Shown here: one piece after another, positions 1 through 64,000 of the stretch
How positions within the stretch are numbered: the first letter of the stretch is position 1
Layout: each line of letters starts with the position of its first letter
Source: Gammaproteobacteria bacterium
GTDB taxonomy: Bacteria > Pseudomonadota > Gammaproteobacteria > GCA-001735895
Reading direction: 5' to 3'
Length of the DNA: 64,000 bases
NCBI GenBank assembly: GCA_014382695.1
Contig: JACNJF010000194.1
Coordinates: 861-64,860, forward strand
The notes under the pieces: model-generated
The model's database searches: none
Seen by the model: only the letters and a program-made list of their open reading frames with translations
What the model was told of the DNA's origin: nothing
Made by a program: the position numbers and the translations under genes

Positions 1-284
1 GTAGTGCGGTATTCATGGAAGAGCAAGGCCATGCTTTGAATATGCGATATAGCCGACGCAAACACAATATTATCTGGTCCGATGATGTGCTGACGCAGGA
101 GGCGCTGGATTGTCTGGATGGGTTTCTGGAGTCGGACTCACCCTACCATGTACGCTACCGTCTGAATCAGGGCGAAGGTGTTATGTGTAATAATGTATTG
201 CATACACGCACTGCCTTTACCGACAGTGCTGAACATAAGCGAGTTTATTATCGGGCTCGATACTACAACCGAATTGAATGTTAG
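1..284 (+). CDS. C-terminal fragment of a TauD/TfdA-family Fe(II)/2-oxoglutarate dioxygenase-like protein (ORF open to window edge)
   Basis: Reading frame open from position 3 to the stop at 284. C-terminal pattern N-x-x-L-H-x-R-T-A-F ... R-x-Y-Y-R-A-R-Y resembles the conserved C-terminus of TauD/TfdA dioxygenases. First gene of a tightly spaced three-gene cluster. Confidence 0.4.
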   Translation, partial: SAVFMEEQGHALNMRYSRRKHNIIWSDDVLTQEALDCLDGFLESDSPYHVRYRLNQGEGVMCNNVLHTRTAFTDSAEHKRVYYRARYYNRIEC

Positions 285-296
285 AGAGAGAATTTT

Positions 297-485
297 ATGC
301 TGTGGCTAAGTGAAGTACTACTGCAAAACCCGCAACTGGAGTCGTTTGAAGATCTACAGGATGTCATTTCTAAGCGCGCGGCTGCGGGAGAGCGTTTTTT
401 CAGAATGGATTTAAAACCGCCGTTCAGCGATACCCCCGGAAACTGGGAAGATCGCCTGGAAGCTGTTTTTACCGCAGTACGCTAA
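297..485 (+). CDS. hypothetical 62-aa protein, second gene of the 5' operon
   Basis: Starts 12 nt after the upstream stop, with a GAGAG purine-rich tract just upstream. No recognisable motif. Confidence 0.35.
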   Translation: MLWLSEVLLQNPQLESFEDLQDVISKRAAAGERFFRMDLKPPFSDTPGNWEDRLEAVFTAVR

Positions 486-503
486 AGCAGGGGAGTCAAT
501 TCT

Positions 504-1196
504 ATGTACTGGCAGGAAGATCAGGATAAAGGTGAGCACTTCGTTGTTCCAGATGATGTAGTGGACCTACTGTTCAGTATCGAGTGCAGAGATCTGCCGC
601 TGGATCATGGCTTTGTACTGTCACAGCAGATCATAAAAAATCTGCCCTGGATACAGGAAGAGCCGCAGGCAGGCATCCATCAGATACATGTGGCCGAATC
701 GGCGAATGGCTGGATGCGTCCGGAAAATACTGAAACCGAAGTGCTGTGTGTTTCTCGTCGTACTAAAATGACACTACGATTGCCAGCCAGCAGACTGGAT
801 GAGGCAACAGCATTGACTGGAAAAACGCTCGACATACAGGGCCATGCGTTGACGGTAGGGCGTTTCTCTACCCGCAAACTGAGTCGATTAACCACTATAT
901 TTGCGCGTTATGTGGATACCCTCGGTAGCGATGACGAAACCGAGTTCCTGGAGTCGATGCAGCAACAACTGTTGCAGAAAGGCATCCGGGTTAAGAAGAT
1001 GATGAGTGGAAGGCTGCTCACCCATCAAAGCGATGAAGGCATCATCCTCACCCGTAAACTGATGGTTAGCGACCTGACCGTTGAAGAGTCTGTGCTGCTG
1101 CAGGAGCAGGGCATAGGCGACCGAAAATTAATGGGAATGGGTATCTTTATGCCACATAAGGGCATAGATGCGGTGAATAAAAAGCAGGAAGGCTAG
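504..1196 (+). CDS. 230-aa hypothetical protein with a C-terminal Cas6/RAMP-like glycine-rich loop (GIGDRKLMGMGIF)
   Basis: C-terminus carries G-h-G-x5-G-h-G-h, which matches the canonical Cas6 G-rich loop in both position and spacing. Size fits Cas6-type proteins. No CRISPR array anywhere in the window. Confidence 0.45.
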   Translation: MYWQEDQDKGEHFVVPDDVVDLLFSIECRDLPLDHGFVLSQQIIKNLPWIQEEPQAGIHQIHVAESANGWMRPENTETEVLCVSRRTKMTLRLPASRLDEATALTGKTLDIQGHALTVGRFSTRKLSRLTTIFARYVDTLGSDDETEFLESMQQQLLQKGIRVKKMMSGRLLTHQSDEGIILTRKLMVSDLTVEESVLLQEQGIGDRKLMGMGIFMPHKGIDAVNKKQEG

Positions 1197-1301
1197 TCAC
1201 TTACTATAACCAATGGGATAAGTGACTTTTCTAAAAACTTGTGGGAAAGTACTGCCCGAATTATTCCATTGATAACAACTTAACGATATTGAGGCATACC
1301 T

Positions 1302-1622
1302 ATGGCACTTGAGTCAGTCGAAAGAACAGAAAAAGGTTACCTGGTCAATTCAAATGACTGGAATGAAGAAATCGCAGCAGAGCTTTTTGCAGAAGAAGGC
1401 ATTACTCCTACCAAAGAACACTGGGATATCATCAAGTACGTGCGTGAGGAAACGCTGGGTGGAGATGAGCCGAATGAGCGTAGCATCATGAAAGCGATGG
1501 GCAAGATCTGGGGGCGCAAGGTGAGCTCGAAGGAAATGTATGAAATGTTTCCCCTTATGCCGTCCAAGCAGGGTCTGAAGATTGGTGGTTGTCCGCAAAG
1601 TACCCGTAAAGGCGGTTATTGA
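1302..1622 (+). CDS. DsrC/TusE/RspA-family protein, atypical C-terminus
   Basis: EKGYLVNSNDW ... EHWDIIKYVRE ... MFPLMPSKQ aligns with DsrC/TusE family motifs (EEGYL..W, EEHWDII.FLREYY, LFPYGPAKQ). The C-terminal arm ends GGCPQSTRKGGY instead of C..GLPKPTGCV. Confidence 0.8.
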   Translation: MALESVERTEKGYLVNSNDWNEEIAAELFAEEGITPTKEHWDIIKYVREETLGGDEPNERSIMKAMGKIWGRKVSSKEMYEMFPLMPSKQGLKIGGCPQSTRKGGY

Positions 1623-1769
1623 TTCAAGATTTTCTGTGAGAGTATTGCTGAAGTAGTGGATAAAAAGGTATTTTCTACCACCTTAGTAATAGTGACGTAA
1701 AGCGACTATTCGCTTACTCTTTCGCCATCTTACAGGTTTATTAGCACACAGTTTGCAGAGGAAGAATTT

Positions 1770-1973
1770 ATGAGCGACAAAGCGGCAAAGATTCAAGAGC
1801 TGATCGAAATGCAGAAAAAATTTATTGCATACGAACAAAAAAATGGCGTTAACTTCAAAGACTATTTCACACCAGAAGCTGGTCATGAGTTAGATGGTTA
1901 CCGTCAATCTTATATGGATAAGGCGATGGAACTGGTCGATATTGCGCATGCGGAAAAAGGATCGCATCGTTAA
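1770..1973 (+). CDS. hypothetical 67-aa protein
   Basis: AGGAAGAATTT ribosome-binding site upstream. Followed immediately by a canonical intrinsic terminator. Confidence 0.5.
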   Translation: MSDKAAKIQELIEMQKKFIAYEQKNGVNFKDYFTPEAGHELDGYRQSYMDKAMELVDIAHAEKGSHR

Positions 1974-1997
1974 TCTACAATTTAATACCTGGTCCCA

Positions 1998-2027
1998 GAA
2001 AAGCCGCTTTCTAGCGGCTTTTTTTAT
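1998..2027 (+). terminator. rho-independent terminator (gaaaagccgc-tttct-agcggcttttttt)
   Basis: Perfect GC-rich inverted repeat followed by a T7 run, 25 nt after the stop codon. Confidence 0.75.
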
Positions 2028-2190
2028 GGCTGGCTCAAAAAGTTTTAAGCTTTATCTATAGCTCCTGTTATATGGTCAAAAGGGTGGGAATATAAATCAG
2101 ACGTGATTTAAGGTCTTTGTTCTATACTTTATTTATCTAAACCTGTTTACTCAGACTGGAACAACCTGAATCACACTAAAAACGGCACGT

Positions 2191-5100
2191 ATGATTTTAG
2201 CGCAACCATTAACTCGACCGGATATAGGGATGCATCAGTCTATCTCTGTTGGCATCAATGGCTTATTCCATGATCTCGAATATAGTTTAAGTTTACTTTT
2301 CAATATATTGATTTATTTAGTATTTGTATCAATATTTCTGCTGTCTTCTGTTGCATTTGCCAATCAGGCACCTGGTTTTGTGGCAACCTCTTTACTACGC
2401 GTAGCCCTCGATGATAACTATCCACCATACGTCATGCGTAGGACTGATGGTTCAGTTGAAGGTTACCTGATCGATGAATGGAAGTTGTGGGAAGCTAAAA
2501 CCGGTGTCAAAGTCGAGCTGATTGCGACGGACTGGGCGCAGGCAAAAAAAAACATGGCAGAGGGCCGCTCCGATGTGATTGATACTATCTTCCGCACGTC
2601 TGAGAGGGAAACCCGACTGGAATTCAGTGCGCCATACGCGACCTTGCCCGTTTCCATCTATACGATTTCGAAACTGCTCGGTATCAATGATATCAACGGA
2701 CTGGAAGGCTTTCGGGTGGGTGTAAAGGATGGTGATGCCTGTGTCGACAGGCTGCGTGCCGGCGGAATTACCGATATAAAGCCTTATACCGATTATGAAA
2801 CCCTGTTGCAGGCAGTTCTGGCTGAGAAGGTGCATGTTTTCTGTATGGATGATCCCCCTGCCAATTATCTTATTTTCCGGGCTGGAGCCGAACACAAGCT
2901 ACTCAAGGCTTTTAGCCTGTATAGCGGAGAGTTTCATCGTGCCGTGCGCAAAGGTGATAGCGCGACTCTGGCTCTGGTTGAGTCGGGATTTGCAGCGATT
3001 ACAGCGCCTGAGCGTGAAGCGTTGCAGGATAAGTGGATGGGACAGAGCCTGCAAAATCCATTGCTACGCAATCTCATTTATTACCTTGTTATTGCTGCGA
3101 TCCTGGCGGTGTTACTGCTGGTCGTATCACTCATACTTCGCCATCTGGTGAGAGTACGCACAGCCGCTCTGGTCACTTCACAAAATAAACTGCAGGCGAC
3201 ACTGGATGCGTTACCGGACCTCTTGTTTGAGATGGATATCAACGGGTGTTATCTCGCTTACCACTCTCCCCGCACCGATTTACTGGCGCTTCCTGTCGAG
3301 CATTTTCTGGGCAAGAAAAACGATGAATTATTGCCGCCCGAAGTGGCTAAAATTGGCATGGAGGCAATACAAGAAGCCGCACAAATGGGCTTTTCCTCGG
3401 GCCGCCAGTTTGAGTTAAGGCTCGGTGGTGTGATTCACTGGTTTGAGCTATCGGTTGCTCGAAAATCGGGTGAGGCTGGCAAACTTCCTTCCTTCGTCGT
3501 ACTTTCTCGTGATATCACCTCACGTAAGCTGGCAGAGTTACAGGTTGCCCGTTTGACCCGTCTATACGCAGCCTTAAGTCAGTGCAACCAGGCGATAGTA
3601 CGTTGCACAACTGAAGCTGAGCTGTTTACCCAGATTTGCCGCGATGCGGTGAATTTTGGTGGGATGAAAATGGCCTGGATCGGTTTGATGGACGAAACCA
3701 CCAACAGTGTTAATCCAGTGGCCGCTTTTGGCGAGGGAATTAAGTATCTGGAGGGACTGGAGATTTCCCTGGATGCGAATTCAGCCAGTGGTCGTGGCCC
3801 GACCGGAATCGCCTTACGCGAAGACCGGCCTTACTGGTGCCAGGATTTTGAGCAGGATCCGGCTACTGCACTTTGGCATGAGCGCGCTGCAGAGTTTGGC
3901 TGGAAATCATCGGCGGCATTACCTCTTTACCGCAACAATATCATCATCGGTGCCTTTAATCTGTATGAAGATAGTGTCGATGCGTTTGATGAGGCCGCGC
4001 AAAACCTGCTGGTCGAAATGGCAACCGATATCAGCTATGCGCTGACCAATTTTGCCCATCAGCAAGCGCGCCAGCAGGCGGAACATGAACGTGAACAGTT
4101 GCTGCAACGAGAACAGCAGGCACGCAATGAAGCCGATAAAACGCGCCGGACCATCAGCGATATCATCGGTAGAATCAGTGATGGCTTCGTCGCACTGGAC
4201 AGAAACTGGTGCTACACCTATGTCAATTCTCAGGCTGCTGAGATGTTTGATCGTAGCGTAGAACAACTAGTCGGTAAGCATATCTGGACAGAGTTCCCCG
4301 AAGGGGTGGGGCAAAAATTTCAACTGGCCTACGAAAAAGCGATGCATGAGCAGAAACCAGCTTTTTTTGAGGAGTATTATCCACCTTATAAGCGCTGGTT
4401 TGAGAATCACATCTATCCATCCCCGGATGGGATATCGATTTACTTTCACGATGTCACCGAACGCAAGCGCATAGAGCAGGCATTACGCGAAAGTGAACAG
4501 GCTTACCGCGCTACTTTTGAGCAGGCCGCTGTGGGTATTGCAAATGTAGCAGCCGATGGGACCTGGCTCGAGGTTAATAACCGGCTGGCTGAGATTGTCG
4601 GCTATACGCATGATGAGTTACTCGAGTTGACCTTTCAGGACATCACGCATCCGGCTGATCTACAGAAAGATCTGGACAGTGTGCATCGGTTACTGGCTGG
4701 AGAAATCGATACCTACAAAATGGAGAAGCGCTATATCCGTAAGTCAGGTGACTTCATATGGATACAGTTAACTGCTTCGCTGGTGAAAAATGATGACGGA
4801 TCGCCCAAATACTTTATTTCAGTAATAGAGGATATCCATCAGCGTAAACTTGATGAGGTTCAATTGCATAAATTGTCGATCGTGGTTGAGCAAAGCCCCA
4901 ATCCCATCATGATTACCGATCTGGACACCAAGATTGAGTATGTGAATGCAGCTTTCAATCAAGTCTCCGGTTACAGTTCAGACGAAGCGCTGGGGAAAAC
5001 ACCGCAATTATTAAAATCAGGCGAGACTCCCATCGAGGTCTATCAGGATATGTGGGCACATCTTTTACGCGGTGAGGTATGGCGTGGAGAACTAACCAAT

Positions 5101-6531
5101 CAACGCAAGGATGGCAGCGTGTATGACGAGCTGGCGATCATTTCGCCGGTGCGTGATGCCAATGGAACTATCACCAATTATCTCGGCATCAAGGAAAACA
5201 TTACCGAGAAAAAGCATGCTGAAGCGCGCATTCAGCAACTGGCCTATTTTGACCAACTCACCGGCCTGCCCAATCGCAGCCAGTTGATTGACCGCTTCAA
5301 TTCTGCACTCAGTTTTGCGCAACGTAATACTGAGAAATTGGCGCTCATGTTTCTGGATCTGGATCATTTCAAGAATATCAATGACACCCTGGGGCATAGT
5401 ATTGGAGATAAATTACTGGTAAAGGTTGCGCACCGGCTTAAACGTATCCTGCGCGAAGAGGACACTTTATCGAGGCTGGGCGGTGATGAGTTCATCCTGT
5501 TATTGCCAAATACCGAGGAAGATGAAGCGCGCCAGATTGCGATTAAACTGATTGAAGCGATTGCTCTACCGTTTCAGCTTGATCAGTATGAACTGGGAAG
5601 TACGCTGTCGATAGGTATTGCGATCTACCCGCTTGATGGCGAAGACTTTGAAACACTGCTACGCAATGCGGATACCGCAATGTACCGGGTGAAACAGGCC
5701 GCGCGTAACGATTTCTGTTTCTTTACCGAGGAGATGCAACTGCATTCTGCGCGCGCATTGAAACTACTGAATGCATTACGTCATGCGCTGGCACGGAATG
5801 AACTGCAGCTACATTATCAGCCACAAATAGAGTTGGTCAGTGGAAGGGTGATTGGTGCGGAAGCCTTACTGCGTTGGAACAATGCTGAGCTGGGTATGAT
5901 TTCACCGGCTGAGTTTATCCCGATTGCGGAAGAGAGTGGACTGATTTTACCGATCGGTGAATGGGTGTTGCGCAGCGCAGTGACTCAGATGAAGCGCTGG
6001 ATGGATGACGGCCTGGCACCGATTGTCGTAGCCGTGAATCTGTCCGTGGTGCAGTTTCGTCATCCTAATCTGACCGACCTGGTCACACGGATACTGAAAC
6101 AGGCTGGTTTGCCGGCGCAGTATCTGGAGCTGGAGTTGACCGAGGCGGTTGCGATGAAAGATCCACAGGGTGCTATTGGAGTGATGAACCGATTGCATGA
6201 GCAAGGTATCCAGATGTCGATCGATGACTTTGGAACCGGTTATTCCAGTTTGAGTTATCTAAAGAAATTCAAGATTGCCAAACTCAAAATCGACCAGTCA
6301 TTTGTACGCGATATTATTGATGATCCGGATGATAGGGCGATTGTGGTTGCGATCATCAATCTGGCCCGTAGTCTGGGTATCCAAACCCTTGCCGAAGGGG
6401 TCGAAACGGAGCATCAGCAGTCACTCCTGCAGGCCCAGGGCTGTGATGAAGTGCAGGGTTATTACTACAGCAGACCGCTGCCGGCGGATCAGTTTGAAGC
6501 CTATGTGCGGAATAAGACAGGCTTAAATTGA
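2191..6531 (+). CDS. multidomain sensor diguanylate cyclase/phosphodiesterase: periplasmic solute-binding-like domain, TM, PAS/GAF/PAS arrays, GGDEF, EAL
   Basis: N-terminal hydrophobic segment followed by a periplasmic domain with type-3 solute-binding-protein-like motifs. RLGGDEF with an upstream RxxD I-site (REED). EAL signatures AEALLRW, DDFGTGYSS and EGVE. PAS-like repeats (ITERKRIEQ etc.). N-terminal start codon uncertain. Confidence 0.9.
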   Translation: MILAQPLTRPDIGMHQSISVGINGLFHDLEYSLSLLFNILIYLVFVSIFLLSSVAFANQAPGFVATSLLRVALDDNYPPYVMRRTDGSVEGYLIDEWKLWEAKTGVKVELIATDWAQAKKNMAEGRSDVIDTIFRTSERETRLEFSAPYATLPVSIYTISKLLGINDINGLEGFRVGVKDGDACVDRLRAGGITDIKPYTDYETLLQAVLAEKVHVFCMDDPPANYLIFRAGAEHKLLKAFSLYSGEFHRAVRKGDSATLALVESGFAAITAPEREALQDKWMGQSLQNPLLRNLIYYLVIAAILAVLLLVVSLILRHLVRVRTAALVTSQNKLQATLDALPDLLFEMDINGCYLAYHSPRTDLLALPVEHFLGKKNDELLPPEVAKIGMEAIQEAAQMGFSSGRQFELRLGGVIHWFELSVARKSGEAGKLPSFVVLSRDITSRKLAELQVARLTRLYAALSQCNQAIVRCTTEAELFTQICRDAVNFGGMKMAWIGLMDETTNSVNPVAAFGEGIKYLEGLEISLDANSASGRGPTGIALREDRPYWCQDFEQDPATALWHERAAEFGWKSSAALPLYRNNIIIGAFNLYEDSVDAFDEAAQNLLVEMATDISYALTNFAHQQARQQAEHEREQLLQREQQARNEADKTRRTISDIIGRISDGFVALDRNWCYTYVNSQAAEMFDRSVEQLVGKHIWTEFPEGVGQKFQLAYEKAMHEQKPAFFEEYYPPYKRWFENHIYPSPDGISIYFHDVTERKRIEQALRESEQAYRATFEQAAVGIANVAADGTWLEVNNRLAEIVGYTHDELLELTFQDITHPADLQKDLDSVHRLLAGEIDTYKMEKRYIRKSGDFIWIQLTASLVKNDDGSPKYFISVIEDIHQRKLDEVQLHKLSIVVEQSPNPIMITDLDTKIEYVNAAFNQVSGYSSDEALGKTPQLLKSGETPIEVYQDMWAHLLRGEVWRGELTNQRKDGSVYDELAIISPVRDANGTITNYLGIKENITEKKHAEARIQQLAYFDQLTGLPNRSQLIDRFNSALSFAQRNTEKLALMFLDLDHFKNINDTLGHSIGDKLLVKVAHRLKRILREEDTLSRLGGDEFILLLPNTEEDEARQIAIKLIEAIALPFQLDQYELGSTLSIGIAIYPLDGEDFETLLRNADTAMYRVKQAARNDFCFFTEEMQLHSARALKLLNALRHALARNELQLHYQPQIELVSGRVIGAEALLRWNNAELGMISPAEFIPIAEESGLILPIGEWVLRSAVTQMKRWMDDGLAPIVVAVNLSVVQFRHPNLTDLVTRILKQAGLPAQYLELELTEAVAMKDPQGAIGVMNRLHEQGIQMSIDDFGTGYSSLSYLKKFKIAKLKIDQSFVRDIIDDPDDRAIVVAIINLARSLGIQTLAEGVETEHQQSLLQAQGCDEVQGYYYSRPLPADQFEAYVRNKTGLN

Positions 6532-6547
6532 TGTTGTCTCGATCCGC

Positions 6548-7219
6548 TTAAAGTTCGACCCAGCGCCGCACCAGATTATTAAAGGTAGCACTAATCTTAC
6601 GGGTCGCTTCTGAGTTGGGTAATTCTTTATACAGCATTTCACGTGCCTGATTCAGCTCGTAAAGCATTTCGCGTTTTGCTGGATCGCGCACGGTACTTTG
6701 TGACCAGGTGACCGCAACCAGTCGAACTCCACTGGTAACCGGCGCGACATAATGACGACTATGCGACGGGTACATCACTGCAGAACCGGCTTGCAGCTTG
6801 ATCTGCCTTTCACCATAGCTATCCATGATGGTCAGTTCGCCCCCTTCATAGTCTTCCGGATCGGATAAGAAAATGGTGGTTGAGACATCGGTGCGGTAGA
6901 GTTCTCCCTGACCCATGATCGGATCATCGACATGTTCACCATACGCCATACCCTGTTCATAACGCACATAAAACGGGGCCGCGACACGTTTTGGCCACAC
7001 CACCGCCTTAAATTTCGGGTGGCGCACCAGGTTACCCATTACCAATTCATTGAGTTCATTAAAATGGCTCGATTGCGGATTCATTTCCTGATTATTTTTG
7101 ACCCCCCTGGCCATCATGCCTGCAGAAAGCCTGCCATCGACGAAAGGGGAATCCTGCAGTAACTGCCTTATTTTAGTCAGGTTTTGTGCGGATATAAGGT
7201 GATCAATAGAAGCTAACAT
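6548..7219 (-). CDS. piuC: PKHD-type Fe(II)/2OG hydroxylase (PiuC/YbiX family)
   Basis: Near-colinear similarity to E. coli YbiX (e.g. GGELTIMDSYGERQIKLQAGSAVMYPSHSRHYV; NLVRRWVEL C-terminus). Confidence 0.9.
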   Translation of the reverse strand: MLASIDHLISAQNLTKIRQLLQDSPFVDGRLSAGMMARGVKNNQEMNPQSSHFNELNELVMGNLVRHPKFKAVVWPKRVAAPFYVRYEQGMAYGEHVDDPIMGQGELYRTDVSTTIFLSDPEDYEGGELTIMDSYGERQIKLQAGSAVMYPSHSRHYVAPVTSGVRLVAVTWSQSTVRDPAKREMLYELNQAREMLYKELPNSEATRKISATFNNLVRRWVEL

Positions 7220-7226
7220 AGGTATA

Positions 7227-7574
7227 ATGACTCAAAAATTGACAGGAAAACGCATGATACTGAATATCCTAATTGAAGACCAAAGTTATCCCGTGGAAGT
7301 GCCGGAGGCGATTGTGATGGAAGCCGGTGATTATTTTCAGACTCTGGACAAAGATATGGACAAGGGCTGGCAGATGAGTCGAAGCTGGGTGGATAAGCCC
7401 AATGTCGAGCAGCGTTGTCAGATCGTGGCCGACCGGATTCTGGGTGCATTTGAGCAGGAAAATAAAGCCTCACTGGTGATGCTGTCGGCGTATATCCTGT
7501 CGCGCTACCCGAGCGTGAAGAGCGTTTCGATTAGTACCGATGGTGAAATGCAGGAAACTTCTTTCGACTTTTAA
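7227..7574 (+). CDS. hypothetical 115-aa protein (divergent from piuC)
   Basis: Intact ORF with no recognisable motif. Confidence 0.45.
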   Translation: MTQKLTGKRMILNILIEDQSYPVEVPEAIVMEAGDYFQTLDKDMDKGWQMSRSWVDKPNVEQRCQIVADRILGAFEQENKASLVMLSAYILSRYPSVKSVSISTDGEMQETSFDF

Positions 7575-7655
7575 AGGTTTTTTTTAAATCCAGGCTGCGC
7601 TGTCTTGCTAACCCGCTTAGCAATGCTGTTCTGACGGTGCCCATCGAAACGGTGT

Positions 7656-8657
7656 ATGGTGTTGAAGCAAATTTACCTCTCTCTGATATTCCTGTTCAGC
7701 GTGCCGTTAAGCGCGCAGACGGCTTGCTGGGAGATAGAAAATAACGACCAGCGTCTGGCTTGCTACGACCAGCAGGAACAAGCTGCCGAAGACGCGCTAC
7801 CTCTGGACCGGATCAAAAGCCGGAAAACACCGGAGGAGGGTGAATACTCGCTGTTGAATGAGCGCTGGGAGCTGGATCAGGATCTGGTGCAATACGCCTT
7901 TCGTGCCTATAAACCGGTTTATTTTCTGCCTATTGCCTACAGCTCAGATGTGAATACATCACCACGCACCAATAATCCCATCACAAGCGTTACCGATGAA
8001 CTCAACATCGATCATCTGGAAGCGCGACTGCAGCTCAGTTTCAAAACCAAATTGATCAACGATGTGATTGGTGATAATGGGGATCTGTGGTTCGGCTATA
8101 CCCAGTCATCACACTGGCAACTGTACAATACCGCAGAGTCGCGCGCGTTCCGTGAAACCAATCATGAGCCCGAGTTCATGTTTGTGTGGCGTACCGATTA
8201 CAGCCTGTTCGGTTTTCATGGCAGGATGCTCAGTTTGAGCCTGAATCATCAATCCAACGGTCAGGATGAACCCCTTTCACGTAGCTGGAACCGCATTATT
8301 CTGACCGTCGGTTTTGACCGTCCGGACTGGGTGGTGCAACTGCGCCCCTGGTGGCGGATACCGGAACGGTCTGCGGAAGAGGATGAAAACCCGGATATTG
8401 AAGATAGTATTGGGCGTGGCGAACTGCTGATCGTTCACCGCAAGAAAAACTCACATCAGATTGCGACCCAGATACGTCACTCATTCGAGCGTCTGGAACA
8501 GGCTCAGGGGTCGATTAAGGTGGACTGGTCTTATCCCTGTTTTCATCGACTGCGCTGTCATGCTCAGGTCTTTCACGGCTATGGTGAAAGCCTGATCGAC
8601 TTTAATCATAAAACCACCAGTGTTGGCCTCGGTGTCGCCTTAGTGGAATGGTTTTAA
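7656..8657 (+). CDS. pldA: outer-membrane phospholipase A1 (OMPLA)
   Basis: Signal peptide. Catalytic block LNHQSNGQDEPLSRSWNRI matches the OMPLA His-Ser-Asn triad region (E. coli NHDSNGRSDPTSRSWNRLY). C-terminal YGESLIDFN identical in style to E. coli PldA. Confidence 0.92.
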   Translation: MVLKQIYLSLIFLFSVPLSAQTACWEIENNDQRLACYDQQEQAAEDALPLDRIKSRKTPEEGEYSLLNERWELDQDLVQYAFRAYKPVYFLPIAYSSDVNTSPRTNNPITSVTDELNIDHLEARLQLSFKTKLINDVIGDNGDLWFGYTQSSHWQLYNTAESRAFRETNHEPEFMFVWRTDYSLFGFHGRMLSLSLNHQSNGQDEPLSRSWNRIILTVGFDRPDWVVQLRPWWRIPERSAEEDENPDIEDSIGRGELLIVHRKKNSHQIATQIRHSFERLEQAQGSIKVDWSYPCFHRLRCHAQVFHGYGESLIDFNHKTTSVGLGVALVEWF

Positions 8658-9034
8658 GTTTTTCTCAATAGCGCTTACGTGCGATAGTTTATTGTTTAAA
8701 ACGACCACTTCAGTGCAAAGCTGACAGTCTATTTTAAGAAAGTCTGGTTATTTAAATTACTCACGCTTCCAGAGGTGCGCCATTTAATTCTGGATGTTAT
8801 AGGAAACAGGGGTTTCAGGCATTATCGCCAGGTGTCTACTATCTACCAATGGCTCTTTCTTCTTTTATCCACGTTAAGCCCTGTAATTTTCAATTTAACA
8901 GTGGTTTAAACTCTAAATGTCTCACTACATGAAGGCGTTCAACAAAATTATTAGCAAGTAGCCACAAGTTATTAGAACAGGAATAAGTCTCATTTATACT
9001 GCATCCATTCATAGTCACCCACCAGGTATACAGT

Positions 9035-11302
9035 ATGTCCGAAGATTTTCGCGAAAAAGCACTTGAATACCATCAATTTCCAACCCCCGGTAAATTATGT
9101 ATTCAGTCTACCGTACCTTTAACCACTCAGCGGGATCTGGCGCTAGCGTATTCGCCCGGAGTGGCTTATGCCTGTGAAGAGATTGAAAAGGATCCGTTGA
9201 AAGCGAGTGACTATACCGCGCGTGCCAATCTGGTTGGCGTCATAACGAATGGTACTGCAGTACTGGGTCTGGGTGCTATTGGCCCACTGGCCTCCAAGCC
9301 GGTGATGGAAGGGAAGGCGGTACTATTCAAGAAATTTGCCAATATCGATGTGTTTGATATCGAGATCAAGGAAGAGGATCCGATCAAGCTGGCGCAGACG
9401 ATCGAACGTCTGGAGCCTACCTTCGGCGGCATCAATCTGGAAGATATCAAGGCACCCGAATGCTTCATCGTGGAAGAGTATCTGCGTAAACATATGTCGA
9501 TACCGGTATTTCATGATGATCAGCATGGTACCGCGATCGTGGTTGCTGCCGCTTTAACCAGCGCCCTGGAGCTGGTTGGCAAGCCGATCGATAAGATCAA
9601 GCTGGTCTCATCCGGCGCAGGTGCAGCCGCGTTGGCCTGTCTTAACCTGCTGGTTTCGATGGGGCTGCCACGCGAAAATGTGATTGTCACGGATATCGAT
9701 GGCGTAGTTTATAAGGGCCGGGTGAAAGGGGCCGATCCGTATAAAGATCGCTATGCGGTGGACACTCCACATCGTACCCTGGCCGATGCCATCGCAGGTG
9801 CCGATGTATTTCTTGGCCTGTCAGCGGCGAATGTGCTGAAGCCTGCAATGCTGAAAACTATGGCCGAGCAGCCGGTCGTGTTCGCACTGGCGAATCCTAA
9901 CCCGGAAATTAATCCACTCGATGCGGTCAAGGTGCGTGATGATTTAATCATTGCAACCGGCCGTTCAGATTTTCCAAATCAGGTTAATAACGTGCTGTGT
10001 TTTCCTTTTCTTTTCCGCGGTGCGCTCGATGTCGGGGCCACCGAAATCAATGAAGAAATGAAGATTGCAGCGGTACATGCCATCTCGCGTCTGGCACGCG
10101 CCGGCAGTACTTCGGATATCGTCAGTTCTGCGTATGCGGGACAGTCACTACGCTTTGGACGCGAGTACCTGATACCAAAGCCGTTTGACCCACGTCTGAT
10201 CATTGAAATCGCGAGTGCAGTGGCACAGGCCGCGATGGACTCTGGTGTAGCCACCCGACCCATTGCTAATATGGCTGAGTATCGCGATAAGTTAACCAGT
10301 TTTGTGTATCGCTCTGGTTTGATCATGAAGCCAGTCTTTGAGCTGGCCAGAAACAGCCAGAAAAAGGTCGTTTTCCCAGAAGGTGAAAACCTGAAGGTGT
10401 TACAGGCGGTTGAAAATATTGTGCAGGATCGGCTCGCATTTCCGATTTTGTTAGGTCGCCCCGAGATCATCAAGGCGCAGATCAGCGAATATGGTTTGAG
10501 CATGCAGGAAGGGCGTGATTTTCAGATTATTTACGATACTGATGTCGAGAAATACGCCAGCAGCTATTACCAGATCATGCACAGACGAGGCGTCACCCTG
10601 ATGGAAGCAGAATCTCTGGTGCTGTCGAGTACTACGCTACAGGCCGCATTGATGGTTAAGCTGGGCGAAGCGGATACCTTTATCTGTGGTTCGATCGGTC
10701 GTTTCAATCAGCACCTGAAGCAGGTGATGGATGTTGCCGAACAACCGGATGGTGAGCAGCATATCTCGACTTTGAATGTGCATATATTAAATACCGGCAC
10801 TATCTTCATCTGCGATACCCAGGTCACGGTAAATCCGGCTGCTGAAGATATTGCTCAAATGGCGATAGCGGGTGCACGTGAAGTCGAACGTTTTGGAATC
10901 AAGCCACAGGTGGCGCTGCTATCGCACTCCAATTTTGGTAACCGAGATTCTGCTTCGGCCAGAAAAATGCGTGAAGCACTGGCTATCATTCGTAAACTGG
11001 ATCCAACGCTGGAAGTTGATGGTGAAATGCAAGCTGAATCGGCACTCTCTGCGGCTAAGCGCGGTGAAAAATTTGCCGATTCCAATCTGCAGGGTGCGGC
11101 TAATTTACTGGTGATGCCAAATCTGGACGCGGGTAATATCACCTCTAGCGTGTTACATGTGCTGGGCGGCGGAGTTTCCATCGGTCCTATTTTGATGGGC
11201 TGCAAGCTGGCCGGACATGTGGTGAATTCATCGATCAGTGTACGCGGCCTGGTGAATATGACCGTGGTTGCAGTGGCGCAGACTATTCAAGCTGCAAACT
11301 AA
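9035..11302 (+). CDS. maeB: NADP-dependent malic enzyme with C-terminal phosphotransacetylase-like domain
   Basis: Strong colinear match to E. coli MaeB N-terminus (FPTPGK..QRDLALAYSPGVA..DPLKA..YTAR.NLV.VI.NGTAVLGLG.IG). 755 aa. Confidence 0.95.
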   Translation: MSEDFREKALEYHQFPTPGKLCIQSTVPLTTQRDLALAYSPGVAYACEEIEKDPLKASDYTARANLVGVITNGTAVLGLGAIGPLASKPVMEGKAVLFKKFANIDVFDIEIKEEDPIKLAQTIERLEPTFGGINLEDIKAPECFIVEEYLRKHMSIPVFHDDQHGTAIVVAAALTSALELVGKPIDKIKLVSSGAGAAALACLNLLVSMGLPRENVIVTDIDGVVYKGRVKGADPYKDRYAVDTPHRTLADAIAGADVFLGLSAANVLKPAMLKTMAEQPVVFALANPNPEINPLDAVKVRDDLIIATGRSDFPNQVNNVLCFPFLFRGALDVGATEINEEMKIAAVHAISRLARAGSTSDIVSSAYAGQSLRFGREYLIPKPFDPRLIIEIASAVAQAAMDSGVATRPIANMAEYRDKLTSFVYRSGLIMKPVFELARNSQKKVVFPEGENLKVLQAVENIVQDRLAFPILLGRPEIIKAQISEYGLSMQEGRDFQIIYDTDVEKYASSYYQIMHRRGVTLMEAESLVLSSTTLQAALMVKLGEADTFICGSIGRFNQHLKQVMDVAEQPDGEQHISTLNVHILNTGTIFICDTQVTVNPAAEDIAQMAIAGAREVERFGIKPQVALLSHSNFGNRDSASARKMREALAIIRKLDPTLEVDGEMQAESALSAAKRGEKFADSNLQGAANLLVMPNLDAGNITSSVLHVLGGGVSIGPILMGCKLAGHVVNSSISVRGLVNMTVVAVAQTIQAAN

Positions 11303-11354
11303 ACTCAGGCACAGGGATCAGCTTGACAATATAAGTAAATACTAATATTGTTAT

Positions 11355-11380
11355 AGCCTTTTACGGATCTGTAAAAGGCT
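11355..11380 (+). promoter_or_regulatory. perfect 10-bp stem / 6-nt loop hairpin (agccttttac-ggatct-gtaaaaggct) abutting the ATG of the downstream gene
   Basis: Inverted repeat read directly. The right arm contains the only purine-rich ribosome-binding-like tract (aaagg) for the ATG at 11381. No T-run follows it. Confidence 0.4.
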
Positions 11381-12769
11381 ATGGCATCCACCCATCAGGA
11401 TTCGCTTCAGGCGAAACGAATCGCTGGAATTATCAGCGTTGTTATCTTCATTCTGGTCGGCATCAACGGCATCTTCACCTATTCAGGCGCGCATCTGTTT
11501 ATCAAGGAGATGCTGTTTGCGATATTGTTTGCGATTGCGGTGCAGTTTTCTATCGCCATCAGCCTGATTGCACTGCCGTATGTTAAGGGCGTCGGTAAGC
11601 TGGTGTTGCTAGTGGTGTATGTCGCTGCCCTGACCCTTTCCACGCTATCGGCCTATACCTTCATCTACAATGCCGGATTGCCGGGTACCATTGGCGATAG
11701 TAATGCCGTTAATACCCAGCTGAAGGCGCGTGTGGCCAATCAGTTAAGCGAAGTGATACTGCTGGAACAGGGCTTTATCGATGCGCAGACCGAACGTCTT
11801 GCCTTTCTCAAGCGCCAGGCTGAAGAAGAAGCACTGCGTGGCTTTCGTTCCGGTCTGGGAGCAGGCAAAGGGCCTGAGTATTATCAGAAGATAGAAATGC
11901 TACAGGCGGATGAAGTCCGTTTTGAAGCACAAAAACGCAAGTATGCAGAAGCAAAAACCATCTATGCCGAGATGGATAGTGCGTTGATGCAAAACACTCA
12001 GGGCCAGCGTGAAATACTGATCCTGTTGCTGTCTCGGCTGAAGTCTGTTGTCATCACGGATGAATCGAAACAGATACTGTCGGATATTTCACAAAGCAAA
12101 CTGGCGATCATTCAAAGTCCAATCGAAACCGCGATGGGGGTCATCATGGATCGTGATGCCTATTCGATACAGCTCGCAGTGAGCATTATCTGGGCCGCTG
12201 TCTTTGACTTGCTGGCATTGTTTCTGGGCATTATCCGTTACTATATCCTGCGCCCGAATTATTCTATCCTGTCGGTTATTTACGATACTATTTCAGCCTT
12301 CGTGACCTTCATCATCCGGCTTGGCTATCTGAAAAAAGATGCGCGCCAGAAGTACAATCAGGAGCTGCAGAACCAGAGCCACGGTACCCCGCTAAACTCT
12401 TCAGAAATGCAGTCTTTTGCGACCTATGTGATGGCGGGCAGTTTATTCTCCGCCGGTGAAGATCAGAATGCGATTGAGCCTTTGCAGAATTTAATCAGCC
12501 ATATTGAGCCGCTGAAGCTGGCCAGTGATCCGCGCGGCGTCGGTATTCCGTTTGCGGTAGTGGATGAGCAGAAGGCGATGAAAACCCTGATGGCGATGTT
12601 GATTCAGAGTCAGGTATTTCTGTCTGATGTGGAAAACGGGGTGTATGTGATGAACCCTGGCAGCGAAATGGCGCAGAAGATTCTGGTGTTCATCAAGATG
12701 GGGCTGAAAGATCCGAGCAAACAAAAAGAACTATCGCGTTTTGCGATTCCAGCAGAGGCTAATGCCTAG
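11381..12769 (+). CDS. hypothetical polytopic membrane protein with central coiled-coil region (462 aa)
   Basis: Three N-terminal TM helices, a long charged/helical segment (EEEALRGF.., QADEVRFEAQKRKYAEAK), two further TM helices and a C-terminal soluble domain. No known domain recognised. Confidence 0.6.
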   Translation: MASTHQDSLQAKRIAGIISVVIFILVGINGIFTYSGAHLFIKEMLFAILFAIAVQFSIAISLIALPYVKGVGKLVLLVVYVAALTLSTLSAYTFIYNAGLPGTIGDSNAVNTQLKARVANQLSEVILLEQGFIDAQTERLAFLKRQAEEEALRGFRSGLGAGKGPEYYQKIEMLQADEVRFEAQKRKYAEAKTIYAEMDSALMQNTQGQREILILLLSRLKSVVITDESKQILSDISQSKLAIIQSPIETAMGVIMDRDAYSIQLAVSIIWAAVFDLLALFLGIIRYYILRPNYSILSVIYDTISAFVTFIIRLGYLKKDARQKYNQELQNQSHGTPLNSSEMQSFATYVMAGSLFSAGEDQNAIEPLQNLISHIEPLKLASDPRGVGIPFAVVDEQKAMKTLMAMLIQSQVFLSDVENGVYVMNPGSEMAQKILVFIKMGLKDPSKQKELSRFAIPAEANA

Positions 12770-12855
12770 ATCAATTCCTGGATCAATAATAGTGTCTGCT
12801 GGTATCCATTCTGAGCAGCGTTTAGAATGGACGGATTGACTGGACTCACTCAATT

Positions 12856-13023
12856 ATGCAATTTCTGATTATACTACTGCTGGTACTCTCTTTTTTTCTG
12901 TATCAAACCTTCCGATTATGGCCCAAGGTCGAATTACGTCGTTATCTGGTGCTGTTATTGATTGTCGATACCTGGCTGAGCATCGTACTGATGTATCTGT
13001 TTTATAGTGCGCTTTTTGATTAA
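12856..13023 (+). CDS. possible 55-aa hydrophobic small membrane protein (MQFLIILLLVLSFFLYQTF...)
   Basis: Short ORF in the 260-nt gap between two convergent genes. Two predicted TM helices. Below the ORF-track size cutoff, so weak. Confidence 0.2.
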   Translation: MQFLIILLLVLSFFLYQTFRLWPKVELRRYLVLLLIVDTWLSIVLMYLFYSALFD

Positions 13024-13033
13024 TAGAGCGTTT

Positions 13034-13408
13034 TCAATCAAGATGTAACTCGGAACTTTTGAGAATGGCCTCAATACGGTCTTCAAAATCGGCTCCTATC
13101 GGCTTTGAGATGTAGTTATCGCAGCCGGATTTAATCGCCTTCTGACTATCGGCGCTCATCACCGAAGCGGTTACGGCAATAATCAGTCCGCCATAGCCAC
13201 TCTCACGTAGCTTGCGTGTAGCCTGATGCCCATCCATGACCGGCATATGCATATCCATCAGCACCAGGTCAAAATCGCCCGCAGGCGCTTTTTCGACCGC
13301 TTGCTGACCATTGAACGCCAGCTCAACCTGATGTTTGCGCAGGGTCAGTCTCATGTTAATCATGCGGCTGATGAATTCATCATCCTCGACCAGTAAGATT
13401 TTAGCCAT
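13034..13408 (-). CDS. single-domain response regulator (CheY-like receiver)
   Basis: ILLVEDDE ... DLVLMDMHMPVMDG ... AVTAS ... K motif set of receiver domains. 124 aa. 5-nt gap to the upstream kinase gene. Confidence 0.9.
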   Translation of the reverse strand: MAKILLVEDDEFISRMINMRLTLRKHQVELAFNGQQAVEKAPAGDFDLVLMDMHMPVMDGHQATRKLRESGYGGLIIAVTASVMSADSQKAIKSGCDNYISKPIGADFEDRIEAILKSSELHLD

Positions 13409-13413
13409 TCTGT

Positions 13414-15969
13414 TTACTCCTGCTTAAGCGTGAAAGAAAAAGTGGTGCCTGAACCATAGATGCTCTCCACCTGTATGTTGCCACCATGTAACTCGACTAG
13501 ACGTTTTGTAATGGCCAGACCAAGCCCCGAACCGCCCACATTGCGGGTGGATGAATCATCGACCTGATGAAAGGTATCAAATATGAATGGCAGTTCCTTC
13601 TGTGGGATGCCAATACCAGTATCGGCCACGCTGAAGGTAACCCGTTTATCCTGTTGCACCGCCGATATTTTTATACTGCCCTGGCGGGTAAATTTAAGCG
13701 CATTTCCGAGCAGGTTGATCAAAATCTGACGCAGGCGACGTGCATCGACCTGAAACTCAAAATCTTGCGCATCGGTCATCAGCTCAATCGACTTGCGCTC
13801 GGCCAGGTTTTCAAACTTGCGTATCATCTCCTGGATTAGCGGGAGGCTGTGGATTGTTTCCAGTTGAAGATCCATCTGGCCGGCTTCTATCTTGGAGATG
13901 TCGAGTAGATCGTTGATCATTTCGAGTAGATGGTTGCCGGAAATATCCATATCGTTGGCGATCTGTGCAATGATTTCAGCAGATGGCATCTGTTCCAGGT
14001 TTTTTAGCATGGGCAGATAACCCAGAATGACGGTGAGAGGGGTACGCAGCTCATGACTCATCACGTTCAGAAACGCTGACTTTTGCCGGTTAGCATCTTC
14101 GGCGGCCAGCTTTGCCCTGAGCATGGCCTGTTCCGAGCGTTTTTGCTCGGTAATATCCAGGTTCACCCCGATCATGCGCTGGGCACGCTTTTGATCATCC
14201 AGCACTACCAGTGCAGAGGCCTTGATATGGCGTTCTTCATGATTCGGCCACAGGATACGAAACTCCGTTTCGAAAGACTTGCCATTCTGAATCGCGTCAT
14301 TCAGTTCTGCTTTGGTGCGCAGTAGATCATCCGGATGCAGCGCTCCCTGCCAGGCTTCGTAGGCATCAGGAAACTGATCTTTGGTGAGGCCATACAGGTC
14401 GAACATACGTTTATCCCAGTTCAGGGTGTTCTGGATCACATCAAAATCCCATACCCCAATACTACCGGCACGAGCGGCCAGCTCCAGACGATCATTAAAT
14501 TCCTTTAACTCGTTTTCCTGCTGTTTCATATCGGTCAGGTCCTTAACTGTACCGATAAACAGTGTGCCCCCATTCACCTGAGCCTGTCCGACCGACAGGT
14601 TCATCGGGAAGGTGAGCCCTGATTTTCTTTTACCGACCACTTCACGTCCGATACCAATGATGCGCTTTTCATGGGTTTGCTGATAATGATCCAGATAACC
14701 GTCATGCTCAGAATGGTATGGCTCAGGCATCAGGATTTTAATATTCTGACCGATCACTTCTTCGGCACTATATCCAAACATTTTTTCAGCCGCAGGGCTG
14801 AATAGACTGACAATACCCAGAGGATTGATCGTGATCACGGCATCGACGGCATTCTCAACGATTGTCCGGTTCATCTTTTCACTTTCAACCAGTTGCCGAC
14901 TGCGCTGGTTAACCAGTTTTTTAATGACAACCTCGCGGTTAATCAGATTGCGTAGATAAAAGCTGATCAGCAGGGTGAAGGTTATACCCACCGCTAACAC
15001 CAGCCACTCGGTCTGTTTGGAATGCAGCTGGGCAAACTGGGTGGTGGCGATACTGGTGATGCGCCAGGTACGGTTAGCAATCTGGATATCCCTGGCATAG
15101 CGCCAGCGCCAGCCTGGCAGGGGTTCCAGTTGCGCCGAAGATTTCATGCTATAGAGTAGTTCGGTATCTGCCAGATCAGTGATATCGATGATCTTTATCA
15201 TCAGTGGATCGAGTAATGCCTTGAGTGGCTGAATGGCCGATTTAAACAGGTCGCCCACGCGAAATACGCCTAACACATAGCCATTAAATCTTTCCTGCGA
15301 CAGGGTCTGGTTTTTTTCTAGCGGTACAAATATGGGTTGAATAATCAAAAATCCCTTTTGTCGGGCGGATGCCTGAATCAGGGTAATGCTTGAGGTTGCC
15401 TGCGTTTGCCGGCTTAGACGTGCCATTTGCAGACTGGCCATGCGCTCGGGACTGGTTGCAAGATCAAACCCTAATACCGCCATGTTTCTGGCCAGGGGTT
15501 CAACATAAAACACCGGGTAATATACCCAGTGATCCTGGGTTGGGATTAGTTTTCCTTCGGCGTTTTGTGACCTGAACTCAAAATCAGTCAGGCCGTCCGC
15601 AAGCGCATTTAAGCGATAGGTTTCACGTTCGCTGGCCATCACCTGCGGAACCCATTCCATGGCATGGATTGAAGCGTTATCCCTGATCAGGGATTCGGTA
15701 AAGCGGAAGAAGTCTTCCCGGCTGACCTCGGGAGACACCATAAAAAACCGTTGTATACCGGATAGTCTGCTCTGATTGATTTCGAGTTCCTTACTCAGCG
15801 CATCGATGGCGAGCTGAGTGGCGCTTTCGTGTTCGACCTGAATGGTGCGGTTTTCCAGCTCTACTGCGACCCGAAACGCCAGAAAACTTAAGCCTAATCC
15901 TGTAAATAGAACCAGCCAGTGAATAAAGCTATTGCGCTGTTCCCGGTAAGGCTGCTGCATGGTTAACAT
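13414..15969 (-). CDS. sensor histidine kinase: periplasmic CHASE-like domain, TM, PAS x2, HisKA, HATPase_c
   Basis: H-box SHELRTPL. N/G boxes (LLGNALKFT, DTGIGIP, GGSGLGLAI). Two TM segments flanking a ~270-aa periplasmic domain. PAS motifs. No fused receiver. Confidence 0.9.
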   Translation of the reverse strand: MLTMQQPYREQRNSFIHWLVLFTGLGLSFLAFRVAVELENRTIQVEHESATQLAIDALSKELEINQSRLSGIQRFFMVSPEVSREDFFRFTESLIRDNASIHAMEWVPQVMASERETYRLNALADGLTDFEFRSQNAEGKLIPTQDHWVYYPVFYVEPLARNMAVLGFDLATSPERMASLQMARLSRQTQATSSITLIQASARQKGFLIIQPIFVPLEKNQTLSQERFNGYVLGVFRVGDLFKSAIQPLKALLDPLMIKIIDITDLADTELLYSMKSSAQLEPLPGWRWRYARDIQIANRTWRITSIATTQFAQLHSKQTEWLVLAVGITFTLLISFYLRNLINREVVIKKLVNQRSRQLVESEKMNRTIVENAVDAVITINPLGIVSLFSPAAEKMFGYSAEEVIGQNIKILMPEPYHSEHDGYLDHYQQTHEKRIIGIGREVVGKRKSGLTFPMNLSVGQAQVNGGTLFIGTVKDLTDMKQQENELKEFNDRLELAARAGSIGVWDFDVIQNTLNWDKRMFDLYGLTKDQFPDAYEAWQGALHPDDLLRTKAELNDAIQNGKSFETEFRILWPNHEERHIKASALVVLDDQKRAQRMIGVNLDITEQKRSEQAMLRAKLAAEDANRQKSAFLNVMSHELRTPLTVILGYLPMLKNLEQMPSAEIIAQIANDMDISGNHLLEMINDLLDISKIEAGQMDLQLETIHSLPLIQEMIRKFENLAERKSIELMTDAQDFEFQVDARRLRQILINLLGNALKFTRQGSIKISAVQQDKRVTFSVADTGIGIPQKELPFIFDTFHQVDDSSTRNVGGSGLGLAITKRLVELHGGNIQVESIYGSGTTFSFTLKQE

Positions 15970-17609
15970 TCATCATGAATAATAGTTTTGTTACGGCCAC
16001 TTTCCTTGGCCTGATAAAGGGCTTCATCCGCCGCTTCTATCAGCTTATTTTCCTGGCTGAAAGTGGTGCTGCCGGATATCCCTGCGCTAAAACTGCACTT
16101 AAACTCTTCCTTGTCACTCTTGAACGTTAGCTGAGAAAAAGAAACACGCAGTTTTTCAATGATTTCGAAGGCGGCATCCGGACTGGTATTCGGCATGATA
16201 ATACCAAATTCTTCGCCACCGTAACGCCCAATCAGATCGGATTTACGCAGGCGATCTGTCAGCAATTGCGCAAGAGATTTGAGTACTCGGTCGCCAATCG
16301 AATGGCCGAAACGGTCATTAACCTGTTTAAACAGGTCTATATCCAGCATCAGGTAACTGAGTGGTTCATTTTGACGCTGGCTACGAGCCAGTTCGGATTC
16401 AACCCGGCGTTTAAGGGTGATCTGATTGAGTAAGCCGGTCAGGCCATCGTGATACATCAGCTCGCTGAGGGTGCGCGAACGCTCTATTCTCGACTCAATG
16501 GTACTGATCAACTGTTTATCATCGATCGGTTTTACCAGAAAATCATCGCCCTGTTGCAGGGTCTGCAGCTGGATTTTACGGTTGGTTTCGGTCGACAGAA
16601 AAACAATCGGTGTACTGAAGTAGGTTTGATGCTGGCGCAATACGCTGGCGACTTCAAGACCGGTGATGCCTGGAAAATAAAAATCAAGCAACACCAGTTC
16701 CGGCTGAAACAAGGACATTTGCTCAAGGATGTGTTCTGGATCTGCTAATACGCTGGTATGCATACCCGCCTGACGTAATACCAGGCTGTAGTGCTGGGCC
16801 AGTTCTTCGGTATCGTCTACCACCAGCACCCGGTAGGGCTCGCGCCGGACCCGTTGCGTGATCAGATCCAGGTGATTCACCAGTTCGGAAATATCCAGTG
16901 GTTTTTCCAGGTAAGCGGAGCCACCTGCGCGCACCGCGGCGAGCCGGGATTCCCAGTCCTTGCGTTGAGAGATGAACAGAGCAGGTACCGGTTGCTGTAA
17001 AAGCTGGCGTATCTCGGAGGCAAACTGAGTGCCCGCTAATACACCTTCGGGCAAAATGATATCGAGTACCAGTGCATCCGGTATCTGCATTTCTACCATT
17101 TTTCTGGCGTCAGTCGCGGATGAAAATAAATGGGTTCTAAATCCATAATGTTGCAACTGCAGGCACAGATCCTGTCCCTGAAAAGCTTCATCTTCCACGA
17201 TATATATCAGACGCTGGGCCATGATGGATGGGGTAGTCAGCTGTTCCAACGGCTCAATAATCGAGGTGTTTTCAGGCCCGTTCTCAATCAGGGTATGCAA
17301 TGCCTGCAATCCCCGAACGAGATATTTTGTGGTTTTGCTATCCAGCGTATTTTTCTGGTTTATCGCCTCTTTGAGGATTAATTCCAGTTGGCGCGACTGC
17401 TCACTTAACTGAAAAAATCCGAAGGTACCGGCTGATCCACTCAGACTATGGATCTGGCGGAATATGTCATGCAGCATGGTTGCCGGGTCCGAATGATCGA
17501 CCAAACCATTCAGATCCGCAATCATCTGATCTACGCGAATCCCAAGATTAGCGGCAAACTCCAGCCTGAGAGCCGCTAACTGTTGCTGTATGTCATCCTG
17601 TCCGGGCAT
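15963..17609 (-). CDS. Hpt - REC - REC - GGDEF diguanylate cyclase
   Basis: N-terminal Hpt motif (QIHSLSGSAGTFGF). Two receiver domains (VEDE.., VVDD..). GGEEF active site with RKSD (RxxD) I-site. Overlaps the kinase gene start by 7 nt. Confidence 0.9.
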   Translation of the reverse strand: MPGQDDIQQQLAALRLEFAANLGIRVDQMIADLNGLVDHSDPATMLHDIFRQIHSLSGSAGTFGFFQLSEQSRQLELILKEAINQKNTLDSKTTKYLVRGLQALHTLIENGPENTSIIEPLEQLTTPSIMAQRLIYIVEDEAFQGQDLCLQLQHYGFRTHLFSSATDARKMVEMQIPDALVLDIILPEGVLAGTQFASEIRQLLQQPVPALFISQRKDWESRLAAVRAGGSAYLEKPLDISELVNHLDLITQRVRREPYRVLVVDDTEELAQHYSLVLRQAGMHTSVLADPEHILEQMSLFQPELVLLDFYFPGITGLEVASVLRQHQTYFSTPIVFLSTETNRKIQLQTLQQGDDFLVKPIDDKQLISTIESRIERSRTLSELMYHDGLTGLLNQITLKRRVESELARSQRQNEPLSYLMLDIDLFKQVNDRFGHSIGDRVLKSLAQLLTDRLRKSDLIGRYGGEEFGIIMPNTSPDAAFEIIEKLRVSFSQLTFKSDKEEFKCSFSAGISGSTTFSQENKLIEAADEALYQAKESGRNKTIIHDEC

Positions 17610-17756
17610 AGGGCTTTTATACTCACGATTAAAAAAATACGATAAATTAGATTAATAAATCAGTATAAACTTGTTTTATAGTTCTGTACTAGGCGTCAGA
17701 TTCATATTAATGTAATGTCCAGTTTTTATGTGGTTTTAAGGTAAGAGAGAGCAGCA

Positions 17757-19847
17757 TTGGAAAGCGCTAATATCCTGATCGTAGAAGATGACCTTTTCGA
17801 GGCAGAGCATCTTAAACTACACCTGCAACAGGCAGGTCATCATATCGTAGATATCCTCAGCTCTGGCGAAGAAGCTATCGCCAGAGTTAACCACAATGGG
17901 ATCGATATCATGTTGGTGGATATCGTACTATCCGGAGAGCTGGATGGTATCGAGGCGGTACAACAAATCCGTAATAAACAGGATATTCCTGTCATTTTTC
18001 TGACCGCACATGTGAATGCTGATTTGCTGTTAAGGGCAGAACGAGCACGACCTTTCGCTTATCTACTCAAGCCCTATCGTCAGCTTGAGCTCGAATTCAT
18101 GATTAACATGAGTCTGGCCCGGAAGCGCGTTGAACAGGAATTGGCAACCCAGAAAGATCTGGCTGAAGCTGAATTACGTCAGGCTCAGGCCATTATTCAT
18201 CATACCAATGAAGGGGTGATGATTACGAACTCAGAAAGAATTATTATGTTCGTAAATCCGGCATTCAGCCGGATCACAGGTTATGAGCTGGATGACTGTA
18301 TCGGACAGAAAACGAGCATTCTGAATTCAGGCCGGCATGATGATGCGTTTTATGCCGATATCTGGTTTTCCATAGAGCATTACGGTCACTGGCAGGGTGA
18401 GCTATGGAACCGGCGTAAAAATGGTGAAATTTATCCGGAATGGTTGACGATAAATCCTATAGCTGAGCGTGATGGCAGTATCCGTCGTTATGTGGGTATC
18501 TTTTCTGATATCTCCAGCATCAAGCAGTCTGAAGCGGAGCTGGAACATCTCGCGCATCACGACCCGCTGACCAATCTGCCCAATCGCCTGTTATTGATGA
18601 CACGATTGCGCTATTCGCTACGCACCGCTTCCCGTCACCGACTGATGTGTGCGGTGCTGTATATCGATCTGGATCGTTTCAAGTTGATCAATGACAGCCT
18701 CGGGCATGAAATCGGGGATGTGGTTTTACAGACGGTTGCACGGCGATTCGAGAATCAGGTGCGCGAAGCCGATATGGTGGCACGTCTGGGCGGTGATGAA
18801 TTCGTGGTACTGCTGGAAGGCATCACTGATCCGGTCGATGCTTCGCTGATTGCACAAAAAATCATTCAGTCTCTGGAGCAACCGGTGATGGTGAATGACC
18901 ATCGTTTTTCGATCAGTTGCTCCATCGGTATTGCGATTTACCCGAAGGATGGGAATACGGTGGAGGACCTGTTACGTGATGCCGATTCGGCCATGTATCA
19001 GGCCAAAAAAATGGGTATGAACAATATCGTTTTTTACACCGAAGATATGACGCGTAAGGCTTATCGACGCATCAAACTCTACAGTGAGTTACGTCAGGCG
19101 CTGGTTAATCAGGAATTCAGACTCCATTATCAACCCCAGATCAATATGAAGTCAGCCAGCTTAATCGGGGTAGAAGCCCTGATCCGCTGGAAGCATCCTG
19201 AGAAAGGATTGATGGGGCCGAAGCATTTTATCCAGGAAGCCGAAGATACCGGACTGATCATTCCGATTGGAATATGGGTGTTGCAACAGGCCTGCCGGGA
19301 TATGAAGTCCTGGCTCGATAAGGGCCTGAAGTTTGGACGCGTATCGGTGAATGTCGCCGGTCCGCAGCTACAACGTGGTGATTTACTAACCGTGGTGAAT
19401 ATGGCGCTGGCAAAAGCGGAATTAAAACCGCAGTATCTGGAACTGGAGCTGACCGAGACCTATGCCATGGAACTGATAGAATCGCATCTACAGACACTCA
19501 ATGACCTCAACACCATGGGCGTCAGCATCGCTATCGACGATTTCGGTACCGGCACATCATCACTGAGTAAGCTGAAAAATCTGCACATCGACAAACTCAA
19601 GATTGATCGCTCATTTGTCACCGATATCCCGATGGATAAAAACGATGAAGCGATTACCCGTGCAATTATCGGGATGAGTCACACGCTGGGTCTGAGTGTG
19701 ATCGCGGAAGGGGTCGAGACGAAATCACAGGAACAGTTTCTGATTCGTGAAAACTGCCTGTTTGCTCAGGGCTTTCTATACAGCAAGCCGCTCAATATTA
19801 TTGAATTTGAAAAATTTGCGGCGAAATACAATCCACTACCGGATTGA
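17757..19847 (+). CDS. REC - PAS - GGDEF - EAL protein
   Basis: ILIVEDD receiver. PAS (ITGYELDDCIGQ). RLGGDEF with READ I-site. EAL motifs EALIRW, DDFGTGTSS, EGVE. Confidence 0.9.
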   Translation: MESANILIVEDDLFEAEHLKLHLQQAGHHIVDILSSGEEAIARVNHNGIDIMLVDIVLSGELDGIEAVQQIRNKQDIPVIFLTAHVNADLLLRAERARPFAYLLKPYRQLELEFMINMSLARKRVEQELATQKDLAEAELRQAQAIIHHTNEGVMITNSERIIMFVNPAFSRITGYELDDCIGQKTSILNSGRHDDAFYADIWFSIEHYGHWQGELWNRRKNGEIYPEWLTINPIAERDGSIRRYVGIFSDISSIKQSEAELEHLAHHDPLTNLPNRLLLMTRLRYSLRTASRHRLMCAVLYIDLDRFKLINDSLGHEIGDVVLQTVARRFENQVREADMVARLGGDEFVVLLEGITDPVDASLIAQKIIQSLEQPVMVNDHRFSISCSIGIAIYPKDGNTVEDLLRDADSAMYQAKKMGMNNIVFYTEDMTRKAYRRIKLYSELRQALVNQEFRLHYQPQINMKSASLIGVEALIRWKHPEKGLMGPKHFIQEAEDTGLIIPIGIWVLQQACRDMKSWLDKGLKFGRVSVNVAGPQLQRGDLLTVVNMALAKAELKPQYLELELTETYAMELIESHLQTLNDLNTMGVSIAIDDFGTGTSSLSKLKNLHIDKLKIDRSFVTDIPMDKNDEAITRAIIGMSHTLGLSVIAEGVETKSQEQFLIRENCLFAQGFLYSKPLNIIEFEKFAAKYNPLPD

Positions 19848-20489
19848 AAAATTTGTAAGCAGTGTTTCAAACTCTGCCCGCGTTATATCGACGGCCCCCA
19901 TGTTGACCAGATGGCGAGTATTCATCTGACAGTCGATGATCCGATACAGGCCTGACTCCACCAGCGCTTTGAGACAGCATTTAGACGCGTTTTCGGCATG
20001 GCTGAACATCGATTCACCATAGAAAAACTGCCCGATCGCAACCCCATATAGCCCCCCCACCAGTATCTTGTCGGCACTCCAGCATTCATAGGAGTGCGCA
20101 TAACCAGCGTTGAATAGCGCGCTATAGGCATCGATCATGGCTGGGCTAATCCAGCTGCGCGGTTGATTCTTGCGCGGTTCTGAGCAGGCTTGCATCACAG
20201 CGCGAAAGCTCTGGTCGCGGGTAATCAGATAGGGTGACTTTTTGAGGAATTTCCGAAACGAGCGGTTGATGTGAAAATTCTGTGGAAACAGCACCGTGCG
20301 CGGAGCCGGTGACCACCACAGTATCGGTTCATGTTCATTGAACCAGGGGAAAATGCCGTGTCCGTAGGCTTCCAGCAACCACTCTACATTCAGCTGTCCA
20401 CCGGCGGCCAGCAGGCCATTCGGTTCCGTTAGTGCGCTGCCGGTGGGCGGAAAGTGCGCAGCTGATAGCGGGTTCAGCCAGGGGATCAA
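19836..20489 (-). CDS. aat: leucyl/phenylalanyl-tRNA--protein transferase
   Basis: Colinear with E. coli Aat (NGLLA.GG.L....LL.AY..GIFPWF....PILWWSP.PR.VL; GGLYGVAIGQFFYGESMFS; NASK). Confidence 0.92.
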   Translation of the reverse strand: MIPWLNPLSAAHFPPTGSALTEPNGLLAAGGQLNVEWLLEAYGHGIFPWFNEHEPILWWSPAPRTVLFPQNFHINRSFRKFLKKSPYLITRDQSFRAVMQACSEPRKNQPRSWISPAMIDAYSALFNAGYAHSYECWSADKILVGGLYGVAIGQFFYGESMFSHAENASKCCLKALVESGLYRIIDCQMNTRHLVNMGAVDITRAEFETLLTNFSIR

Positions 20490-21637
20490 GCGTTTTTCCG
20501 GTAGGGCGATTTTGCCAGCATTTCGGTACAGTACTGATCGATATACTGTTCTTCCTGTTGCAGGTAATGGCCAATGGCCTGCTGAAACTGTTGGTCGACA
20601 AACCAGTGTGCGGAACAGGTGCGTTGTGGCAGAAAACCACGACTGATCTTATGCTCACCCTGAGCGCCCGGATCAAAATGCTGCAGCCTGTTTTCGATAC
20701 AGAAATCGATGCCCTGATAGTAACAGCACTCAAAATGCAGATGGTTGTAATACTCTTCGCAGCCCCATAGACGACCGTACAGCGTGCTGTCGCTAACGAA
20801 AAACAGCGAAGCGGCAATGATCTCTTCCTGCTTTAGTGCCAGCACCACCATTACCCGCTGTTTCAGTGCCCGACCGATGCGACGGAAAAAATCTTCACTG
20901 AGGGTGGCGGTTCCATATTTACGCTGAAAAATGCCGGCGTAGAGTTGATGTACTCTGTGCCATTCGGCATCCGTTAGCTGATCCCCGTATTTGCGGCAGA
21001 TGGTGAGGTCTTCAGCGGCTACGGCAGCCCGTTCCTTGCGGATATTTTTACGCTTTCTGGAGCTCAGTTGTGCCAGGAAGTCAGCAAAGTTCTGGTAACT
21101 TTGGTTATGCCAGTGATACTGACAGTCATAGCGCAGCAGCAGTTGATGATTGGTAAACGATTTCACAATGCTTTCCCGTTCAAACAGTAAATGCCAGCCA
21201 CTAAGTTGATGAGTCTGGCAAAACTGCTGGATCAGTTGAATCAGTTGCAGCCTCAACTGATGCGCCTGTTGCGCATCACTAATCTGCCGGTGAATCAGAA
21301 AGCGTGGGCCGGTGGCCGGTGTATAGGGGATGGCGGTCACCAGTTTTGGATAATAGTTCTGGCCCGAGCGTTCGTAAGCCTGGGCCCAGGTGTGATCGAA
21401 CACCAGTTCGCCATACGAGTTGGACTTGATGTAGCAGGGTGTCGCCGCAAGCAGCGAAGCGCCATCATGCAGTAGAAAGTAAACCGGCTGCCAGCCGTAT
21501 TCGAGCAGACAGTGGTGCTGTTCCAGCGCCAGCAGAAACTCATGCCGGGTAAACGGGTAATCAGCCTCACCGAGTTGATTCCATTCGCTTTCTTCAATCT
21601 CGGTCAGGCTCTGTTTTATCGTTACCTCAAGCTTCAT
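20486..21637 (-). CDS. FemAB-like / DUF482 (Acetyltransf_6-type GNAT-fold) protein, 383 aa
   Basis: N-terminus (EWNQL...PF.RHEFL.ALE.....GW.P) and overall size are typical of PF04339-type proteins. 4-nt overlap with aat start. Confidence 0.65.
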   Translation of the reverse strand: MKLEVTIKQSLTEIEESEWNQLGEADYPFTRHEFLLALEQHHCLLEYGWQPVYFLLHDGASLLAATPCYIKSNSYGELVFDHTWAQAYERSGQNYYPKLVTAIPYTPATGPRFLIHRQISDAQQAHQLRLQLIQLIQQFCQTHQLSGWHLLFERESIVKSFTNHQLLLRYDCQYHWHNQSYQNFADFLAQLSSRKRKNIRKERAAVAAEDLTICRKYGDQLTDAEWHRVHQLYAGIFQRKYGTATLSEDFFRRIGRALKQRVMVVLALKQEEIIAASLFFVSDSTLYGRLWGCEEYYNHLHFECCYYQGIDFCIENRLQHFDPGAQGEHKISRGFLPQRTCSAHWFVDQQFQQAIGHYLQQEEQYIDQYCTEMLAKSPYRKNA

Positions 21638-21689
21638 GTAGGCTCTGGCTCACACTCGGTAGATGGCATTCCCCGGGCTAATTCGCGGC

Positions 21690-22688
<999 letters not shown>

Positions 22689-22857
22689 TTACATCAAAAA
22701 GCCGGCCGTATTGTGGTGAAATTTATAGGAAAATCAGGGTGAGATTTATTTAATACCCAAGTATCAAATTGCAAGGTTTCGTTTTGGGCGGGTTACTGTA
22801 AAATGATGCGAATTCGAGATGTAATCTTTCCCACTTCTATCCAGCATAAGGTCCACT

Positions 22858-25191
22858 TTGGCACAGGCAAAAGCAAAACCCCCGGTTAATTCGCAGGCAG
22901 ACGGCCAGATTCTGAGCAGTCAGTTTGATCAGCGCCTGCGTGAAGCTGGCATGCTGATCTCGTTTGCGCTGGCGATCTATATGCTGGTTGCACTGCTCAG
23001 CTATGATCCGGCCGATGCGGCGTGGTCGCATAGCGGACTGAATCAGCGTGCCACCAATTTTGGCGGTTCGGCGGGTGCCTGGCTATCCGATCTGCTGCTG
23101 TATCTGTTCGGTTATATGGCCCTGCTGCTGCCGGTGATGCTGTTTTATAACGGCTTCATTCTAGTGCGTGCAAAAATCAGCAGTGCTGAAGACCGTTATC
23201 AGATGCTGGCGGTGCGCTGGAGCGGATTTGCGCTGACCCTGATCTCCGGCTGCGCGCTGTCCAGCCTGCATTTTGCAATGGATAAATCGATGATGCCGCT
23301 GGATGCTGGTGGCATTCTGGGTCAGCTGGCGGGGCATAATTTTTCTCTTAGCATGGGTTTTCTGGGCGCGACCGTGCTCCATCTGGCGCTGTTTTTGTCC
23401 GGTCTCACCCTGTTTACGGGCCTGTCCTGGCTGGCGGTTCTGGATTATACGGGGAAGGGGACTCTGCGCGCTTTTGACTGGTTGAGCGATCAGTATTACC
23501 TTCTCAAGGATAGGCGTATCGGCAGTAAGCTACGTCATCAACGGGAACAGATTTTTACTGAGCATCTTCTGAAAAAGGAAACGCGCAAGCCAGTACGCAT
23601 CGAACCGGTGGTGAAACAGCTGGAACCGAGTGAGCGGGTGCTTAAGGAGCAACAGATTCCGCTATTCAATAAGTCCGATAATGAAAGCTTTATGCCATCG
23701 CTGTCACTGCTGGACAACCCGCCACCGCGTACCCAGGGCTATAGCCCGGAAGCGCTGATGGCGATGTCACAGCAGCTCGAATCCAAGCTGCTGGATTTTG
23801 GTATCGAGATTCAGGTTGAGTCGGTTCATCCCGGCCCGGTTATCACGCGTTTTGAAATCATGCCGGCGGCAGGGGTCAAGGTCAGTCAGATCTCCAATCT
23901 GGCAAAGGATCTGGCGCGATCACTTTCAGTGATTGCGGTCCGTGTGGTGGAAGTCATTCCGGGTAAATCGGTGATGGGGCTGGAGATACCCAACGAGCAT
24001 CGTGAAATCGTGGTACTCAGCGAGATTCTAAAGTCGAAAGCCTACGATCAATCACACTCGCCTTTGACACTCGCGCTGGGCAAGGATATCGGTGGTGAAG
24101 CGGTGGTAGCGGATCTGGCCAAAATGCCGCATTTGCTGGTGGCGGGTACCACCGGTTCCGGTAAGTCGGTGGCGGTGAACGCAATGCTGCTAAGCCTGCT
24201 GTTCAAGTCTACTCCGGAGCAGGTGCGGCTGATCATGATCGATCCGAAGATGCTGGAGCTGAGCGTGTACGATGGCATTCCGCATCTACTGGCTCCGGTG
24301 GTGACCGACATGAAGGATGCGGCGAATGGTCTGCGCTGGTGTGTAGCGGAGATGGAACGGCGCTACAAATTGATGTCCGCTCTCGGTGTGCGCAATATCG
24401 CGGGCTATAACAAAAAGGTTAAAGATGCCATCGCTGCGGGTGAACCGATCAAAGATCCGCTGTTTAATCGCGAGCAGGCGATGTTGATGAATCCGGATGC
24501 CGTACCGGAAGATCTGGACAAGCTGCCTTATATTGTGGTTGTGGTGGATGAGTTTGCCGACATGATGATGGTGGTGGGCAAGAAGGTGGAAGAGTTGATC
24601 GCGCGTCTGGCGCAAAAGGCACGTGCTTCTGGTATCCATCTGATACTGGCCACCCAGCGTCCGTCGGTGGATGTGATCACCGGCCTGATTAAATCGAATA
24701 TCCCGACCCGTATTGCGTTTCAGGTCTCATCCAAGATCGACTCACGCACGATACTGGATCAGATGGGCGCGGAAAACCTGCTCGGGCATGGCGATATGCT
24801 CTATCTGCCACCCGGTACCAGCCTGCCGGAACGTATCCACGGTGCGTTTGTGGATGATCATGAAGTTCATGATGTGGTCGCTGAAATCAAGAAGCAGGGG
24901 AAACCAAACTACGTGGAAGGGGTCTTACAGGAGCAGACTGCTCCGGTGTTACCGGGAGAAGTCGGTCAGGATTCGACCGGTGCCGATCAGGATGCGCTGT
25001 ACGATGAAGCGGTCGCAATCGTGACGGAAACCCGTAAGGCATCGATTTCGTATGTGCAGCGTCGCCTCAAGATTGGCTATAACCGGGCGGCTCGTATGAT
25101 TGAAGAAATGGAAGCCTCTGGAGTCGTGACTCCGGTGCAGTCGAATGGCAGTCGTGAAGTGCTGGCGCCTGCGCCACCCTCTATGGATTAA
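22858..25191 (+). CDS. ftsK: DNA translocase FtsK
   Basis: N-terminal TM helices. Motor domain with Walker [11 protein letters not shown]-rich linker. C-terminal gamma (KOPS-binding wHTH) domain. The annotated start is a TTG, so the true start is uncertain. Confidence 0.95.
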
Positions 25192-25194
25192 CCC

Positions 25195-25836
25195 TTGAAT
25201 ATTAAAACCATGAAAAATAGTTTAGTGATGTTAATGAGCCTGCTGCCAGCATTATCTTTGCCAGTGAGCGCGACAGAAGTTGAAGACCGGCTGAACCGTG
25301 CCATGGCTTCGCTCGATAATCTGCAGGCTGAGTTCAAACAGACTCTGATTGATGACAATAAGAAGATAGTGCAGCAGTCGATGGGGCGGGTTTCGATCCA
25401 GCGCCCTGGTAAATTCCTATGGATCTATGAACAGCCCTACGAGCAGCAGATCATTGCCGATGGTAAAGAGTTATGGGTCTACGATGTGGATCTGGATCAG
25501 GCCACGGTGAAGCCGATGGAAGCAGGGCTGGCTTCGGCACCGATCATGGTGTTGATGAAGCAGCAAAAGGTCGAAACCGAATTCGATGTGAGTGAAGTCG
25601 GTCAGCACAAATACCTGTACTGGATTGAGCTGACGCCGAAGAACACGGATATGGAATACACCCGAATCTATATCGGAATGGAGAATGAAACCATCAAGGC
25701 ATTGGAGTTGCGTGACAGCTTCGGTCAGAGTACCCAGATCGTGTTTGAGAATCAGCGCAATAATGTAATTTTCAAGCCGGATACCTTCAAGTTTGTGCCG
25801 CCTGCCGGAGTCGATGTGTTCGGGGTCGGTGGTTAA
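25195..25836 (+). CDS. lolA: outer-membrane lipoprotein carrier protein
   Basis: Signal peptide. LolA-like pattern (F.Q......K......G.......PGKF.W.Y..PYEQ.I..DGK.LWVYD.DL.Q). Conserved ftsK-lolA-rarA synteny. Confidence 0.85.
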   Translation: MNIKTMKNSLVMLMSLLPALSLPVSATEVEDRLNRAMASLDNLQAEFKQTLIDDNKKIVQQSMGRVSIQRPGKFLWIYEQPYEQQIIADGKELWVYDVDLDQATVKPMEAGLASAPIMVLMKQQKVETEFDVSEVGQHKYLYWIELTPKNTDMEYTRIYIGMENETIKALELRDSFGQSTQIVFENQRNNVIFKPDTFKFVPPAGVDVFGVGG

Positions 25837-25842
25837 GCCTCT

Positions 25843-27150
25843 GTGATGCAGGATCTGTTTGCCGTCGAGCATGCCTATCAGCCTCTGGCGGATCGTATGC
25901 GACCGCAGAATCTGCAACAGATGATCGGGCAGTCGCATCTGCTGGCGGCAGGAAAACCACTGCGCCAGGCGATAGAATCCGGGAAACTGCATTCGATGCT
26001 GTTCTGGGGACCTCCCGGCACCGGCAAGACCACCCTGGCCAGGCTGATCGCGCGCTACAGTGATGCTCAGTTTCTATCGGTATCAGCCGTGTTATCCGGC
26101 GTTAAGGACATCCGAGCAGCGGTCGATCAGGCCAGACAGTTCAGCGGTTTAACGGTTTTGTTTGTAGATGAGGTACACCGCTTTAATAAATCCCAGCAGG
26201 ATGCCTTTCTGCCGCATATCGAAGATGGCACCCTGATTTTTGTTGGGGCCACCACTGAAAACCCTTCGTTCGAGCTGAACAATGCGTTGTTATCGCGAAC
26301 TCGAACCTATCTGCTGAAGTCTTTCACGGAAGCGGAGCTATCGGCACTGGTGGATATGGCTTTGCAGGACAGTGAACGCGGTCTCGGCCAGTTACAGTTA
26401 AACATAGCAGATGATGCACGCGCGCTGCTGATCCGAGCTGCCGATGGCGATGCACGGCGTGTGCTGACCTTTCTTGAGATACTGGCCGATCTTGAAATCG
26501 ATGGACAGATCGGCGCAGAGCAGGTGTCCGAAGTGGTCAGTCATGGGCATCGACGGTTTGATAACAAGGGCGATATCTTCTATGAGCAGATCTCCGCGTT
26601 ACATAAGTCGGTACGCGGATCCGATCCAGATGCCGCGCTCTACTGGTTATGCCGGATGCTGGATGGCGGCTGCGACCCGCTGTATATCGCGCGCCGGGTG
26701 GTGCGTATGGCTTCAGAAGATATTGGCAATGCCGATCCGCGCGCTCTTGAAATCAGTCTCAATGCCTGGTCCTGTTTTGAGCGACTGGGTAGTCCGGAAG
26801 GTGATCTGGCGATTGCCCATGCGGTGATTTATCTGGCCTGTGCGGCGAAGAGTAATGCGGTATACAATGCTTTCAAACAGGCCATGAGTGCGGCGCGCGA
26901 AACCGGCAGTCTGGATGTGCCTGCGCATCTGCGCAATGCGCCCACGCAGTTTATGAAGGAACTGGGTTACGGGAAGGATTATCGTTATGCCCACGATGAA
27001 ATGGAAGCCTTTGCGGCTGGAGAAAAATATTTTCCGGATGAGATGCCTGTATCTCATTACTATCAGCCGGTCGAGCGTGGACTGGAAACTCGAATTGCAG
27101 AAAAACTACGTTATCTGCGCAACCTGAATAAACAACATGATGTTGAATAA
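25843..27150 (+). CDS. rarA: replication-associated recombination protein A (AAA+ ATPase)
   Basis: [15 protein letters not shown] Walker [12 protein letters not shown] Walker B. MgsA C-terminal domain. Conserved synteny. Confidence 0.95.
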
Positions 27151-27739
27151 ACCCTTTTCTGAATCCTGTGAGCAAAACAGGCTGCCCATCCGACAGGTAC
27201 TGGAACGCTATCTGGAAGGCCGTCGTACGCTACTGGAAATTGGCAGTGGTACCGGTCAGCATGCCATCTATTTCGCTACTGAGTTTCCAGCTCTGGTCTG
27301 GCAAACCAGTGATCTTGCGGAAAATCATTCGGGCATTGCGGCCTGGATCAAGGATAGCGGTCTTTACAACGTGCTATATCCACTGACACTCGATGCAGGC
27401 AGCGACTGGCCGGATCAGCAATATGATCTGTTGTTTTCGGCAAACACGCTGCATATCATGTCGCAATCGGCTGCTGAGCAGTTCATGCGCAGGGTTTCCG
27501 GCTGTATGCATGCGCAATCTGTGCTGCTGCTGTATGGACCGTTTAATTATCAGAATCTTTATACCTCAGACAGTAATGCACGCTTCGATCAGTGGTTGAA
27601 GCAGCGTGACCCTGCCAGCGGAATAAAAAACTTTGAATGGCTAAAAGACATAGCCGATCAGTCTGGTTTAGAATGCACGGAAGATTTCGCGATGCCCGCC
27701 AATAATCGACTGTTGGTATGGCAAAAAACAGGCGGTTGA
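27137..27739 (+). CDS. class I SAM-dependent methyltransferase, DUF938 family
   Basis: [10 protein letters not shown] glycine-rich SAM motif. Length and overall pattern typical of DUF938 proteins. Confidence 0.7.
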
Positions 27740-27822
27740 AAACCTTAAGAAACTAAATCAGGCATTGCAGGACTAATTATTTAATCGCTGTACTGTCCAT
27801 AGAATTTAACTAACTTTACTTA

Positions 27823-28575
27823 TTGAGAACCTCGATGAAACCTATAAAACTTTACTTAAGCGCTGGATTATTGTCCTGTATGTCGCTCGCTTTCGCAGCC
27901 GAAAACGCTCCGGCTCCAGATGTTGATATCACCCAGCTACTCAAATCCAGACTTGGTGATGCAGAGGTGAGCGTGGCTCAGAAAACCCCGGCTGAAGGCA
28001 TCTATCAGACCAGCTTCGGCTCCAAAATTGCCTACCTGACCGGGGATGGCCGTTTCGTCATTGTCGGCGATATGATTGATCTACAAACTCAGGTCAATCT
28101 GACCGAGCTTTCGCGCAGAACGGTAAGCAAAAACGCGATCGATAAATTTGCCACCTCTGATCTGGCCATTTTCCCATCCATGAAAGAAACCACCGCTGCG
28201 GTATTGAATATTTTTACCGACTCTTCCTGCCCATACTGCAAAAAGCTGCACGAAGAAGTGCCAGAGTTACAGAAGGCCGGAATTGAAGTACGTTATTTCC
28301 CGTTTCCGCGCGGTGGTAACAGAGGGCCTGGCTATCAGACATTGAAGCAGGTCTGGTGCGCTGAAGACCGGGCGGCGGGGATGGATATTGCAAAAGAAAC
28401 TGCTGTTGGTGAATTACCTCCAGGAACCTGTGAGAATGCCAAAATTGTTGATCGAGGCTACTTACTGGGTAATGAAGTGGGTGTGACCGGTACCCCGGCA
28501 CTTTTTACCGAGAATGGAAAGAAAATTGATGGCTATGTGCCCTATCAAAACCTTATCCCGATGGTATTAAATTAA
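27823..28575 (+). CDS. dsbC: periplasmic thiol:disulfide interchange protein, DsbC/DsbG family
   Basis: Signal peptide. N-terminal dimerisation domain. CPYC active site in a thioredoxin fold. cis-Pro region TGTPA. Confidence 0.85.
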   Translation: MRTSMKPIKLYLSAGLLSCMSLAFAAENAPAPDVDITQLLKSRLGDAEVSVAQKTPAEGIYQTSFGSKIAYLTGDGRFVIVGDMIDLQTQVNLTELSRRTVSKNAIDKFATSDLAIFPSMKETTAAVLNIFTDSSCPYCKKLHEEVPELQKAGIEVRYFPFPRGGNRGPGYQTLKQVWCAEDRAAGMDIAKETAVGELPPGTCENAKIVDRGYLLGNEVGVTGTPALFTENGKKIDGYVPYQNLIPMVLN

Positions 28576-28752
28576 TACTATCTTCAGCGTTTTGGGAGTC
28601 CCGGCGTTGTAAGCCGAGGCTCCTGAACGTTAATCAGATTTACTAATAACAAAATGTTCTTAATTTAATAAGCTTATTCGCATAACTTTGTAGCACATTA
28701 GCCTTATAAAAAGCACAATCTCAAAGCTACCGTTAATCACCGAGACAAAACT

Positions 28753-29136
28753 ATGCAGTCATCAGATGGTCGGCCGATCTATCTTGATTTAAAGAATATC
28801 AAACTTCCAATATCGGGCATTATTTCGATTATGCACCGTGCCTTTGGAATTATTCTTTCTTTCTCCATACCCGTTTTAACATATCTATTTACCCTCAGTT
28901 TGCAAAGTGAGGATGGCTTTAATCAGGTTGCAGGCATGCTTGATTCTGGCTGGTTGTTCCCCGTTTATTTTTTCTTTATCTGGTCCTTCGTACATCATCT
29001 GTTTGCCGGTATTCGCTACCTGCTGATCGATCTCGAGATCGGTGTCGAGAAGCAGATCGCTACGAAAAGTTCTCAGGTGGTTTTAGTCGCCGCTCTGGTG
29101 GTGTCTTTTCTGCTTACGCTGGGAGTGGTGCTATGA
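28753..29136 (+). CDS. sdhC: succinate dehydrogenase cytochrome b556 subunit
   Basis: Three TM helices. Haem-ligand His context. First gene of an sdhCDAB cluster with overlapping start and stop codons. Confidence 0.85.
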   Translation: MQSSDGRPIYLDLKNIKLPISGIISIMHRAFGIILSFSIPVLTYLFTLSLQSEDGFNQVAGMLDSGWLFPVYFFFIWSFVHHLFAGIRYLLIDLEIGVEKQIATKSSQVVLVAALVVSFLLTLGVVL

Positions 29137-29474
29137 GTGGTTTTTCAGGAATGCAGGCCTGGCTGCTACAGCGTTTTAGCGCCATCTATATCGTATTGTT
29201 TGCCATCATATTGACCATGATACTGTGGGGTGGTGAAGAATTAAGCTACCCCACCTGGGTGGCATTATTTGCCCAGCCATGGCTGCAGGTGATGTCGAGC
29301 CTGTTTGTGGTCGCGTTACTTTTTCATGCCTGGATCGGGCTAAGAGATGTCATCCTGGATTATATCAAACCCGTTGGAATCAAAATGCTGGTTATGTCGG
29401 CGATAGTTTTTATGCTGCTAGCATCAGGATTCTGGTTATTACGTGCACTGTTACTAGTTGAAGTGATCTCATGA
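29133..29474 (+). CDS. sdhD: succinate dehydrogenase hydrophobic membrane anchor subunit
   Basis: Three TM helices. Overlaps sdhC and sdhA by 4 nt each. Confidence 0.8.
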   Translation: MSGFSGMQAWLLQRFSAIYIVLFAIILTMILWGGEELSYPTWVALFAQPWLQVMSSLFVVALLFHAWIGLRDVILDYIKPVGIKMLVMSAIVFMLLASGFWLLRALLLVEVIS

Positions 29475-31234
29475 GTTTAATAAGAAGAAAATTTGATGCC
29501 TTAATCATCGGCGCTGGCGGCGGCGGCTTACGCGCAGCGTTACAGCTTTCCCGCGCAGATGCCAACGTGGCCGTTGTTTCCAAAGTTTTCCCGACCCGTT
29601 CGCATACCGTTGCGGCGCAGGGTGGTGTGAATGCGGCGCTGGCGAATGTGCTGCCGGATAACTGGCACTGGCACATGTTTGATACCGTAAAGGGTAGCGA
29701 TTACCTGGGTGATCAGGACGCTATCGAGTATATGTGTCGAGTCGCACCGAAACTGGTGTATGAACTGGAACATTACGGGGTGCCTTTCTCACGCCTGGAT
29801 AACGGTAAGATTTATCAGCGTGCTTTCGGTGGGCAGAGTCAGAACTTTGGTGAAAAGCAGGCTGCCAGAACCTGTGCAGCGGCGGATCGAACCGGACATG
29901 CGATGCTGCATGCGCTGTATCAACAAAACATCCGTGCAAAAACCCATTTCTTTGATGAGTATTTTGCGACGGACATCATCAAGAACGAAGACGGTGTTGT
30001 ACTCGGTGCCATCATCGTCAGTATTCAAACCGGTGAAGCAATGCTGATCGAAGCCCGTACTACACTGCTGGCTACCGGCGGCGCTGGTCAGATTTACCGC
30101 ACCAATTCGAATGCATTGATCAATACTGGCGACGGTCTGGGTATGGTGTTAAGAGCCGATATTCCGTTGCAGGATATGGAATTTGTACAGTTTCACCCGA
30201 CTGGTATTGCCGGTATCGGCATGCTGATTACCGAAGGTTGTCGTGGCGAAGGTGGTTATCTGGTGAATGGCGATGGCGAACGCTTTATGGAGCGTTATGC
30301 ACCGAATGCCAAAGATCTGGCCAGTCGTGACGTGGTCAGTCGTTCTATCTTTCTTGAAGTGAAAGAGGGTAGAGGCTGCGGACCGGAAAAAGATTATGTG
30401 TTACTCAAACTGGATCATCTGGGTGCCGATACCATAATGAAACGCCTGCCGGGTATCCGTCAGTCCTGCATCACGTTCCTCGGTATAGACCCGATCAAAG
30501 AGCCGATTCCGGTTTATCCAACCTGTCATTATTTTATGGGTGGAATTCCGACCAACCGTAAGGGTGAAGTCGTGATGCCGGTTAAAGATACGCCGGAAGA
30601 AACCGTTCCCGGCCTGTATGCGGCGGGTGAATGTGCCTGCGTATCGGTGCATGGCGCGAACCGTCTGGGTGGCAACTCATTGCTCGATATCATTGTCTTT
30701 GGACGTGCTGCGGCGAATGAAATGATCAGCTATATGAAAGAAAACCAGTATCGCCTGCCGATGGATGAAAAAGCGGTGGAGAAGGCGATGGATCGTTTAC
30801 ATCGCTGGGATCGCAAGGGTAAGGGCGAAACCGTGGATGGACTGAAAGACGACCTGAAAAAAGTGATGGAGGATTACTGTGGCGTATACCGCACCCAGGA
30901 ATTACTCGATCAGGGTGTGATCGAAATGAAGAAAATTCGTGAACGCCTGCCGAATGTTTATATTGAAGACTTTTCCAGAACCTTCAATACGGCTCGTATA
31001 GAAGCCCTTGAGCTGGAAAATCTGGTCGATGTGGCGATGTGTACCGTAGTTGCTGCTGCCGCCAGACAGGAAAGTCGTGGAGCGCATTCACGTGTAGATT
31101 ATCCGGACCGGGATGATCAGAAGTGGATGAAACATAGCCTGTATTTCAAGAAAGATGACCGGATGGATTACAAACCCGTTCGCACCAAGCCATTGACGGT
31201 AGAATCATTTCCGCCTAAAGAACGCGTCTACTAG
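29471..31234 (+). CDS. sdhA: succinate dehydrogenase flavoprotein subunit
   Basis: FAD-binding GAGGAGLRAAL. Covalent-FAD His region (SHTVAAQGG). Catalytic HPTG, RLGGNSL. Confidence 0.96.
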   Translation: MSLIRRKFDALIIGAGGGGLRAALQLSRADANVAVVSKVFPTRSHTVAAQGGVNAALANVLPDNWHWHMFDTVKGSDYLGDQDAIEYMCRVAPKLVYELEHYGVPFSRLDNGKIYQRAFGGQSQNFGEKQAARTCAAADRTGHAMLHALYQQNIRAKTHFFDEYFATDIIKNEDGVVLGAIIVSIQTGEAMLIEARTTLLATGGAGQIYRTNSNALINTGDGLGMVLRADIPLQDMEFVQFHPTGIAGIGMLITEGCRGEGGYLVNGDGERFMERYAPNAKDLASRDVVSRSIFLEVKEGRGCGPEKDYVLLKLDHLGADTIMKRLPGIRQSCITFLGIDPIKEPIPVYPTCHYFMGGIPTNRKGEVVMPVKDTPEETVPGLYAAGECACVSVHGANRLGGNSLLDIIVFGRAAANEMISYMKENQYRLPMDEKAVEKAMDRLHRWDRKGKGETVDGLKDDLKKVMEDYCGVYRTQELLDQGVIEMKKIRERLPNVYIEDFSRTFNTARIEALELENLVDVAMCTVVAAAARQESRGAHSRVDYPDRDDQKWMKHSLYFKKDDRMDYKPVRTKPLTVESFPPKERVY

Positions 31235-31245
31235 GAGTCTGGGCC

Positions 31246-31941
31246 ATGAAATTCAATATTTTTAGATTTAATCCGGAAACCGATACAAAACCCTACATTC
31301 AGAGTTATGAATTACCGGGTGTGAATCCGGAAATGATGTTACTCGATGCTATTTTGACCCTGAAGAAAAAGGACCCGACACTTGGCTTTAGAAAGTCCTG
31401 TCGTGAAGGGGTGTGTGGTTCCGATGGGATGAATGTGAATGGGGTTAATCGTCTGGCCTGTGTAACGCGCCTGTCTGAATTGAGTGACCCGATTGAACTG
31501 CGTCCATTACCTGGATTGCCGGTTATTCGTGATCTGATCATCGATATGGAGCAGTTTTATAAGCAGTATCGCGCGGTTAAGCCGTATCTGATCGGCTCTG
31601 AACCAGAGCCTGAAGTGGAACGCCTGCAAACACCAAAGCAGCGCGAGTTACTGGATGGTCTGTATGAATGTATTCTGTGTGGCTGTTGCTCGACGGCCTG
31701 TCCGTCGTTCTGGTGGAACCCGGATAAATTCCTGGGTCCTGCAGCGCTGCTACAGGCGTCACGTTTTATCGAAGACAGTCGTGATGAAGCCACGGTTGAG
31801 CGTCTGGAACAGCTGGATGATGCTTACAAGCTATATCGTTGCCATACCATCATGAACTGTGTACAGGTTTGCCCGAAAGAGTTGAATCCAACCAAAGCTA
31901 TCGGTCGAATCAAAGAACGCATGGTACAGAAAAAACTATAG
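31246..31941 (+). CDS. sdhB: succinate dehydrogenase iron-sulfur subunit
   Basis: 2Fe-2S (CREGVCGSDGMNVNG), 4Fe-4S (CILCGCCSTACPS) and 3Fe-4S (CHTIMNCVQVCP) cysteine clusters. Confidence 0.96.
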   Translation: MKFNIFRFNPETDTKPYIQSYELPGVNPEMMLLDAILTLKKKDPTLGFRKSCREGVCGSDGMNVNGVNRLACVTRLSELSDPIELRPLPGLPVIRDLIIDMEQFYKQYRAVKPYLIGSEPEPEVERLQTPKQRELLDGLYECILCGCCSTACPSFWWNPDKFLGPAALLQASRFIEDSRDEATVERLEQLDDAYKLYRCHTIMNCVQVCPKELNPTKAIGRIKERMVQKKL

Positions 31942-32196
31942 ATGAAAAAAAAATACGAAACACTGTCTGAGTTAAGATGGCAGTGCCGTCGTGGCATGCT
32001 GGAGCTGGATGTATTTCTACAGAAATTCGTCCAGCATGGCTATAGCAAACTGAATGAACAGGAACGCCAGGATTTCTATGAACTGCTGGAATATCCTGAT
32101 CAGGAGTTACTGGAACTATTATTAGCCCAGGTCTCATCAACGGAGCAGCATATCAATGACATCGCCGGCAAAATCCGACAATGTGCTGCGCTATAA
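31942..32196 (+). CDS. sdhE: FAD assembly factor SdhE (YgfY/CptB family)
   Basis: RWQCRRGMLELDVFL matches the SdhE R-G-x-x-E motif. 84 aa. Start directly abuts the sdhB stop. Confidence 0.85.
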   Translation: MKKKYETLSELRWQCRRGMLELDVFLQKFVQHGYSKLNEQERQDFYELLEYPDQELLELLLAQVSSTEQHINDIAGKIRQCAAL

Positions 32197-32599
32197 ACTT
32201 CGTTATTCTCGATTCCTGTTTAAACTCGAAGTCCTAACTTCGCTAATACTTCTGGCCAGCCTGCTGGCCGGTCGCTTCGACCTCTGGCTGTTGCCGGCAC
32301 TCTGTATTTATCTGCTACTCATCTTCATTTTTTTTGCAAAATACTCCATTATCCGACAGTTTGGATCGCACTCTGCCGTTGAATTCAGATCTTCACCGGA
32401 GCGCCTGATCTGGTATGATCAAAACACCGAAACCGATTTTCTACAGGAAGAAATAGACGTTATAATAACTCGGTGGTTTGTGCTGTTAAAACTGGGAAAA
32501 AGACCCAATCAAATGAATCGGGTAATGCTAAAGGATAGCTTCGATGATATGAACCACTACTCCAGTTTTAGAAGGCAAATATTACTTAAGCTCAGGTGA
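32183..32599 (+). CDS. ygfX: YgfX/CptA-family inner-membrane protein
   Basis: Two TM helices, then a C-terminal region matching E. coli YgfX (L.LG.R..Q..N...L.DS.D...). Probable GTG start overlapping the sdhE stop. The ORF track gives 32156. Confidence 0.65.
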   Translation: MLRYKLRYSRFLFKLEVLTSLILLASLLAGRFDLWLLPALCIYLLLIFIFFAKYSIIRQFGSHSAVEFRSSPERLIWYDQNTETDFLQEEIDVIITRWFVLLKLGKRPNQMNRVMLKDSFDDMNHYSSFRRQILLKLR

Positions 32600-33072
32600 A
32601 TTTACGCATGCTCGCTGATTTTGGATCGATCAATTCTGCTCACATAGTTAAGCCGAAAACCTTTTCGGGCCTGATGGATGTTTACGAACAGAACTATATC
32701 CGACTAAAAAAAATTGTCCCTGATCTTGGCATCGCTGATGAAATGATTTCAGTGACACCGGGCCATCTTGATCTTTATCTTTCGGTTAGCATGCGCTGCA
32801 AATTCACCACCATGTTACGCCTGACCTACCGCTTTCATGACGCGGATAAAGTAATCTGCCAGCCGGATATGCATATCCGTATTTACCATGATGCCCGGAT
32901 CGCAGAGGTTCAGGATCGTCTCGATAGAAAACGGCATCGAATCTACAGTGGGAATAGTCTGCAGCAAAAATGGCATCTCAACCGTTTTCTTTATAAATGG
33001 CTGGGTTACTGTATTTATCAGGGCCATTATTTCCATCCAGTGTCAAATTTGAAGCAATTTTCAAAGTTGTAG
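32596..33072 (+). CDS. DUF1249 (YqiB-like) protein
   Basis: 158 aa. 4-nt overlap with ygfX. Conserved DUF1249-like features (PDLGIADEMISV..., YHDARIAEV). Confidence 0.65.
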   Translation: MNLRMLADFGSINSAHIVKPKTFSGLMDVYEQNYIRLKKIVPDLGIADEMISVTPGHLDLYLSVSMRCKFTTMLRLTYRFHDADKVICQPDMHIRIYHDARIAEVQDRLDRKRHRIYSGNSLQQKWHLNRFLYKWLGYCIYQGHYFHPVSNLKQFSKL

Positions 33073-33151
33073 TTAATTCTAGATAAGCTCTGTAAGTGTC
33101 TGTAAATTAATAAAATATAGCCGATAAAGTTATTGTCAATATAATTAGGCC

Positions 33152-33203
33152 TTGACGTAAACCTGAGCTTCAGATAAATTCCTGACTAAATTAGTCGGGA
33201 ATT
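33152..33203 (+). promoter_or_regulatory. iscR promoter (-35 TTGACG, 16 bp spacer, -10 ATAAAT) with an overlapping type-1 IscR box (attcCTGACTaaattAGTCGGgaat)
   Basis: Hexamers read directly. Near-perfect palindrome resembling the E. coli type-1 IscR site (ATAsyyGACTrwwwyAGTCrrsTAT), located 13-38 nt upstream of the iscR ATG. Confidence 0.55.
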
Positions 33204-33215
33204 AAGAGGAAGCAC

Positions 33216-33686
33216 ATGAAACTATCAACAAAAGGTCGTTATGCGGTAACTGCGATGATGGATATTGCACTTCACGAAAAAGTAGGTCCTGTTACTTTGG
33301 CCGATATCTCTCAATGTCAGGGCATTTCACTGTCCTACCTGGAACAGTTGTTTTCTAAATTACGTAATAATGGACTGGTGAAAGGTGTCAGAGGTCCTGG
33401 CGGTGGCTATAGACTAGCCAAACCGGCGCATCAAATCTCTGTTGCCGATATCATCGATTCTGTCGATGAAAAGCTGGATCTGACTAAATGTGGTGGTAAG
33501 GGTAATTGTAACAAGGGTGAAAAGTGTTTAACCCACAAACTCTGGTATGACCTGACCTGTGATTTGCATCGTTATCTGGGCGGTATCAAGCTCGATCAAT
33601 ACGTTAACCGTCCTCAGATCAGTGAATTAGTTAAAAAACAGGATGTACAATACGGCAGATTTTTGAATCGCCGTTCGGCAGCCTGA
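33216..33686 (+). CDS. iscR: Fe-S cluster assembly transcriptional regulator IscR (Rrf2 family)
   Basis: MKLSTKGRYAVTAMMDIAL wHTH. Three-Cys cluster ligands (CGGKGNCNKGEKC). Confidence 0.95.
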   Translation: MKLSTKGRYAVTAMMDIALHEKVGPVTLADISQCQGISLSYLEQLFSKLRNNGLVKGVRGPGGGYRLAKPAHQISVADIIDSVDEKLDLTKCGGKGNCNKGEKCLTHKLWYDLTCDLHRYLGGIKLDQYVNRPQISELVKKQDVQYGRFLNRRSAA

Positions 33687-33734
33687 AGGTTGCGATTTAT
33701 AAACCCAATTTAATGATAAAGCTAAAGAGTATTA

Positions 33735-34961
33735 TTGATGAGTAATTTAAGACTTCCAATTTATCTGGATTACAGTGCTACAACGCCAATTGATCAGCGC
33801 GTCGCTGCTAAAATGGCAGAATATCTGACTATAGAGGGTCAGTTTGGTAACCCTGCCTCGCGCAGTCATGCGTTTGGCTGGAAAGCAGAAGAAGCGGTAG
33901 AGCTTGCCCGTAAGCAGGTTGCTGAGCTGGTGAATGCCGATCCACGTGAAATTATCTGGACCAGTGGAGCCACCGAGTCTGATAATCTGGCGATTAAGGG
34001 TGCTGCACACTTTTATAAGAAAAAAGGTAACCATATCATTACTGTTAAAACCGAGCATAAAGCGGTTTTAGATACCACCAGACAACTGGAACGAGAAGGT
34101 TTCGAAGTTACTTATCTGACCCCGGAAGACAATGGCTTGCTGGATCTGGAAAAGCTCAGGGCTGCAATGCGTGATAGCACGATCATTGTTTCTGTGATGC
34201 ATGTTAATAATGAAATCGGTGTGATTCAGGATATCGCCACTATTGGTGAAATATGCCGCGAAAAAGGGATTATTTTTCATGTCGATGCAGCGCAGTCACC
34301 CGGCAAGGTGACGATCGATCTGGCTGAATTGAAGGTTGATCTGATGTCGTTTTCCGGTCATAAGATTTATGGACCAAAAGGTATTGGCGCCCTGTATGTG
34401 AGGCGCAAGCCACGCATCCGTCTGGAAGCCCAGATGCATGGTGGTGGACATGAACGAGGATTGCGCTCTGGAACACTGGCTACCCATCAAATCGTCGGTA
34501 TGGGTGAAGCGTTCCGAATCGCCAAGGAAGAGATGGCGACCGAAAATGAGCGTATCCGTATGCTACGTGATCGGCTGTATAACGGCCTTAACGATATGGA
34601 AGAGGTTTACCTGAATGGTGATCTGGAGCATCGTATTGCCGGCAATCTGAATATCAGTTTTAATTTTGTGGAAGGCGAGTCGCTGATTATGGCTTTACGT
34701 GATCTTGCGGTTTCATCAGGCTCTGCCTGTACTTCTGCCAGTCTGGAGCCATCCTATGTGCTGAGAGCATTAGGACGTAACGATGAGCTGGCGCATAGTT
34801 CCATCCGCTTTACGCTGGGACGCTATACGACGGTTGAAGAAGTGGATTACACCATTGAGCTGGTGAGAAAGGCAGTGACCAAGCTGCGAGAGCTTTCACC
34901 CCTGTGGGATATGTATAAGGCAGGTATAGATTTAAACTCCGTTGAATGGGTTGCCCATTAA
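33735..34961 (+). CDS. iscS: cysteine desulfurase IscS
   Basis: >75% apparent identity to E. coli IscS over the full length ([12 protein letters not shown]...[21 protein letters not shown]). The start could be the second ATG at 33738. Confidence 0.97.
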
Positions 34962-34985
34962 CGCAAAACTATTGAGGTAATCGAA

Positions 34986-35363
34986 ATGGCATATAGTGAA
35001 AAAGTACTGGATCATTATGAGAATCCGCGCAACGTCGGCGTAATCGATGAAGATGACAGTGTAGGCACCGGTATGGTTGGTGCTCCTGCCTGTGGTGATG
35101 TGATGAAGCTACAGATCAAGGTTAGTAAAGATGGCATTATTGAAGATGCTAAATTTAAAACCTATGGCTGTGGTTCAGCGATTGCATCCAGCTCGCTGGT
35201 AACCGAATGGGTAAAGGGTAAAACCCTGGATCAGGCGGCAGAAATCAAAAATACCCATATTGCTGAAGAGCTGGCCTTACCACCGGTTAAGATCCATTGC
35301 TCGGTACTGGCAGAAGATGCGATTGCTGCTGCAATCTCCAACTACCGACAGAAACATCAGTAA
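34986..35363 (+). CDS. iscU: Fe-S cluster scaffold IscU
   Basis: MAYSEKVLDHYENPRNVG ... GAPACGDVMKLQIKV ... YGCGSAIASSS ... LPPVKIHCS, nearly identical to E. coli IscU. Confidence 0.97.
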   Translation: MAYSEKVLDHYENPRNVGVIDEDDSVGTGMVGAPACGDVMKLQIKVSKDGIIEDAKFKTYGCGSAIASSSLVTEWVKGKTLDQAAEIKNTHIAEELALPPVKIHCSVLAEDAIAAAISNYRQKHQ

Positions 35364-35376
35364 ATGTGAGACAGAA

Positions 35377-35403
35377 AAAGCCTGCGTAAGCAGGCTTTTT
35401 TTT
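35377..35403 (+). terminator. rho-independent terminator after iscU (aaagcctgc-gtaa-gcaggctttttttt)
   Basis: 9-bp GC-rich stem, GNRA-like loop and T8 run, 14 nt after the iscU stop. Confidence 0.8.
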
Positions 35404-35414
35404 GAGCTGAATCC

Positions 35415-35606
35415 ATGCTAACGAACAACTTGCCGAACTGGGCCAGATGGATTGCGATGGATGAAGATGGTTGCTGGTGGTGTTATGAAGCCGAACCGCA
35501 GCAGCATGATCGTGGGTGGTATGAGAATGAAGTGGGGCGAACTCAGCGTTTAAAATTAATACGCCAGACAGACTGGCAACATAGTCTGCAAAAAGTGCCT
35601 GGCTAA
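35415..35606 (+). CDS. possible small Trp-rich protein (63 aa, 8 Trp)
   Basis: ORF directly after the iscU terminator. W-rich composition (NWARWIAMDEDGCWWCYE...GWYENE). No clear ribosome-binding site, so confidence is low. Confidence 0.3.
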   Translation: MLTNNLPNWARWIAMDEDGCWWCYEAEPQQHDRGWYENEVGRTQRLKLIRQTDWQHSLQKVPG

Positions 35607-35611
35607 AACGG

Positions 35612-36166
35612 TTAGAGTGTAGTGTTTCCTGCGGGCCCGATATTCATTCCTATCGACAGTCGATAGTGCTCGGATCTGTTTTCAGTGACACGATGGGGAG
35701 TCGCGGGGTCAAAAAAGATGAAATTCCCGCTAACTGGTTTGATGACGATGCTCTGTTCTGGTGTTTCGAGTACCAGGTCACCCGAATTTTCAGGCACCGA
35801 CAGATAGATAACCCCGGAAATTAATTCGTCAAAATCATCATGTCGATGCAGTGTTGTGACATGCCCGGGTTGCATCAGGTTGAACCAGTAGCCGATCTTT
35901 AACTCATCTGTGCACATGCCAAGTAGTTCTGCACAGTAGCCCAGGCTTTCTTCGAGTAGCCTTTCTAAATCGGTATTTTGAATGGTTTTCAGATAGATAT
36001 TTTCAAACCGTTGATGAAAATAATGGGTCTTTTTGAGGTTATTAGCATTCTGCTCCAGCTGTTGCTGCAGGTAGCGATCGATAGCACTAAGCTGGGAGGC
36101 GCTTAACTGGCTGATTCGCCGGATATAGGGGGTTTGGCTAAATAATCTCGGTGTGACGAGTGACAC
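35612..36166 (-). CDS. putative 2OG-Fe(II) oxygenase-like cupin protein (TIGR02466-like conserved hypothetical)
   Basis: H-x-D ... H pattern (TLHRHDD ... PHRV) on a predicted double-stranded beta-helix. 184 aa. Confidence 0.5.
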   Translation of the reverse strand: MSLVTPRLFSQTPYIRRISQLSASQLSAIDRYLQQQLEQNANNLKKTHYFHQRFENIYLKTIQNTDLERLLEESLGYCAELLGMCTDELKIGYWFNLMQPGHVTTLHRHDDFDELISGVIYLSVPENSGDLVLETPEQSIVIKPVSGNFIFFDPATPHRVTENRSEHYRLSIGMNIGPAGNTTL

Positions 36167-36239
36167 GACAGTATCAAAGGTAGAGTACGGATAAATAAAT
36201 GCGGGTCAGAGTTTTCTGGCCCGCATTGTGTCGACCCGA

Positions 36240-36431
36240 TTACTTCCAGTTTTCGAAGTTATCCGTTGATTTTTCCTGACCATCTTCGTAACCAGCAGAA
36301 TAGGCATCGTTAACCTGTTGCTCTTCTCTTTCCGGATGACCCAGGTAACCACCCTGCCAGCCGATTATGTATTGTTCCTGTAAACCCATTTCTTCCATTT
36401 TAGTCGTTGCATCACGATAAGCTTGATCCAT
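36240..36431 (-). CDS. hypothetical small acidic protein (63 aa)
   Basis: Intact ORF with GGAG ribosome-binding site (gaggagaatgttatg on the minus strand). Acidic, Tyr/Gly-rich. Confidence 0.4.
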   Translation of the reverse strand: MDQAYRDATTKMEEMGLQEQYIIGWQGGYLGHPEREEQQVNDAYSAGYEDGQEKSTDNFENWK

Positions 36432-36656
36432 AACATTCTCCTCAAATTCAGACGATAAAAAAAGATTATTTGGCGCTGTAGCGCACTCGTAAGAATTGCC
36501 ACAGGCCGAAAAATGTGAGTATTTTACTAGAAAAAACGCAGTTTATAATATCTCTATTGGGAGTATGCGTGGATTTACGTCCCATCAGGGATATTCGAAT
36601 AATAATGAATAATGATTATTATTATCAACAGTTTATTTATCAGGAGTATATATTTG

Positions 36657-37082
36657 ATGACTACCGATGCTGATATGAATTTTATTAGTGGTATGTCGGC
36701 CTTTGAATCTAAAGAGTTCATCCGCGCCGTACAGTTTTTACTACCCTTTGCCGAAAAAGGTGACCCGGATGCCCAGCACCGTGTTGCTATCATGTACCAA
36801 AATGGTCTGGGCATGGTGAAAAAGGAAGCACTGGCTTTCAAGTGGATGAAAGCGGCCGCTGACCAGGGCCATGCGGTTGCACAGCATGGACTCGGGTTTA
36901 TGTATATGGATGGCGATTGTGTTGAAAAGGATGGCGCCAAAGCGGTTGAATGGTTTAGCAAGGCTGCCGATCAGGGGCTGGTCGGCTCGATGACGACACT
37001 TGCCATGATGTATGAATCTGGTGATGGGATTGAGAAAGACCCAGAGAAAGCAAAAGAACTTTACGCGAAGGCGGGGTTTTAA
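36657..37082 (+). CDS. Sel1-repeat (TPR-like) protein
   Basis: Three to four tandem Sel1 repeats (A.....G.G......A..W..KAA.QG...AQ..LG.MY..G). AGGAG ribosome-binding site 10 nt before this ATG. The ORF track's longer start at 36612 lies in an AT-rich promoter-like tract. Stop overlaps the next gene's ATG (TAATG). Confidence 0.8.
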   Translation: MTTDADMNFISGMSAFESKEFIRAVQFLLPFAEKGDPDAQHRVAIMYQNGLGMVKKEALAFKWMKAAADQGHAVAQHGLGFMYMDGDCVEKDGAKAVEWFSKAADQGLVGSMTTLAMMYESGDGIEKDPEKAKELYAKAGF

Positions 37083-38125
37083 TGCGTCCTGCGTTTTTGT
37101 CCAAAGTTCTGGAAGAAGAACTACTGGGAACGCTTAAAGGTCATCACACACCGGTGATGGTATGGGGCCCGCCAGGGGTTGGCAAATCACAGATCGTGCT
37201 GCAGATTGGGCAAACCCATAAGCTGCCGGTGATCGATATCCGGCTATCTCAGATGGAACCGAGCGATTTGCGCGGTATCCCGTTTAAACAGGGCAGTAAG
37301 GTTGAATGGGCGGTACCTTCGATGTTGCCCGATGCTAAAACCCATGGCAGTTCAGGCATTCTGTTTCTGGATGAAATAAATTCGGCAGCCCCTTCGGTGT
37401 CAGCAGCGGCCTATCAGCTTATCCTGGATCGCCGACTGGGGAACTATGAAGTACCGCAGGGCTGGGCCATCTTTGCTGCCGGCAACCGACAGGGCGATCG
37501 TGGAGTGACCTATGCGATGCCTGCACCACTGGCGAATCGCTTCTCACATTATGAAATCGATCTGCATCTGGATGACTGGGTGGCCTGGGCCTATAAAAAC
37601 GGTATCGATGAACGCATCATCGGTTTTTTACGTTTTCGCCCGGAGTTACTGTTTGATTTTGATCCGGCGCACAACCCGGTCGCTTTTCCATCACCGCGTT
37701 CCTGGGAGTTTGCTCATCGCGCATTACAAAAATTTATCGATTACCCGAATCTGTTGCTGGGTTCGTTACAGGCCTGTGTTGGTCCTGCGGCAGGAATCGA
37801 ATGTCATGCGTTTATTGAAAGTCTGGATCAAATGCCGGATCTGGATAAGATTATCAATGGTGAAGACATCAAGGCACCGGATGAAATCGACCTGCAATAT
37901 GCAGTGGCTTCTGCACTGGTAGGCCGTGCGATTCGTGCTCAGTCGAGCGCGCAGTCGGCGACTATCTATGGCAATATCCTTAACTATGCGGGTCGTTTTC
38001 CGCAGCGTGAAATGGGTGTAATGCTGGTATCGGATATGCATCGGGCGATTGGTAATGATCTGTTTGAACTGACCGAATTTGCCAGCTGGGCCGATTCTAT
38101 TGCCGATCTGATTCTGTACGACTGA
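37082..38125 (+). CDS. MoxR/AAA_5-type AAA+ ATPase
   Basis: Walker A GPPGVGKS, Walker B ILFLDEIN, sensor/arginine-finger region AAGNRQGDRG...LANRF. Translationally coupled to the upstream (TAATG) and downstream (9-nt gap) genes. Confidence 0.85.
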   Translation: MRPAFLSKVLEEELLGTLKGHHTPVMVWGPPGVGKSQIVLQIGQTHKLPVIDIRLSQMEPSDLRGIPFKQGSKVEWAVPSMLPDAKTHGSSGILFLDEINSAAPSVSAAAYQLILDRRLGNYEVPQGWAIFAAGNRQGDRGVTYAMPAPLANRFSHYEIDLHLDDWVAWAYKNGIDERIIGFLRFRPELLFDFDPAHNPVAFPSPRSWEFAHRALQKFIDYPNLLLGSLQACVGPAAGIECHAFIESLDQMPDLDKIINGEDIKAPDEIDLQYAVASALVGRAIRAQSSAQSATIYGNILNYAGRFPQREMGVMLVSDMHRAIGNDLFELTEFASWADSIADLILYD

Positions 38126-38134
38126 TGACGGTTC

Positions 38135-39505
38135 GTGGATAGTTCACTCGAAGCAATTGAAAACAAATTGAGTGCAGCGCGCACTCGATTGATCCTGGAT
38201 AAACCATTTTTGGGGGCGCTGGTGTTGCGTCTGCCGTTGCAGGCGGCCGATCCGAGCTGGTGTGCAACCACCGGTACCGATGCCCGAAAGTTCTATTACA
38301 ATCCGGCCTATATTCAGGAGCTGCGCGCCGATGAAACCCAGTTTGTGCTGGCACACGAAGCCCTGCATTGCGCGCTGTCGCATTTTGCACGGCGCGGTCA
38401 TCGGGTTAAACACCGCTGGGATATCGCCTGTGATTATGCGATTAATCCGCTGCTGTTAGATGAAGGGCTGAAGCCGCCACCCGGCTCTCTGATGCTGCGT
38501 GAGTACCGTGGGATGACGGCGGAGGAAATCTATCCGATGATTCAGGATAACGATATGTCCGAGTCGCTGGATCAGCATCTGTACGATAAACAGGAGCAAA
38601 CCGAAGGCGGGCAGGATAAACAGCAAAATCCACTCGATCAGAAGGATTCAAAAAGTCAGTCTGGTGGTGAAGGTCAGGTGCAACGGCAGGATCAGTCGAA
38701 TAAACCTGCACAGGGCAATCAGCCTGACGAACCGGCGGATAGCGAAAAAAATCCGCAGCAGGATGAAAGCGCGGGCCTGCCGAGACAGAGCAACGATCAG
38801 TTACCCGGAAAAGCCAGCGGTGCCGCCAGTAAAGACCTGCAAAGCAGTGCACCGCAGCCGTTAACCGAATCAGAAAAATCAGATCTGCATGTGCAGTGGC
38901 AGCAGCGACTGGCTGGTTCGGCACAACAGGCGCAGCAGGCCGGTAAGCTGGGTGAAGGCATCGCGCGCATGATCGATTTTTTTCTGCAGCCGACCTTACC
39001 CTGGCGTGTATTACTGGCACGCCATATGAACAGTATTTCGCGCGACGATTACAGCTACACGCGGCCTTCCAGCCGGCGTGGCGATCCGGCGATCTATCCC
39101 AGCCTGCGTAGCCCGCAGATGAACGTGGTGGTCGCTGTCGATGTCAGTGGTTCGATCGACAAGGATGAGCTGGATGAGTTTGTGGCGGAAGTCGATTCAC
39201 TCAAATCCCAGGTTCGGGCGCGTGTCACTTTTCTGACCTGTGATTCAAAGATAACCGGTGATAGTCCTCAGATTTTTGAAGCCTGGGAGTATTGCCGCCT
39301 GCCGGAACGTATTATGGGTGGAGGCAGCACCGATTTTAACCCGGTGTTTGAGTGGGTCGAACGGCATGATGTGAAGCCGGATCTGCTGGTTTACTTTACC
39401 GACGCGGATGGACGATTCCCTCGCTGTCAGGCGCCTTATCCGGTGATCTGGCTGGTGAAAGGCCGTAAGGCCGTTCCCTGGGGCCAGAGAATTCAATTAA
39501 ATTAA
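38135..39505 (+). CDS. HExxH metallopeptidase-like N-domain + low-complexity linker + C-terminal von Willebrand A domain protein (DUF2201-like)
   Basis: LAHEALHCALSH (HExxH) near the N-terminus. ~110-aa Q/D/P/S/G-rich low-complexity segment. vWA MIDAS motif DVSGS (VVAVDVSGSIDKDEL). Probable GTG start. Confidence 0.8.
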   Translation: MDSSLEAIENKLSAARTRLILDKPFLGALVLRLPLQAADPSWCATTGTDARKFYYNPAYIQELRADETQFVLAHEALHCALSHFARRGHRVKHRWDIACDYAINPLLLDEGLKPPPGSLMLREYRGMTAEEIYPMIQDNDMSESLDQHLYDKQEQTEGGQDKQQNPLDQKDSKSQSGGEGQVQRQDQSNKPAQGNQPDEPADSEKNPQQDESAGLPRQSNDQLPGKASGAASKDLQSSAPQPLTESEKSDLHVQWQQRLAGSAQQAQQAGKLGEGIARMIDFFLQPTLPWRVLLARHMNSISRDDYSYTRPSSRRGDPAIYPSLRSPQMNVVVAVDVSGSIDKDELDEFVAEVDSLKSQVRARVTFLTCDSKITGDSPQIFEAWEYCRLPERIMGGGSTDFNPVFEWVERHDVKPDLLVYFTDADGRFPRCQAPYPVIWLVKGRKAVPWGQRIQLN

Positions 39506-39513
39506 GCGGTCTT

Positions 39514-40632
39514 ATGCAATTATCCAATGAAGATAACCTGCGCCTGAATGTGTTGCTGGCGCAGGACCTGAAAGCGGTTCGCATCGATGAATCGAAAATG
39601 ATCGTGTATGCCTTATCCAGTCGCGGGGATGCCAAAATCCAGCTCAATCCGACTGGCAAGGATGAAAAATATATCCGCCTGGTAAAAGAGCTGCTGTCGA
39701 ACAAGATTATGGGTTCTCCTGGCGGTTATCCGGTGTATATCAAGCGCTGGACACGCATGGGGCAGGAACGTCAGCAGGAAAGCCTGGCGCAATTGCTGTT
39801 ACTGGGTGAGCCGGAAGCGGTGGTGGCGGTGGTGCATGCTCCAACCCTGAGTACCGATATCGCACGCCATGCGTGGTGGGCATTCCCGTCCTCTGAAAAT
39901 GCGCGCCGGTTACTGGAAAAAAAATCCATCGTGGATTCCGATCTGGCGCGAGAGCTGGTCGAGTTTTTACTCGAGTTCCTGCCGTTTGAGATAGAGCACA
40001 GAGACATGATCGATTCGGTTCGATTATGCCTGCAAAATGACCTGTTAACCGCTGCTGAAATCGACGATCTGTGGAAACGGGCGCGGCGTAAACAGAGTCT
40101 GTATGTCGGGTTTTTACACAGCCAGCCGGATGCTCTGCCGGATCAGGCCGGTGCACATCCGCTGTATAAACCGTTGCAGCAGTCTTTGCAGCCACTGGTC
40201 GAGCAGGGCAATGTGTACGCGATCCAGCTATTGCGCTACCTGTCGGAGCCGGGGCAGGGCTTTCTCAGAACCATCATCCGGGTGCTTGAAAAAGCCGCCA
40301 GCCAGGATACGATCGTTTCACTGTTTCAGGCGCTGTCAAACTATAACCGCCTGTTACCTCTGGCATCGGTGAAGCAGCGCGATATCAAGAATGCGGAGCA
40401 GCTGGTCACGGTATGGATAAGTGGCAAGCAGGATGAGCAACTGGTGAGCTGTCTTGAGGCCTGTGCACAATATAGCGATCAGATTCGAGCCATGCTGGTC
40501 ATATCTCAGCTGGATGAAGTGACGCTGTTTCCGATTTTTGGCCTGACCGATGCACTGGGCACGGTGATGCGCAAAAAACTTGAGCCGGTCACCGGCCCTT
40601 TATTGCAACATATCCGGCAGCTGTTACATTAG
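39514..40632 (+). CDS. hypothetical 372-aa helical protein, fourth gene of the Sel1-AAA-vWA operon
   Basis: Starts 8 nt after the vWA stop. No recognisable domain or motif. Predicted soluble, alpha-helical. Confidence 0.7.
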   Translation: MQLSNEDNLRLNVLLAQDLKAVRIDESKMIVYALSSRGDAKIQLNPTGKDEKYIRLVKELLSNKIMGSPGGYPVYIKRWTRMGQERQQESLAQLLLLGEPEAVVAVVHAPTLSTDIARHAWWAFPSSENARRLLEKKSIVDSDLARELVEFLLEFLPFEIEHRDMIDSVRLCLQNDLLTAAEIDDLWKRARRKQSLYVGFLHSQPDALPDQAGAHPLYKPLQQSLQPLVEQGNVYAIQLLRYLSEPGQGFLRTIIRVLEKAASQDTIVSLFQALSNYNRLLPLASVKQRDIKNAEQLVTVWISGKQDEQLVSCLEACAQYSDQIRAMLVISQLDEVTLFPIFGLTDALGTVMRKKLEPVTGPLLQHIRQLLH

Positions 40633-40731
40633 GCGAAGTTCGTGGAGTGCAACTATCGGTTGCGCGATGTTTTCTATATAATGATTTCCTTATATTAAAT
40701 TTAAGGCCTCCAACTGGAGCGGGTGTATGCG

Positions 40732-42132
40732 ATGAAGTACCTTCCGATATTTTATGAAATCACCGATAAGCCCTGTGTAGTGATCGGAGGCGGGGGGATT
40801 GCCGCACGTAAAGCCGACCTGTTACATCAGGCGGGTGCCAGAGTCAGTGTGATTTCCCCCGAGCTGGGCGATGAAATGTCGCGCTTTCAACAACAGGGTA
40901 AGATTAGCTGGCAGCAACGTAATTTTGAGGCAGGTGATCTGACCGATTATTTTCTGGTGATCGCCGCAACCAGTGACAGGCGGGTCAATGAACAGGCTGC
41001 GGCTGAAGCACTGGTGCTGAAGATTCCCTGTAATGTGGTGGATAACCCAGAGCTATGCAGTTTCATCATGCCTTCGATTATCAACCGGGATCCAGTACAG
41101 ATTGCGGTATCTACCGGTGGCGCATCACCGGTGCTAGCACGTCTGATTCGGACCAATCTGGAAAGCTGTACGCCATCGGCCTATGGCAAGCTGGCGAAGC
41201 TGGTCGAAAAGTATCGTGACCGGGTCAAAAGTACCTTCCCACGCGTGGTCGAGCGTCGTAAATTCTGGGAGTCTATTCTGGAAGGGCCGGTGGCTGAACA
41301 TATCTTTGCCGGTCGTAACGACGATGCCCGACAGTTGATTGAACAACTGATCGACAAGGCCGATTCCAACCCGTCCTATAAAGGTGAAGTGTTTCTGGTA
41401 GGTGCCGGTCCGGGAGACCCCGACCTGCTCACCTTTCGCGCCTTACGCCTGATGCAAAAGGCCGATGTCATCGTCTACGATCGACTGGTTTCGCAACCGA
41501 TCATGGATCTGGTGCGGCGTGACGCGGAGCGCATCTACGCCGGCAAGGAACGCTCCCATCATGCGATACCCCAGGAAAACATCAATCAGTTGCTGGTGCG
41601 GTTGGCCAAAGAAGGCAAACGTGTACTACGCCTGAAAGGTGGCGATAACTTCATTTTCGGACGCGGTGGTGAAGAAATATCTGAATTGATCGATGAAGAT
41701 ATCCCGTTTCAGGTCGTGCCCGGTATAACTGCCGCTTCCGGTTGTACAACCTACGCAGGTATTCCGTTAACCCACCGTGATTATGCGCAGGCCTGTATCT
41801 TTGTGACCGGCCACCTGAAGGATGGCTCCAGTGATCTGAACTGGGATATGTTGTCGCATGCGAATCAAACGGTGGTTTTTTACATGGGGCTGGTGAATGT
41901 TCAGTCGATCTGCGATTCACTCAAACAACATGGCCGAGCCGCCTCTACACCGGCTGCGTTGATCGAAAAAGGTACAACGCCGGAACAACGGGTTTTTATC
42001 GGTGATCTGGATACCTTACCGGGGCTGGTGAACCAGAATAATGTCAAGGCCCCGACCCTGATTGTGGTCGGTGAAGTGGTGGAGTTGCATAAGAAACTGC
42101 ACTGGTTCAAGCCGGGCGAAGAGATTAAATAG
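40732..42132 (+). CDS. cysG: siroheme synthase (uroporphyrinogen-III C-methyltransferase / precorrin-2 dehydrogenase / sirohydrochlorin ferrochelatase)
   Basis: Colinear with E. coli CysG (LPIF...GGG.VA.RKA.LL; VVLVGAGPGD.LLT; RLKGGD.FIFGRGGEE; VPGITAASGC..YAGIPLTHRDYAQ). The ORF track's start 3 codons upstream (40723) is also possible. Confidence 0.95.
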   Translation: MKYLPIFYEITDKPCVVIGGGGIAARKADLLHQAGARVSVISPELGDEMSRFQQQGKISWQQRNFEAGDLTDYFLVIAATSDRRVNEQAAAEALVLKIPCNVVDNPELCSFIMPSIINRDPVQIAVSTGGASPVLARLIRTNLESCTPSAYGKLAKLVEKYRDRVKSTFPRVVERRKFWESILEGPVAEHIFAGRNDDARQLIEQLIDKADSNPSYKGEVFLVGAGPGDPDLLTFRALRLMQKADVIVYDRLVSQPIMDLVRRDAERIYAGKERSHHAIPQENINQLLVRLAKEGKRVLRLKGGDNFIFGRGGEEISELIDEDIPFQVVPGITAASGCTTYAGIPLTHRDYAQACIFVTGHLKDGSSDLNWDMLSHANQTVVFYMGLVNVQSICDSLKQHGRAASTPAALIEKGTTPEQRVFIGDLDTLPGLVNQNNVKAPTLIVVGEVVELHKKLHWFKPGEEIK

Positions 42133-42236
42133 CCCCGTAGAGTGTTCCTGTAGGACTATGATGGCAATCATGCTTCTTCCTGAGGTGTATTACCTGGCGT
42201 TGCCAATTACATTGAAAACTAGTTTGTACCATCTCA

Positions 42237-42812
42237 GTGCTGATTTCCGAGTATCCGATGCTTAAAAGCTATTTTAAAAGGATGTGTGGTCAGGGCGATA
42301 AATGCCGTGAAACTTATACCCCTGTCTGGTTACTGTGGTCAGTTGTGGGGGGATCGCTTGCCATACTGATCATCTCCTTTACCCATCAGTGGATACCGAT
42401 TTCGCATGCCAGCAGTCTGTTTTTGATCGGCTCTTTTGGTGCCTCTTCGGTTCTCATTTTCGGCACACCGAATGTACCCTATGCCCAGCCCAGGAACCTG
42501 CTCGGAGGGCATCTGATCTCTGCCCTGATCGGGGTGACGATCGCTCAATATGTGATTTTACCGATTGAATTTCAGGCGGCGCTGGTGGTTTCGCTGGCGA
42601 TACTGTTTATGCTGCTCACCAATACGGTGCATCCACCCGGCGGGGCAACCGGGCTGATCGCCGTAATCGGACATGATGGAGTGCATGAAATGGGTTACCA
42701 CTTCGTGTTGCAACCAGTACTGTCAGGCCTGTTGATCATGCTGGTGATTGCGTTGCTGTTCAATAATCTGAGTTCTGATTGTGAACGTCATTATCCCCGG
42801 CACTGGTGGTAG
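42237..42812 (+). CDS. HPP-family membrane protein
   Basis: Four TM helices and the characteristic VHPPGGATGL motif. Confidence 0.75.
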   Translation: MLISEYPMLKSYFKRMCGQGDKCRETYTPVWLLWSVVGGSLAILIISFTHQWIPISHASSLFLIGSFGASSVLIFGTPNVPYAQPRNLLGGHLISALIGVTIAQYVILPIEFQAALVVSLAILFMLLTNTVHPPGGATGLIAVIGHDGVHEMGYHFVLQPVLSGLLIMLVIALLFNNLSSDCERHYPRHWW

Positions 42813-42891
42813 GACCGCGTATTAATTGCTAAGTATCCGGACATATTAGCAATTACTTATATATTCGGGTAGAATCCGCGCCTTTTAATCT

Positions 42892-44463
42892 GTGCAAGGC
42901 GAATCTATGTTCCAACTCACCTGTCCTGGTAAACAATGTGTAAAAAATGATGTGTTATCCGGTCTGACCGTCGCGTTGGCGCTGGTTCCGGAAGCAGTCG
43001 CTTTTGCCTTTGTCGCGGGTGTCGAACCTCTGGTAGGCCTGTACGGCGCCTTTATGATGGGAATCATCACCGCTTTTATCGGCGGTCGTCCCGGTATGAT
43101 TTCTGGAGCCACCGGTGCGATGGCGGTGGTGATGGTGTCGCTGGTTGCTCAGCATGGGGTCGAGTATCTGTTTGCCGCGATTATCGTCACCGGTTTGATC
43201 CAGATGAGTGCCGGTGTGCTGCGCCTGGGCAAGTTTATCCGTCTGGTGCCTTTCCCGGTAATGCTGGGTTTCGTGAATGGTCTCGCCATCGTTATTTTTC
43301 TGGCCCAGTTACAGCAGTTCAAGGTGATTTCAGCCGATGGTGGGCTGGAGTGGATGAGCGGACAGTCATTGTTGATTATGCTGGGTCTGATTGCGCTGAC
43401 CATGGCGATCATCCACTTTTTACCTCGTTTTACGGTTGCTGTTCCAGCTTCTTTGGCTGCCATTATTACAGTGACTCTGCTGGTCATCGGACTGGACCTG
43501 GATAGCCGCTCGGTGGTTGATGTATTGCGTGATATGACGGGCGATATGCAGGCCACGATTGCGGGTGGTCTACCTTCGTTTCATCTACCCGTTGTGCCGT
43601 TTAACTGGGAAACACTGCGGATCATTCTGCCTTACAGCATTATTCTGGCTGGTGTTGGCCTGATTGAGTCGCTGCTGACGCTGAATCTGGTGGATGATCT
43701 GACCGAAACCCGTGGGCGTGGTAATCAGGAGTGTGTCGGGCAGGGAATCGGTAATACCGTCAATGGCCTGTTTGGCGGAATGGGCGGCTGTGCCATGATC
43801 GGACAGTCCATGATCAATATCAATTCGGGAGGCAAGGGCCGCCTGTCAGGCATCAGCGCGGCGCTGTTTCTGCTGGGATTTATTCTGTTCGCTTCCGGCC
43901 TGATCGAAATCATCCCGGTCGCAGCGCTGGTCGGGGTGATGTTCATGGTGGTGCTTGGCACCTTTGAATGGGCCACCTTTCGCATGATCGGTAAAGTGCC
44001 GTTGGCGGATATTCTGATTACCATTCTGGTTGCGGCTGTCACCGTTATATCGGATCTGGCGATCGCCGTTATCGTCGGCGTCATCGTGTCGGCACTGGTA
44101 TTTGCCTGGGAGCATGCCAAGCACATGAACGCGAAGTCTTTTATCGATGAAAATGGCAGTAAAATCTATGAGCTAAACGGGCCGCTGTTCTTTGGTTCGG
44201 TGCATGCCTTTCATGAACTGTTTAATCCACGCGAAGACCCGGATGATGTAATCATCGATTTTTATAATTCACGGGTTGCCGATCATTCCGGCATCGAAGC
44301 CATCGATAGTCTGGCTGAGCGTTATCAGCGTAACGGTAAAACACTGCATCTCAAGCATCTGAGCGAAGAATGCAAGCTGCTGCTACATACGGCCGGAAAC
44401 CTGGTAGAAGTGAATGTAATGGAAGATCCGGTATACCATGTGGCGGATGATCTGCTGGATTAG
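42892..44463 (+). CDS. SulP-family anion permease with C-terminal STAS domain
   Basis: Sulfate-transporter core TM pattern (GL.VAL.LVPEA.A.A..AGV.P..GLY) and C-terminal STAS (anti-sigma-factor-antagonist-like) domain. 523 aa. Confidence 0.9.
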
Positions 44464-45083
44464 CGAGCAATCCATTCGGCCTGTGAGATCACTGCACCAC
44501 GCAGGGTTATTTTTCCATTATAACGTTCACCCGGCTGGATGATGCCGACGCCTTTCGGGGTTCCTGTCATCACGATATCGCCGTCATTCAGCGTCATAAA
44601 ACGACTGATTTCGTTTAAAATGGTGGCTGGTTTATACAGCATCAGACTGGTATCGGCCTTTTGTACGGTGGTGCCGTTTATCTCCAGTTCCAGAGTCAAC
44701 GCCGGATCAACCTCGGATATCCTCACAAACGGGCTAAACAGTGCTGCGCCATCAAACGCTTTGGCCCGTTCCCACGGTAAGCCTTTAGCCTTGAGTTTAT
44801 CCTGCAGTGCGCGTTTGGTTAGATCAAGCCCAAACCCTACCGCTGCAAAACGCCCGTCCTCAACCACAAAACACAGCTCACCTTCGTAATTGATAGCTTC
44901 CTGATGGATCGCGTGCAGTTGATCGGATATGGCTGAATTAGGTTTGCTGAACACGACCATTTCATCGGCGACTTCATTCTTCAATTCTTCAATGTGGGCC
45001 GCATAGTTACGCCCAACGCAGACAATTTTTCCGGGAGTCAGTTGTTGCTGGCCTATTTGAATCTTGTTCATTGCTTTGCTCAT
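44460..45083 (-). CDS. fumarylacetoacetate hydrolase (FAH) family protein, YcgM-like
   Basis: [15 protein letters not shown]... and [13 protein letters not shown] match FAH-family signatures and E. coli YcgM. Confidence 0.85.
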
Positions 45084-45407
45084 GTTAGTTTCTCTGCAGT
45101 CGGAGTGGCGCTAAAGGTGGCGAAATAGTCTAGCAGTAACTCGATAAATAAGCGCCATTTTAGCAGCATGATGCGTCAGTAATCGACTAGTAGTGGACTA
45201 CTGAATTCACGAGGGGAGGTTGGGTGCTCCGTTAGTATGCGATCCGGCTGACTGTCTTCAAAACAGAAACAGTGTATCAATAATTTCACATATTGTTTTT
45301 ATTCGGTGCAGGCCTAATACTTTATTTCAATCAGATGAAGTTTCATAACAAAACTTTTGGTTGACCTGTAAACACTAAATAACAACGAATCCGTAGAGGA
45401 AAATTGA

Positions 45408-46001
45408 ATGAATAAATTTGTCAAAAAATCTTTAACTGTCATGACTTTATTGGGCACCCTGAGCCTGACCCAACCGGTTATGGCTGAAATGGCTTCAGCT
45501 GGAAATTATACGATCGACCCAGGTCATACTTTCGTCACTTTCAGTGTCAGTCACCTTGGTTTCAGTGAATTACAGGGTCGTTTTAACACCGTTGAAGGTA
45601 GCATGAAATATACACCTAATGGCGCATCGAGTGTTGAAGTCACGATCGATGCCGCCAGTGTGGATAGCAACCATCAGAAACGTGATGATCATTTGCGTGG
45701 TCCTGATTTCTTCAACGCGAAGCAGTTTCCTCAGATCAAGTTTGCATCCAGCAAAGTCCATTACGGCGCTTCCGGAGAACCCAGTCGTGTCGATGGAAAC
45801 TTCACTTTACACGGTGTTACCAAAGCGGTGTCTCTGGATGTGACTCCAGTCGGTGCAGGTAGCGATCCCTGGGGTGGTTACCGTTCTGGCTACAATGCCT
45901 CTACCAAGATCAAACGCAGTGACTACGGGATGAACTATATGCCTGGTGGTATCGGTGATGAGATTTCAATCAAACTTTATATCGAACTGACAAAGAATTA
46001 A
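45408..46001 (+). CDS. yceI: YceI-family periplasmic polyisoprenoid-binding protein
   Basis: Signal peptide. Y.IDP.HT...F.V.HLG.S...G.F ... HL....FF YceI-like pattern. Confidence 0.85.
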   Translation: MNKFVKKSLTVMTLLGTLSLTQPVMAEMASAGNYTIDPGHTFVTFSVSHLGFSELQGRFNTVEGSMKYTPNGASSVEVTIDAASVDSNHQKRDDHLRGPDFFNAKQFPQIKFASSKVHYGASGEPSRVDGNFTLHGVTKAVSLDVTPVGAGSDPWGGYRSGYNASTKIKRSDYGMNYMPGGIGDEISIKLYIELTKN

Positions 46002-46039
46002 TGGAGTGCTGGCTATTCGTCAAGCATGACGAGTAGCCA

Positions 46040-46843
46040 TTGACTCTGGTGACCCGGATGAATCTTCAATTACAACTTGCCCTTCAGGTTTTGCTGCTAC
46101 CGCTGGTACTGTCTTTTGTGGTGTGGCATGCGGGCTTAAAAAGTCATCGATTTAACCTGCTAGCATTGTTTCTAATCTGGGTTATCAGTTTTGTGTGGAT
46201 AAAAGGCATGCCAGCTTTTCCACCTGCAGAAGCGGTAGAGTGGGTGGTATTAATCGGCCTGCTGTATGCCATTATCAGTATCAGCTTTAAATCTGCCGTC
46301 ATTCCATTGCTGCTGAATGCCGCCATTTTGTTGCTTGGAATTGTAATCTTGACCTGGCCGGTACTGATCCGTGCTTCAGACCCACAGTTTTTTTTAGAAC
46401 TCTTTTTGTTTGCTTCACTCGGAATAATAATACCCCTCCTCTTGAAACGCGCTTCTCCTTCCAGTCCAGCTTTAACAGTGGGAATCAGCAATGCTGGTCT
46501 CGCTGCGATATCTGGGCTGGGTGGGAGTCTTTTAATTGGACAACTGGCTGGGGTCGCGGCCTCGTTGCTGGGTGCTTTTATACTGTATGAGCTGCTTTCA
46601 AAACTGCACAATTCTGAATTACCACCTCGATCCCTTAATCTGATGGTGAACCTGCATATCTGGCTTGCGCTAATCGCTAGAGTATATGCGGAAGTGGCAC
46701 TTATTCCCGTTGTACTGGTTAGTCTGTCGTTGTTGTTTGGTTTGACCGTTCGCTGGCGCTACGCCTCTGTAGTGTCGTTACTGTTGAGTTTGGGAGCTTT
46801 GGGCTGGTTGTTAGCGACCAGCGATAACTCCAGCTATTACTAG
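46040..46843 (+). CDS. hypothetical polytopic membrane protein (267 aa)
   Basis: At least 7 hydrophobic helices. No motif recognised. Start may be the ATG (MNLQL) 18 nt downstream of the TTG given in the track. Confidence 0.5.
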   Translation: MTLVTRMNLQLQLALQVLLLPLVLSFVVWHAGLKSHRFNLLALFLIWVISFVWIKGMPAFPPAEAVEWVVLIGLLYAIISISFKSAVIPLLLNAAILLLGIVILTWPVLIRASDPQFFLELFLFASLGIIIPLLLKRASPSSPALTVGISNAGLAAISGLGGSLLIGQLAGVAASLLGAFILYELLSKLHNSELPPRSLNLMVNLHIWLALIARVYAEVALIPVVLVSLSLLFGLTVRWRYASVVSLLLSLGALGWLLATSDNSSYY

Positions 46844-46918
46844 TCCGATTCTTTGTGGCAGCAAGGTTTCTGTATGTATAGCATTTCTTTTCTTTAAATT
46901 TTTATTTCAGGTAGCCCG

Positions 46919-47875
46919 ATGTTAGTTAATGGAAAATGGAGCAAGGACTTTGATCCTGTACAGGCGGTCGATGAAGATGGCCGCTTTATCCGTCAGGATT
47001 CCCAGTTTCGCAACTGGATAACTCCCGATGGAAGTGCTGGAATAACCGGCAAAGCCGGTTTTAAAGCAGAGTCGGAACGCTATCATCTGTATGTTGCTTT
47101 AATCTGCCCCTGGGCCTGCCGCACACTGATGGCTCGCAAAATTAAAAAGCTGGAAGCTCTAATTTCGGTCAGTGTGGTGGAGCCTTATCTGCAGGATGAA
47201 TGCTGGAGTTTTGGCGCATACCCAGGCGCTGACATTGAGCCTCTGTATGGTTTTAAGTATGCCCACCAGCTCTACACCCGTGCCGATGGCAACTACAGTG
47301 GTCAGGTCACCGTACCCGTGCTGTGGGATAAACAACAGCATACCATTGTGAATAATGAGTCGGCCGATATCGTGCGCATGCTGAACAGTGGTTTTGGTGA
47401 TCTGGCTGATAATACGGTTGATCTGTACCCATTGGATCTGAGAGCTGAAATCGATGCCGTCAATGAACGTCTTTACGATAGCTTTAACAATGGCGTGTAT
47501 CAGGCTGGATTTGCTTCTACCCAGTTTGCATATGAGGAGGCGGTCGCAAAAGTATTCGACAGTCTGGCTTTTTTACAGCAGCAACTGGAAGGGCAGGATT
47601 ACCTGGTTGGTAATCGTCTGACCGAGGCTGATATTCGTGCGTTTGTGACGCTGATTCGTTTTGATACTGCTTATTACGGCCTGTTTAAAACCAATCTGGC
47701 CCAGGTCAGGGATTACCCGACTATTCTGGCGTATATGCAACGAATCTATGCGTTACCGGGGGTGGCTGAAACCGTAAATTTTGATCATATCAAGCAGGGA
47801 TACTACTCGATTAAAATGTTGAACCCTCTGGGAATAATTCCGCAAGGGCCTGATCTGTCCTATATAACGGGGTAA
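46919..47875 (+). CDS. yqjG: glutathionyl-hydroquinone reductase (Xi-class GST, YqjG/ECM4 family)
   Basis: Colinear with E. coli YqjG including the CPWA(C/H)R active site, SGQVTVPVLWDK..HTIVNNES and AETVNFDHIK. Confidence 0.92.
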   Translation: MLVNGKWSKDFDPVQAVDEDGRFIRQDSQFRNWITPDGSAGITGKAGFKAESERYHLYVALICPWACRTLMARKIKKLEALISVSVVEPYLQDECWSFGAYPGADIEPLYGFKYAHQLYTRADGNYSGQVTVPVLWDKQQHTIVNNESADIVRMLNSGFGDLADNTVDLYPLDLRAEIDAVNERLYDSFNNGVYQAGFASTQFAYEEAVAKVFDSLAFLQQQLEGQDYLVGNRLTEADIRAFVTLIRFDTAYYGLFKTNLAQVRDYPTILAYMQRIYALPGVAETVNFDHIKQGYYSIKMLNPLGIIPQGPDLSYITG

Positions 47876-47943
47876 TGCTGGCATCTGGAAAATGTGACGC
47901 GCGCTGGTTCGATCCAGTAGCCAAAAGCATTTAACCGGGTAAT

Positions 47944-48390
47944 TCAGCTATTCTGCGTTAGAATTCTGTCCAGGTGGTTGGCAAAGGTCTTCCGATCGCT
48001 CTGATTGAGTGGCGGCGGCCCTCCGGTATCGACTCCACTGGAGCGCAGGCTATCCATAAAATCGCGCATATTCAGACGCGAGCGGATATTTTCGACGGTA
48101 TACAGTTCACCACGTGGGCTAAGCGAAGTTCCGCCTTTATCAATCACTTCTGCTGCTAGTGGTATATCACTGGTAATCACCAGATCCCCACTTTGCATGC
48201 GCTTTACGATTTCATTATCGGCTACATCAAAACCACTCTGCACACGAATCGATTTAATATATTTCGATGGAGGCACCGCAACCGACTGATTGGCAATCAG
48301 CGTTAGCTGGGTTGCGGTACGGTTGGCCGCTTTAAACAGTATGTCCTTGATGACAACAGGACAGGCATCGGCATCACACCAGATTTTCAT
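47944..48390 (-). CDS. yaiI: UPF0178/YaiI (DUF188) family protein
   Basis: [12 protein letters not shown]-terminus characteristic of YaiI. 148 aa. Confidence 0.8.
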
Positions 48391-48527
48391 AGCTTCGAAT
48401 TCACGGGGTTAAATGAGAGGCTGGAATTAGCCTTGAGCGGGCAGCGAGTTTACCTCACGCTATGCTAGCTGAACAGCGAGGATCGGAGTAAAGTTAACCT
48501 GAAGAAGGTTAGATCGGAGGACACATC

Positions 48528-50525
48528 ATGCCTATCCGCAGGCAGGCCAGGGTATTAAAGATTGTATTCGTGCTGTTATTTGCTATCCCGTTGCTGGGAT
48601 GCTTTAACTCTGACTCTGAGTCCCCGCCAACGTTTGAGTATCGCGCCGCACTCAAGCCTTTTTCCAGCTGTGATGCACTCGCCACCTATCTACAGGATAC
48701 GGCCGAGCAGCAGAATCGTCTGAGTCAGTATTATTATGCGCTGCCGGGCATCAGTAATGCCGTGCAGGATAATGTCATCGGTATTCCGGGTGGAAATGTC
48801 GCGCTAAGTGCGGATGCTATTGCGCCGGCCATAGAAACTACCCGTACAATCAGCGAGTTTACCCAGACCAATAATCAGGTGAGTGGGGTCGATGAAGCCG
48901 ACTTCATCAAAACCGATGGCGACTATAGCTATATCGTGAGCGGTGGCTTTCTGGTCGTAGTGGATAACTGGCCAGCCGATCAAAGCTCAATACTGGCTCG
49001 GATAGCGGTGAAAGGCTTGTCTTCCAATCTGTTTGTGTATCAGGATACGGTGTGGGTCGTGAGTGATTTAATGAGCACCGACCTGTCCGCCAGTCAGATG
49101 GCCTTTGCACCCCGGGTCAATCAGTTAACCCTGATTTCAATGTTCGATATCACCGATCGCAGCAATCCGCTGTTGCTGCGTGAAACAACACTGGAAGGTT
49201 ACTATGTCGATGCCAGACGTATTGATAACCGGGTGTATCTGGTCACTTCCGCTTACTTTGATCTGTATCCGTTACTTTCTGATAATGCCAGTCCTGCGAT
49301 TGATACGTTGCTACCGAAGCTGTCCGACCGAGTGTATAACGCAGGAATCAGTAGCGTCAGTGAACAGCTGATCAGCCCCTGTGAACAGATCTATCAACCG
49401 GGTACCGCAAATGGCACCGGTACCATCACCCTGTCGACGTTTGATTTACTGACACCTCGGTCTGAGATCAAACGCCAGACCATCATCAGTAATTCAGGAA
49501 CCATCTATGCCAGTCGTGAGCATCTTTATCTGGCCACGGTAGAGGATAACTTCTGGACCTGGTTGCCCGTGCTGGAAGGCGATGAAGTTCCCAGTCCTGG
49601 TACTACCTTGCATAAATTTAGCCTGTTGCAGGAACCGGTGTATCTGGCCAGTGGACGAGTCGACGGTTATCTGTTGAATCAGTTTGCGCTGGATGAACAT
49701 AACGATTTATTGCGCATAACTACTACCAGTTTTGCGTGGTGGAACAACCAGCCGCCGCAGAACAGGCTGTATATCCTTGAGCAGCAGGGTGAGCGACTGG
49801 TGCAACGCAGTCAGCTAGATGGGCTGGGTAAGCCCGGAGAGCGCATCTATGCCACACGCTTTTTTGGTGATCAGGGTTTTGTCGTGACTTTCCAGCAGAT
49901 TGACCCGTTGTATACGCTGGATCTGAGTGATCCGGATAATCCGCAAGTTGCTGGCGAACTGGAGGTTCCTGGATTTTCCACCTATCTGCATCCTCTGGAG
50001 GATGGTCTGCTGCTGGCGATTGGACGCAACCAGAGCAATAACGCCACCGATGTCAGTCTGTTTGATACCACGGATTTTTCTCAACCGGCACTGCTGCATC
50101 GGATCTCTATCGGCAAGGACAGTTATTCGGAAGCTGAATACAATCATAAGGCCTTTACCTGGTATCCACGTGAACAGTTGTTGGCGCTGCCGGTCACGCG
50201 TTGGTCGGGTGATTTGGTGCGGGATGGTTACTCGGGCTACCGACTGTTCAACGGTCTGCAATTATATCGGGCCGACCGAGTAAATGGTTTCGCTGATGTT
50301 GGGCTGGTCGATCATAGTTCGCTGTATCAAAATAGTACGGGCCAGTTCTGGTATCAGCCGGAAAATATCCGTAGAAGTTTTTTTGTGGCTGATGACGCAA
50401 ATCAGAGTTACCTGTACTCGGTCAGCAGTCGTGGCATCAAGATCAATGCACTCGGCGATCTGGCAACGGATCTGGCGGTACTAGAATTACCCGTGTATGA
50501 CAGGCAGAATGTTCTTTTTTATTAA
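48528..50525 (+). CDS. secreted lipoprotein, predicted beta-propeller-domain protein (665 aa)
   Basis: Lipobox LLGC after a signal peptide. Repeated beta-strand-rich segments. Resembles 'beta-propeller domain' (PF09826-like) lipoproteins. Function unknown. Confidence 0.55.
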   Translation: MPIRRQARVLKIVFVLLFAIPLLGCFNSDSESPPTFEYRAALKPFSSCDALATYLQDTAEQQNRLSQYYYALPGISNAVQDNVIGIPGGNVALSADAIAPAIETTRTISEFTQTNNQVSGVDEADFIKTDGDYSYIVSGGFLVVVDNWPADQSSILARIAVKGLSSNLFVYQDTVWVVSDLMSTDLSASQMAFAPRVNQLTLISMFDITDRSNPLLLRETTLEGYYVDARRIDNRVYLVTSAYFDLYPLLSDNASPAIDTLLPKLSDRVYNAGISSVSEQLISPCEQIYQPGTANGTGTITLSTFDLLTPRSEIKRQTIISNSGTIYASREHLYLATVEDNFWTWLPVLEGDEVPSPGTTLHKFSLLQEPVYLASGRVDGYLLNQFALDEHNDLLRITTTSFAWWNNQPPQNRLYILEQQGERLVQRSQLDGLGKPGERIYATRFFGDQGFVVTFQQIDPLYTLDLSDPDNPQVAGELEVPGFSTYLHPLEDGLLLAIGRNQSNNATDVSLFDTTDFSQPALLHRISIGKDSYSEAEYNHKAFTWYPREQLLALPVTRWSGDLVRDGYSGYRLFNGLQLYRADRVNGFADVGLVDHSSLYQNSTGQFWYQPENIRRSFFVADDANQSYLYSVSSRGIKINALGDLATDLAVLELPVYDRQNVLFY

Positions 50526-50538
50526 AGTGAGTTTCGAC

Positions 50539-50901
50539 ATGCTCAGAGCCTTCATTATATTCACGCTTGTCTTTATTCAAAACGCCTGTGTGACCAGCAG
50601 TACTGTAATCACCGGCGAAGTCAGGGAGCGGATTGAGTTTGAGGCCGTGGAAGTGTTTTTTAATACTGCGCCTGACTGTGATTTCGATGTCATCGCCCAT
50701 ATCAATATCCCAGGTACCTATTTCAACCGCGCATCGCTGATCGACGCGTTTCGCTGGAAAGCCGCTTCGGTTGGCGCTAATGCAATACAGATCCTCGATA
50801 TTCAGCCGGTTGGTGTTAACGAGATGATGGGTTCAGCCAGAGCCTTACGTTGCGAGCGTGCAGTCCCTCTGTTCAATCCGATCGAGAAAGTTGACCTTTA
50901 A
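50539..50901 (+). CDS. small putative lipoprotein (~120 aa)
   Basis: ATG (MLRAF...) 14 codons inside the track ORF. Signal peptide ending IQNAC (lipobox-like). Starts 13 nt after the upstream lipoprotein gene. Confidence 0.45.
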   Translation: MLRAFIIFTLVFIQNACVTSSTVITGEVRERIEFEAVEVFFNTAPDCDFDVIAHINIPGTYFNRASLIDAFRWKAASVGANAIQILDIQPVGVNEMMGSARALRCERAVPLFNPIEKVDL

Positions 50902-50943
50902 TGATTTAGCGTTAAGCTTACACAAACTATAACAAACGGCTTC

Positions 50944-52416
50944 ATGTTCTCTTTTTCCTCCCAGTTCTCAGATGGTGAAAACAGTTACCGGCTGATTGCC
51001 GCACTGTTTCTGCGCCTGCTCGCCATCATTTATTTCATGGCCTTCTTTTCTCTCAGCTTTCAGATTACCGGGCTGGTGGGAGAGCAGGGCATACTGCCAC
51101 TCAGCCCCTGGCTGGATAGCCTGCTGAGTGAAATGGGCGGCTCGGCTTTTGTCTACTTTCCGATGTTGTTCTGGTTTGAGCAGAGCGATTTTTTCCTGCA
51201 GGCAGTAGCCTGGTCGGGTTGTGTTGTTTCAATTTCGCTATTGCTTAATATCTGGCCCAGACTGAGCCTGATCCTGCTGTTCATTTTCTATCTGTCGCTG
51301 GTTAAGGCAGGGCAGACCTTTATGAACTTTCAGTGGGATGGCTTACTGCTGGAGGCTGGATTTCTGGCAATTTTTCTACGTCCGGATTCCAGAATCCTGA
51401 TCCTGTTATTCCGCTGGTTACTGTTTCGCTTACGCTTCATGTCCGGTATTTCAAAACTGGTGATGGGCGATCCGTCCTGGCTGGGCATGACGGCGCTGAT
51501 CTATTACTTTGAAACCCAGCCGTTACCGCATGTAGGGGCCTGGTATTTTGATAACCTGCCGCAGATACTACTGATCGCCGCTACCGTTCTGGTGCTGATC
51601 ATTGAGATCATAGTGCCTTTTATGATGTTTTTACCCCGGCGTTATCGTCTGATAGCCGCCTGGGCCACGCTCGCGCTGCAAGTGCTGATTATGCTCAGCA
51701 GTAATCACAACTGGTTTAACTTTCTGACCATCGCGTTATGCCTTTTTCTGTTCGATGATAAAGCCGTGCGACGCATCGTACCGGGTGGGCTGGAACGCTG
51801 GTTGACCATGAGCTGGGCGCAACGCCTGCAAAACCCGCGCGCTCGACGTTCGGTGGCGGCGAGTTATCTGCTGGCGGGAGTGGTTACGCTGGGCGGTATC
51901 CTGAGCATCCATAAATTGGTCACCAACAGGAGTCTGGGCACTGTTGCCGATACCCTGCAGGATATCCTGCAGCAATGGCATATCGTGAATACCTATCATG
52001 TTTTCCCAACCATGACGACGCGTCAGATCGAACTTAAAATTGAAGGCTCTATCGATGGGATTAACTGGAAAGAGTATGAGTTTATCCATCGCCCAAATGC
52101 GCTATCGAAAGCACCGACGATCGTTTTCCCGCATCATCCGCGACTCGACTGGATGATGTGGTTTGTGCCGTTTCATCCACGCTTTTTACCCTGGTTTGAT
52201 GCTTTCCTGCAAACCCTGCTGGAAAACTCAGCGCAGGTAACGGCATTGCTAAAGGATAATCCGTTCAAGGACCAGGCTCCCCGCTATCTGCGTGTGAATG
52301 CCTGGCACTATGAGTTTACCAGTCCCGCCGAGCGTGAGCAGACTGGCAACTGGTGGAAACGCAGTTATCTGGGACCCTTTTACCCGCTACCCGGTAAATA
52401 CAGGATCGCGCCCTGA
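50944..52416 (+). CDS. lipase-maturation-factor / HTTM-like polytopic membrane protein (490 aa)
   Basis: N-terminal block (RLLAIIYFMAFFSLSFQITGLVGEQGILP) and multi-TM organisation typical of the LMF1/HTTM superfamily. Confidence 0.55.
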   Translation: MFSFSSQFSDGENSYRLIAALFLRLLAIIYFMAFFSLSFQITGLVGEQGILPLSPWLDSLLSEMGGSAFVYFPMLFWFEQSDFFLQAVAWSGCVVSISLLLNIWPRLSLILLFIFYLSLVKAGQTFMNFQWDGLLLEAGFLAIFLRPDSRILILLFRWLLFRLRFMSGISKLVMGDPSWLGMTALIYYFETQPLPHVGAWYFDNLPQILLIAATVLVLIIEIIVPFMMFLPRRYRLIAAWATLALQVLIMLSSNHNWFNFLTIALCLFLFDDKAVRRIVPGGLERWLTMSWAQRLQNPRARRSVAASYLLAGVVTLGGILSIHKLVTNRSLGTVADTLQDILQQWHIVNTYHVFPTMTTRQIELKIEGSIDGINWKEYEFIHRPNALSKAPTIVFPHHPRLDWMMWFVPFHPRFLPWFDAFLQTLLENSAQVTALLKDNPFKDQAPRYLRVNAWHYEFTSPAEREQTGNWWKRSYLGPFYPLPGKYRIAP

Positions 52417-52420
52417 TGCC

Positions 52421-52588
52421 TCACTTGTGTAACTTGCCTTTATCAGTATTGGATGGTTTTTCCTGTTTATGCTCTGCCTGAGCAGGGGGATACAGACTAT
52501 CCATCATTTCCCCGGTGGTTAAAATAACCGTTATATCGTCATCGACTTCGTCGTCGTTGGCTGTTTCTCTGGGTTGCTTATCACGCAT
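52421..52588 (-). CDS. possible 55-aa acidic small ORF (MRDKQPRETANDDEVDDDITVIL...)
   Basis: Found by manual translation of the minus strand just downstream of the 386-aa gene. Below the ORF-track size cutoff. Confidence 0.2.
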   Translation of the reverse strand: MRDKQPRETANDDEVDDDITVILTTGEMMDSLYPPAQAEHKQEKPSNTDKGKLHK

Positions 52589-52610
52589 TCTGGACCTCTA
52601 TTCTCAGTAA

Positions 52611-53771
52611 TCATGCTGGCCAGTATTCCGTCTGTATGGATTCTCCTAAATCGGCATCGATCAGACGCTGTCTGACTTCGAGCAGTTTTTTAATTAATGC
52701 TGGTTCCGCCTTCTCATAGGCGGCTGCATCCGGCGCACGCTTAACAACCACGCCGAGTAATTCTGTAATCGCATTGCCTATCGAGTTCTGGCTGATGGTG
52801 ACGACCCATTTGCCACTATCGTTACGATAGATAAGCTGCTTGAAAGCCGGCTGCCAGCGTATCGCGTTGGCATATTGCGCGTTTTTAATGCACTGGTCAC
52901 GTACAATCTTGGCGGTGCTCAAAAAATCATTATTAAAGAGCAGCTTTTCTGTTACCTGTTGCGGGAAATTGACATTTTTTGGGATGGCAGCATTGCGCGT
53001 TGAAACCTGGCTGAAAAAAGTGCGGTAAAAATCGATAAACCCTTTTAGAATGATATCGTACTCTTGCCAGAATTTAACCTCCTTTATGGAATCCAGACCA
53101 CCACTAATCTCCCAGCAGGGAAGTCCCTGCGGGTAACCGGTCAACATCAGCTGCGACGAATCGCCAGTCATCGGTTTTAGTATTTCCAGCTCCAGGGTGT
53201 CGAAAAAAGCACAATAGGCATCATGCATATAGCTTTGAAACAGACTGTGCTGGCCACCATCGGTGAGGTTTGGGTTGTTAGTTTCAGCCAGCGGAGCATC
53301 ACGCAGTTGCTGTTTATCGAATACGATGAAATGATTGTGCAGCATGCGGATGCTGGGAACTCCAGCGGAGGTCAGCGGCCAGGTTGCATCCAGACTGGCT
53401 TCACCACACAGCAGCAGATGATTTTTCGGGTTGGGGAAAATCTCGTGCATGTAGCTGATCAGAATCTGGTTCATGCGGTTCCAGACATTGCGTACATTTT
53501 CCGGTACCTGAGTGCGCCTTACCGGACGACCCAGCGGATCCAGTATAACCTTGGATGTGTTGTAAATGATGGAGGCGTCGAATACATTGGAGTGTCCCAG
53601 CGCCTTCCGATACATTAACAGGTTTTCATCGTTGCGTAACAGACCGTTGTTATGCTCAAGATCATTCAGGTTTTCTGTGCTGTTGAAAAATTCATTCGGT
53701 TTCATACCTTCTGGCACATCCAGTGGAATGGGCCGGAATGGCGTGGTTATTTCTCTTGGTCCGGTGGTCAT
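52611..53771 (-). CDS. hypothetical cytoplasmic 386-aa protein, no recognisable family
   Basis: Long intact ORF, no signal peptide or TM. Only a weak H-x-H-hydrophobic (MLHNHFIVF) tract reminiscent of HIT/GalT-like nucleotidyl-transfer motifs. Confidence 0.6.
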   Translation of the reverse strand: MTTGPREITTPFRPIPLDVPEGMKPNEFFNSTENLNDLEHNNGLLRNDENLLMYRKALGHSNVFDASIIYNTSKVILDPLGRPVRRTQVPENVRNVWNRMNQILISYMHEIFPNPKNHLLLCGEASLDATWPLTSAGVPSIRMLHNHFIVFDKQQLRDAPLAETNNPNLTDGGQHSLFQSYMHDAYCAFFDTLELEILKPMTGDSSQLMLTGYPQGLPCWEISGGLDSIKEVKFWQEYDIILKGFIDFYRTFFSQVSTRNAAIPKNVNFPQQVTEKLLFNNDFLSTAKIVRDQCIKNAQYANAIRWQPAFKQLIYRNDSGKWVVTISQNSIGNAITELLGVVVKRAPDAAAYEKAEPALIKKLLEVRQRLIDADLGESIQTEYWPA

Positions 53772-53862
53772 ACAGGGATACTCTGAGCTTTAAAATGTGC
53801 ATTAGGATACAGCAAAGAGAATGATTTTAGTCTTCAAAAAAACTTGGGTAGATATTCAATAG

Positions 53863-54720
53863 ATGAATCTTACGGCAAACAGTAAAGGAATTTTACTGGC
53901 CTTTAGCGGAATCGTCCTGTTGAGCCCCGACAGTCTGTTGATTCGTCTGATTGATACCGATCTGTGGAGCTTGATGTTTCTACGTGGTCTGTTTATGGGT
54001 GTTTCATTATTACTGCTCAATTTTGTGCTGCATCGGGGGCAGGCCGTACAGCAGTTTAAGATGCTGGATCGTTATGCCTGGGGCATTATTGTATTGACCG
54101 CCATCAGTTCCTTCTTCTTTGTGGCATCGATCCAGACCACAAGTGTTGCGCATACGCTGATTATCGTCGGTTCGACCCCGGTGGTGGCGGCTGTGCTGGC
54201 GCTGTATTTTCTGCACGAAAAAGTATCGCAGAATACCTGGATAACCATTTTTATCGTGGTTACAGGTCTGGCGGTGGTGGTTTATGATGATCAGCAAAGT
54301 ACCTTAAAGGGCGATGTATATGCGTTGATCGCCTGCCTGTTATGGTCGGTAAATTTTTTGCTGGCGCGACTGACACGCATGGCCGATATGGTGGCTTCGA
54401 TGTGTATCGGTGGTTTTATGATGGCTTTACTCAGTCTGCCACTGGCACAGCTTGATACGGTTTCCATTACTCAGTTGCTACTGAGTCTATTGCTCGGGCT
54501 GCTGGTGGGTGTATCGCTGTCACTGATTACATTGGCGCCACGCTATATTCTGGCTGCCGAAGTAGCAGTATTTCTTCCACTGGAGTCTGTTTTTGGTTCG
54601 TTGCTGGTGTGGTGGTTAGTGGGAGAATATCCCGGGTCCGTTTCACTGACGGCGGGTCTGGTCATCGTGCTGGCGATTATGCTAAACAGTTACCTGCAAA
54701 TCAGCAGGTCAACGAAGTGA
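53863..54720 (+). CDS. EamA-family (DMT superfamily) transporter
   Basis: 10 TM helices in two 5-TM halves. 285 aa. Confidence 0.8.
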   Translation: MNLTANSKGILLAFSGIVLLSPDSLLIRLIDTDLWSLMFLRGLFMGVSLLLLNFVLHRGQAVQQFKMLDRYAWGIIVLTAISSFFFVASIQTTSVAHTLIIVGSTPVVAAVLALYFLHEKVSQNTWITIFIVVTGLAVVVYDDQQSTLKGDVYALIACLLWSVNFLLARLTRMADMVASMCIGGFMMALLSLPLAQLDTVSITQLLLSLLLGLLVGVSLSLITLAPRYILAAEVAVFLPLESVFGSLLVWWLVGEYPGSVSLTAGLVIVLAIMLNSYLQISRSTK

Positions 54721-54760
54721 GTTTTTCTGGGCATGAATTTTTAACAATACAGGTATTTAC

Positions 54761-56155
54761 ATGACACAAAAAACACGTACCGAGACAGACAGCATGGGTG
54801 AACTACAGGTTCCGCTTGATGCACTGTATCGCGCTCAAACACAGCGTGCGGTAGAAAATTTTCCGCTCAGTGGGATTCCATTGCCGCGCCAGATGATACG
54901 TGCACTGGGGCTGATCAAGGTCGCCTGCGCGCGTACAAATCGGCAACTCGGTTTGCTGGATAATCCGATTGCGCGTGCGATCGAGCAGGCGGGGAAGCAG
55001 GTGGTGAGTGGTGACGTCGATGCGCATTTTCCGGTCGATATTTTTCAGACCGGTTCAGGCACCAGCAGTAACATGAATGCAAACGAAGTCATCGCCTCGC
55101 TGGCGAGTTCGCCAAAGCTTAAGGTGCATCCGAACGATCATGTGAATATGGGACAGAGCTCTAACGATGTGTTTCCTTCGGCCATCCATGTCAGTGCCTG
55201 CCTGGCGATTCATGAACAGCTATTGCCTGCGTTGTCACATCTGGAAAAAACCCTCAACCAGAAAGCCGATGAACTGAAGGATGTGGTGAAGACCGGTCGT
55301 ACTCATCTGATGGATGCGATGCCGCTTACCTTCGGCCAGGAAATTGGCGCCTGGGCGGCACAGATTAAACAGGGGATGTACCGGATTCAATCCAGCCTGA
55401 CGCGGTTGCAGAAGCTGGCACAGGGCGGCACTGCCGTCGGTACCGGGATCAATGCGCATGCAGAGTTTTCTTTGCGCGTGTGTGCTGAACTCAAGTTGCT
55501 GAGCGGGATCCAGTTCGCTCCCAAAGACAATCTGTTTGAAGGCCTGAGTAGCCAGGATTCTGCGGTTGAAATGAGCGGGCAGTTAAAGACGCTGGCGGTG
55601 GCATTGATGAAGATATCAAATGACCTGCGCTGGATGAATTCGGGACCGCTCGCCGGCCTCGCAGAGATTTCTCTACCGGCTCTGCAGCCCGGCAGTTCGA
55701 TCATGCCGGGTAAGGTCAATCCGGTCATTCCTGAAGCCGTTGCGATGGTTTGTGCGCAGGTCATCGGCAATGACAGTACCATTACCATTGCGGGCCAGTC
55801 GGGTAATTTTCAGCTGAATGTGATGTTGCCGGTGATCGCCTATAACCTGATTCAGAGCATTGAGCTGCTGGCGAATGCGGCGAAGCTACTGGCGGATAAG
55901 GCTATTCATGGGCTGACGGTCAATCACGAACAGATCGAACGGGCGCTATCGGTGAATCCGATACTGGTTACGGCTTTAAATCCGGTCATCGGTTATGAAC
56001 TGGGGGTGAAAATTGCCAGGGCAGCCTATGCACAGAAAAGACCAGTCTTCGATGTGGCTCGAGAATTATGCGACTTGAGTGAAGAAGAACTGCGGAAATT
56101 ACTCGATCCAGCCCGTTTGACCCAGGGCGGACCTGGCAAGGGAGGGATCGGCTAG
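54761..56155 (+). CDS. fumC: class II fumarate hydratase
   Basis: GSSIMPGKVNP SS-loop signature. Strong overall FumC similarity. 464 aa. Confidence 0.96.
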   Translation: MTQKTRTETDSMGELQVPLDALYRAQTQRAVENFPLSGIPLPRQMIRALGLIKVACARTNRQLGLLDNPIARAIEQAGKQVVSGDVDAHFPVDIFQTGSGTSSNMNANEVIASLASSPKLKVHPNDHVNMGQSSNDVFPSAIHVSACLAIHEQLLPALSHLEKTLNQKADELKDVVKTGRTHLMDAMPLTFGQEIGAWAAQIKQGMYRIQSSLTRLQKLAQGGTAVGTGINAHAEFSLRVCAELKLLSGIQFAPKDNLFEGLSSQDSAVEMSGQLKTLAVALMKISNDLRWMNSGPLAGLAEISLPALQPGSSIMPGKVNPVIPEAVAMVCAQVIGNDSTITIAGQSGNFQLNVMLPVIAYNLIQSIELLANAAKLLADKAIHGLTVNHEQIERALSVNPILVTALNPVIGYELGVKIARAAYAQKRPVFDVARELCDLSEEELRKLLDPARLTQGGPGKGGIG

Positions 56156-56736
56156 TGTTGTTAACCTACCAGCAGCAGGATCGAAGTAATTTTCCAGAAA
56201 GCGAAAACTCTGTGTTTGACCGTGTCATTTACTGGTTTGAGAAAAGTGTGCTGGGGCTGAATTTGTGCCCGTTTGCGGCTAAGCCCTACCGCGAAGGGGG
56301 TATCCGTTTCGTGTCAAGCAGTGCCCAGACCGATGTAGATTGCCTGACCGATCTGTTTGACTGTCTAAACCAGCTCGATCAGCAGCCCGATATCGAAACC
56401 ATGGTGTTGATTTGCCCGCATCATCTACAGGATTTTTCTGACTATAACCAGTTTCTCGATTATTGTGATGCTTTACTCGAGCAACAAGGCTGGAGTGGTA
56501 TCTATCAGATCGCAAGTTTCCACCCTGACTATCAGTTTGCCGAAAATCTGCCCGATGATCGGGCCAACTGGACTAACCGTTCACCCAGTCCATTGCTGCA
56601 TTTGATTCGAGAAGCTTCCATCAGCCGGGCAGTGGCTGTTGCGAATAGTGCGGCAATCCCTGCACGCAATATCCAGACGATCGAGGCTTTGTCTGAAGCG
56701 CAGATGATTGAAATATTCGGTGCTCATTTGCGCTAA
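56155..56736 (+). CDS. DUF1415-domain protein
   Basis: Overlaps the fumC stop (translationally coupled). LCPFA...ETMVLICPHHL..F pattern of DUF1415. Confidence 0.7.
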   Translation: MLLTYQQQDRSNFPESENSVFDRVIYWFEKSVLGLNLCPFAAKPYREGGIRFVSSSAQTDVDCLTDLFDCLNQLDQQPDIETMVLICPHHLQDFSDYNQFLDYCDALLEQQGWSGIYQIASFHPDYQFAENLPDDRANWTNRSPSPLLHLIREASISRAVAVANSAAIPARNIQTIEALSEAQMIEIFGAHLR

Positions 56737-56766
56737 AAAAAACCGGGGAGACACCCGGTTTTTTTG
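56737..56766. terminator. bidirectional rho-independent terminator (aaaaaaaaccggg-gagaca-cccggttttttt) between convergent genes
   Basis: 7-bp GC stem flanked by an A8 run and a T7 run. Serves the DUF1415 gene (+) and the SPOR gene (-). Confidence 0.75.
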
Positions 56767-56785
56767 CTTATGCAAGTGACTATAA

Positions 56786-58369
56786 CTAGTTTTTAATCAG
56801 CTTCAGAACATCACTGTTTGAGATTAAGGCTATTGGCTGAAAGTTGATGTAACGCGGCATCTTGTTGAGCGTTTCGGTAACCTGAGCCTGGTCATCGAAC
56901 TGACCGCCGTAGATCAGGTTGTATTGATCTTTATCATCGATGAAGTAAGCCAGCTCCTGGGTAAAGTAGTGATTGTAACGTTGCGCTATTTCAAACAGTT
57001 CCTGCTTTTTGGCAACCGTGGCAACCTTGATGGAATACTTGTCAGGATTCAGTTTGACCAGCCATTGTGACCCATGAATGGTATTCTTCGAGCCAAAGTT
57101 ATACAGTGGTGCGAGATATTGAACGCGCCCATCCAGGCTTTCGACTTCATCGTTCATTGCTTTCATATCCTGCTGGATCAGCTGGGTTTTTTCCTGCAAA
57201 TCCTGTTGAACCTGATTCAGGTTTTTCTGTAACTCGATGATTTCAGAGTAAAATACCTGCGATGCCATCTGCTCATCCTGCACTCGACTCTCCAGCTGTG
57301 TGACCTGTTCGTTGATGACTTCATTATGCTGAACGGTAACCGCCTGTTGCGTATCACGTTGATATTCTGCGTAAAAAAAGATGGCGATCACGGCCAGCAA
57401 TAACAGTAAACTCGATGCCGCCAGTGCTTTGAAATGCTTTCTCTCCAGACTTGCCAGTGCCAGCAGGGTACGCGTCAGGGAACCGGTTTTGTCACTCAGG
57501 GTATCGATCTGTCCCTGTTGTTCGATATTCTGTTGCTGCAGACGCGCGGTATGTAATTCGAGTGCCTCCACATCTCCAGACAGCTTGCTGGTCAGTATAT
57601 CCAGGGTGTCGGTGGAGTCTTTCAGTGTTTCACTGTCTTCGATCAGTTTGGCAGAAACCGCTTCCAGAGAAGCGGCACGCTTTTCCAGTGCTGCATCGAC
57701 GCTTTGCATCAGCAGCATTTTTGCTTTCTGGCTATCAATCGCTTTATCAGCGGACTTTATCTTGCTGTCCAGCGTATCATCACGCTGTTGAGTCGACTGA
57801 GCGAGTTGCTCTAGTTCAGCGATAATTTTTACTTCCAGTGTAGTAATCGCCTTGCTGTTATCTTTGATGCTTTTGTTCAATTTGGTGCTGATTGTCGATA
57901 CTTTTTTGGATAAAGTTTCGGCACGCGCAATCAGATCCACATGCTGCTGTCTAAATTCGACATTGACTTCAGTCTGGCTTTGAATAGCTTCATTCAGCGC
58001 CTTGCTGGATGATTTTTCGAATGATTTGATCGCGCTGTTGACCGCTTTCAAATCGCTGCTCATCTTATTTGACTGCAGGTTTAATTCCTTAAAGGATGTT
58101 TCGATGATTCCTAGCTGCTTATAAGTGTCAGCTACTTTTTCAGACAGTCCTGCTTCCGATGTTGACAGGCGTTCGACATCGGTATTGATCTGTTTGTTGC
58201 TGCTATTGATTTTTTTATTCAGTTTGGCAATGGTAGCTTCCAGAGCCGACATCTGTTTATTAATTTCCATCACCTGTTTTTCCTTGCCGTTTTCCTGCAA
58301 TGGAACCAGATTACCTTTTGCCACAGGGGCATCGCTGACTTTATCCAGCTTTTTATTTTCTTGAGCCAT
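56786..58369 (-). CDS. coiled-coil membrane protein with C-terminal SPOR (peptidoglycan-binding) domain, DamX-like
   Basis: ~320 aa of heptad-rich coiled coil. Single TM (LLLLAVIAIFFYA). Further coiled coil. C-terminal SPOR-like fold (YSIKVATVAKKQELFEIAQRY ... NLIYGGQFDDQAQ). Confidence 0.7.
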   Translation of the reverse strand: MAQENKKLDKVSDAPVAKGNLVPLQENGKEKQVMEINKQMSALEATIAKLNKKINSSNKQINTDVERLSTSEAGLSEKVADTYKQLGIIETSFKELNLQSNKMSSDLKAVNSAIKSFEKSSSKALNEAIQSQTEVNVEFRQQHVDLIARAETLSKKVSTISTKLNKSIKDNSKAITTLEVKIIAELEQLAQSTQQRDDTLDSKIKSADKAIDSQKAKMLLMQSVDAALEKRAASLEAVSAKLIEDSETLKDSTDTLDILTSKLSGDVEALELHTARLQQQNIEQQGQIDTLSDKTGSLTRTLLALASLERKHFKALAASSLLLLLAVIAIFFYAEYQRDTQQAVTVQHNEVINEQVTQLESRVQDEQMASQVFYSEIIELQKNLNQVQQDLQEKTQLIQQDMKAMNDEVESLDGRVQYLAPLYNFGSKNTIHGSQWLVKLNPDKYSIKVATVAKKQELFEIAQRYNHYFTQELAYFIDDKDQYNLIYGGQFDDQAQVTETLNKMPRYINFQPIALISNSDVLKLIKN

Positions 58370-58508
58370 GGTTATTAACCCGTTAGTTAAATTGAATTCG
58401 ATAATTAGAATATTAGCATAATCTAATATATAATTAAAGGTGAATCACTACAGCCAGCAAGCGTTGTAGGCTACAATCGCGGATCAAATTATTCTGGATC
58501 ATTAAATT

Positions 58509-58922
58509 ATGCACTTTAGTTTTTCAAGTTTTGGAATGCGTTTTCTTTTTTCAACCATCCTCGTTTTTGCGACCTTCAATCCAGAGGGTTACTCCTATTT
58601 CCACTGGGTAAAATCCGTCTTTCCTTCGGTGACCATTGAGCAGGCTTTTGTGGGTGTTTTACTGATTATTGGCTGGGTTATCTACCTGCGCGCCACGTTC
58701 AGATCACTCGGCGTGATTGGATTGATGCTGGCCTTCGCCTTCTTTGGTCTGCTGCTGTTCATGTTGATCAAGTGGGGCTGGTTGTCACTGGATGCCACCA
58801 GAATGGTAAGCTATGTCATCGAGATTCTGATAGCGGTGGTTCTGGCGGTTGGTATGTCCTGGTCGCATATAAGACGCCGCCTGTCCGGTCAAATGGATAT
58901 GGATGATGTCGATCAGGATTAA
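58509..58922 (+). CDS. hypothetical small membrane protein (4 TM, 137 aa)
   Basis: Hydrophobic helices and an acidic C-terminal tail (DMDDVDQD). Confidence 0.5.
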   Translation: MHFSFSSFGMRFLFSTILVFATFNPEGYSYFHWVKSVFPSVTIEQAFVGVLLIIGWVIYLRATFRSLGVIGLMLAFAFFGLLLFMLIKWGWLSLDATRMVSYVIEILIAVVLAVGMSWSHIRRRLSGQMDMDDVDQD

Positions 58923-58994
58923 ACCGGTTTTCCTTGCTAGTTCTATAAGTTACTTTTAAAATATAATATAACATAATGAAATTAAAGGTAATTT

Positions 58995-60968
58995 GTGTTT
59001 TGTAAAAAATGGAAGTTAACGACTAAACTGTACCCAAATCTACCGTTAACGGCTCCACTTTTAGCGTTGCTGATTTTTTTGTTATCGGCACCGGTTTTAG
59101 CCTCTATTTCGCCTGTTGAAAAGCAACGGCTTCTTTTTCAGCAGGCGGAAAATGCGCTGTCCGAAAATGATCTGAAACAGTTTGATGATTTGCTTGCAAA
59201 GTTGCATGACTATCCAGTGGTGGCCTACCTGGAATACGATGCCTTAAGTCTCCAGCTTAGCCACACAAACGCTGACGACGTGAAGCTTTTTCTTAACAAA
59301 CATGACGATTATCCTTTTCGCTACGCCTTACTCAGCAAATGGCTGGATTTACTGGCGTCGCGTAAAGACTGGGCTGGTTATCTGGATTTTTATGACGGCC
59401 GAAGTGCGACACGCTACAAATGTCTGGCCTTAACCGCCAGACTGGAGGTCGGTCAGATCGCTGATATCAATCAGGATATCGAAAAGCTGTGGTTGACCGG
59501 ATATTCACAGCCTGACGAGTGTGATATTCCATTCCAGCATTTTCTGCAAACCGGCGATGATGTATACGCTAGCGTGTGGACCCGAATCGAAAAAGCGTTT
59601 GAGGCGAGGCGACCTACGCTATCAACGTATCTGGCCAGAAATCTTTCGGCTGATGACCGTAAGCTGGTCGATGAATGGTATCAGGCACATCGGCATCCGC
59701 AACAGCGCCTGAGTGTACTGGCTGATTTCCCGGATACATTGATCAATCGAAAGATTATTGTGCATGCTATTCAGCGTTTGGCCCGTAAAAACAGCCTGCA
59801 AGCCAAACAGTACTGGGATCAGACTCGTGATTCTTTCCAGTTTTCAGCGCAGCAGGTCGCGCAAATCAATAAGCGCATCGCGCTTTCAGCCGCTTATCAG
59901 CATAAGGCTGAGTCAAAAGAGTTACTGGAGCAACTTCCCGTTGAACAAAAATCAGACAATGCGCATCTGTGGTTAGCCCGGATTTATTTGCGGGATGAAG
60001 ACTGGATCGGACTGATTAAAACGATCGAAGTCATGCCTGAGCACCTGCAGAAAGAGTCCGAGTGGGTTTACTGGCAGGCACGTGCGTATGACAAGGTTGG
60101 ACATCATGTGAAAGCGACCGAAACCTACCGCGGCCTGGCACAGAAAGGCAGCTACTACGGATTTCTGGCGGCTGATCGGATTGCGGTTAGCTATCAGATC
60201 AATCAGCAGCAGGCGGCAGATGAGGCTTCCTTTGATGAAAACTTGCTGCTGGCAAAAAGTGATCATCTGCTGCGCGCACGTGAGTTATTTTTCCTGAATC
60301 GATTACTCGATGCCCGGCGTGAGTGGTTTCAGGGAATCCGTAAGCTCAGTCAGCTGGAAATTCGTCAGGCGGCGAGTATGGCATCTAACTGGAAGTGGCA
60401 TGATAACGCGATCAAGACCGTTGCGAAAACCAGTCATCGAACTGATTACGACCTGCGCTTCCCCATGCCTTACCGCCAACTGATGGTCGAAAACGTGGAG
60501 CAAAATGGGCTGGATTTGTCCGTCATCTATGGCGTAATGCGCAGGGAAAGTCTGTTCGATCCGCTGGCAAAATCCAAAGTGGGCGCGCTTGGCCTTATGC
60601 AGCTGATGCCTTCTACGGCGCGCCATGTGGCCAAATCACTAGGCCTTAAAAAACCGGTTCAGTCTGATATTCTGAATATCGACAATAATATCCGCCTCGG
60701 CACCAGTTATTTTAAATCGGTACTGAAACGTTTCGATGATAATGTTTCTCTGGCGACAGCAGCCTATAATGCCGGCCCTGGAAACGTAAAAAAATGGTTG
60801 CCCGAAAAAGAGTCATTACCGGCCGATTTATGGGTTGAAACAGTGCCTTTTAAAGAGACCAGAAATTATATTCAGGCCGTGTTAGCGTATGCAACAATTT
60901 TTGATAAGCATCTGGGTAAAGAGGTCAATATCTCTAGCAGAATGGCGGATGTAAAGCCTGAGTATTGA
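58995..60968 (+). CDS. slt: soluble lytic murein transglycosylase
   Basis: Signal peptide. Superhelical N-terminal repeats. C-terminal SLT catalytic domain (RRESLFDP.A.S..GA.GLMQLMPSTA; AYNAGPGNV). Confidence 0.9.
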   Translation: MFCKKWKLTTKLYPNLPLTAPLLALLIFLLSAPVLASISPVEKQRLLFQQAENALSENDLKQFDDLLAKLHDYPVVAYLEYDALSLQLSHTNADDVKLFLNKHDDYPFRYALLSKWLDLLASRKDWAGYLDFYDGRSATRYKCLALTARLEVGQIADINQDIEKLWLTGYSQPDECDIPFQHFLQTGDDVYASVWTRIEKAFEARRPTLSTYLARNLSADDRKLVDEWYQAHRHPQQRLSVLADFPDTLINRKIIVHAIQRLARKNSLQAKQYWDQTRDSFQFSAQQVAQINKRIALSAAYQHKAESKELLEQLPVEQKSDNAHLWLARIYLRDEDWIGLIKTIEVMPEHLQKESEWVYWQARAYDKVGHHVKATETYRGLAQKGSYYGFLAADRIAVSYQINQQQAADEASFDENLLLAKSDHLLRARELFFLNRLLDARREWFQGIRKLSQLEIRQAASMASNWKWHDNAIKTVAKTSHRTDYDLRFPMPYRQLMVENVEQNGLDLSVIYGVMRRESLFDPLAKSKVGALGLMQLMPSTARHVAKSLGLKKPVQSDILNIDNNIRLGTSYFKSVLKRFDDNVSLATAAYNAGPGNVKKWLPEKESLPADLWVETVPFKETRNYIQAVLAYATIFDKHLGKEVNISSRMADVKPEY

Positions 60969-61039
60969 GCTGAAAATGGTTTTACACAAAAACGAATTTA
61001 GCGGTTAACTGCATCCATACTTTTAATGAGGGGCTGAAC

Positions 61040-61933
61040 ATGAAAAAGGGAATTGGCATACTATCCATTATCATACTTTTAACGCTACTATCCGCCTGTG
61101 CGGTACATCAGACCCGCACCAAAAGTAGTGTTGTTGATTACCTTTATCCCAAAACAGATACCATCGTGCAGCCATCTGTTCCAGTATTAAAGATTCCGGT
61201 TAGTGTCGGTATTGCGTTTGTTCCTGAGCAGGGTGTGCGAACAAATCAACCTGGACTATGGCCAGGACTGGGAAATTCAGGGATAACGGAATCGCAAAAA
61301 AATGAACTACTTGAAAAGGTCGCTGAAAATTTCCGTAAATATGAATTTGTCGGGAGTATCGAGGTCATTCCATCCGCCTATCTGACCGCTGAAGGCAGTT
61401 TCTCCAATCTGGAACAGATTAAAACGATGTACAACATCGATGTGATTGCGCTGGTTTCTTATGATCAGGTTCAGTTTACCGATGAAGGTCTGCTTTCCCT
61501 GACTTACTGGACGGTGGTAGGTGCTTATGTTGTAAATGGCGAAAAAAATGATACCAGCACTATGTTAGACACCGTCGTGATGGATATTAACAGTCGTAAA
61601 ATGCTGTTTAGAGCTCCGGGAACCAGTGATATAAAAGGCTCTTCCACGCTGATAAACTTATCTGAAAAACTAAGGATTGACCGCTTAAGTGGCTTCGCCG
61701 AAGCGACGGATAAGATGATCGTCAATCTGGATGAACAACTGGCGAGCTTTAAAGAAAAAATTAAAGCTAAACCCGAACAGGTGAAAATTACCTACAGTCC
61801 CGGTTACTCGGGATCTGGCGGTGGCGGCGGTGGAATTCTTAGTATGACCGATATCAGCGCTTTACTGTTATTGCTGTTGCTATCTTCCCACAGGAAAATG
61901 AATTTCAGCCGTAATCTGTCCAGGCTCGGATAA
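61040..61933 (+). CDS. lipoprotein with C-terminal GlyGly-CTERM-like sorting tail (rhombotarget-lipoprotein candidate)
   Basis: Lipobox LLSAC at the N-terminus. C-terminus is SGSGGGGGG, then a hydrophobic helix (ILSMTDISALLLLLLL), then HRK/RR basic residues. Confidence 0.6.
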   Translation: MKKGIGILSIIILLTLLSACAVHQTRTKSSVVDYLYPKTDTIVQPSVPVLKIPVSVGIAFVPEQGVRTNQPGLWPGLGNSGITESQKNELLEKVAENFRKYEFVGSIEVIPSAYLTAEGSFSNLEQIKTMYNIDVIALVSYDQVQFTDEGLLSLTYWTVVGAYVVNGEKNDTSTMLDTVVMDINSRKMLFRAPGTSDIKGSSTLINLSEKLRIDRLSGFAEATDKMIVNLDEQLASFKEKIKAKPEQVKITYSPGYSGSGGGGGGILSMTDISALLLLLLLSSHRKMNFSRNLSRLG

Positions 61934-62272
61934 ATGAACAGGGAGAATCTGCTGTTATATAACTCGTTCGCTTTTATGGTGGCCCTGAGCAATTTCAGGG
62001 CTATTGCTTTAACTGTAGTTCTACTCTTCCCGTTGATGGGGTCAGGATTAGCGCTTATTGCGCAGTTTCCGCTACAGATATTTCTTTTTATTCTGTTATC
62101 GCAAATAAGCCTGCTGACTTATTTGCTGATCACAGCAAATAGCAACAAACCTCATACCGTCAATCCAGAAATCCGATCTACCATTGGTAAGGGCTTTGGT
62201 TCTGCCTTTTTAGGTTCTGGCATGGCATCTACATTCACTTCACAAAATAAGGTAATTCATCATGGAAAATAA
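61934..62272 (+). CDS. possible small membrane protein (112 aa)
   Basis: Starts at the nucleotide after the lipoprotein stop. 2-3 predicted TM helices. Overlaps the cysC start by 11 nt. Could be spurious. Confidence 0.35.
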
Positions 62273-62858
62273 AAGTACTAATGTTGTCTGGCATAACGCT
62301 ACCGTGACACGTACACGTCGTGAACAGAAAAATAACCACAAGGGAGCCTTATTCTGGTTCACCGGATTTTCCGGTTCTGGAAAATCAACTCTGGCGCATG
62401 CGGTGGAAGAACGTCTATATCTGAATGGTTATAATACTTACGTACTGGATGGAGACAATGTCAGGCATGGTTTATGTGCGGATCTGGCTTTTTCGGATAA
62501 CGACAGGAAAGAAAATATCCGCCGTATTAGCCATATGAGTAATCTGTTTGTGCAGGCAGGGGTGATCGTGCTCACTGCTTTCATTTCGCCTTTTAGAGTT
62601 GATCGTGACAATGCCCGAAAAATAGCGGGTAAAGACTTCCATGAAATTTTCTGTAATTGCAGCCTCGATGTATGTGAGACCAGAGATGTAAAAGGCCTCT
62701 ATAAAAAAGCCAGAGCCGGACAGATCCCCTTTTTTACCGGCATAGATTCACCTTACGAAGCACCGGAACATGCGGAACTGGTGACTAACACCGACGCCAA
62801 TCTTGAGCAGTCTATCGATCAGGTTTATGACTACATCATGTCGAACGTGAAAGTATGA
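62262..62858 (+). CDS. cysC: adenylyl-sulfate (APS) kinase
   Basis: [12 protein letters not shown]-loop. [10 protein letters not shown]. Strong CysC similarity. Confidence 0.95.
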
Positions 62859-62887
62859 GCTGTTAATTTTACGGTTTCTTTATTCTC

Positions 62888-64000
62888 ATGGGATCTCCTG
62901 CCTGGGGGCGCACTGAAAAGCCTCATTCAAATCGCAAAGACTGGGATAACATCAAACAGATGTTCCCGTTCATCTGGACCTATCGTGGGCGTGTATTATT
63001 GGCGCTGGCCAGTCTTATTATTTCAAAACTGGCGATGGTCGGCGTTCCCATTACGCTTAAATATATTGTTGATTCGCTGGATGGGAGCACCGGTCAGACC
63101 GTCGCTTTACCGATAGCACTCCTATTAGCCTATGGCATTTTACGATTTGTTAATTCAGGCTTTAACGAGTTAAGGGATGTTATTTTTGCGCGCGTGCGCT
63201 ATCACGCAATGCGTGAATTATCGGTTGCTGCCTTACAGCATCTGCATGATCTCTCCTTGCGCTTTCATCTTGAGCGTAATACCGGTGCTATTTCGCGTGA
63301 TCTGGAACGGGGGGCACAGAGTTTCAGTTCGATTTTAAACTATCTGGTGTTCAGTATTGTGCCAACCATTGCTGAATTCCTGCTGGTTGCGAGTATTCTG
63401 TTCGGTCAATACGATGTGCAGTTTGCTGTCACAGTATTCACTACGGTACTGTTTTATGTGCTATTCACTTTTCTGGTTACCGAATGGCGTATGCACCACC
63501 GGCATGAAATGAACGCTCTCGATTCCAGTGCCAATGGTAAGGCTATGGACAGTCTGATGAATTATGAAACAGTAAAGTACTTCAATAACGAACGGCATGA
63601 AATCGATCGTTATAAAAAAACCATGACAGGCTGGGAGGATGCGGCCGTTAAAAGCCAGACTACTATGTCAACCCTGAATTTTGGACAGGGTGCGATTATT
63701 GCGGTCGGTGTGACCATCGTTATGTTGTATGCGGCTCATGGTGTGGAGCAGGGGCAATTGTCGATCGGTGATCTAGTACTGATTAATACGATGATGCTAC
63801 AACTGTTCTTACCACTGGGTTTTCTTGGTATCGTTTATCGTTCATTAAAGTATGCTATGGCCGATATGGATATGGTGGTGAAGCTATTGAAAAAGCCTCT
63901 CGAAATTACCGATAGTCCGGCGGCTACTGAGCTTATTATCGATTCTGCCACCGTAGAGTTTGATCATGCCTGCTTTTCCTATAATGACGATCGTCAAATA
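62888..64000 (+). CDS. ABC transporter permease/ATPase, Atm1/HMT1-like exporter (N-terminal transmembrane domain; continues past window end)
   Basis: Six-TM ABC_membrane pattern typical of ABCB-type exporters (GAISRDLERG ... NYETVKYFNNE). ORF open to the window end. Confidence 0.8.
   Translation, partial: MGSPAWGRTEKPHSNRKDWDNIKQMFPFIWTYRGRVLLALASLIISKLAMVGVPITLKYIVDSLDGSTGQTVALPIALLLAYGILRFVNSGFNELRDVIFARVRYHAMRELSVAALQHLHDLSLRFHLERNTGAISRDLERGAQSFSSILNYLVFSIVPTIAEFLLVASILFGQYDVQFAVTVFTTVLFYVLFTFLVTEWRMHHRHEMNALDSSANGKAMDSLMNYETVKYFNNERHEIDRYKKTMTGWEDAAVKSQTTMSTLNFGQGAIIAVGVTIVMLYAAHGVEQGQLSIGDLVLINTMMLQLFLPLGFLGIVYRSLKYAMADMDMVVKLLKKPLEITDSPAATELIIDSATVEFDHACFSYNDDRQI

Follow-up and report, generated by a model that had tools for sequence, protein, structure and literature searches.

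A Cas6-family protein encoded beside dsrAB, without CRISPR, in sulfur-oxidising Gammaproteobacteria

What is a Cas6-like protein doing where there is no CRISPR system? The 64-kb stretch of DNA analysed here (the window) opens with three tightly spaced genes, encoding the end of an oxygenase, a protein of 62 residues (s62) and one of 230 residues (Cas6L), in the last of which a preliminary description had noticed a glycine-rich loop typical of Cas6. The open reading frames and their spacing are as described there, with gaps of 12 nt between the oxygenase gene and s62 and 18 nt between s62 and Cas6L (Table 1).

Table 1. Features of the window around the Cas6L gene.
Feature	Position	Strand	Description and evidence
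dsrQ, 3' part	1-284	+	C-terminal 93 codons; TauD/TfdA-family Fe(II)/2-oxoglutarate oxygenase; PF02668 on fragment
s62	297-485	+	62-aa acidic protein; most constant partner of Cas6L
Cas6L	504-1196	+	230 aa; Cas6/Cmx6-family, double-RRM, CRISPR-independent branch; family and fold searches, alignments
His35 codon of Cas6L	606-608	+	motif P-L-D-H; invariant 40/40; common to Synechocystis and Gloeothece Cmx6
His-rich loop of Cas6L	678-722	+	IHQIHVAESANGWMRP, residues 59-73; branch-specific, not in CRISPR-linked Cmx6
Glycine-rich loop of Cas6L	1110-1148	+	GIGDRKLMGMGIF, residues 203-215; RAMP hallmark; aligns to 8fcj_B and cyanobacterial Cmx6
Weak terminator-like hairpin (tentative)	1196-1230	+	8-bp stem, 15-nt loop, TTTT; fold of 1190-1310
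DsrC-family paralogue	1302-1622	+	106 aa; PF04358, E 1e-23; lacks both redox-active cysteines; RKGGY tail
s67	1770-1973	+	67-aa conserved protein, ends EKGSHR; 47/67 and 41/48 loci
YbiX-type (PKHD) Fe(II)/2-oxoglutarate hydroxylase	6548-7219	-	PF13640 and PF18331; NF003974, 247 bits

A Cas6 fold without CRISPR

The Cas6 identity first proposed from a 13-residue motif is borne out by family and fold searches alike. Cas6L matches Pfam PF09559 ('Cas6 Crispr') with an E-value of 3.6e-57 and 193.9 bits (cut-off 26.7) over profile positions 1-190 of 191, and NCBIfam TIGR02807 (cas6_cmx6) with 123.4 bits (cut-off 98.85), passing the cut-offs of both curated families. When the family profile is searched against the PDB sequences, the sole match is chain B of 8FCJ (8fcj_B), a type I-B CAST Cas6, with an E-value of 5e-16. 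The AF2 model of Cas6L (pLDDT 87.3, pTM 0.83) contains two tandem RRM/ferredoxin-like domains, and its best Foldseek matches are nearly all Cas6 or Cse3; on 8fcj_B it gives TM-scores of 0.76/0.80. The resemblance to Cas6 is far beyond chance: the protein has a real Cas6 fold and descends from the type I-B/I-MYXAN Cas6 (Cmx6) lineage. Because it passes TIGR02807, it carries the NCBI pipeline label 'type I-MYXAN CRISPR-associated protein Cas6/Cmx6'. Clustered at 50%, the family has 1178 representatives; for 205 the E-value is 1e-30 or below, and matches are present in 177 species genomes.

The glycine-rich loop occupies the expected C-terminal position and pairs with GIGGKRKMMCGIF of 8fcj_B in the profile alignment; Gly203, Gly211, Gly213 and Phe215 are invariant in 40 aligned sequences. 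It had been described as following a beta-hairpin. A hairpin is indeed modelled, at residues 165-189, but a helix (residues 193-202) intervenes before the loop. His35 is located just before helix 1, where Cas6 proteins usually carry their catalytic histidine. Although this residue is invariant in the branch, 8fcj_B carries an asparagine at the matching position, and any catalytic role is therefore putative. Constraint on the protein is high, with 45 invariant columns in the 40 sequences; the basic residues Arg86, Arg92, Arg135, Lys165, Arg184 and Lys219 are invariant. In the AF2 monomer model, three stretches come out as disordered despite their conservation: residues 1-9, 66-70 and 223-230.

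The absence of a CRISPR array, remarked on at the outset, holds under systematic scanning. TRF found no repeat in the 64-kb window, a k-mer scan that detected its positive-control array found none in the window, and PADLOC, applied to the 55 window ORFs, found no cas family except Cas6; nor did it assign a defence-system family to dsrQ, s62, the DsrC-like gene, s67 or a 245-aa ORF that sometimes accompanies them. Around 1.2 Mb and 0.6 Mb of related loci contain neither CRISPR arrays nor other cas genes (positive control detected). The cognate type I-MYXAN Cas3/8/7/5/4-1/2 proteins have zero matches across 160 loci, in a search in which Cmx6 itself matches 97 and 80 loci. A CRISPR-like k-mer match in locus L155 is a perfect 75-nt tandem repeat and not an array. 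Across the window and the 160 loci scanned, Cas6L is not a working CRISPR component, and its branch functions without CRISPR. A solitary Cas6/RAMP protein in non-CRISPR use, encoded with an oxygenase beside a DsrC-like gene, as the preliminary description had suggested, is thus supported by family, fold and locus comparison.

The gene set around Cas6L

The operon extends upstream of the window, as had been anticipated. The window maps from position 9498 onto L001, the same contig in public data, where the full oxygenase gene (8903-9781; 292 aa) starts 594 nt before the window and is divergent from dsrA (7419-8669). The operon thus begins with dsrQ, and dsrABEFHCMKL, the operon of the reverse dissimilatory sulfite reductase, is transcribed divergently from it. 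Full-length DsrQ matches PF02668 with an E-value of 4.8e-19, and its iron-binding motifs are intact: WH[TS]DGYY (52 of 53 sequences), NNVLHxR and RxxYRxRY, with the iron triad. Its nearest characterised relatives, weakly matched, are TmpA/BBOX/TMLH-type hydroxylases and not TauD proper. Release of sulfite from sulfonates has been put forward as a speculative role for DsrQ (PMC7596348), one that requires no Cas6L.

The most constant neighbour is s62, directly upstream of Cas6L in 75 of 80 genome loci and 42 of 45 metagenome loci, including loci without dsr or TauD. Median intergenic distances are 12.5 nt between dsrQ and s62 and 12 nt between s62 and Cas6L. The protein has a median pI of 4.5, an invariant N-terminus (MLWLSE) and 20 invariant columns in 32 sequences. 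Its AF2 model (pLDDT 91.4) consists of three helices and has no match in the PDB below E=2; no Pfam domain is found among 394 homologues. Some NCBI records name it as a DsrC relative, an assignment to which hhalign gives a probability of 0.2%. Nor is it DUF6967: s62 proteins do not match that family, to which the 71-aa ORF preceding Cas6L in L093 belongs. In P0267, which might be taken for an s62-Cas6L fusion, the N-terminal extension is unlike s62.

Downstream lies a paralogue that shares with DsrC/TusE the PF04358 fold family and the C-terminal arm. DsrC proper has a penultimate cysteine and a second one 10 residues before it; in the paralogue both are replaced, the canonical KQAC becoming KQG and GC[VI] becoming RKGGY, a terminus present in 57 of 57 homologues. 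Judged by its sequence, it cannot perform the trisulfide chemistry of DsrC. Cysteine-less DsrC-like paralogues are referred to in reviews as 'RspA-type'. The gene adjoins Cas6L in either orientation. The small protein s67 has no match in Pfam or NCBIfam, and its gene is directly 3' of Cas6L in L099 and L100. The YbiX-type hydroxylase is the second oxygenase of the set and is also present in the non-dsr locus L094.

Two independent samples were compared, one of genomes (177 species matches, 80 loci kept) and one of metagenomes (391 relatives, 80 loci kept); the TauD-like gene and s62 stay linked to Cas6L in most of the 160 loci with enough flank. The same gene set recurs in variable order: dsrQ, s62, sometimes the 245-aa ORF, Cas6L, s67, the RKGGY DsrC paralogue and the YbiX-type hydroxylase. 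Besides s62, the genes near Cas6L in the genome sample are TauD (61/66), dsrA (44/55), DsrC-like (56/70), s67 (47/67) and the PKHD hydroxylase (39/56); in the metagenome sample the corresponding counts are 29/33, 22/23, 44/48, 41/48 and 33/37. In most genomes the set is head-to-head with dsrABEFHCMKL of sulfur-oxidising Gammaproteobacteria, and the neighbourhood is still this one, with no CRISPR, at identities as low as about 35-45%. Shared ancestry could account for part of the conservation among Gammaproteobacteria, an explanation weakened by the variation in gene order. The TauD-s62-Cas6L core and the PKHD gene are also found away from dsr, where a Peptidase_S24 gene comes after them; the unit is therefore self-contained. 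The preliminary description had allowed that the protein might belong to a known family always accompanying the dioxygenase. The pairing does hold across loci, but the family that goes with the dioxygenase is none other than Cas6, which strengthens the non-CRISPR Cas6 reading and does not refute it.

Possible roles of Cas6L

A branch with the Cas6 fold but without CRISPR, encoded beside dsrAB, suggests that a CRISPR protein has been recruited into energy metabolism. Our best guess is that Cas6L serves as the recognising subunit of a dsr module that depends on oxygen and has an accessory or regulatory function. We lean, with slightly more confidence than doubt, towards a role within the conserved dsr-linked set in which Cas6L forms a complex with DsrQ and s62 whose oxygenase chemistry tunes the Dsr pathway. 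As the gaps are about 12 nt, the three proteins are probably co-translated and assembled as one complex. There the Cas6 fold would serve a new purpose, as a platform for recognition or docking equipped with the new His-rich loop and the conserved disordered N- and C-termini, and the two oxygenases would contribute O2- and 2-oxoglutarate-dependent chemistry. A macromolecule would be a more likely target than free sulfonate, with the flexible RKGGY tail of the DsrC paralogue, or an RNA, as candidates. In sulfur oxidisers that are aerobic, or facultatively so, the Dsr pathway may thereby be tuned or regulated in an oxygen-dependent manner. The complex is not obligatory everywhere, since Cas6L adjoins dsrA without dsrQ in L093, L099 and L100, the last also without a recognisable s62.

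Cas6L might instead have stayed closer to its ancestors, binding and perhaps cutting an RNA stem-loop in the dsr mRNA or its own, or guiding an oxygenase to RNA, which we consider rather unlikely. The glycine-rich loop and His35 are kept throughout the branch and are common to CRISPR-linked Cmx6, and ten basic residues are conserved, of which Lys164, Lys165, Arg184 and Lys185 lie on the C-terminal beta-hairpin; since loop, histidine and invariant basic residues persist, Cas6L may still bind RNA. A pI of about 6, compared with 9.4-9.6 in Cmx6, and the loss of a basic insertion argue against such an activity. A candidate substrate is the 16-nt palindrome TAYCCC-N4-GGGRTA, which nearly all dsr-linked loci have in the interval from dsrA to the Cas6L operon; its stem and loop are equal in size to those of a hairpin in a Cmx6-type CRISPR repeat. 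However, it tracks dsrA and not Cas6L, remaining by dsrA in L059, where Cas6L sits elsewhere, and missing from the Cas6L loci without dsrA (L079, L086, L094 and L095). Its arm pairing is not kept either: at arm position 3 the same-strand combinations T/A, C/G, T/G and C/A all occur, a pattern more in keeping with independent half-sites in DNA than with an RNA base-paired on one strand, making the palindrome an unlikely RNA target of Cas6L. The searches turned up no hairpin cognate to Cas6L. The terminator-like hairpin directly after the Cas6L stop codon has a z-score of only -1.0, with a stem kept in close relatives only; the spacer between Cas6L and the dsrC-like gene has no conserved hairpin, only clade-specific promoter-like motifs; Rfam at gathering thresholds has no matches in the window and six loci; and in L001 the stretch spanning dsr and Cas6L gives repeat matches at chance level only. 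That a domesticated Cas6L recognises a specific nucleic-acid stem-loop, coupled to oxygenase chemistry or mRNA processing, we rate as unlikely.

Two further explanations were considered. It might be an ordinary CRISPR Cas6 serving an array elsewhere in the genome, as its NCBI name, acquired via TIGR02807, implies; a Cas6 encoded far away is also used by some type III systems, and the scans covered the window and the 160 loci. Given that neither array nor other cas gene is present in the window or the 160 loci, that the non-CRISPR neighbourhood stays fixed over long divergence, and that the protein differs from CRISPR-linked Cmx6 in identity, charge and insertions, we regard this as extremely improbable. 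Alternatively, DsrQ could be functional alone, delivering sulfite from an organosulfonate to Dsr or Soe, with Cas6L and the small ORFs as passengers or decaying remnants. Sulfonate cleavage suits TauD-family chemistry and matches what has been published for DsrQ, but the strong constraint on both Cas6L and s62 is not that of remnants; both are more constant than dsrQ, the s62-Cas6L pair persisting without it in L079 and L086, and the relatives of DsrQ, distant as they are, point away from TauD proper. We find this account improbable.

If the preferred role in a dsr-linked complex is true, Cas6L would be a clear and large case of a Cas protein co-opted by its host, covering at least 205 clusters and 177 species genomes. 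The 'CRISPR-associated' automatic annotation misleads CRISPR censuses of sulfur oxidisers. The two O2-dependent oxygenases of the module and its cysteine-less DsrC paralogue are candidates for adaptation or regulation of Dsr in aerobic sulfur oxidisers, and the conserved palindrome upstream of dsrA is a candidate regulatory site. Should the stem-loop reading be the true one, a CRISPR RNA-processing protein would have become an oxygen-responsive post-transcriptional controller, or the targeting subunit of an RNA modification, for the core pathway by which widespread environmental bacteria oxidise sulfur.

Comparison with CRISPR-linked Cmx6 and published dsrQ

Cas6L and Cmx6 share their Pfam and NCBIfam families, the double-RRM fold and the C-terminal glycine-rich loop, and the D-H motif before helix 1 is common to Cas6L and cyanobacterial Cmx6. 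Identity to CRISPR-linked Cmx6 is about 25%. Genuine CRISPR-linked Cmx6 proteins, such as WP_071880938.1 from plasmid pSYLB of Synechocystis sp. PCC 6714, are encoded in full cas operons with arrays, whereas Cas6L has no cas operon or array nearby and, unlike Cmx6, has s62 as a partner. The median pI of Cas6L is 5.99 (range 5.0-7.9, n=79), as against 9.4-9.6 for the two cyanobacterial Cmx6 compared, and the basic hairpin insertion of the latter (IPKRLTLQIKKPERTY, about 16 residues) is lacking. With the basic character of RNA-binding Cas6 lost in the branch, the description 'RNA-binding endoribonuclease' is not simply transferable. What Cas6L has gained is an insertion of about 10 residues relative to Cmx6, the HVAESxNGW loop, in which His59, His62, Glu65, Ser66, Gly69, Trp70, Arg72 and Pro73 are invariant; residues 66-70 are modelled with low confidence (pLDDT <50), and the motif H..H.A.S..GW is found again in distant representatives. 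Cys28, His59, His62, Glu65 and His218 are invariant in the Cas6L branch alone, which also has a conserved N-terminal extension (MYWQE) and C-terminus (PHKGIDAVN).

Among the names given to dsr genes, DsrU presumably denotes a Chlorobaculum gene and not Cas6L; it is named beside DsrQ in bioRxiv 197269. The name dsrQ, for a tauD-like gene divergently upstream of dsrA, goes back, according to PMC7596348, to Lenk et al. 2012. The first ORF of the window is the 3' end of this published gene, belonging to the TauD family and facing dsrA as in PMC7596348. Full-text searches of the accessible literature returned no publication that connects Cas6 with dsr genes, and dsrQ appears there as a lone gene, its s62, Cas6-like, DsrC-like, s67 and PKHD companions unmentioned. 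The comparison turns dsrQ from a lone unexplained gene into part of a defined six- or seven-gene module adjoining dsrAB.

A Cas6-fold protein next to a reverse dsr locus

The preliminary description recognised a possible Cas6 in the 230-residue protein (here Cas6L) from a 13-residue glycine-rich motif, GIGDRKLMGMGIF, at residues 203–215. Cas6L matches Pfam PF09559 (Cas6 Crispr) over its full length (E 3.6e-57) and NCBIfam TIGR02807 (Cas6/Cmx6, subtype I-MYXAN) with 123.4 bits, above the curated cut-off of 98.85. Comparison of a Cas6L-family profile with solved structures gave a single real relative, the Cas6 of the type I-B CAST Cascade (8fcj_B, E 5e-16), with an alignment that spans residues 16–218 and includes the glycine-rich loop. 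The AlphaFold2 model, calculated with 40 homologues as input, has a pLDDT of 87.3 and a pTM of 0.83. When it was submitted to the proposed Foldseek search, almost all matches were Cas6 or Cse3, and 8fcj_B was the top one (TM 0.76/0.80). As the Pfam, NCBIfam, profile and Foldseek results all give Cas6, the original guess was right, and the protein is a genuine Cas6-fold member of the Cmx6 lineage.

The genes and both short gaps described for the operon were recovered (see the table of features). The identical 230-residue protein is encoded on a 115-kb metagenomic contig (L001), position 9498 of which corresponds to the window start. There, the operon opens with a complete 292-residue TauD-family gene; immediately upstream and in the opposite direction runs the reverse dissimilatory sulfite reductase locus of sulfur oxidisers, dsrA-dsrB-dsrEFH-dsrC-dsrMKL. 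According to a review on how Dsr genes are arranged (PMC7596348), the tauD-like gene divergent from dsrA was named dsrQ by Lenk et al. (2012) and is confined to aerobic and facultative sulfur oxidisers; DsrQ is listed as of unknown function in bioRxiv 197269. Neither text mentions a Cas6-like neighbour of dsrQ, and a full-text literature search found no paper on one. What was already known is dsrQ, by name only; no description of the Cas6-like gene or the remaining module exists in the searched literature.

Features of the window (positions without a locus name) and of related loci
Feature	Position	Strand	Remark
TauD-family C-terminal fragment (3' part of dsrQ)	ends 284	+	ORF calling
62-aa ORF (s62)	297–485	+	12-nt gap after TauD fragment
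230-aa ORF (Cas6L)	504–1196	+	18-nt gap after s62
DsrC-like ORF	1302–1622	+	ORF calling
67-aa ORF (s67)	1770–1973	+	ends EKGSHR
1446-aa solute-binding/PAS/GAF/GGDEF/EAL signalling protein	2191–6531	+	between s67 and PKHD hydroxylase
YbiX-type PKHD hydroxylase	6548–7219	-	accompanies Cas6L, non-dsr loci included
Palindrome TAYCCC-N4-GGGRTA	L001 8815–8830		some 670 nt before the window start
Same palindrome	L093 7531–7546		
Same palindrome	L100 2663–2678		
Same palindrome	L059 5623–5638		
Non-dsr module	L095 6693–9103		with Peptidase_S24 gene
Non-dsr module	L094 181–2962		with Peptidase_S24 gene
242–245-aa ORF	L087 9141–9878		dsr-linked
242–245-aa ORF	L094 375–1103		non-dsr
DUF6967 ORF	L093 7789–8004		between dsrA and Cas6L

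Conserved neighbours of Cas6L beside dsrAB

Scanning a single genome for each species gave 177 species with a relative, the best 80 of which were kept; an independent metagenome scan with a divergent query alignment detected 391 relatives, with 80 loci returned. The best 80 genome loci are all gammaproteobacterial, except for three MAGs deposited merely as Proteobacteria/Pseudomonadota and one labelled Bacteroidota; named carriers include Thiothrix, Leucothrix pacifica, Sulfuricaulis, Thioalkalispiraceae, Thiohalobacteraceae and Ectothiorhodospiraceae.

Neighbours of the Cas6L gene; denominators are loci with sufficient flanking sequence
Neighbour	Genome sample	Metagenome sample
s62	75/80	42/45
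dsrQ (TauD)	61/66	29/33
dsrA, divergent	44/55	22/23
DsrC-like	56/70	44/48
s67	47/67	41/48
YbiX-type PKHD hydroxylase	39/56	33/37
245-aa ORF between s62 and Cas6L	not counted	16/53

The Cas6L gene is one member of a conserved set of genes linked to dsrAB. Median gaps are 12.5 nt between dsrQ and s62 and 12 nt between s62 and Cas6L; Cas6L and the DsrC-like gene are about 130 nt apart. Gene order varies by lineage, with s67 5' or 3' of the DsrC-like gene and the latter on either strand, while the set is constant, which favours functional coupling over inherited synteny alone. The s62-Cas6L pair is kept without dsrQ and dsrA in L079 and L086; in L093, L099 and L100, Cas6L is head-to-head with dsrA and dsrQ is missing. 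TauD-s62-Cas6L also occurs away from dsr (L094, L095, L149), followed by a Peptidase_S24 (UmuD/LexA-like) gene and, in L094, also by two PKHD hydroxylase genes. An optional ORF of 242–245 residues between s62 and Cas6L, with zero family matches, is 44% identical between dsr-linked L087 and non-dsr L094. These non-dsr occurrences and the shared ORF indicate that the TauD-s62-Cas6L unit is self-contained, its attachment to dsrAB being usual, not constant.

Some variations are local. In the non-dsr modules the Peptidase_S24 gene, of 129–146 codons, takes the place of the DsrC-like gene, and in L093 (GCA_003751635.1) a small ORF for a DUF6967 protein replaces s62. The 1446-residue signalling protein separates s67 from the PKHD hydroxylase in the window's lineage; elsewhere the hydroxylase is mostly within about 1 kb.

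Of the partner proteins, DsrQ still has the H-x-D...H motifs for iron binding and also the conserved Arg; the characterised proteins closest to it are TmpA, gamma-butyrobetaine hydroxylase and trimethyllysine hydroxylase, every score being far under the family cut-offs. The s62 protein is acidic (pI 4.5), with an invariant N-terminus (MLWLSE) and a confident three-helix predicted fold, for which a search against the PDB gave no match. NCBI names three s62 proteins (P0141, P0189, P0192) "sulfur relay protein DsrC"; this looks wrong, because profile comparison gives a 0.2% probability of relationship. Neither redox cysteine of DsrC is left in the DsrC-like paralogue, and 57/57 homologues examined share a C-terminal RKGGY; the arm of the paralogue contains an unrelated Cys (GGCPQS) in the window's subclade. 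The s67 protein has no family match; it is kept along with the module, with identity falling to 30% in a high-GC lineage.

Independence of CRISPR and possible roles

The database label of the Cas6L gene is CRISPR-associated. The 64-kb window contains no tandem or CRISPR-like repeats, in keeping with the array-free picture of the preliminary description; it has zero Rfam matches, and PADLOC found no cas family besides Cas6 among its 55 ORFs. In 1.2 Mb of loci, the array scanner detected nothing apart from its control, the Synechocystis CRISPR array, and the metagenome loci again contained neither arrays nor further cas genes. By tblastn against plasmids, genuine CRISPR-linked Cmx6 proteins were located in cyanobacteria, with about 25% identity to Cas6L. 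Unlike Cas6L, these are encoded within complete cas6-cas3-cas8-cas7-cas5-cas4/1-cas2 operons; the array is visible at the Synechocystis locus, while at the Gloeothece locus the 3 kb past cas2 contain transposase genes and no array. Cas3, Cas8, Cas7, Cas5, Cas4/1 and Cas2 of both operons gave no tblastn match in the window or any sulfur-oxidiser locus; Cmx6 itself matched 97 such loci. Judged by the window and the 160 related loci, Cas6L is independent of CRISPR, and service to a distant array is very unlikely.

The same PADLOC scan also matched SspA/DndA (E 1e-181), SspH (E 2e-60), SduA, mad8 and HerA profiles, the first of which could possibly be just an IscS-type cysteine desulfurase. The PKHD hydroxylase matches the profile "2OG", listed there as CRISPR-associated; speculatively, that label might derive from the surroundings of Cas6-like genes that, like Cas6L, are solitary.

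DsrQ, s62 and Cas6L would be assembled as one complex; its re-used Cas6 fold would provide recognition or docking, and the oxygenases O2-dependent chemistry. The target may be macromolecular, with the DsrC paralogue's RKGGY tail and some RNA as candidates, and the output oxygen-linked tuning of the Dsr pathway. Such a role would agree with the reported limitation of dsrQ to aerobic or facultative sulfur oxidisers (PMC7596348). The main rival, that Cas6L keeps RNA-hairpin binding and acts in post-transcriptional control, is unlikely without being negligible: Cas6L could bind RNA or phosphate, since R86, R92, R135, K165, R184 and K219 are still invariant; no conserved hairpin was found in the spacer between Cas6L and the DsrC-like gene. 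That Cas6L is a decaying remnant is very unlikely. The protein is under strong constraint. Among 1.84 billion cluster representatives, 1178 family members were found (205 at E<=1e-30), and the branch motifs are present in most of the best 150 of the 1178.

The dsrA-dsrQ spacer contains a 16-nt palindrome, TAYCCC-N4-GGGRTA, similar in size to the Cmx6-type CRISPR repeat hairpin; we know of no description of it. It is present exactly once per locus, in 36 first-set loci (30 distinct genome/metagenome loci) and in 12 second-set loci, and its place is invariably the spacer upstream of dsrA, 120–320 nt before the dsrA start, even in lineages without dsrQ. Allowing one mismatch, nearly all loci containing the dsrA upstream region have it. 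Three features speak against an RNA element: the palindrome remains by dsrA where Cas6L is 3 kb off (L059), is absent from Cas6L loci lacking dsrA, and shows all four base combinations, on the same strand, at arm position 3. These features fit two independent DNA half-sites better than an RNA stem. The palindrome probably serves a dimeric dsr regulator as its operator, a finding separate from Cas6L.

Cas6L compared with CRISPR-linked Cmx6

Alignment of the Cas6L branch with two cyanobacterial Cmx6 proteins shows a common D-H motif before helix 1 (His35) and a common glycine-rich loop. Since 8fcj_B, the solved relative, has Asn at this position, His35 can count as no more than a candidate catalytic residue. 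Conserved Cas6L segments 1–9, 66–70 and 223–230 are disordered in the monomer model and may be interaction sites, as such segments often are.

Cas6L differs from Cmx6 by an insertion of about 10 residues (IHQIHVAESANGWxRP), the stretch with the strongest conservation in the branch, in which H59, H62, E65, S66, G69, W70, R72 and P73 are invariant, and by its conserved N-terminal MYWQE and C-terminal PHKGIDAVN. Invariance of C28 and H218 is limited to the Cas6L branch. Conversely, Cas6L lacks the basic insertion of about 16 residues, IPKRLTLQIKKPERTY, of cyanobacterial Cmx6, and its median pI is 5.99 (5.0–7.9, n=79), versus 9.4 and 9.6 in the two compared Cmx6 proteins. We regard Cas6L as a branch of the Cas6 family with a different, non-CRISPR role.

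Follow-up and report, generated by a model that had tools for sequence, protein, structure and literature searches.

Results

Gene layout and upstream region

The ORF listing of the window (the whole 64-kb stretch of DNA that was analysed) placed four ORFs one after another on the plus strand, encoding a Sel1-repeat protein (ORF 36612–37082), a MoxR-type ATPase, an HExxH-peptidase/vWA protein and a 372-aa protein designated P4 (Table 1). The junctions were read directly. The Sel1 stop and the ATPase start overlap by 1 nt (TAATG), the ATPase stop TGA is followed after 9 nt by the GTG start of the vWA gene, the vWA stop TAA after 8 nt by the ATG of P4, and the P4 stop TAG after 90 nt by the cysG ORF, in agreement with the co-directional layout given in a preliminary description of this DNA. 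The module sits between iscRSU and cysG-HPP-SulP, and its setting is core-genome, with no integrase, tRNA or GC anomaly found around it.

Table 1. Positions of the genes and of the regulatory region at the locus
Feature	Coordinates	Strand	Basis
63-aa acidic protein (MDQAYRDATTKMEEMGLQEQYIIGWQGGYLGHPEREEQ...)	36243..36431	-	divergent from Sel1; ORF translation
Divergent intergenic/regulatory region	36432..36656		conserved blocks in relatives
Sel1-repeat protein, 141 aa from RBS-supported start	36657..37082	+	Pfam Sel1, RBS; ORF reaches back to 36612
MoxR-clade AAA+ ATPase, 347 aa	37082..38125	+	Pfam AAA_5, phrog_1297, motifs
Zincin-peptidase/vWA fusion, 456 aa	38135..39505	+	DUF2201_N + DUF2201
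P4, 372 aa	39514..40632	+	member of undescribed conserved family
cysG, trifunctional siroheme synthase	40723..42132	+	Pfam TP_methylase, NAD_binding_7, CysG_dimeriser, Sirohm_synth_M

The Sel1 gene had been taken to start at ATG 36612. ATG 36657 is the more likely start, because it is preceded by an AGGAG RBS (36642–36646, 10-nt spacer), and ATG 36612 lies inside the conserved non-coding palindrome AATAATGATTATTATT (36608–36623). Two further conserved blocks were found upstream, TTTATAATATCTCTATTGGGAG, which contains TATAAT at 36544–36549, and the palindrome TCCCATCAGGGA at 36580–36591. In an alignment of nine close relatives these blocks were invariant against a mean column identity of 50%. 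Promoter-like matches at 36496–36525 and 36574–36603 were not above shuffle expectation (11 sites versus 7.6 ± 2.8), and the AT-rich promoter proposed earlier amounts to a consensus match only. Rfam gave no match in the intergenic region.

The divergent 63-aa gene was recovered by tblastn in 57 of 80 related loci (47–94% identity). Every match lay upstream of Sel1 in the opposite orientation (minus strand), in four-gene and Sel1-P4 architectures alike, and Pfam gave no family for the protein. It is a probable fifth component of the cluster; the earlier list of four genes was right for those four and had missed this one.

Domain composition of the encoded proteins

The Sel1 assignment was confirmed by Pfam (3.9e-31, three repeats). 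The protein shows a median identity of 66% over 64 loci and is predicted to be a cytoplasmic adaptor or scaffold. The assignment of the ATPase to the AAA_5/MoxR type also held, with 36.2 bits against a Pfam cutoff of 22 and with Walker A (G29–S36), Walker B (D97–E98), sensor-1 (N135) and arginine (R136/R140/R153) residues invariant among 28 homologs, at 82% mean column identity; a conserved C-terminal domain of ~190 aa is also present. The median identity of the ATPase across loci is 75%, where that of P4 is 50%, which points to very strong purifying selection. Its best PDB sequence matches were the Midasin AAA modules (1.7e-7) and NorQ (0.005).

As had been proposed, the vWA protein joins an N-terminal HExxH domain (DUF2201_N, 2.7e-43) to a vWA domain (DUF2201, 1.1e-23). 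The peptidase domain covers residues 1–145, with HEALHCALSH at residues 74–83 (nt 38354–38383). A disordered, acidic/Gln-rich linker (145–236) and a helical segment come next, and the vWA/MIDAS domain occupies residues 329–456 (nt 39119–39502) with D336-x-S338-x-S340, T399 and D423. Both the HExxH...H and the MIDAS DxSxS/T/D residues are invariant across homologs. The peptidase core is related to the M48/minigluzincin scaffold (MJ1213/projannalysin 2.6e-4, HtpX 0.086, BepA ~0.4), with which it has a β-strand and HExxH helix core in common, and BepA likewise joins a zincin to TPR-like repeats. However, the likeness is weak and local, and two features, the pattern of ligands further downstream (H83, D100) and the vWA fusion, are specific to DUF2201_N. 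The motifs of the peptidase domain are intact, but the domain may have a regulatory and not a catalytic role.

P4 consists of a small N-terminal α/β domain (1–65) and an α-solenoid (88–372), connected by a loop (66–85, GSPGGYPVYIKRWTRMGQ) that is invariant yet predicted to be disordered. The protein had been described as a domainless orphan of a novel family. No Pfam family was found and the family is indeed undescribed, but with >3,700 homologs of ~370 aa in 516 clusters at 50% identity P4 is not an orphan.

Conservation and modularity of the cluster

Architectures were counted in 59 related loci with enough flank. Sel1-ATPase-vWA-P4 was found in the same order and strand in 40 of them at a P4 identity of ~50%, an arrangement far beyond chance. 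Thirteen loci carried Sel1-P4 without adjacent ATPase and vWA genes, with Sel1 coupled directly to P4 by stop/start overlaps of −4/−1 nt, and three carried ATPase-vWA-P4. The 372-aa gene and Sel1 are co-conserved with the ATPase-vWA pair. Thiothrix has the ATPase and vWA genes as solitary genes that are not linked to each other, and in Thiofilum a P4 homolog adjoins ATPase-vWA even though it is inverted. The four genes are two separable sub-modules, Sel1-P4 and ATPase-vWA, since Sel1-P4 stands alone in 13 loci and the other two genes are unlinked in Thiothrix. For the latter reason, physical cooperation of the ATPase and vWA proteins with Sel1/P4 is putative. The tight spacing holds at the window locus but not everywhere; in relatives, median gaps are 30–60 nt and gaps reach ~190 nt or more.

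The conservation data contradict the idea of four unrelated, separately conserved genes. Housekeeping genes lying side by side by chance or inherited synteny, with no common function, would fit the solitary Thiothrix genes and the gaps of 100–200 nt seen in many relatives. Such a juxtaposition is nevertheless very improbable in view of the retained order and strand, the overlapping stop and start codons, the exact joining of Sel1 to P4 where the middle genes are missing, the persistence of P4 next to the pair even in inverted form, and the adjacency of ATPase and vWA genes kept independently in phages and plasmids. Together, Pfam and co-conservation support the operon as described, a MoxR-type ATPase and its HExxH/vWA partner flanked by Sel1 and a fourth protein. 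The hosts belong mostly to sulfur-oxidiser lineages, and the strongly conserved cluster of sulfur-oxidiser-type Gammaproteobacteria is real.

Relationship to phage and plasmid gene pairs

The ATPase matched phrog_1297 (1.2e-92) and the vWA protein phrog_1314 (1.3e-83), both over the full length. Homologs were found in 853 and 526 phage records, including N4 gp25, PA5oct-like jumbo phages and cyanophage S-TIM5, in which the pair comes after hsp20. The vWA homolog also occurs in 132 plasmid records, in one example beside T4SS genes. In N4-like phages, gp24 (ATPase) and gp25 (vWFA) are two of 14 core genes, and the jumbo-phage pair of MoxR and N-terminal-metallopeptidase-vWA proteins has been described computationally (Iyer et al., 2021, PMC7824862). 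The pairing had thus been observed before; in line with the preliminary description, experimental characterisation of any member, N4 gp24/gp25 included, was not found in the literature. Judged by family, adjacency and invariant HExxHxxxxH...D and MIDAS motifs, the motor and its partner are cellular relatives of the N4-like/jumbo-phage core gene pair. On the other hand, the phage proteins are only 25–48% identical to the cellular ones. The cellular pair, unlike the phage pair, belongs to the core chromosome, is vertically conserved (~75% ATPase identity) and lies between Sel1 and P4 with the divergent 63-aa gene.

These matches, together with weak PADLOC/NCBIfam matches to DolB and IetA/IteA and the existence of known MoxR-vWA conflict systems, would suit a module domesticated from a mobile element, or else a system for anti-phage defence or conflict. 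The pair would then do a generic phage or plasmid job, remodelling or clearing proteins in DNA replication or establishment, or assembling large structures. We consider this quite unlikely. The defence matches reached only ~15–19 bits, far under any cutoff (bpMoxR 17.9 versus 27), and VMAP, iSTAND and effector domains were absent by Pfam. No phage, IMG/VR or plasmid-linked homolog of P4 was found, integrase, tRNA and GC shift are all absent, and core-genome synteny kept over ~50% protein divergence with extreme ATPase conservation is the opposite of typical defence islands.

Comparison with characterised MoxR-vWA systems

How MoxR-vWA pairs work in general is established by published work on NorQ/D, CbbQ/O, CoxD/E, RavA/ViaA and the chelatases. 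In E. coli RavA-ViaA, an AAA+ MoxR motor and a vWA cofactor are encoded in one operon, as here, and that pair is functionally linked to the Fe-S and cysteine pathways and to the maturation of respiratory complexes, which echoes the isc/cysG neighbourhood of our cluster. However, Pfam and NCBIfam gave no RavA- or ViaA-type match to the window proteins, the LARA and triple-helix domains of RavA are absent from the window ATPase, and ViaA has no peptidase domain. Compared with the cofactor-insertion/activase pairs NorQ-NorD, CbbQ-CbbO and CoxD-CoxE, the window ATPase lacks CbbQ_C, its partner has a zincin peptidase, and the cluster has the additional Sel1 and P4 genes. Midasin/Rea1 of eukaryotic ribosome assembly is one polypeptide of 4,700–5,000 residues with six AAA modules, a MIDAS and no peptidase, whereas the window parts are separate small proteins.

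The cluster can hardly be a member of one of the characterised maturation systems (NorQ/NorD, CbbQ/CbbO, CoxD/CoxE, RavA/ViaA, GvpN, or a CobS/CobT- or BchI/BchD-type chelatase) with its client encoded elsewhere. The two-component architecture is of the same general kind, NorQ is a weak PDB match, phrog_249 (CobS-like, 'porphyrin biosynthesis') matched at 2.4e-9 in the P-loop region only, and the acidic linker before the vWA domain recalls BchD/CobT. Against this, no CbbQ_C, RavA, ViaA, NorD, CoxE or Mg_chelatase Pfam match and no NCBIfam equivalog was obtained, the zincin domain is absent from all those partners, and the best matches are full-length, uncharacterised phage families. The preliminary description saw no client enzyme nearby, and none of known type lies within the 64-kb window, nor was a CobN/BchH-like large subunit found in it. 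Membership in a known maturation system is largely refuted by these domain tests.

The cysG neighbour

The most persistent outside neighbour is cysG, possibly a functional associate. In 41 of 69 loci it lies downstream of P4 at a distance of no more than 2.5 kb. The proteins may mature or repair a siroheme/[4Fe-4S] enzyme (reverse DsrAB, assimilatory sulfite/nitrite reductase) or hand over siroheme, with P4 and Sel1 as client-specific adaptors and cysG, in some genomes grx, in the same functional unit. This reading is a specific version of the general remodelling model given below. The association occurs in at least three arrangements with differing downstream flanks (HPP-SulP, GltB, secreted-vWA genes), P4 and cysG are separated by no more than 20 nt in 10 of 36 loci, and a glutaredoxin gene (grx) intervenes in 15 loci. 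The iscRSU and cysG-HPP-SulP flanks in the window, the predominance of sulfur-oxidiser hosts, and the precedents of metal cofactor insertion by MoxR-vWA pairs and of the genetic link of RavA-ViaA to isc and cys operons point the same way. However, 28 of 69 loci have no cysG near P4 and carry c6-arsC-dapD-dapC after it, and regional synteny is generally kept (c8-c7-c5-c9 too), so that the adjacency may be inherited. Moreover, cysG has its own −10-like box (TATATAAT) in the 90-nt spacer of the window, the motor-pair homologs of phages and plasmids have no obvious siroheme connection, and no siroheme enzyme was found in the 64-kb window. The siroheme/Fe-S link is only suggestive, and we regard this specific version as unlikely.

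A proposed remodelling machine

In the model that we favour, the MoxR-clade ATPase, presumably a hexamer, would act as the motor, and the 456-aa partner would dock on it. The C-terminal MIDAS-vWA domain of the partner may capture an acidic residue of the target, while the HExxHxxxxH zincin domain, on its long flexible acidic linker, could cut a peptide bond, either of that target or of a factor with an inhibitory or assembly role. Sel1 and P4, probably with the 63-aa divergent protein, would form a separate sub-module that is kept together and may confer specificity as an adaptor, act as a scaffold or itself be the client, and the invariant disordered loop of P4 is a likely docking or cleavage element. 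With a probability of about 0.55, we propose that the cluster encodes a chromosomal housekeeping machine (MoxR-MIDAS-zincin) for ATP-dependent protein remodelling or processing, in which Sel1 and P4 have the role of adaptor or client.

Gene layout and upstream region

A cluster of four translationally coupled genes on one strand had been proposed in the preliminary description, and the ORF listing and direct reads of the junctions agree with it. The Sel1-repeat and ATPase genes share a TAATG stop/start overlap, the gene for the vWA protein begins with GTG 9 nt after the ATPase gene, and the gene for the fourth protein (P4) follows after a gap of 8 nt. The spacer between the P4 and cysG ORFs was read as 90 nt, matching the earlier estimate. 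Coordinates are collected in the table.

Features of the cluster, its upstream region and the P4 protein
Feature	Position	Strand	Description	Source
63-aa ORF	36243-36431	-	acidic, divergent from the Sel1 gene	tblastn relatives
TATAAT-containing block	36544-36549		conserved, divergent intergenic region	alignment, nine close relatives
Palindrome TCCCATCAGGGA	36580-36591		conserved, divergent intergenic region	alignment, nine close relatives
Palindrome AATAATGATTATTATT	36608-36623		conserved, contains the first-assigned ATG 36612	alignment, nine close relatives
Sel1 gene	36612-37082	+	156 aa from first ATG	ORF listing
ATPase gene	37082-38125	+	347 aa	ORF listing
vWA gene	38135-39505	+	456 aa	ORF listing
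P4 gene	39514-40632	+	372 aa	ORF listing
P4 N-terminal domain	residues 1-65		small alpha/beta	AF2 model
P4 loop	residues 66-85		pLDDT <50	AF2 model
P4 solenoid	residues 88-372		all-helical	AF2 model

The divergent intergenic region (36432-36656) was aligned among nine close relatives and contains conserved blocks, of which the two palindromes are possible operator sites. The start of the Sel1 gene appears better placed at ATG 36657 than at 36612, because AGGAG lies 10 nt upstream of the former and the latter falls inside a conserved non-coding palindrome. The AT-rich promoter first suggested here is only a consensus match and does not rise above what shuffling predicts, with 11 such sites found against 7.6 +/- 2.8 expected. 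No riboswitch, leader or other Rfam family was matched over 35300-42300.

The ATPase and the zincin-vWA protein

Pfam searches supported the domain assignments made from sequence (Sel1, AAA_5, DUF2201_N and DUF2201 in the respective proteins), and NCBIfam and PADLOC searches of the module proteins returned nothing above threshold. The ATPase scored 36.2 bits against AAA_5 (cutoff 22) and 5.8e-8 against AAA. Its AAA+ P-loop core is complete, having Walker A (GxxxxGK[ST]), Walker B (hhhhDE) and the sensor-1 Asn; G29-P-P-G-V-G-K35-S36, D97-E98 and N135 are invariant among 28 homologs, as are several arginines, and mean column identity is 82%. The MoxR clade is marked by a helix-2 insert and a pre-sensor-1 beta-hairpin. 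Two stretches of the ATPase look like the MoxR consensus by eye: EPSDLRGIPF...VEW, which lies between beta2 and Walker B, and RRLGNYEVPQGW, ahead of sensor 1. The nearest solved structures by sequence were the AAA modules of Midasin (1.7e-7) and NorQ (0.005). The gene also has the adjacency of the MoxR clade, with a vWA/MIDAS-cofactor gene immediately downstream, and this adjacency is kept in relatives, phages and plasmids. Among named MoxR subfamilies, AAA_3 (MRP) reached 19.6, below its cutoff of 27; Pfam gave no match to CbbQ_C (CGN) or the RavA/LARA domains, and there was no NCBIfam equivalog. Median identity of relatives to the window proteins was 75% for the ATPase, compared with 66% for Sel1, 54% for the vWA protein and 50% for P4, which argues that the ATPase is under unusually strong constraint.

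The vWA protein belongs to the DUF2201_N/DUF2201 (COG3864-type) zincin-vWA family, both domains exceeding their Pfam cutoffs (DUF2201_N, 2.7e-43, 148.9 bits, cutoff 23.2; DUF2201, 1.1e-23, 84.1 bits, cutoff 26.4). Its catalytic and MIDAS residues are intact. H74-E75-x-x-H78 with H83 and the complete MIDAS set (D336-x-S338-x-S340, T399, D423) are invariant across 36 homologs, and H74, E75, H78, H83 and D100 remained so when members from a cyanophage, a jumbo phage and a Burkholderia plasmid were added. The profile of the N-terminal domain matched the minigluzincin MJ1213 (2.6e-4) and, more weakly, HtpX and BepA, which places it, by profile similarity, among the M48-like zincins. No literature on COG3864 was found, and for DUF2201 nothing relevant by title or abstract.

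Sel1, P4 and a divergent 63-aa ORF

The Sel1 protein is a member of the SLR proteins, with three repeats (Pfam 3.9e-31, 106.8 bits, cutoff 30.7). The named NCBIfam equivalogs MerG, ExoR, AlgK and MotX all fell far under their cutoffs.

P4 had been called an orphan without detectable domains and a likely novel-family member. It indeed matches no Pfam, NCBIfam, PADLOC, PHROG or PDB profile and its family is undescribed and has no Pfam entry. It is no orphan: >3,741 homologs were found at E <=1e-3 among the candidates. An exhaustive profile search gave 516 clusters at 50% identity, 404 of them at <=1e-10, the full-length members being nearly all of ~370 aa with a single architecture. No homolog was found in GenBank phages or IMG/VR. 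The AF2 model (pLDDT 85.8) comprises a small domain and a helical solenoid, and the loop between them carries an invariant motif (S68, G71-Y72-P73, Y75, R78-W79, R81, G83-Q84, R86). A loop invariant yet predicted to be disordered is typical of an element that may become ordered on a partner.

The 63-aa ORF, overlooked in the preliminary description, matches no Pfam family. By tblastn it was present in 57 of the 80 best of 579 related loci, always divergent from Sel1 and in both the four-gene and the Sel1-P4 architectures, at 47-94% identity.

Neighbourhood conservation and modularity

With one genome scanned per species, 579 relatives of P4 were obtained, of which the 80 best loci were retained for comparison. 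Their hosts are almost all Gammaproteobacteria of sulfur-oxidiser lineages, including Thiotrichaceae, Thiohalobacter, Thiogranum, Thiohalophilus, Ectothiorhodospiraceae and Parabeggiatoa. Architectures were counted in the 59 of these 80 loci with enough upstream sequence. Rather than lacking co-conservation, as four unrelated genes would, Sel1, ATPase, vWA and P4 kept their order and strand in 40/59 loci. The question whether the P4 gene always accompanies the other three received a divided answer: it does so in those 40, while 13/59 loci have Sel1-P4 without intervening genes, three have ATPase-vWA-P4 and three have P4 alone. Sel1 and P4, where directly joined, share 1 or 4 nt in 6 of 11 loci. 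Median gaps between module genes are 30-60 nt in more distant relatives; tight translational coupling is typical of the window's own clade and not universal in distant ones.

In Thiofilum sp. (L087 4965-9036) the ATPase gene overlaps the vWA gene. A dual-specificity phosphatase-like gene lies between this pair and the P4 homolog (48% identity), which is on the opposite strand ~0.6 kb off; a Bat-like cluster (BatD/VWA_2) adjoins. In Thiothrix nivea the ATPase and vWA genes (78% and 60% identity) are solitary and megabases apart, and the vWA gene is likewise solitary on a Thiothrix caldifontis-type contig. From the Sel1-P4-only loci and the Thiofilum and Thiothrix arrangements, the cluster is seen to combine two sub-modules that can part, ATPase with vWA and Sel1 with P4; these usually, not always, form one operon.

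Relation to phages, plasmids and known systems

The ATPase is a full-length member of PHROG 1297, the N4 gp24-like phage ATPases (1.2e-92, residues 21-344 on positions 24-353 of 356); phrog_249 matched its P-loop region alone (2.4e-9). The vWA protein matched phrog_1314 (1.3e-83, profile positions 7-390 of 394). This family carries the label 'HNH endonuclease', as phage homologs such as that of cyanophage S-TIM5 (L083 5927-7075) widely do, which looks like a mis-annotation spread from the HExxH motif. Phage records found by tblastn numbered 853 for the ATPase and 526 for the vWA protein; carriers include N4 (gp25) and N4-like phages, jumbo phages such as those of the PA5oct type, Bacillus phage G and S-TIM5, the last with hsp20 ahead of the pair. 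The core set of N4-like phages, 14 genes in all, includes gp24 ('unknown') and gp25 ('vWFA domain') of N4. The vWA homolog also occurs in 132 plasmid records. On the conjugative plasmid pMSMB608 of Burkholderia vietnamiensis (L085 3930-7230), a trio of ATPase, 308-aa hypothetical and DUF2201 vWA genes stands immediately upstream of a VirB-type T4SS.

The pairing of a MoxR ATPase with an HExxH-vWA protein had been put forward as not known to be characterised experimentally. No experimental work on any member of the families of the pair was found in the literature, in agreement with this. The pair itself was already described computationally: Iyer et al. 2021 (PMC7824862) recognized a 'previously unrecognized' pair of MoxR and N-terminal-metallopeptidase-vWA proteins in jumbo phages and predicted that it serves virion assembly and processing. 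Against this literature the pairing is not new; the novelty lies in its cellular core-genome form and its dedicated partners.

Several known systems were considered for the pair. NorQ/D, CbbQ/O, CoxD/E, RavA/ViaA and chelatase identities were rejected since the signatures of those families are absent, and the pair thus does not map to an established maturation system of the NorQ/NorD kind. A class I chelatase (CobNST, BchHID) was likewise set aside, there being no Mg_chelatase or CobT match; the window has no CobN/BchH-like ORF (a tetrapyrrole-binding subunit of >1,100 aa). A role in defence (VMAP, iSTAND, beta-propeller or PADLOC systems) was rejected because hits were sub-threshold and components absent: the ATPase scored 17.9 against bpMoxR (cutoff 27), PADLOC gave partial P-loop matches at 15-19 bits alone, and no Pfam family, VMAP families included, matched P4.

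Genomic context and cysG

The window is core chromosome (FtsK-LolA-RarA, DsbC, SdhAB-like, DUF1249, IscRSU, 2OG oxygenase, the module, CysG, HPP, SulP). Neither a tRNA, an integrase nor a GC anomaly was found in it, and on these grounds a prophage or genomic-island origin of the cluster was rejected. As first noted, no client enzyme is nearby: the 64 kb hold no Rubisco, NOR, CODH, gas-vesicle or siroheme enzyme.

In related loci, cysG lies <=2.5 kb downstream of P4 in 41/69 cases, with a gap of <=20 nt in 10/36, and it occurs in at least three arrangements with differing downstream genes. Its persistence near the module could also be inherited synteny. Other neighbours in relatives are a gene of ~180 aa without assigned function (c6), which is next to P4 on its downstream side in about 28-32 loci (e.g. 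L077 8132-8674), a glutaredoxin gene in that position in 15 loci, an upstream gene of ~204 aa (c5), likewise without assigned function and on the same strand, in 33 loci (e.g. L067 1891-2505), and, also upstream, DUF6866 (349 aa) in 32 loci (e.g. L038 788-1837), on which no literature was found. A 2OG-FeII_Oxy_3 oxygenase and a TrpD-like Glycos_transf_3 (glycosyltransferase-3) protein are upstream neighbours as well. Of these neighbours and the small 63-aa ORF, the window has the small ORF only; c5, c6, the glutaredoxin neighbour, DUF6866, the 2OG-FeII_Oxy_3 oxygenase and the TrpD-like gene are absent from it.

The window carries two 2OG-Fe(II) oxygenase genes (35612-36166 and 6548-7219, both on the minus strand), the former in the same divergent upstream position as c8, of a different 2OG oxygenase family, in distant relatives. 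SdhA/SdhB-like (or FrdA/FrdB-like) flavoprotein and Fe-S subunit genes (29471-31941, +) stand ~5 kb upstream of the module; conservation of this adjacency was not seen in related loci. In E. coli, RavA-ViaA has ties to fumarate reductase and to Nuo. At the window edge is a Cas6 gene (504-1196, +; Pfam 3.6e-57). Positions 1-2300 showed no CRISPR repeats; an array or further cas genes, if any, would therefore be off-window. Genes of c-di-GMP signalling are dense at 2191-6531 and 13414-19847, encoding a 1446-aa SBP-GAF-PAS-GGDEF-EAL protein, a CHASE-PAS histidine kinase, an Hpt-REC-GGDEF and a REC-PAS-GGDEF-EAL protein. Four ORFs match no Pfam family at E <=1e-5 (11381-12769, 46040-46843, 52611-53771 and 56786-58369; 462, 267, 386 and 527 aa).

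Discussion

In its essentials the original reading, an operon of a MoxR ATPase, an HExxH-vWA protein, a Sel1 protein and a fourth protein, proved right in motifs, order and co-conservation. MoxR-vWA pairs are a recurrent and poorly understood class of dedicated chaperones, and in the characterised ones an AAA+ ring uses ATP to exert force on a MIDAS-vWA cofactor. What we observe directly here is the architecture, the intact motifs, the co-conservation and the modularity; the physical interactions and the proteolysis we infer. By homology, the ATPase ring would most likely drive the MIDAS-vWA cofactor, which would grip an acidic residue of the target, and the intact zincin domain, on its long flexible linker, would add a proteolytic step. 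Sel1 and P4, repeat scaffolds that are always together, and the 63-aa protein are best read as specificity adaptors or as the client itself. For the site of docking or cleavage, the invariant disordered loop of P4 is the leading candidate.

Given the persistent vicinity of cysG (grx, isc), the physiology of the hosts, the precedents for MoxR systems that insert metal cofactors and the links of RavA-ViaA to the isc and cys operons, maturation of siroheme/Fe-S enzymes is the most attractive specific hypothesis for the module, albeit an unlikely one. Literature searches on MoxR and siroheme returned the RavA work only, and those on MoxR, Sel1 and sulfur returned nothing.

As the locus shows, the motor pair has a core-genome function under high constraint across a large set of chemolithoautotroph-type Gammaproteobacteria. 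The peptidase-bearing branch of MoxR-vWA pairs (DUF2201; N4 gp24/gp25; jumbo phages; many plasmids) is without a characterised member. Two or three dedicated, undescribed partners are tied to the pair here (Sel1, the P4 family and the 63-aa protein), and often cysG as well. The locus thereby adds at least two protein families without a Pfam entry (P4 and the 63-aa protein), and supplies candidate adaptors or clients in a genetic setting free of phage complexity, suited to learning what the ATPase-MIDAS-zincin machine does biochemically. We give a probability of about 0.12 to a hitherto unrecognised, vertically inherited, five-part cofactor-maturation machine (63-aa protein, Sel1, MoxR ATPase, zincin-MIDAS protein and P4) in sulfur-oxidising Gammaproteobacteria. 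If true, its task would be to load siroheme/[4Fe-4S] enzymes, for example reverse DsrAB or sulfite/nitrite reductase, or to repair them. This would account for the persistent coupling to cysG (grx, isc), and the machine would offer a first functional entry to the enigmatic core phage pair of the N4 gp24/gp25 type.
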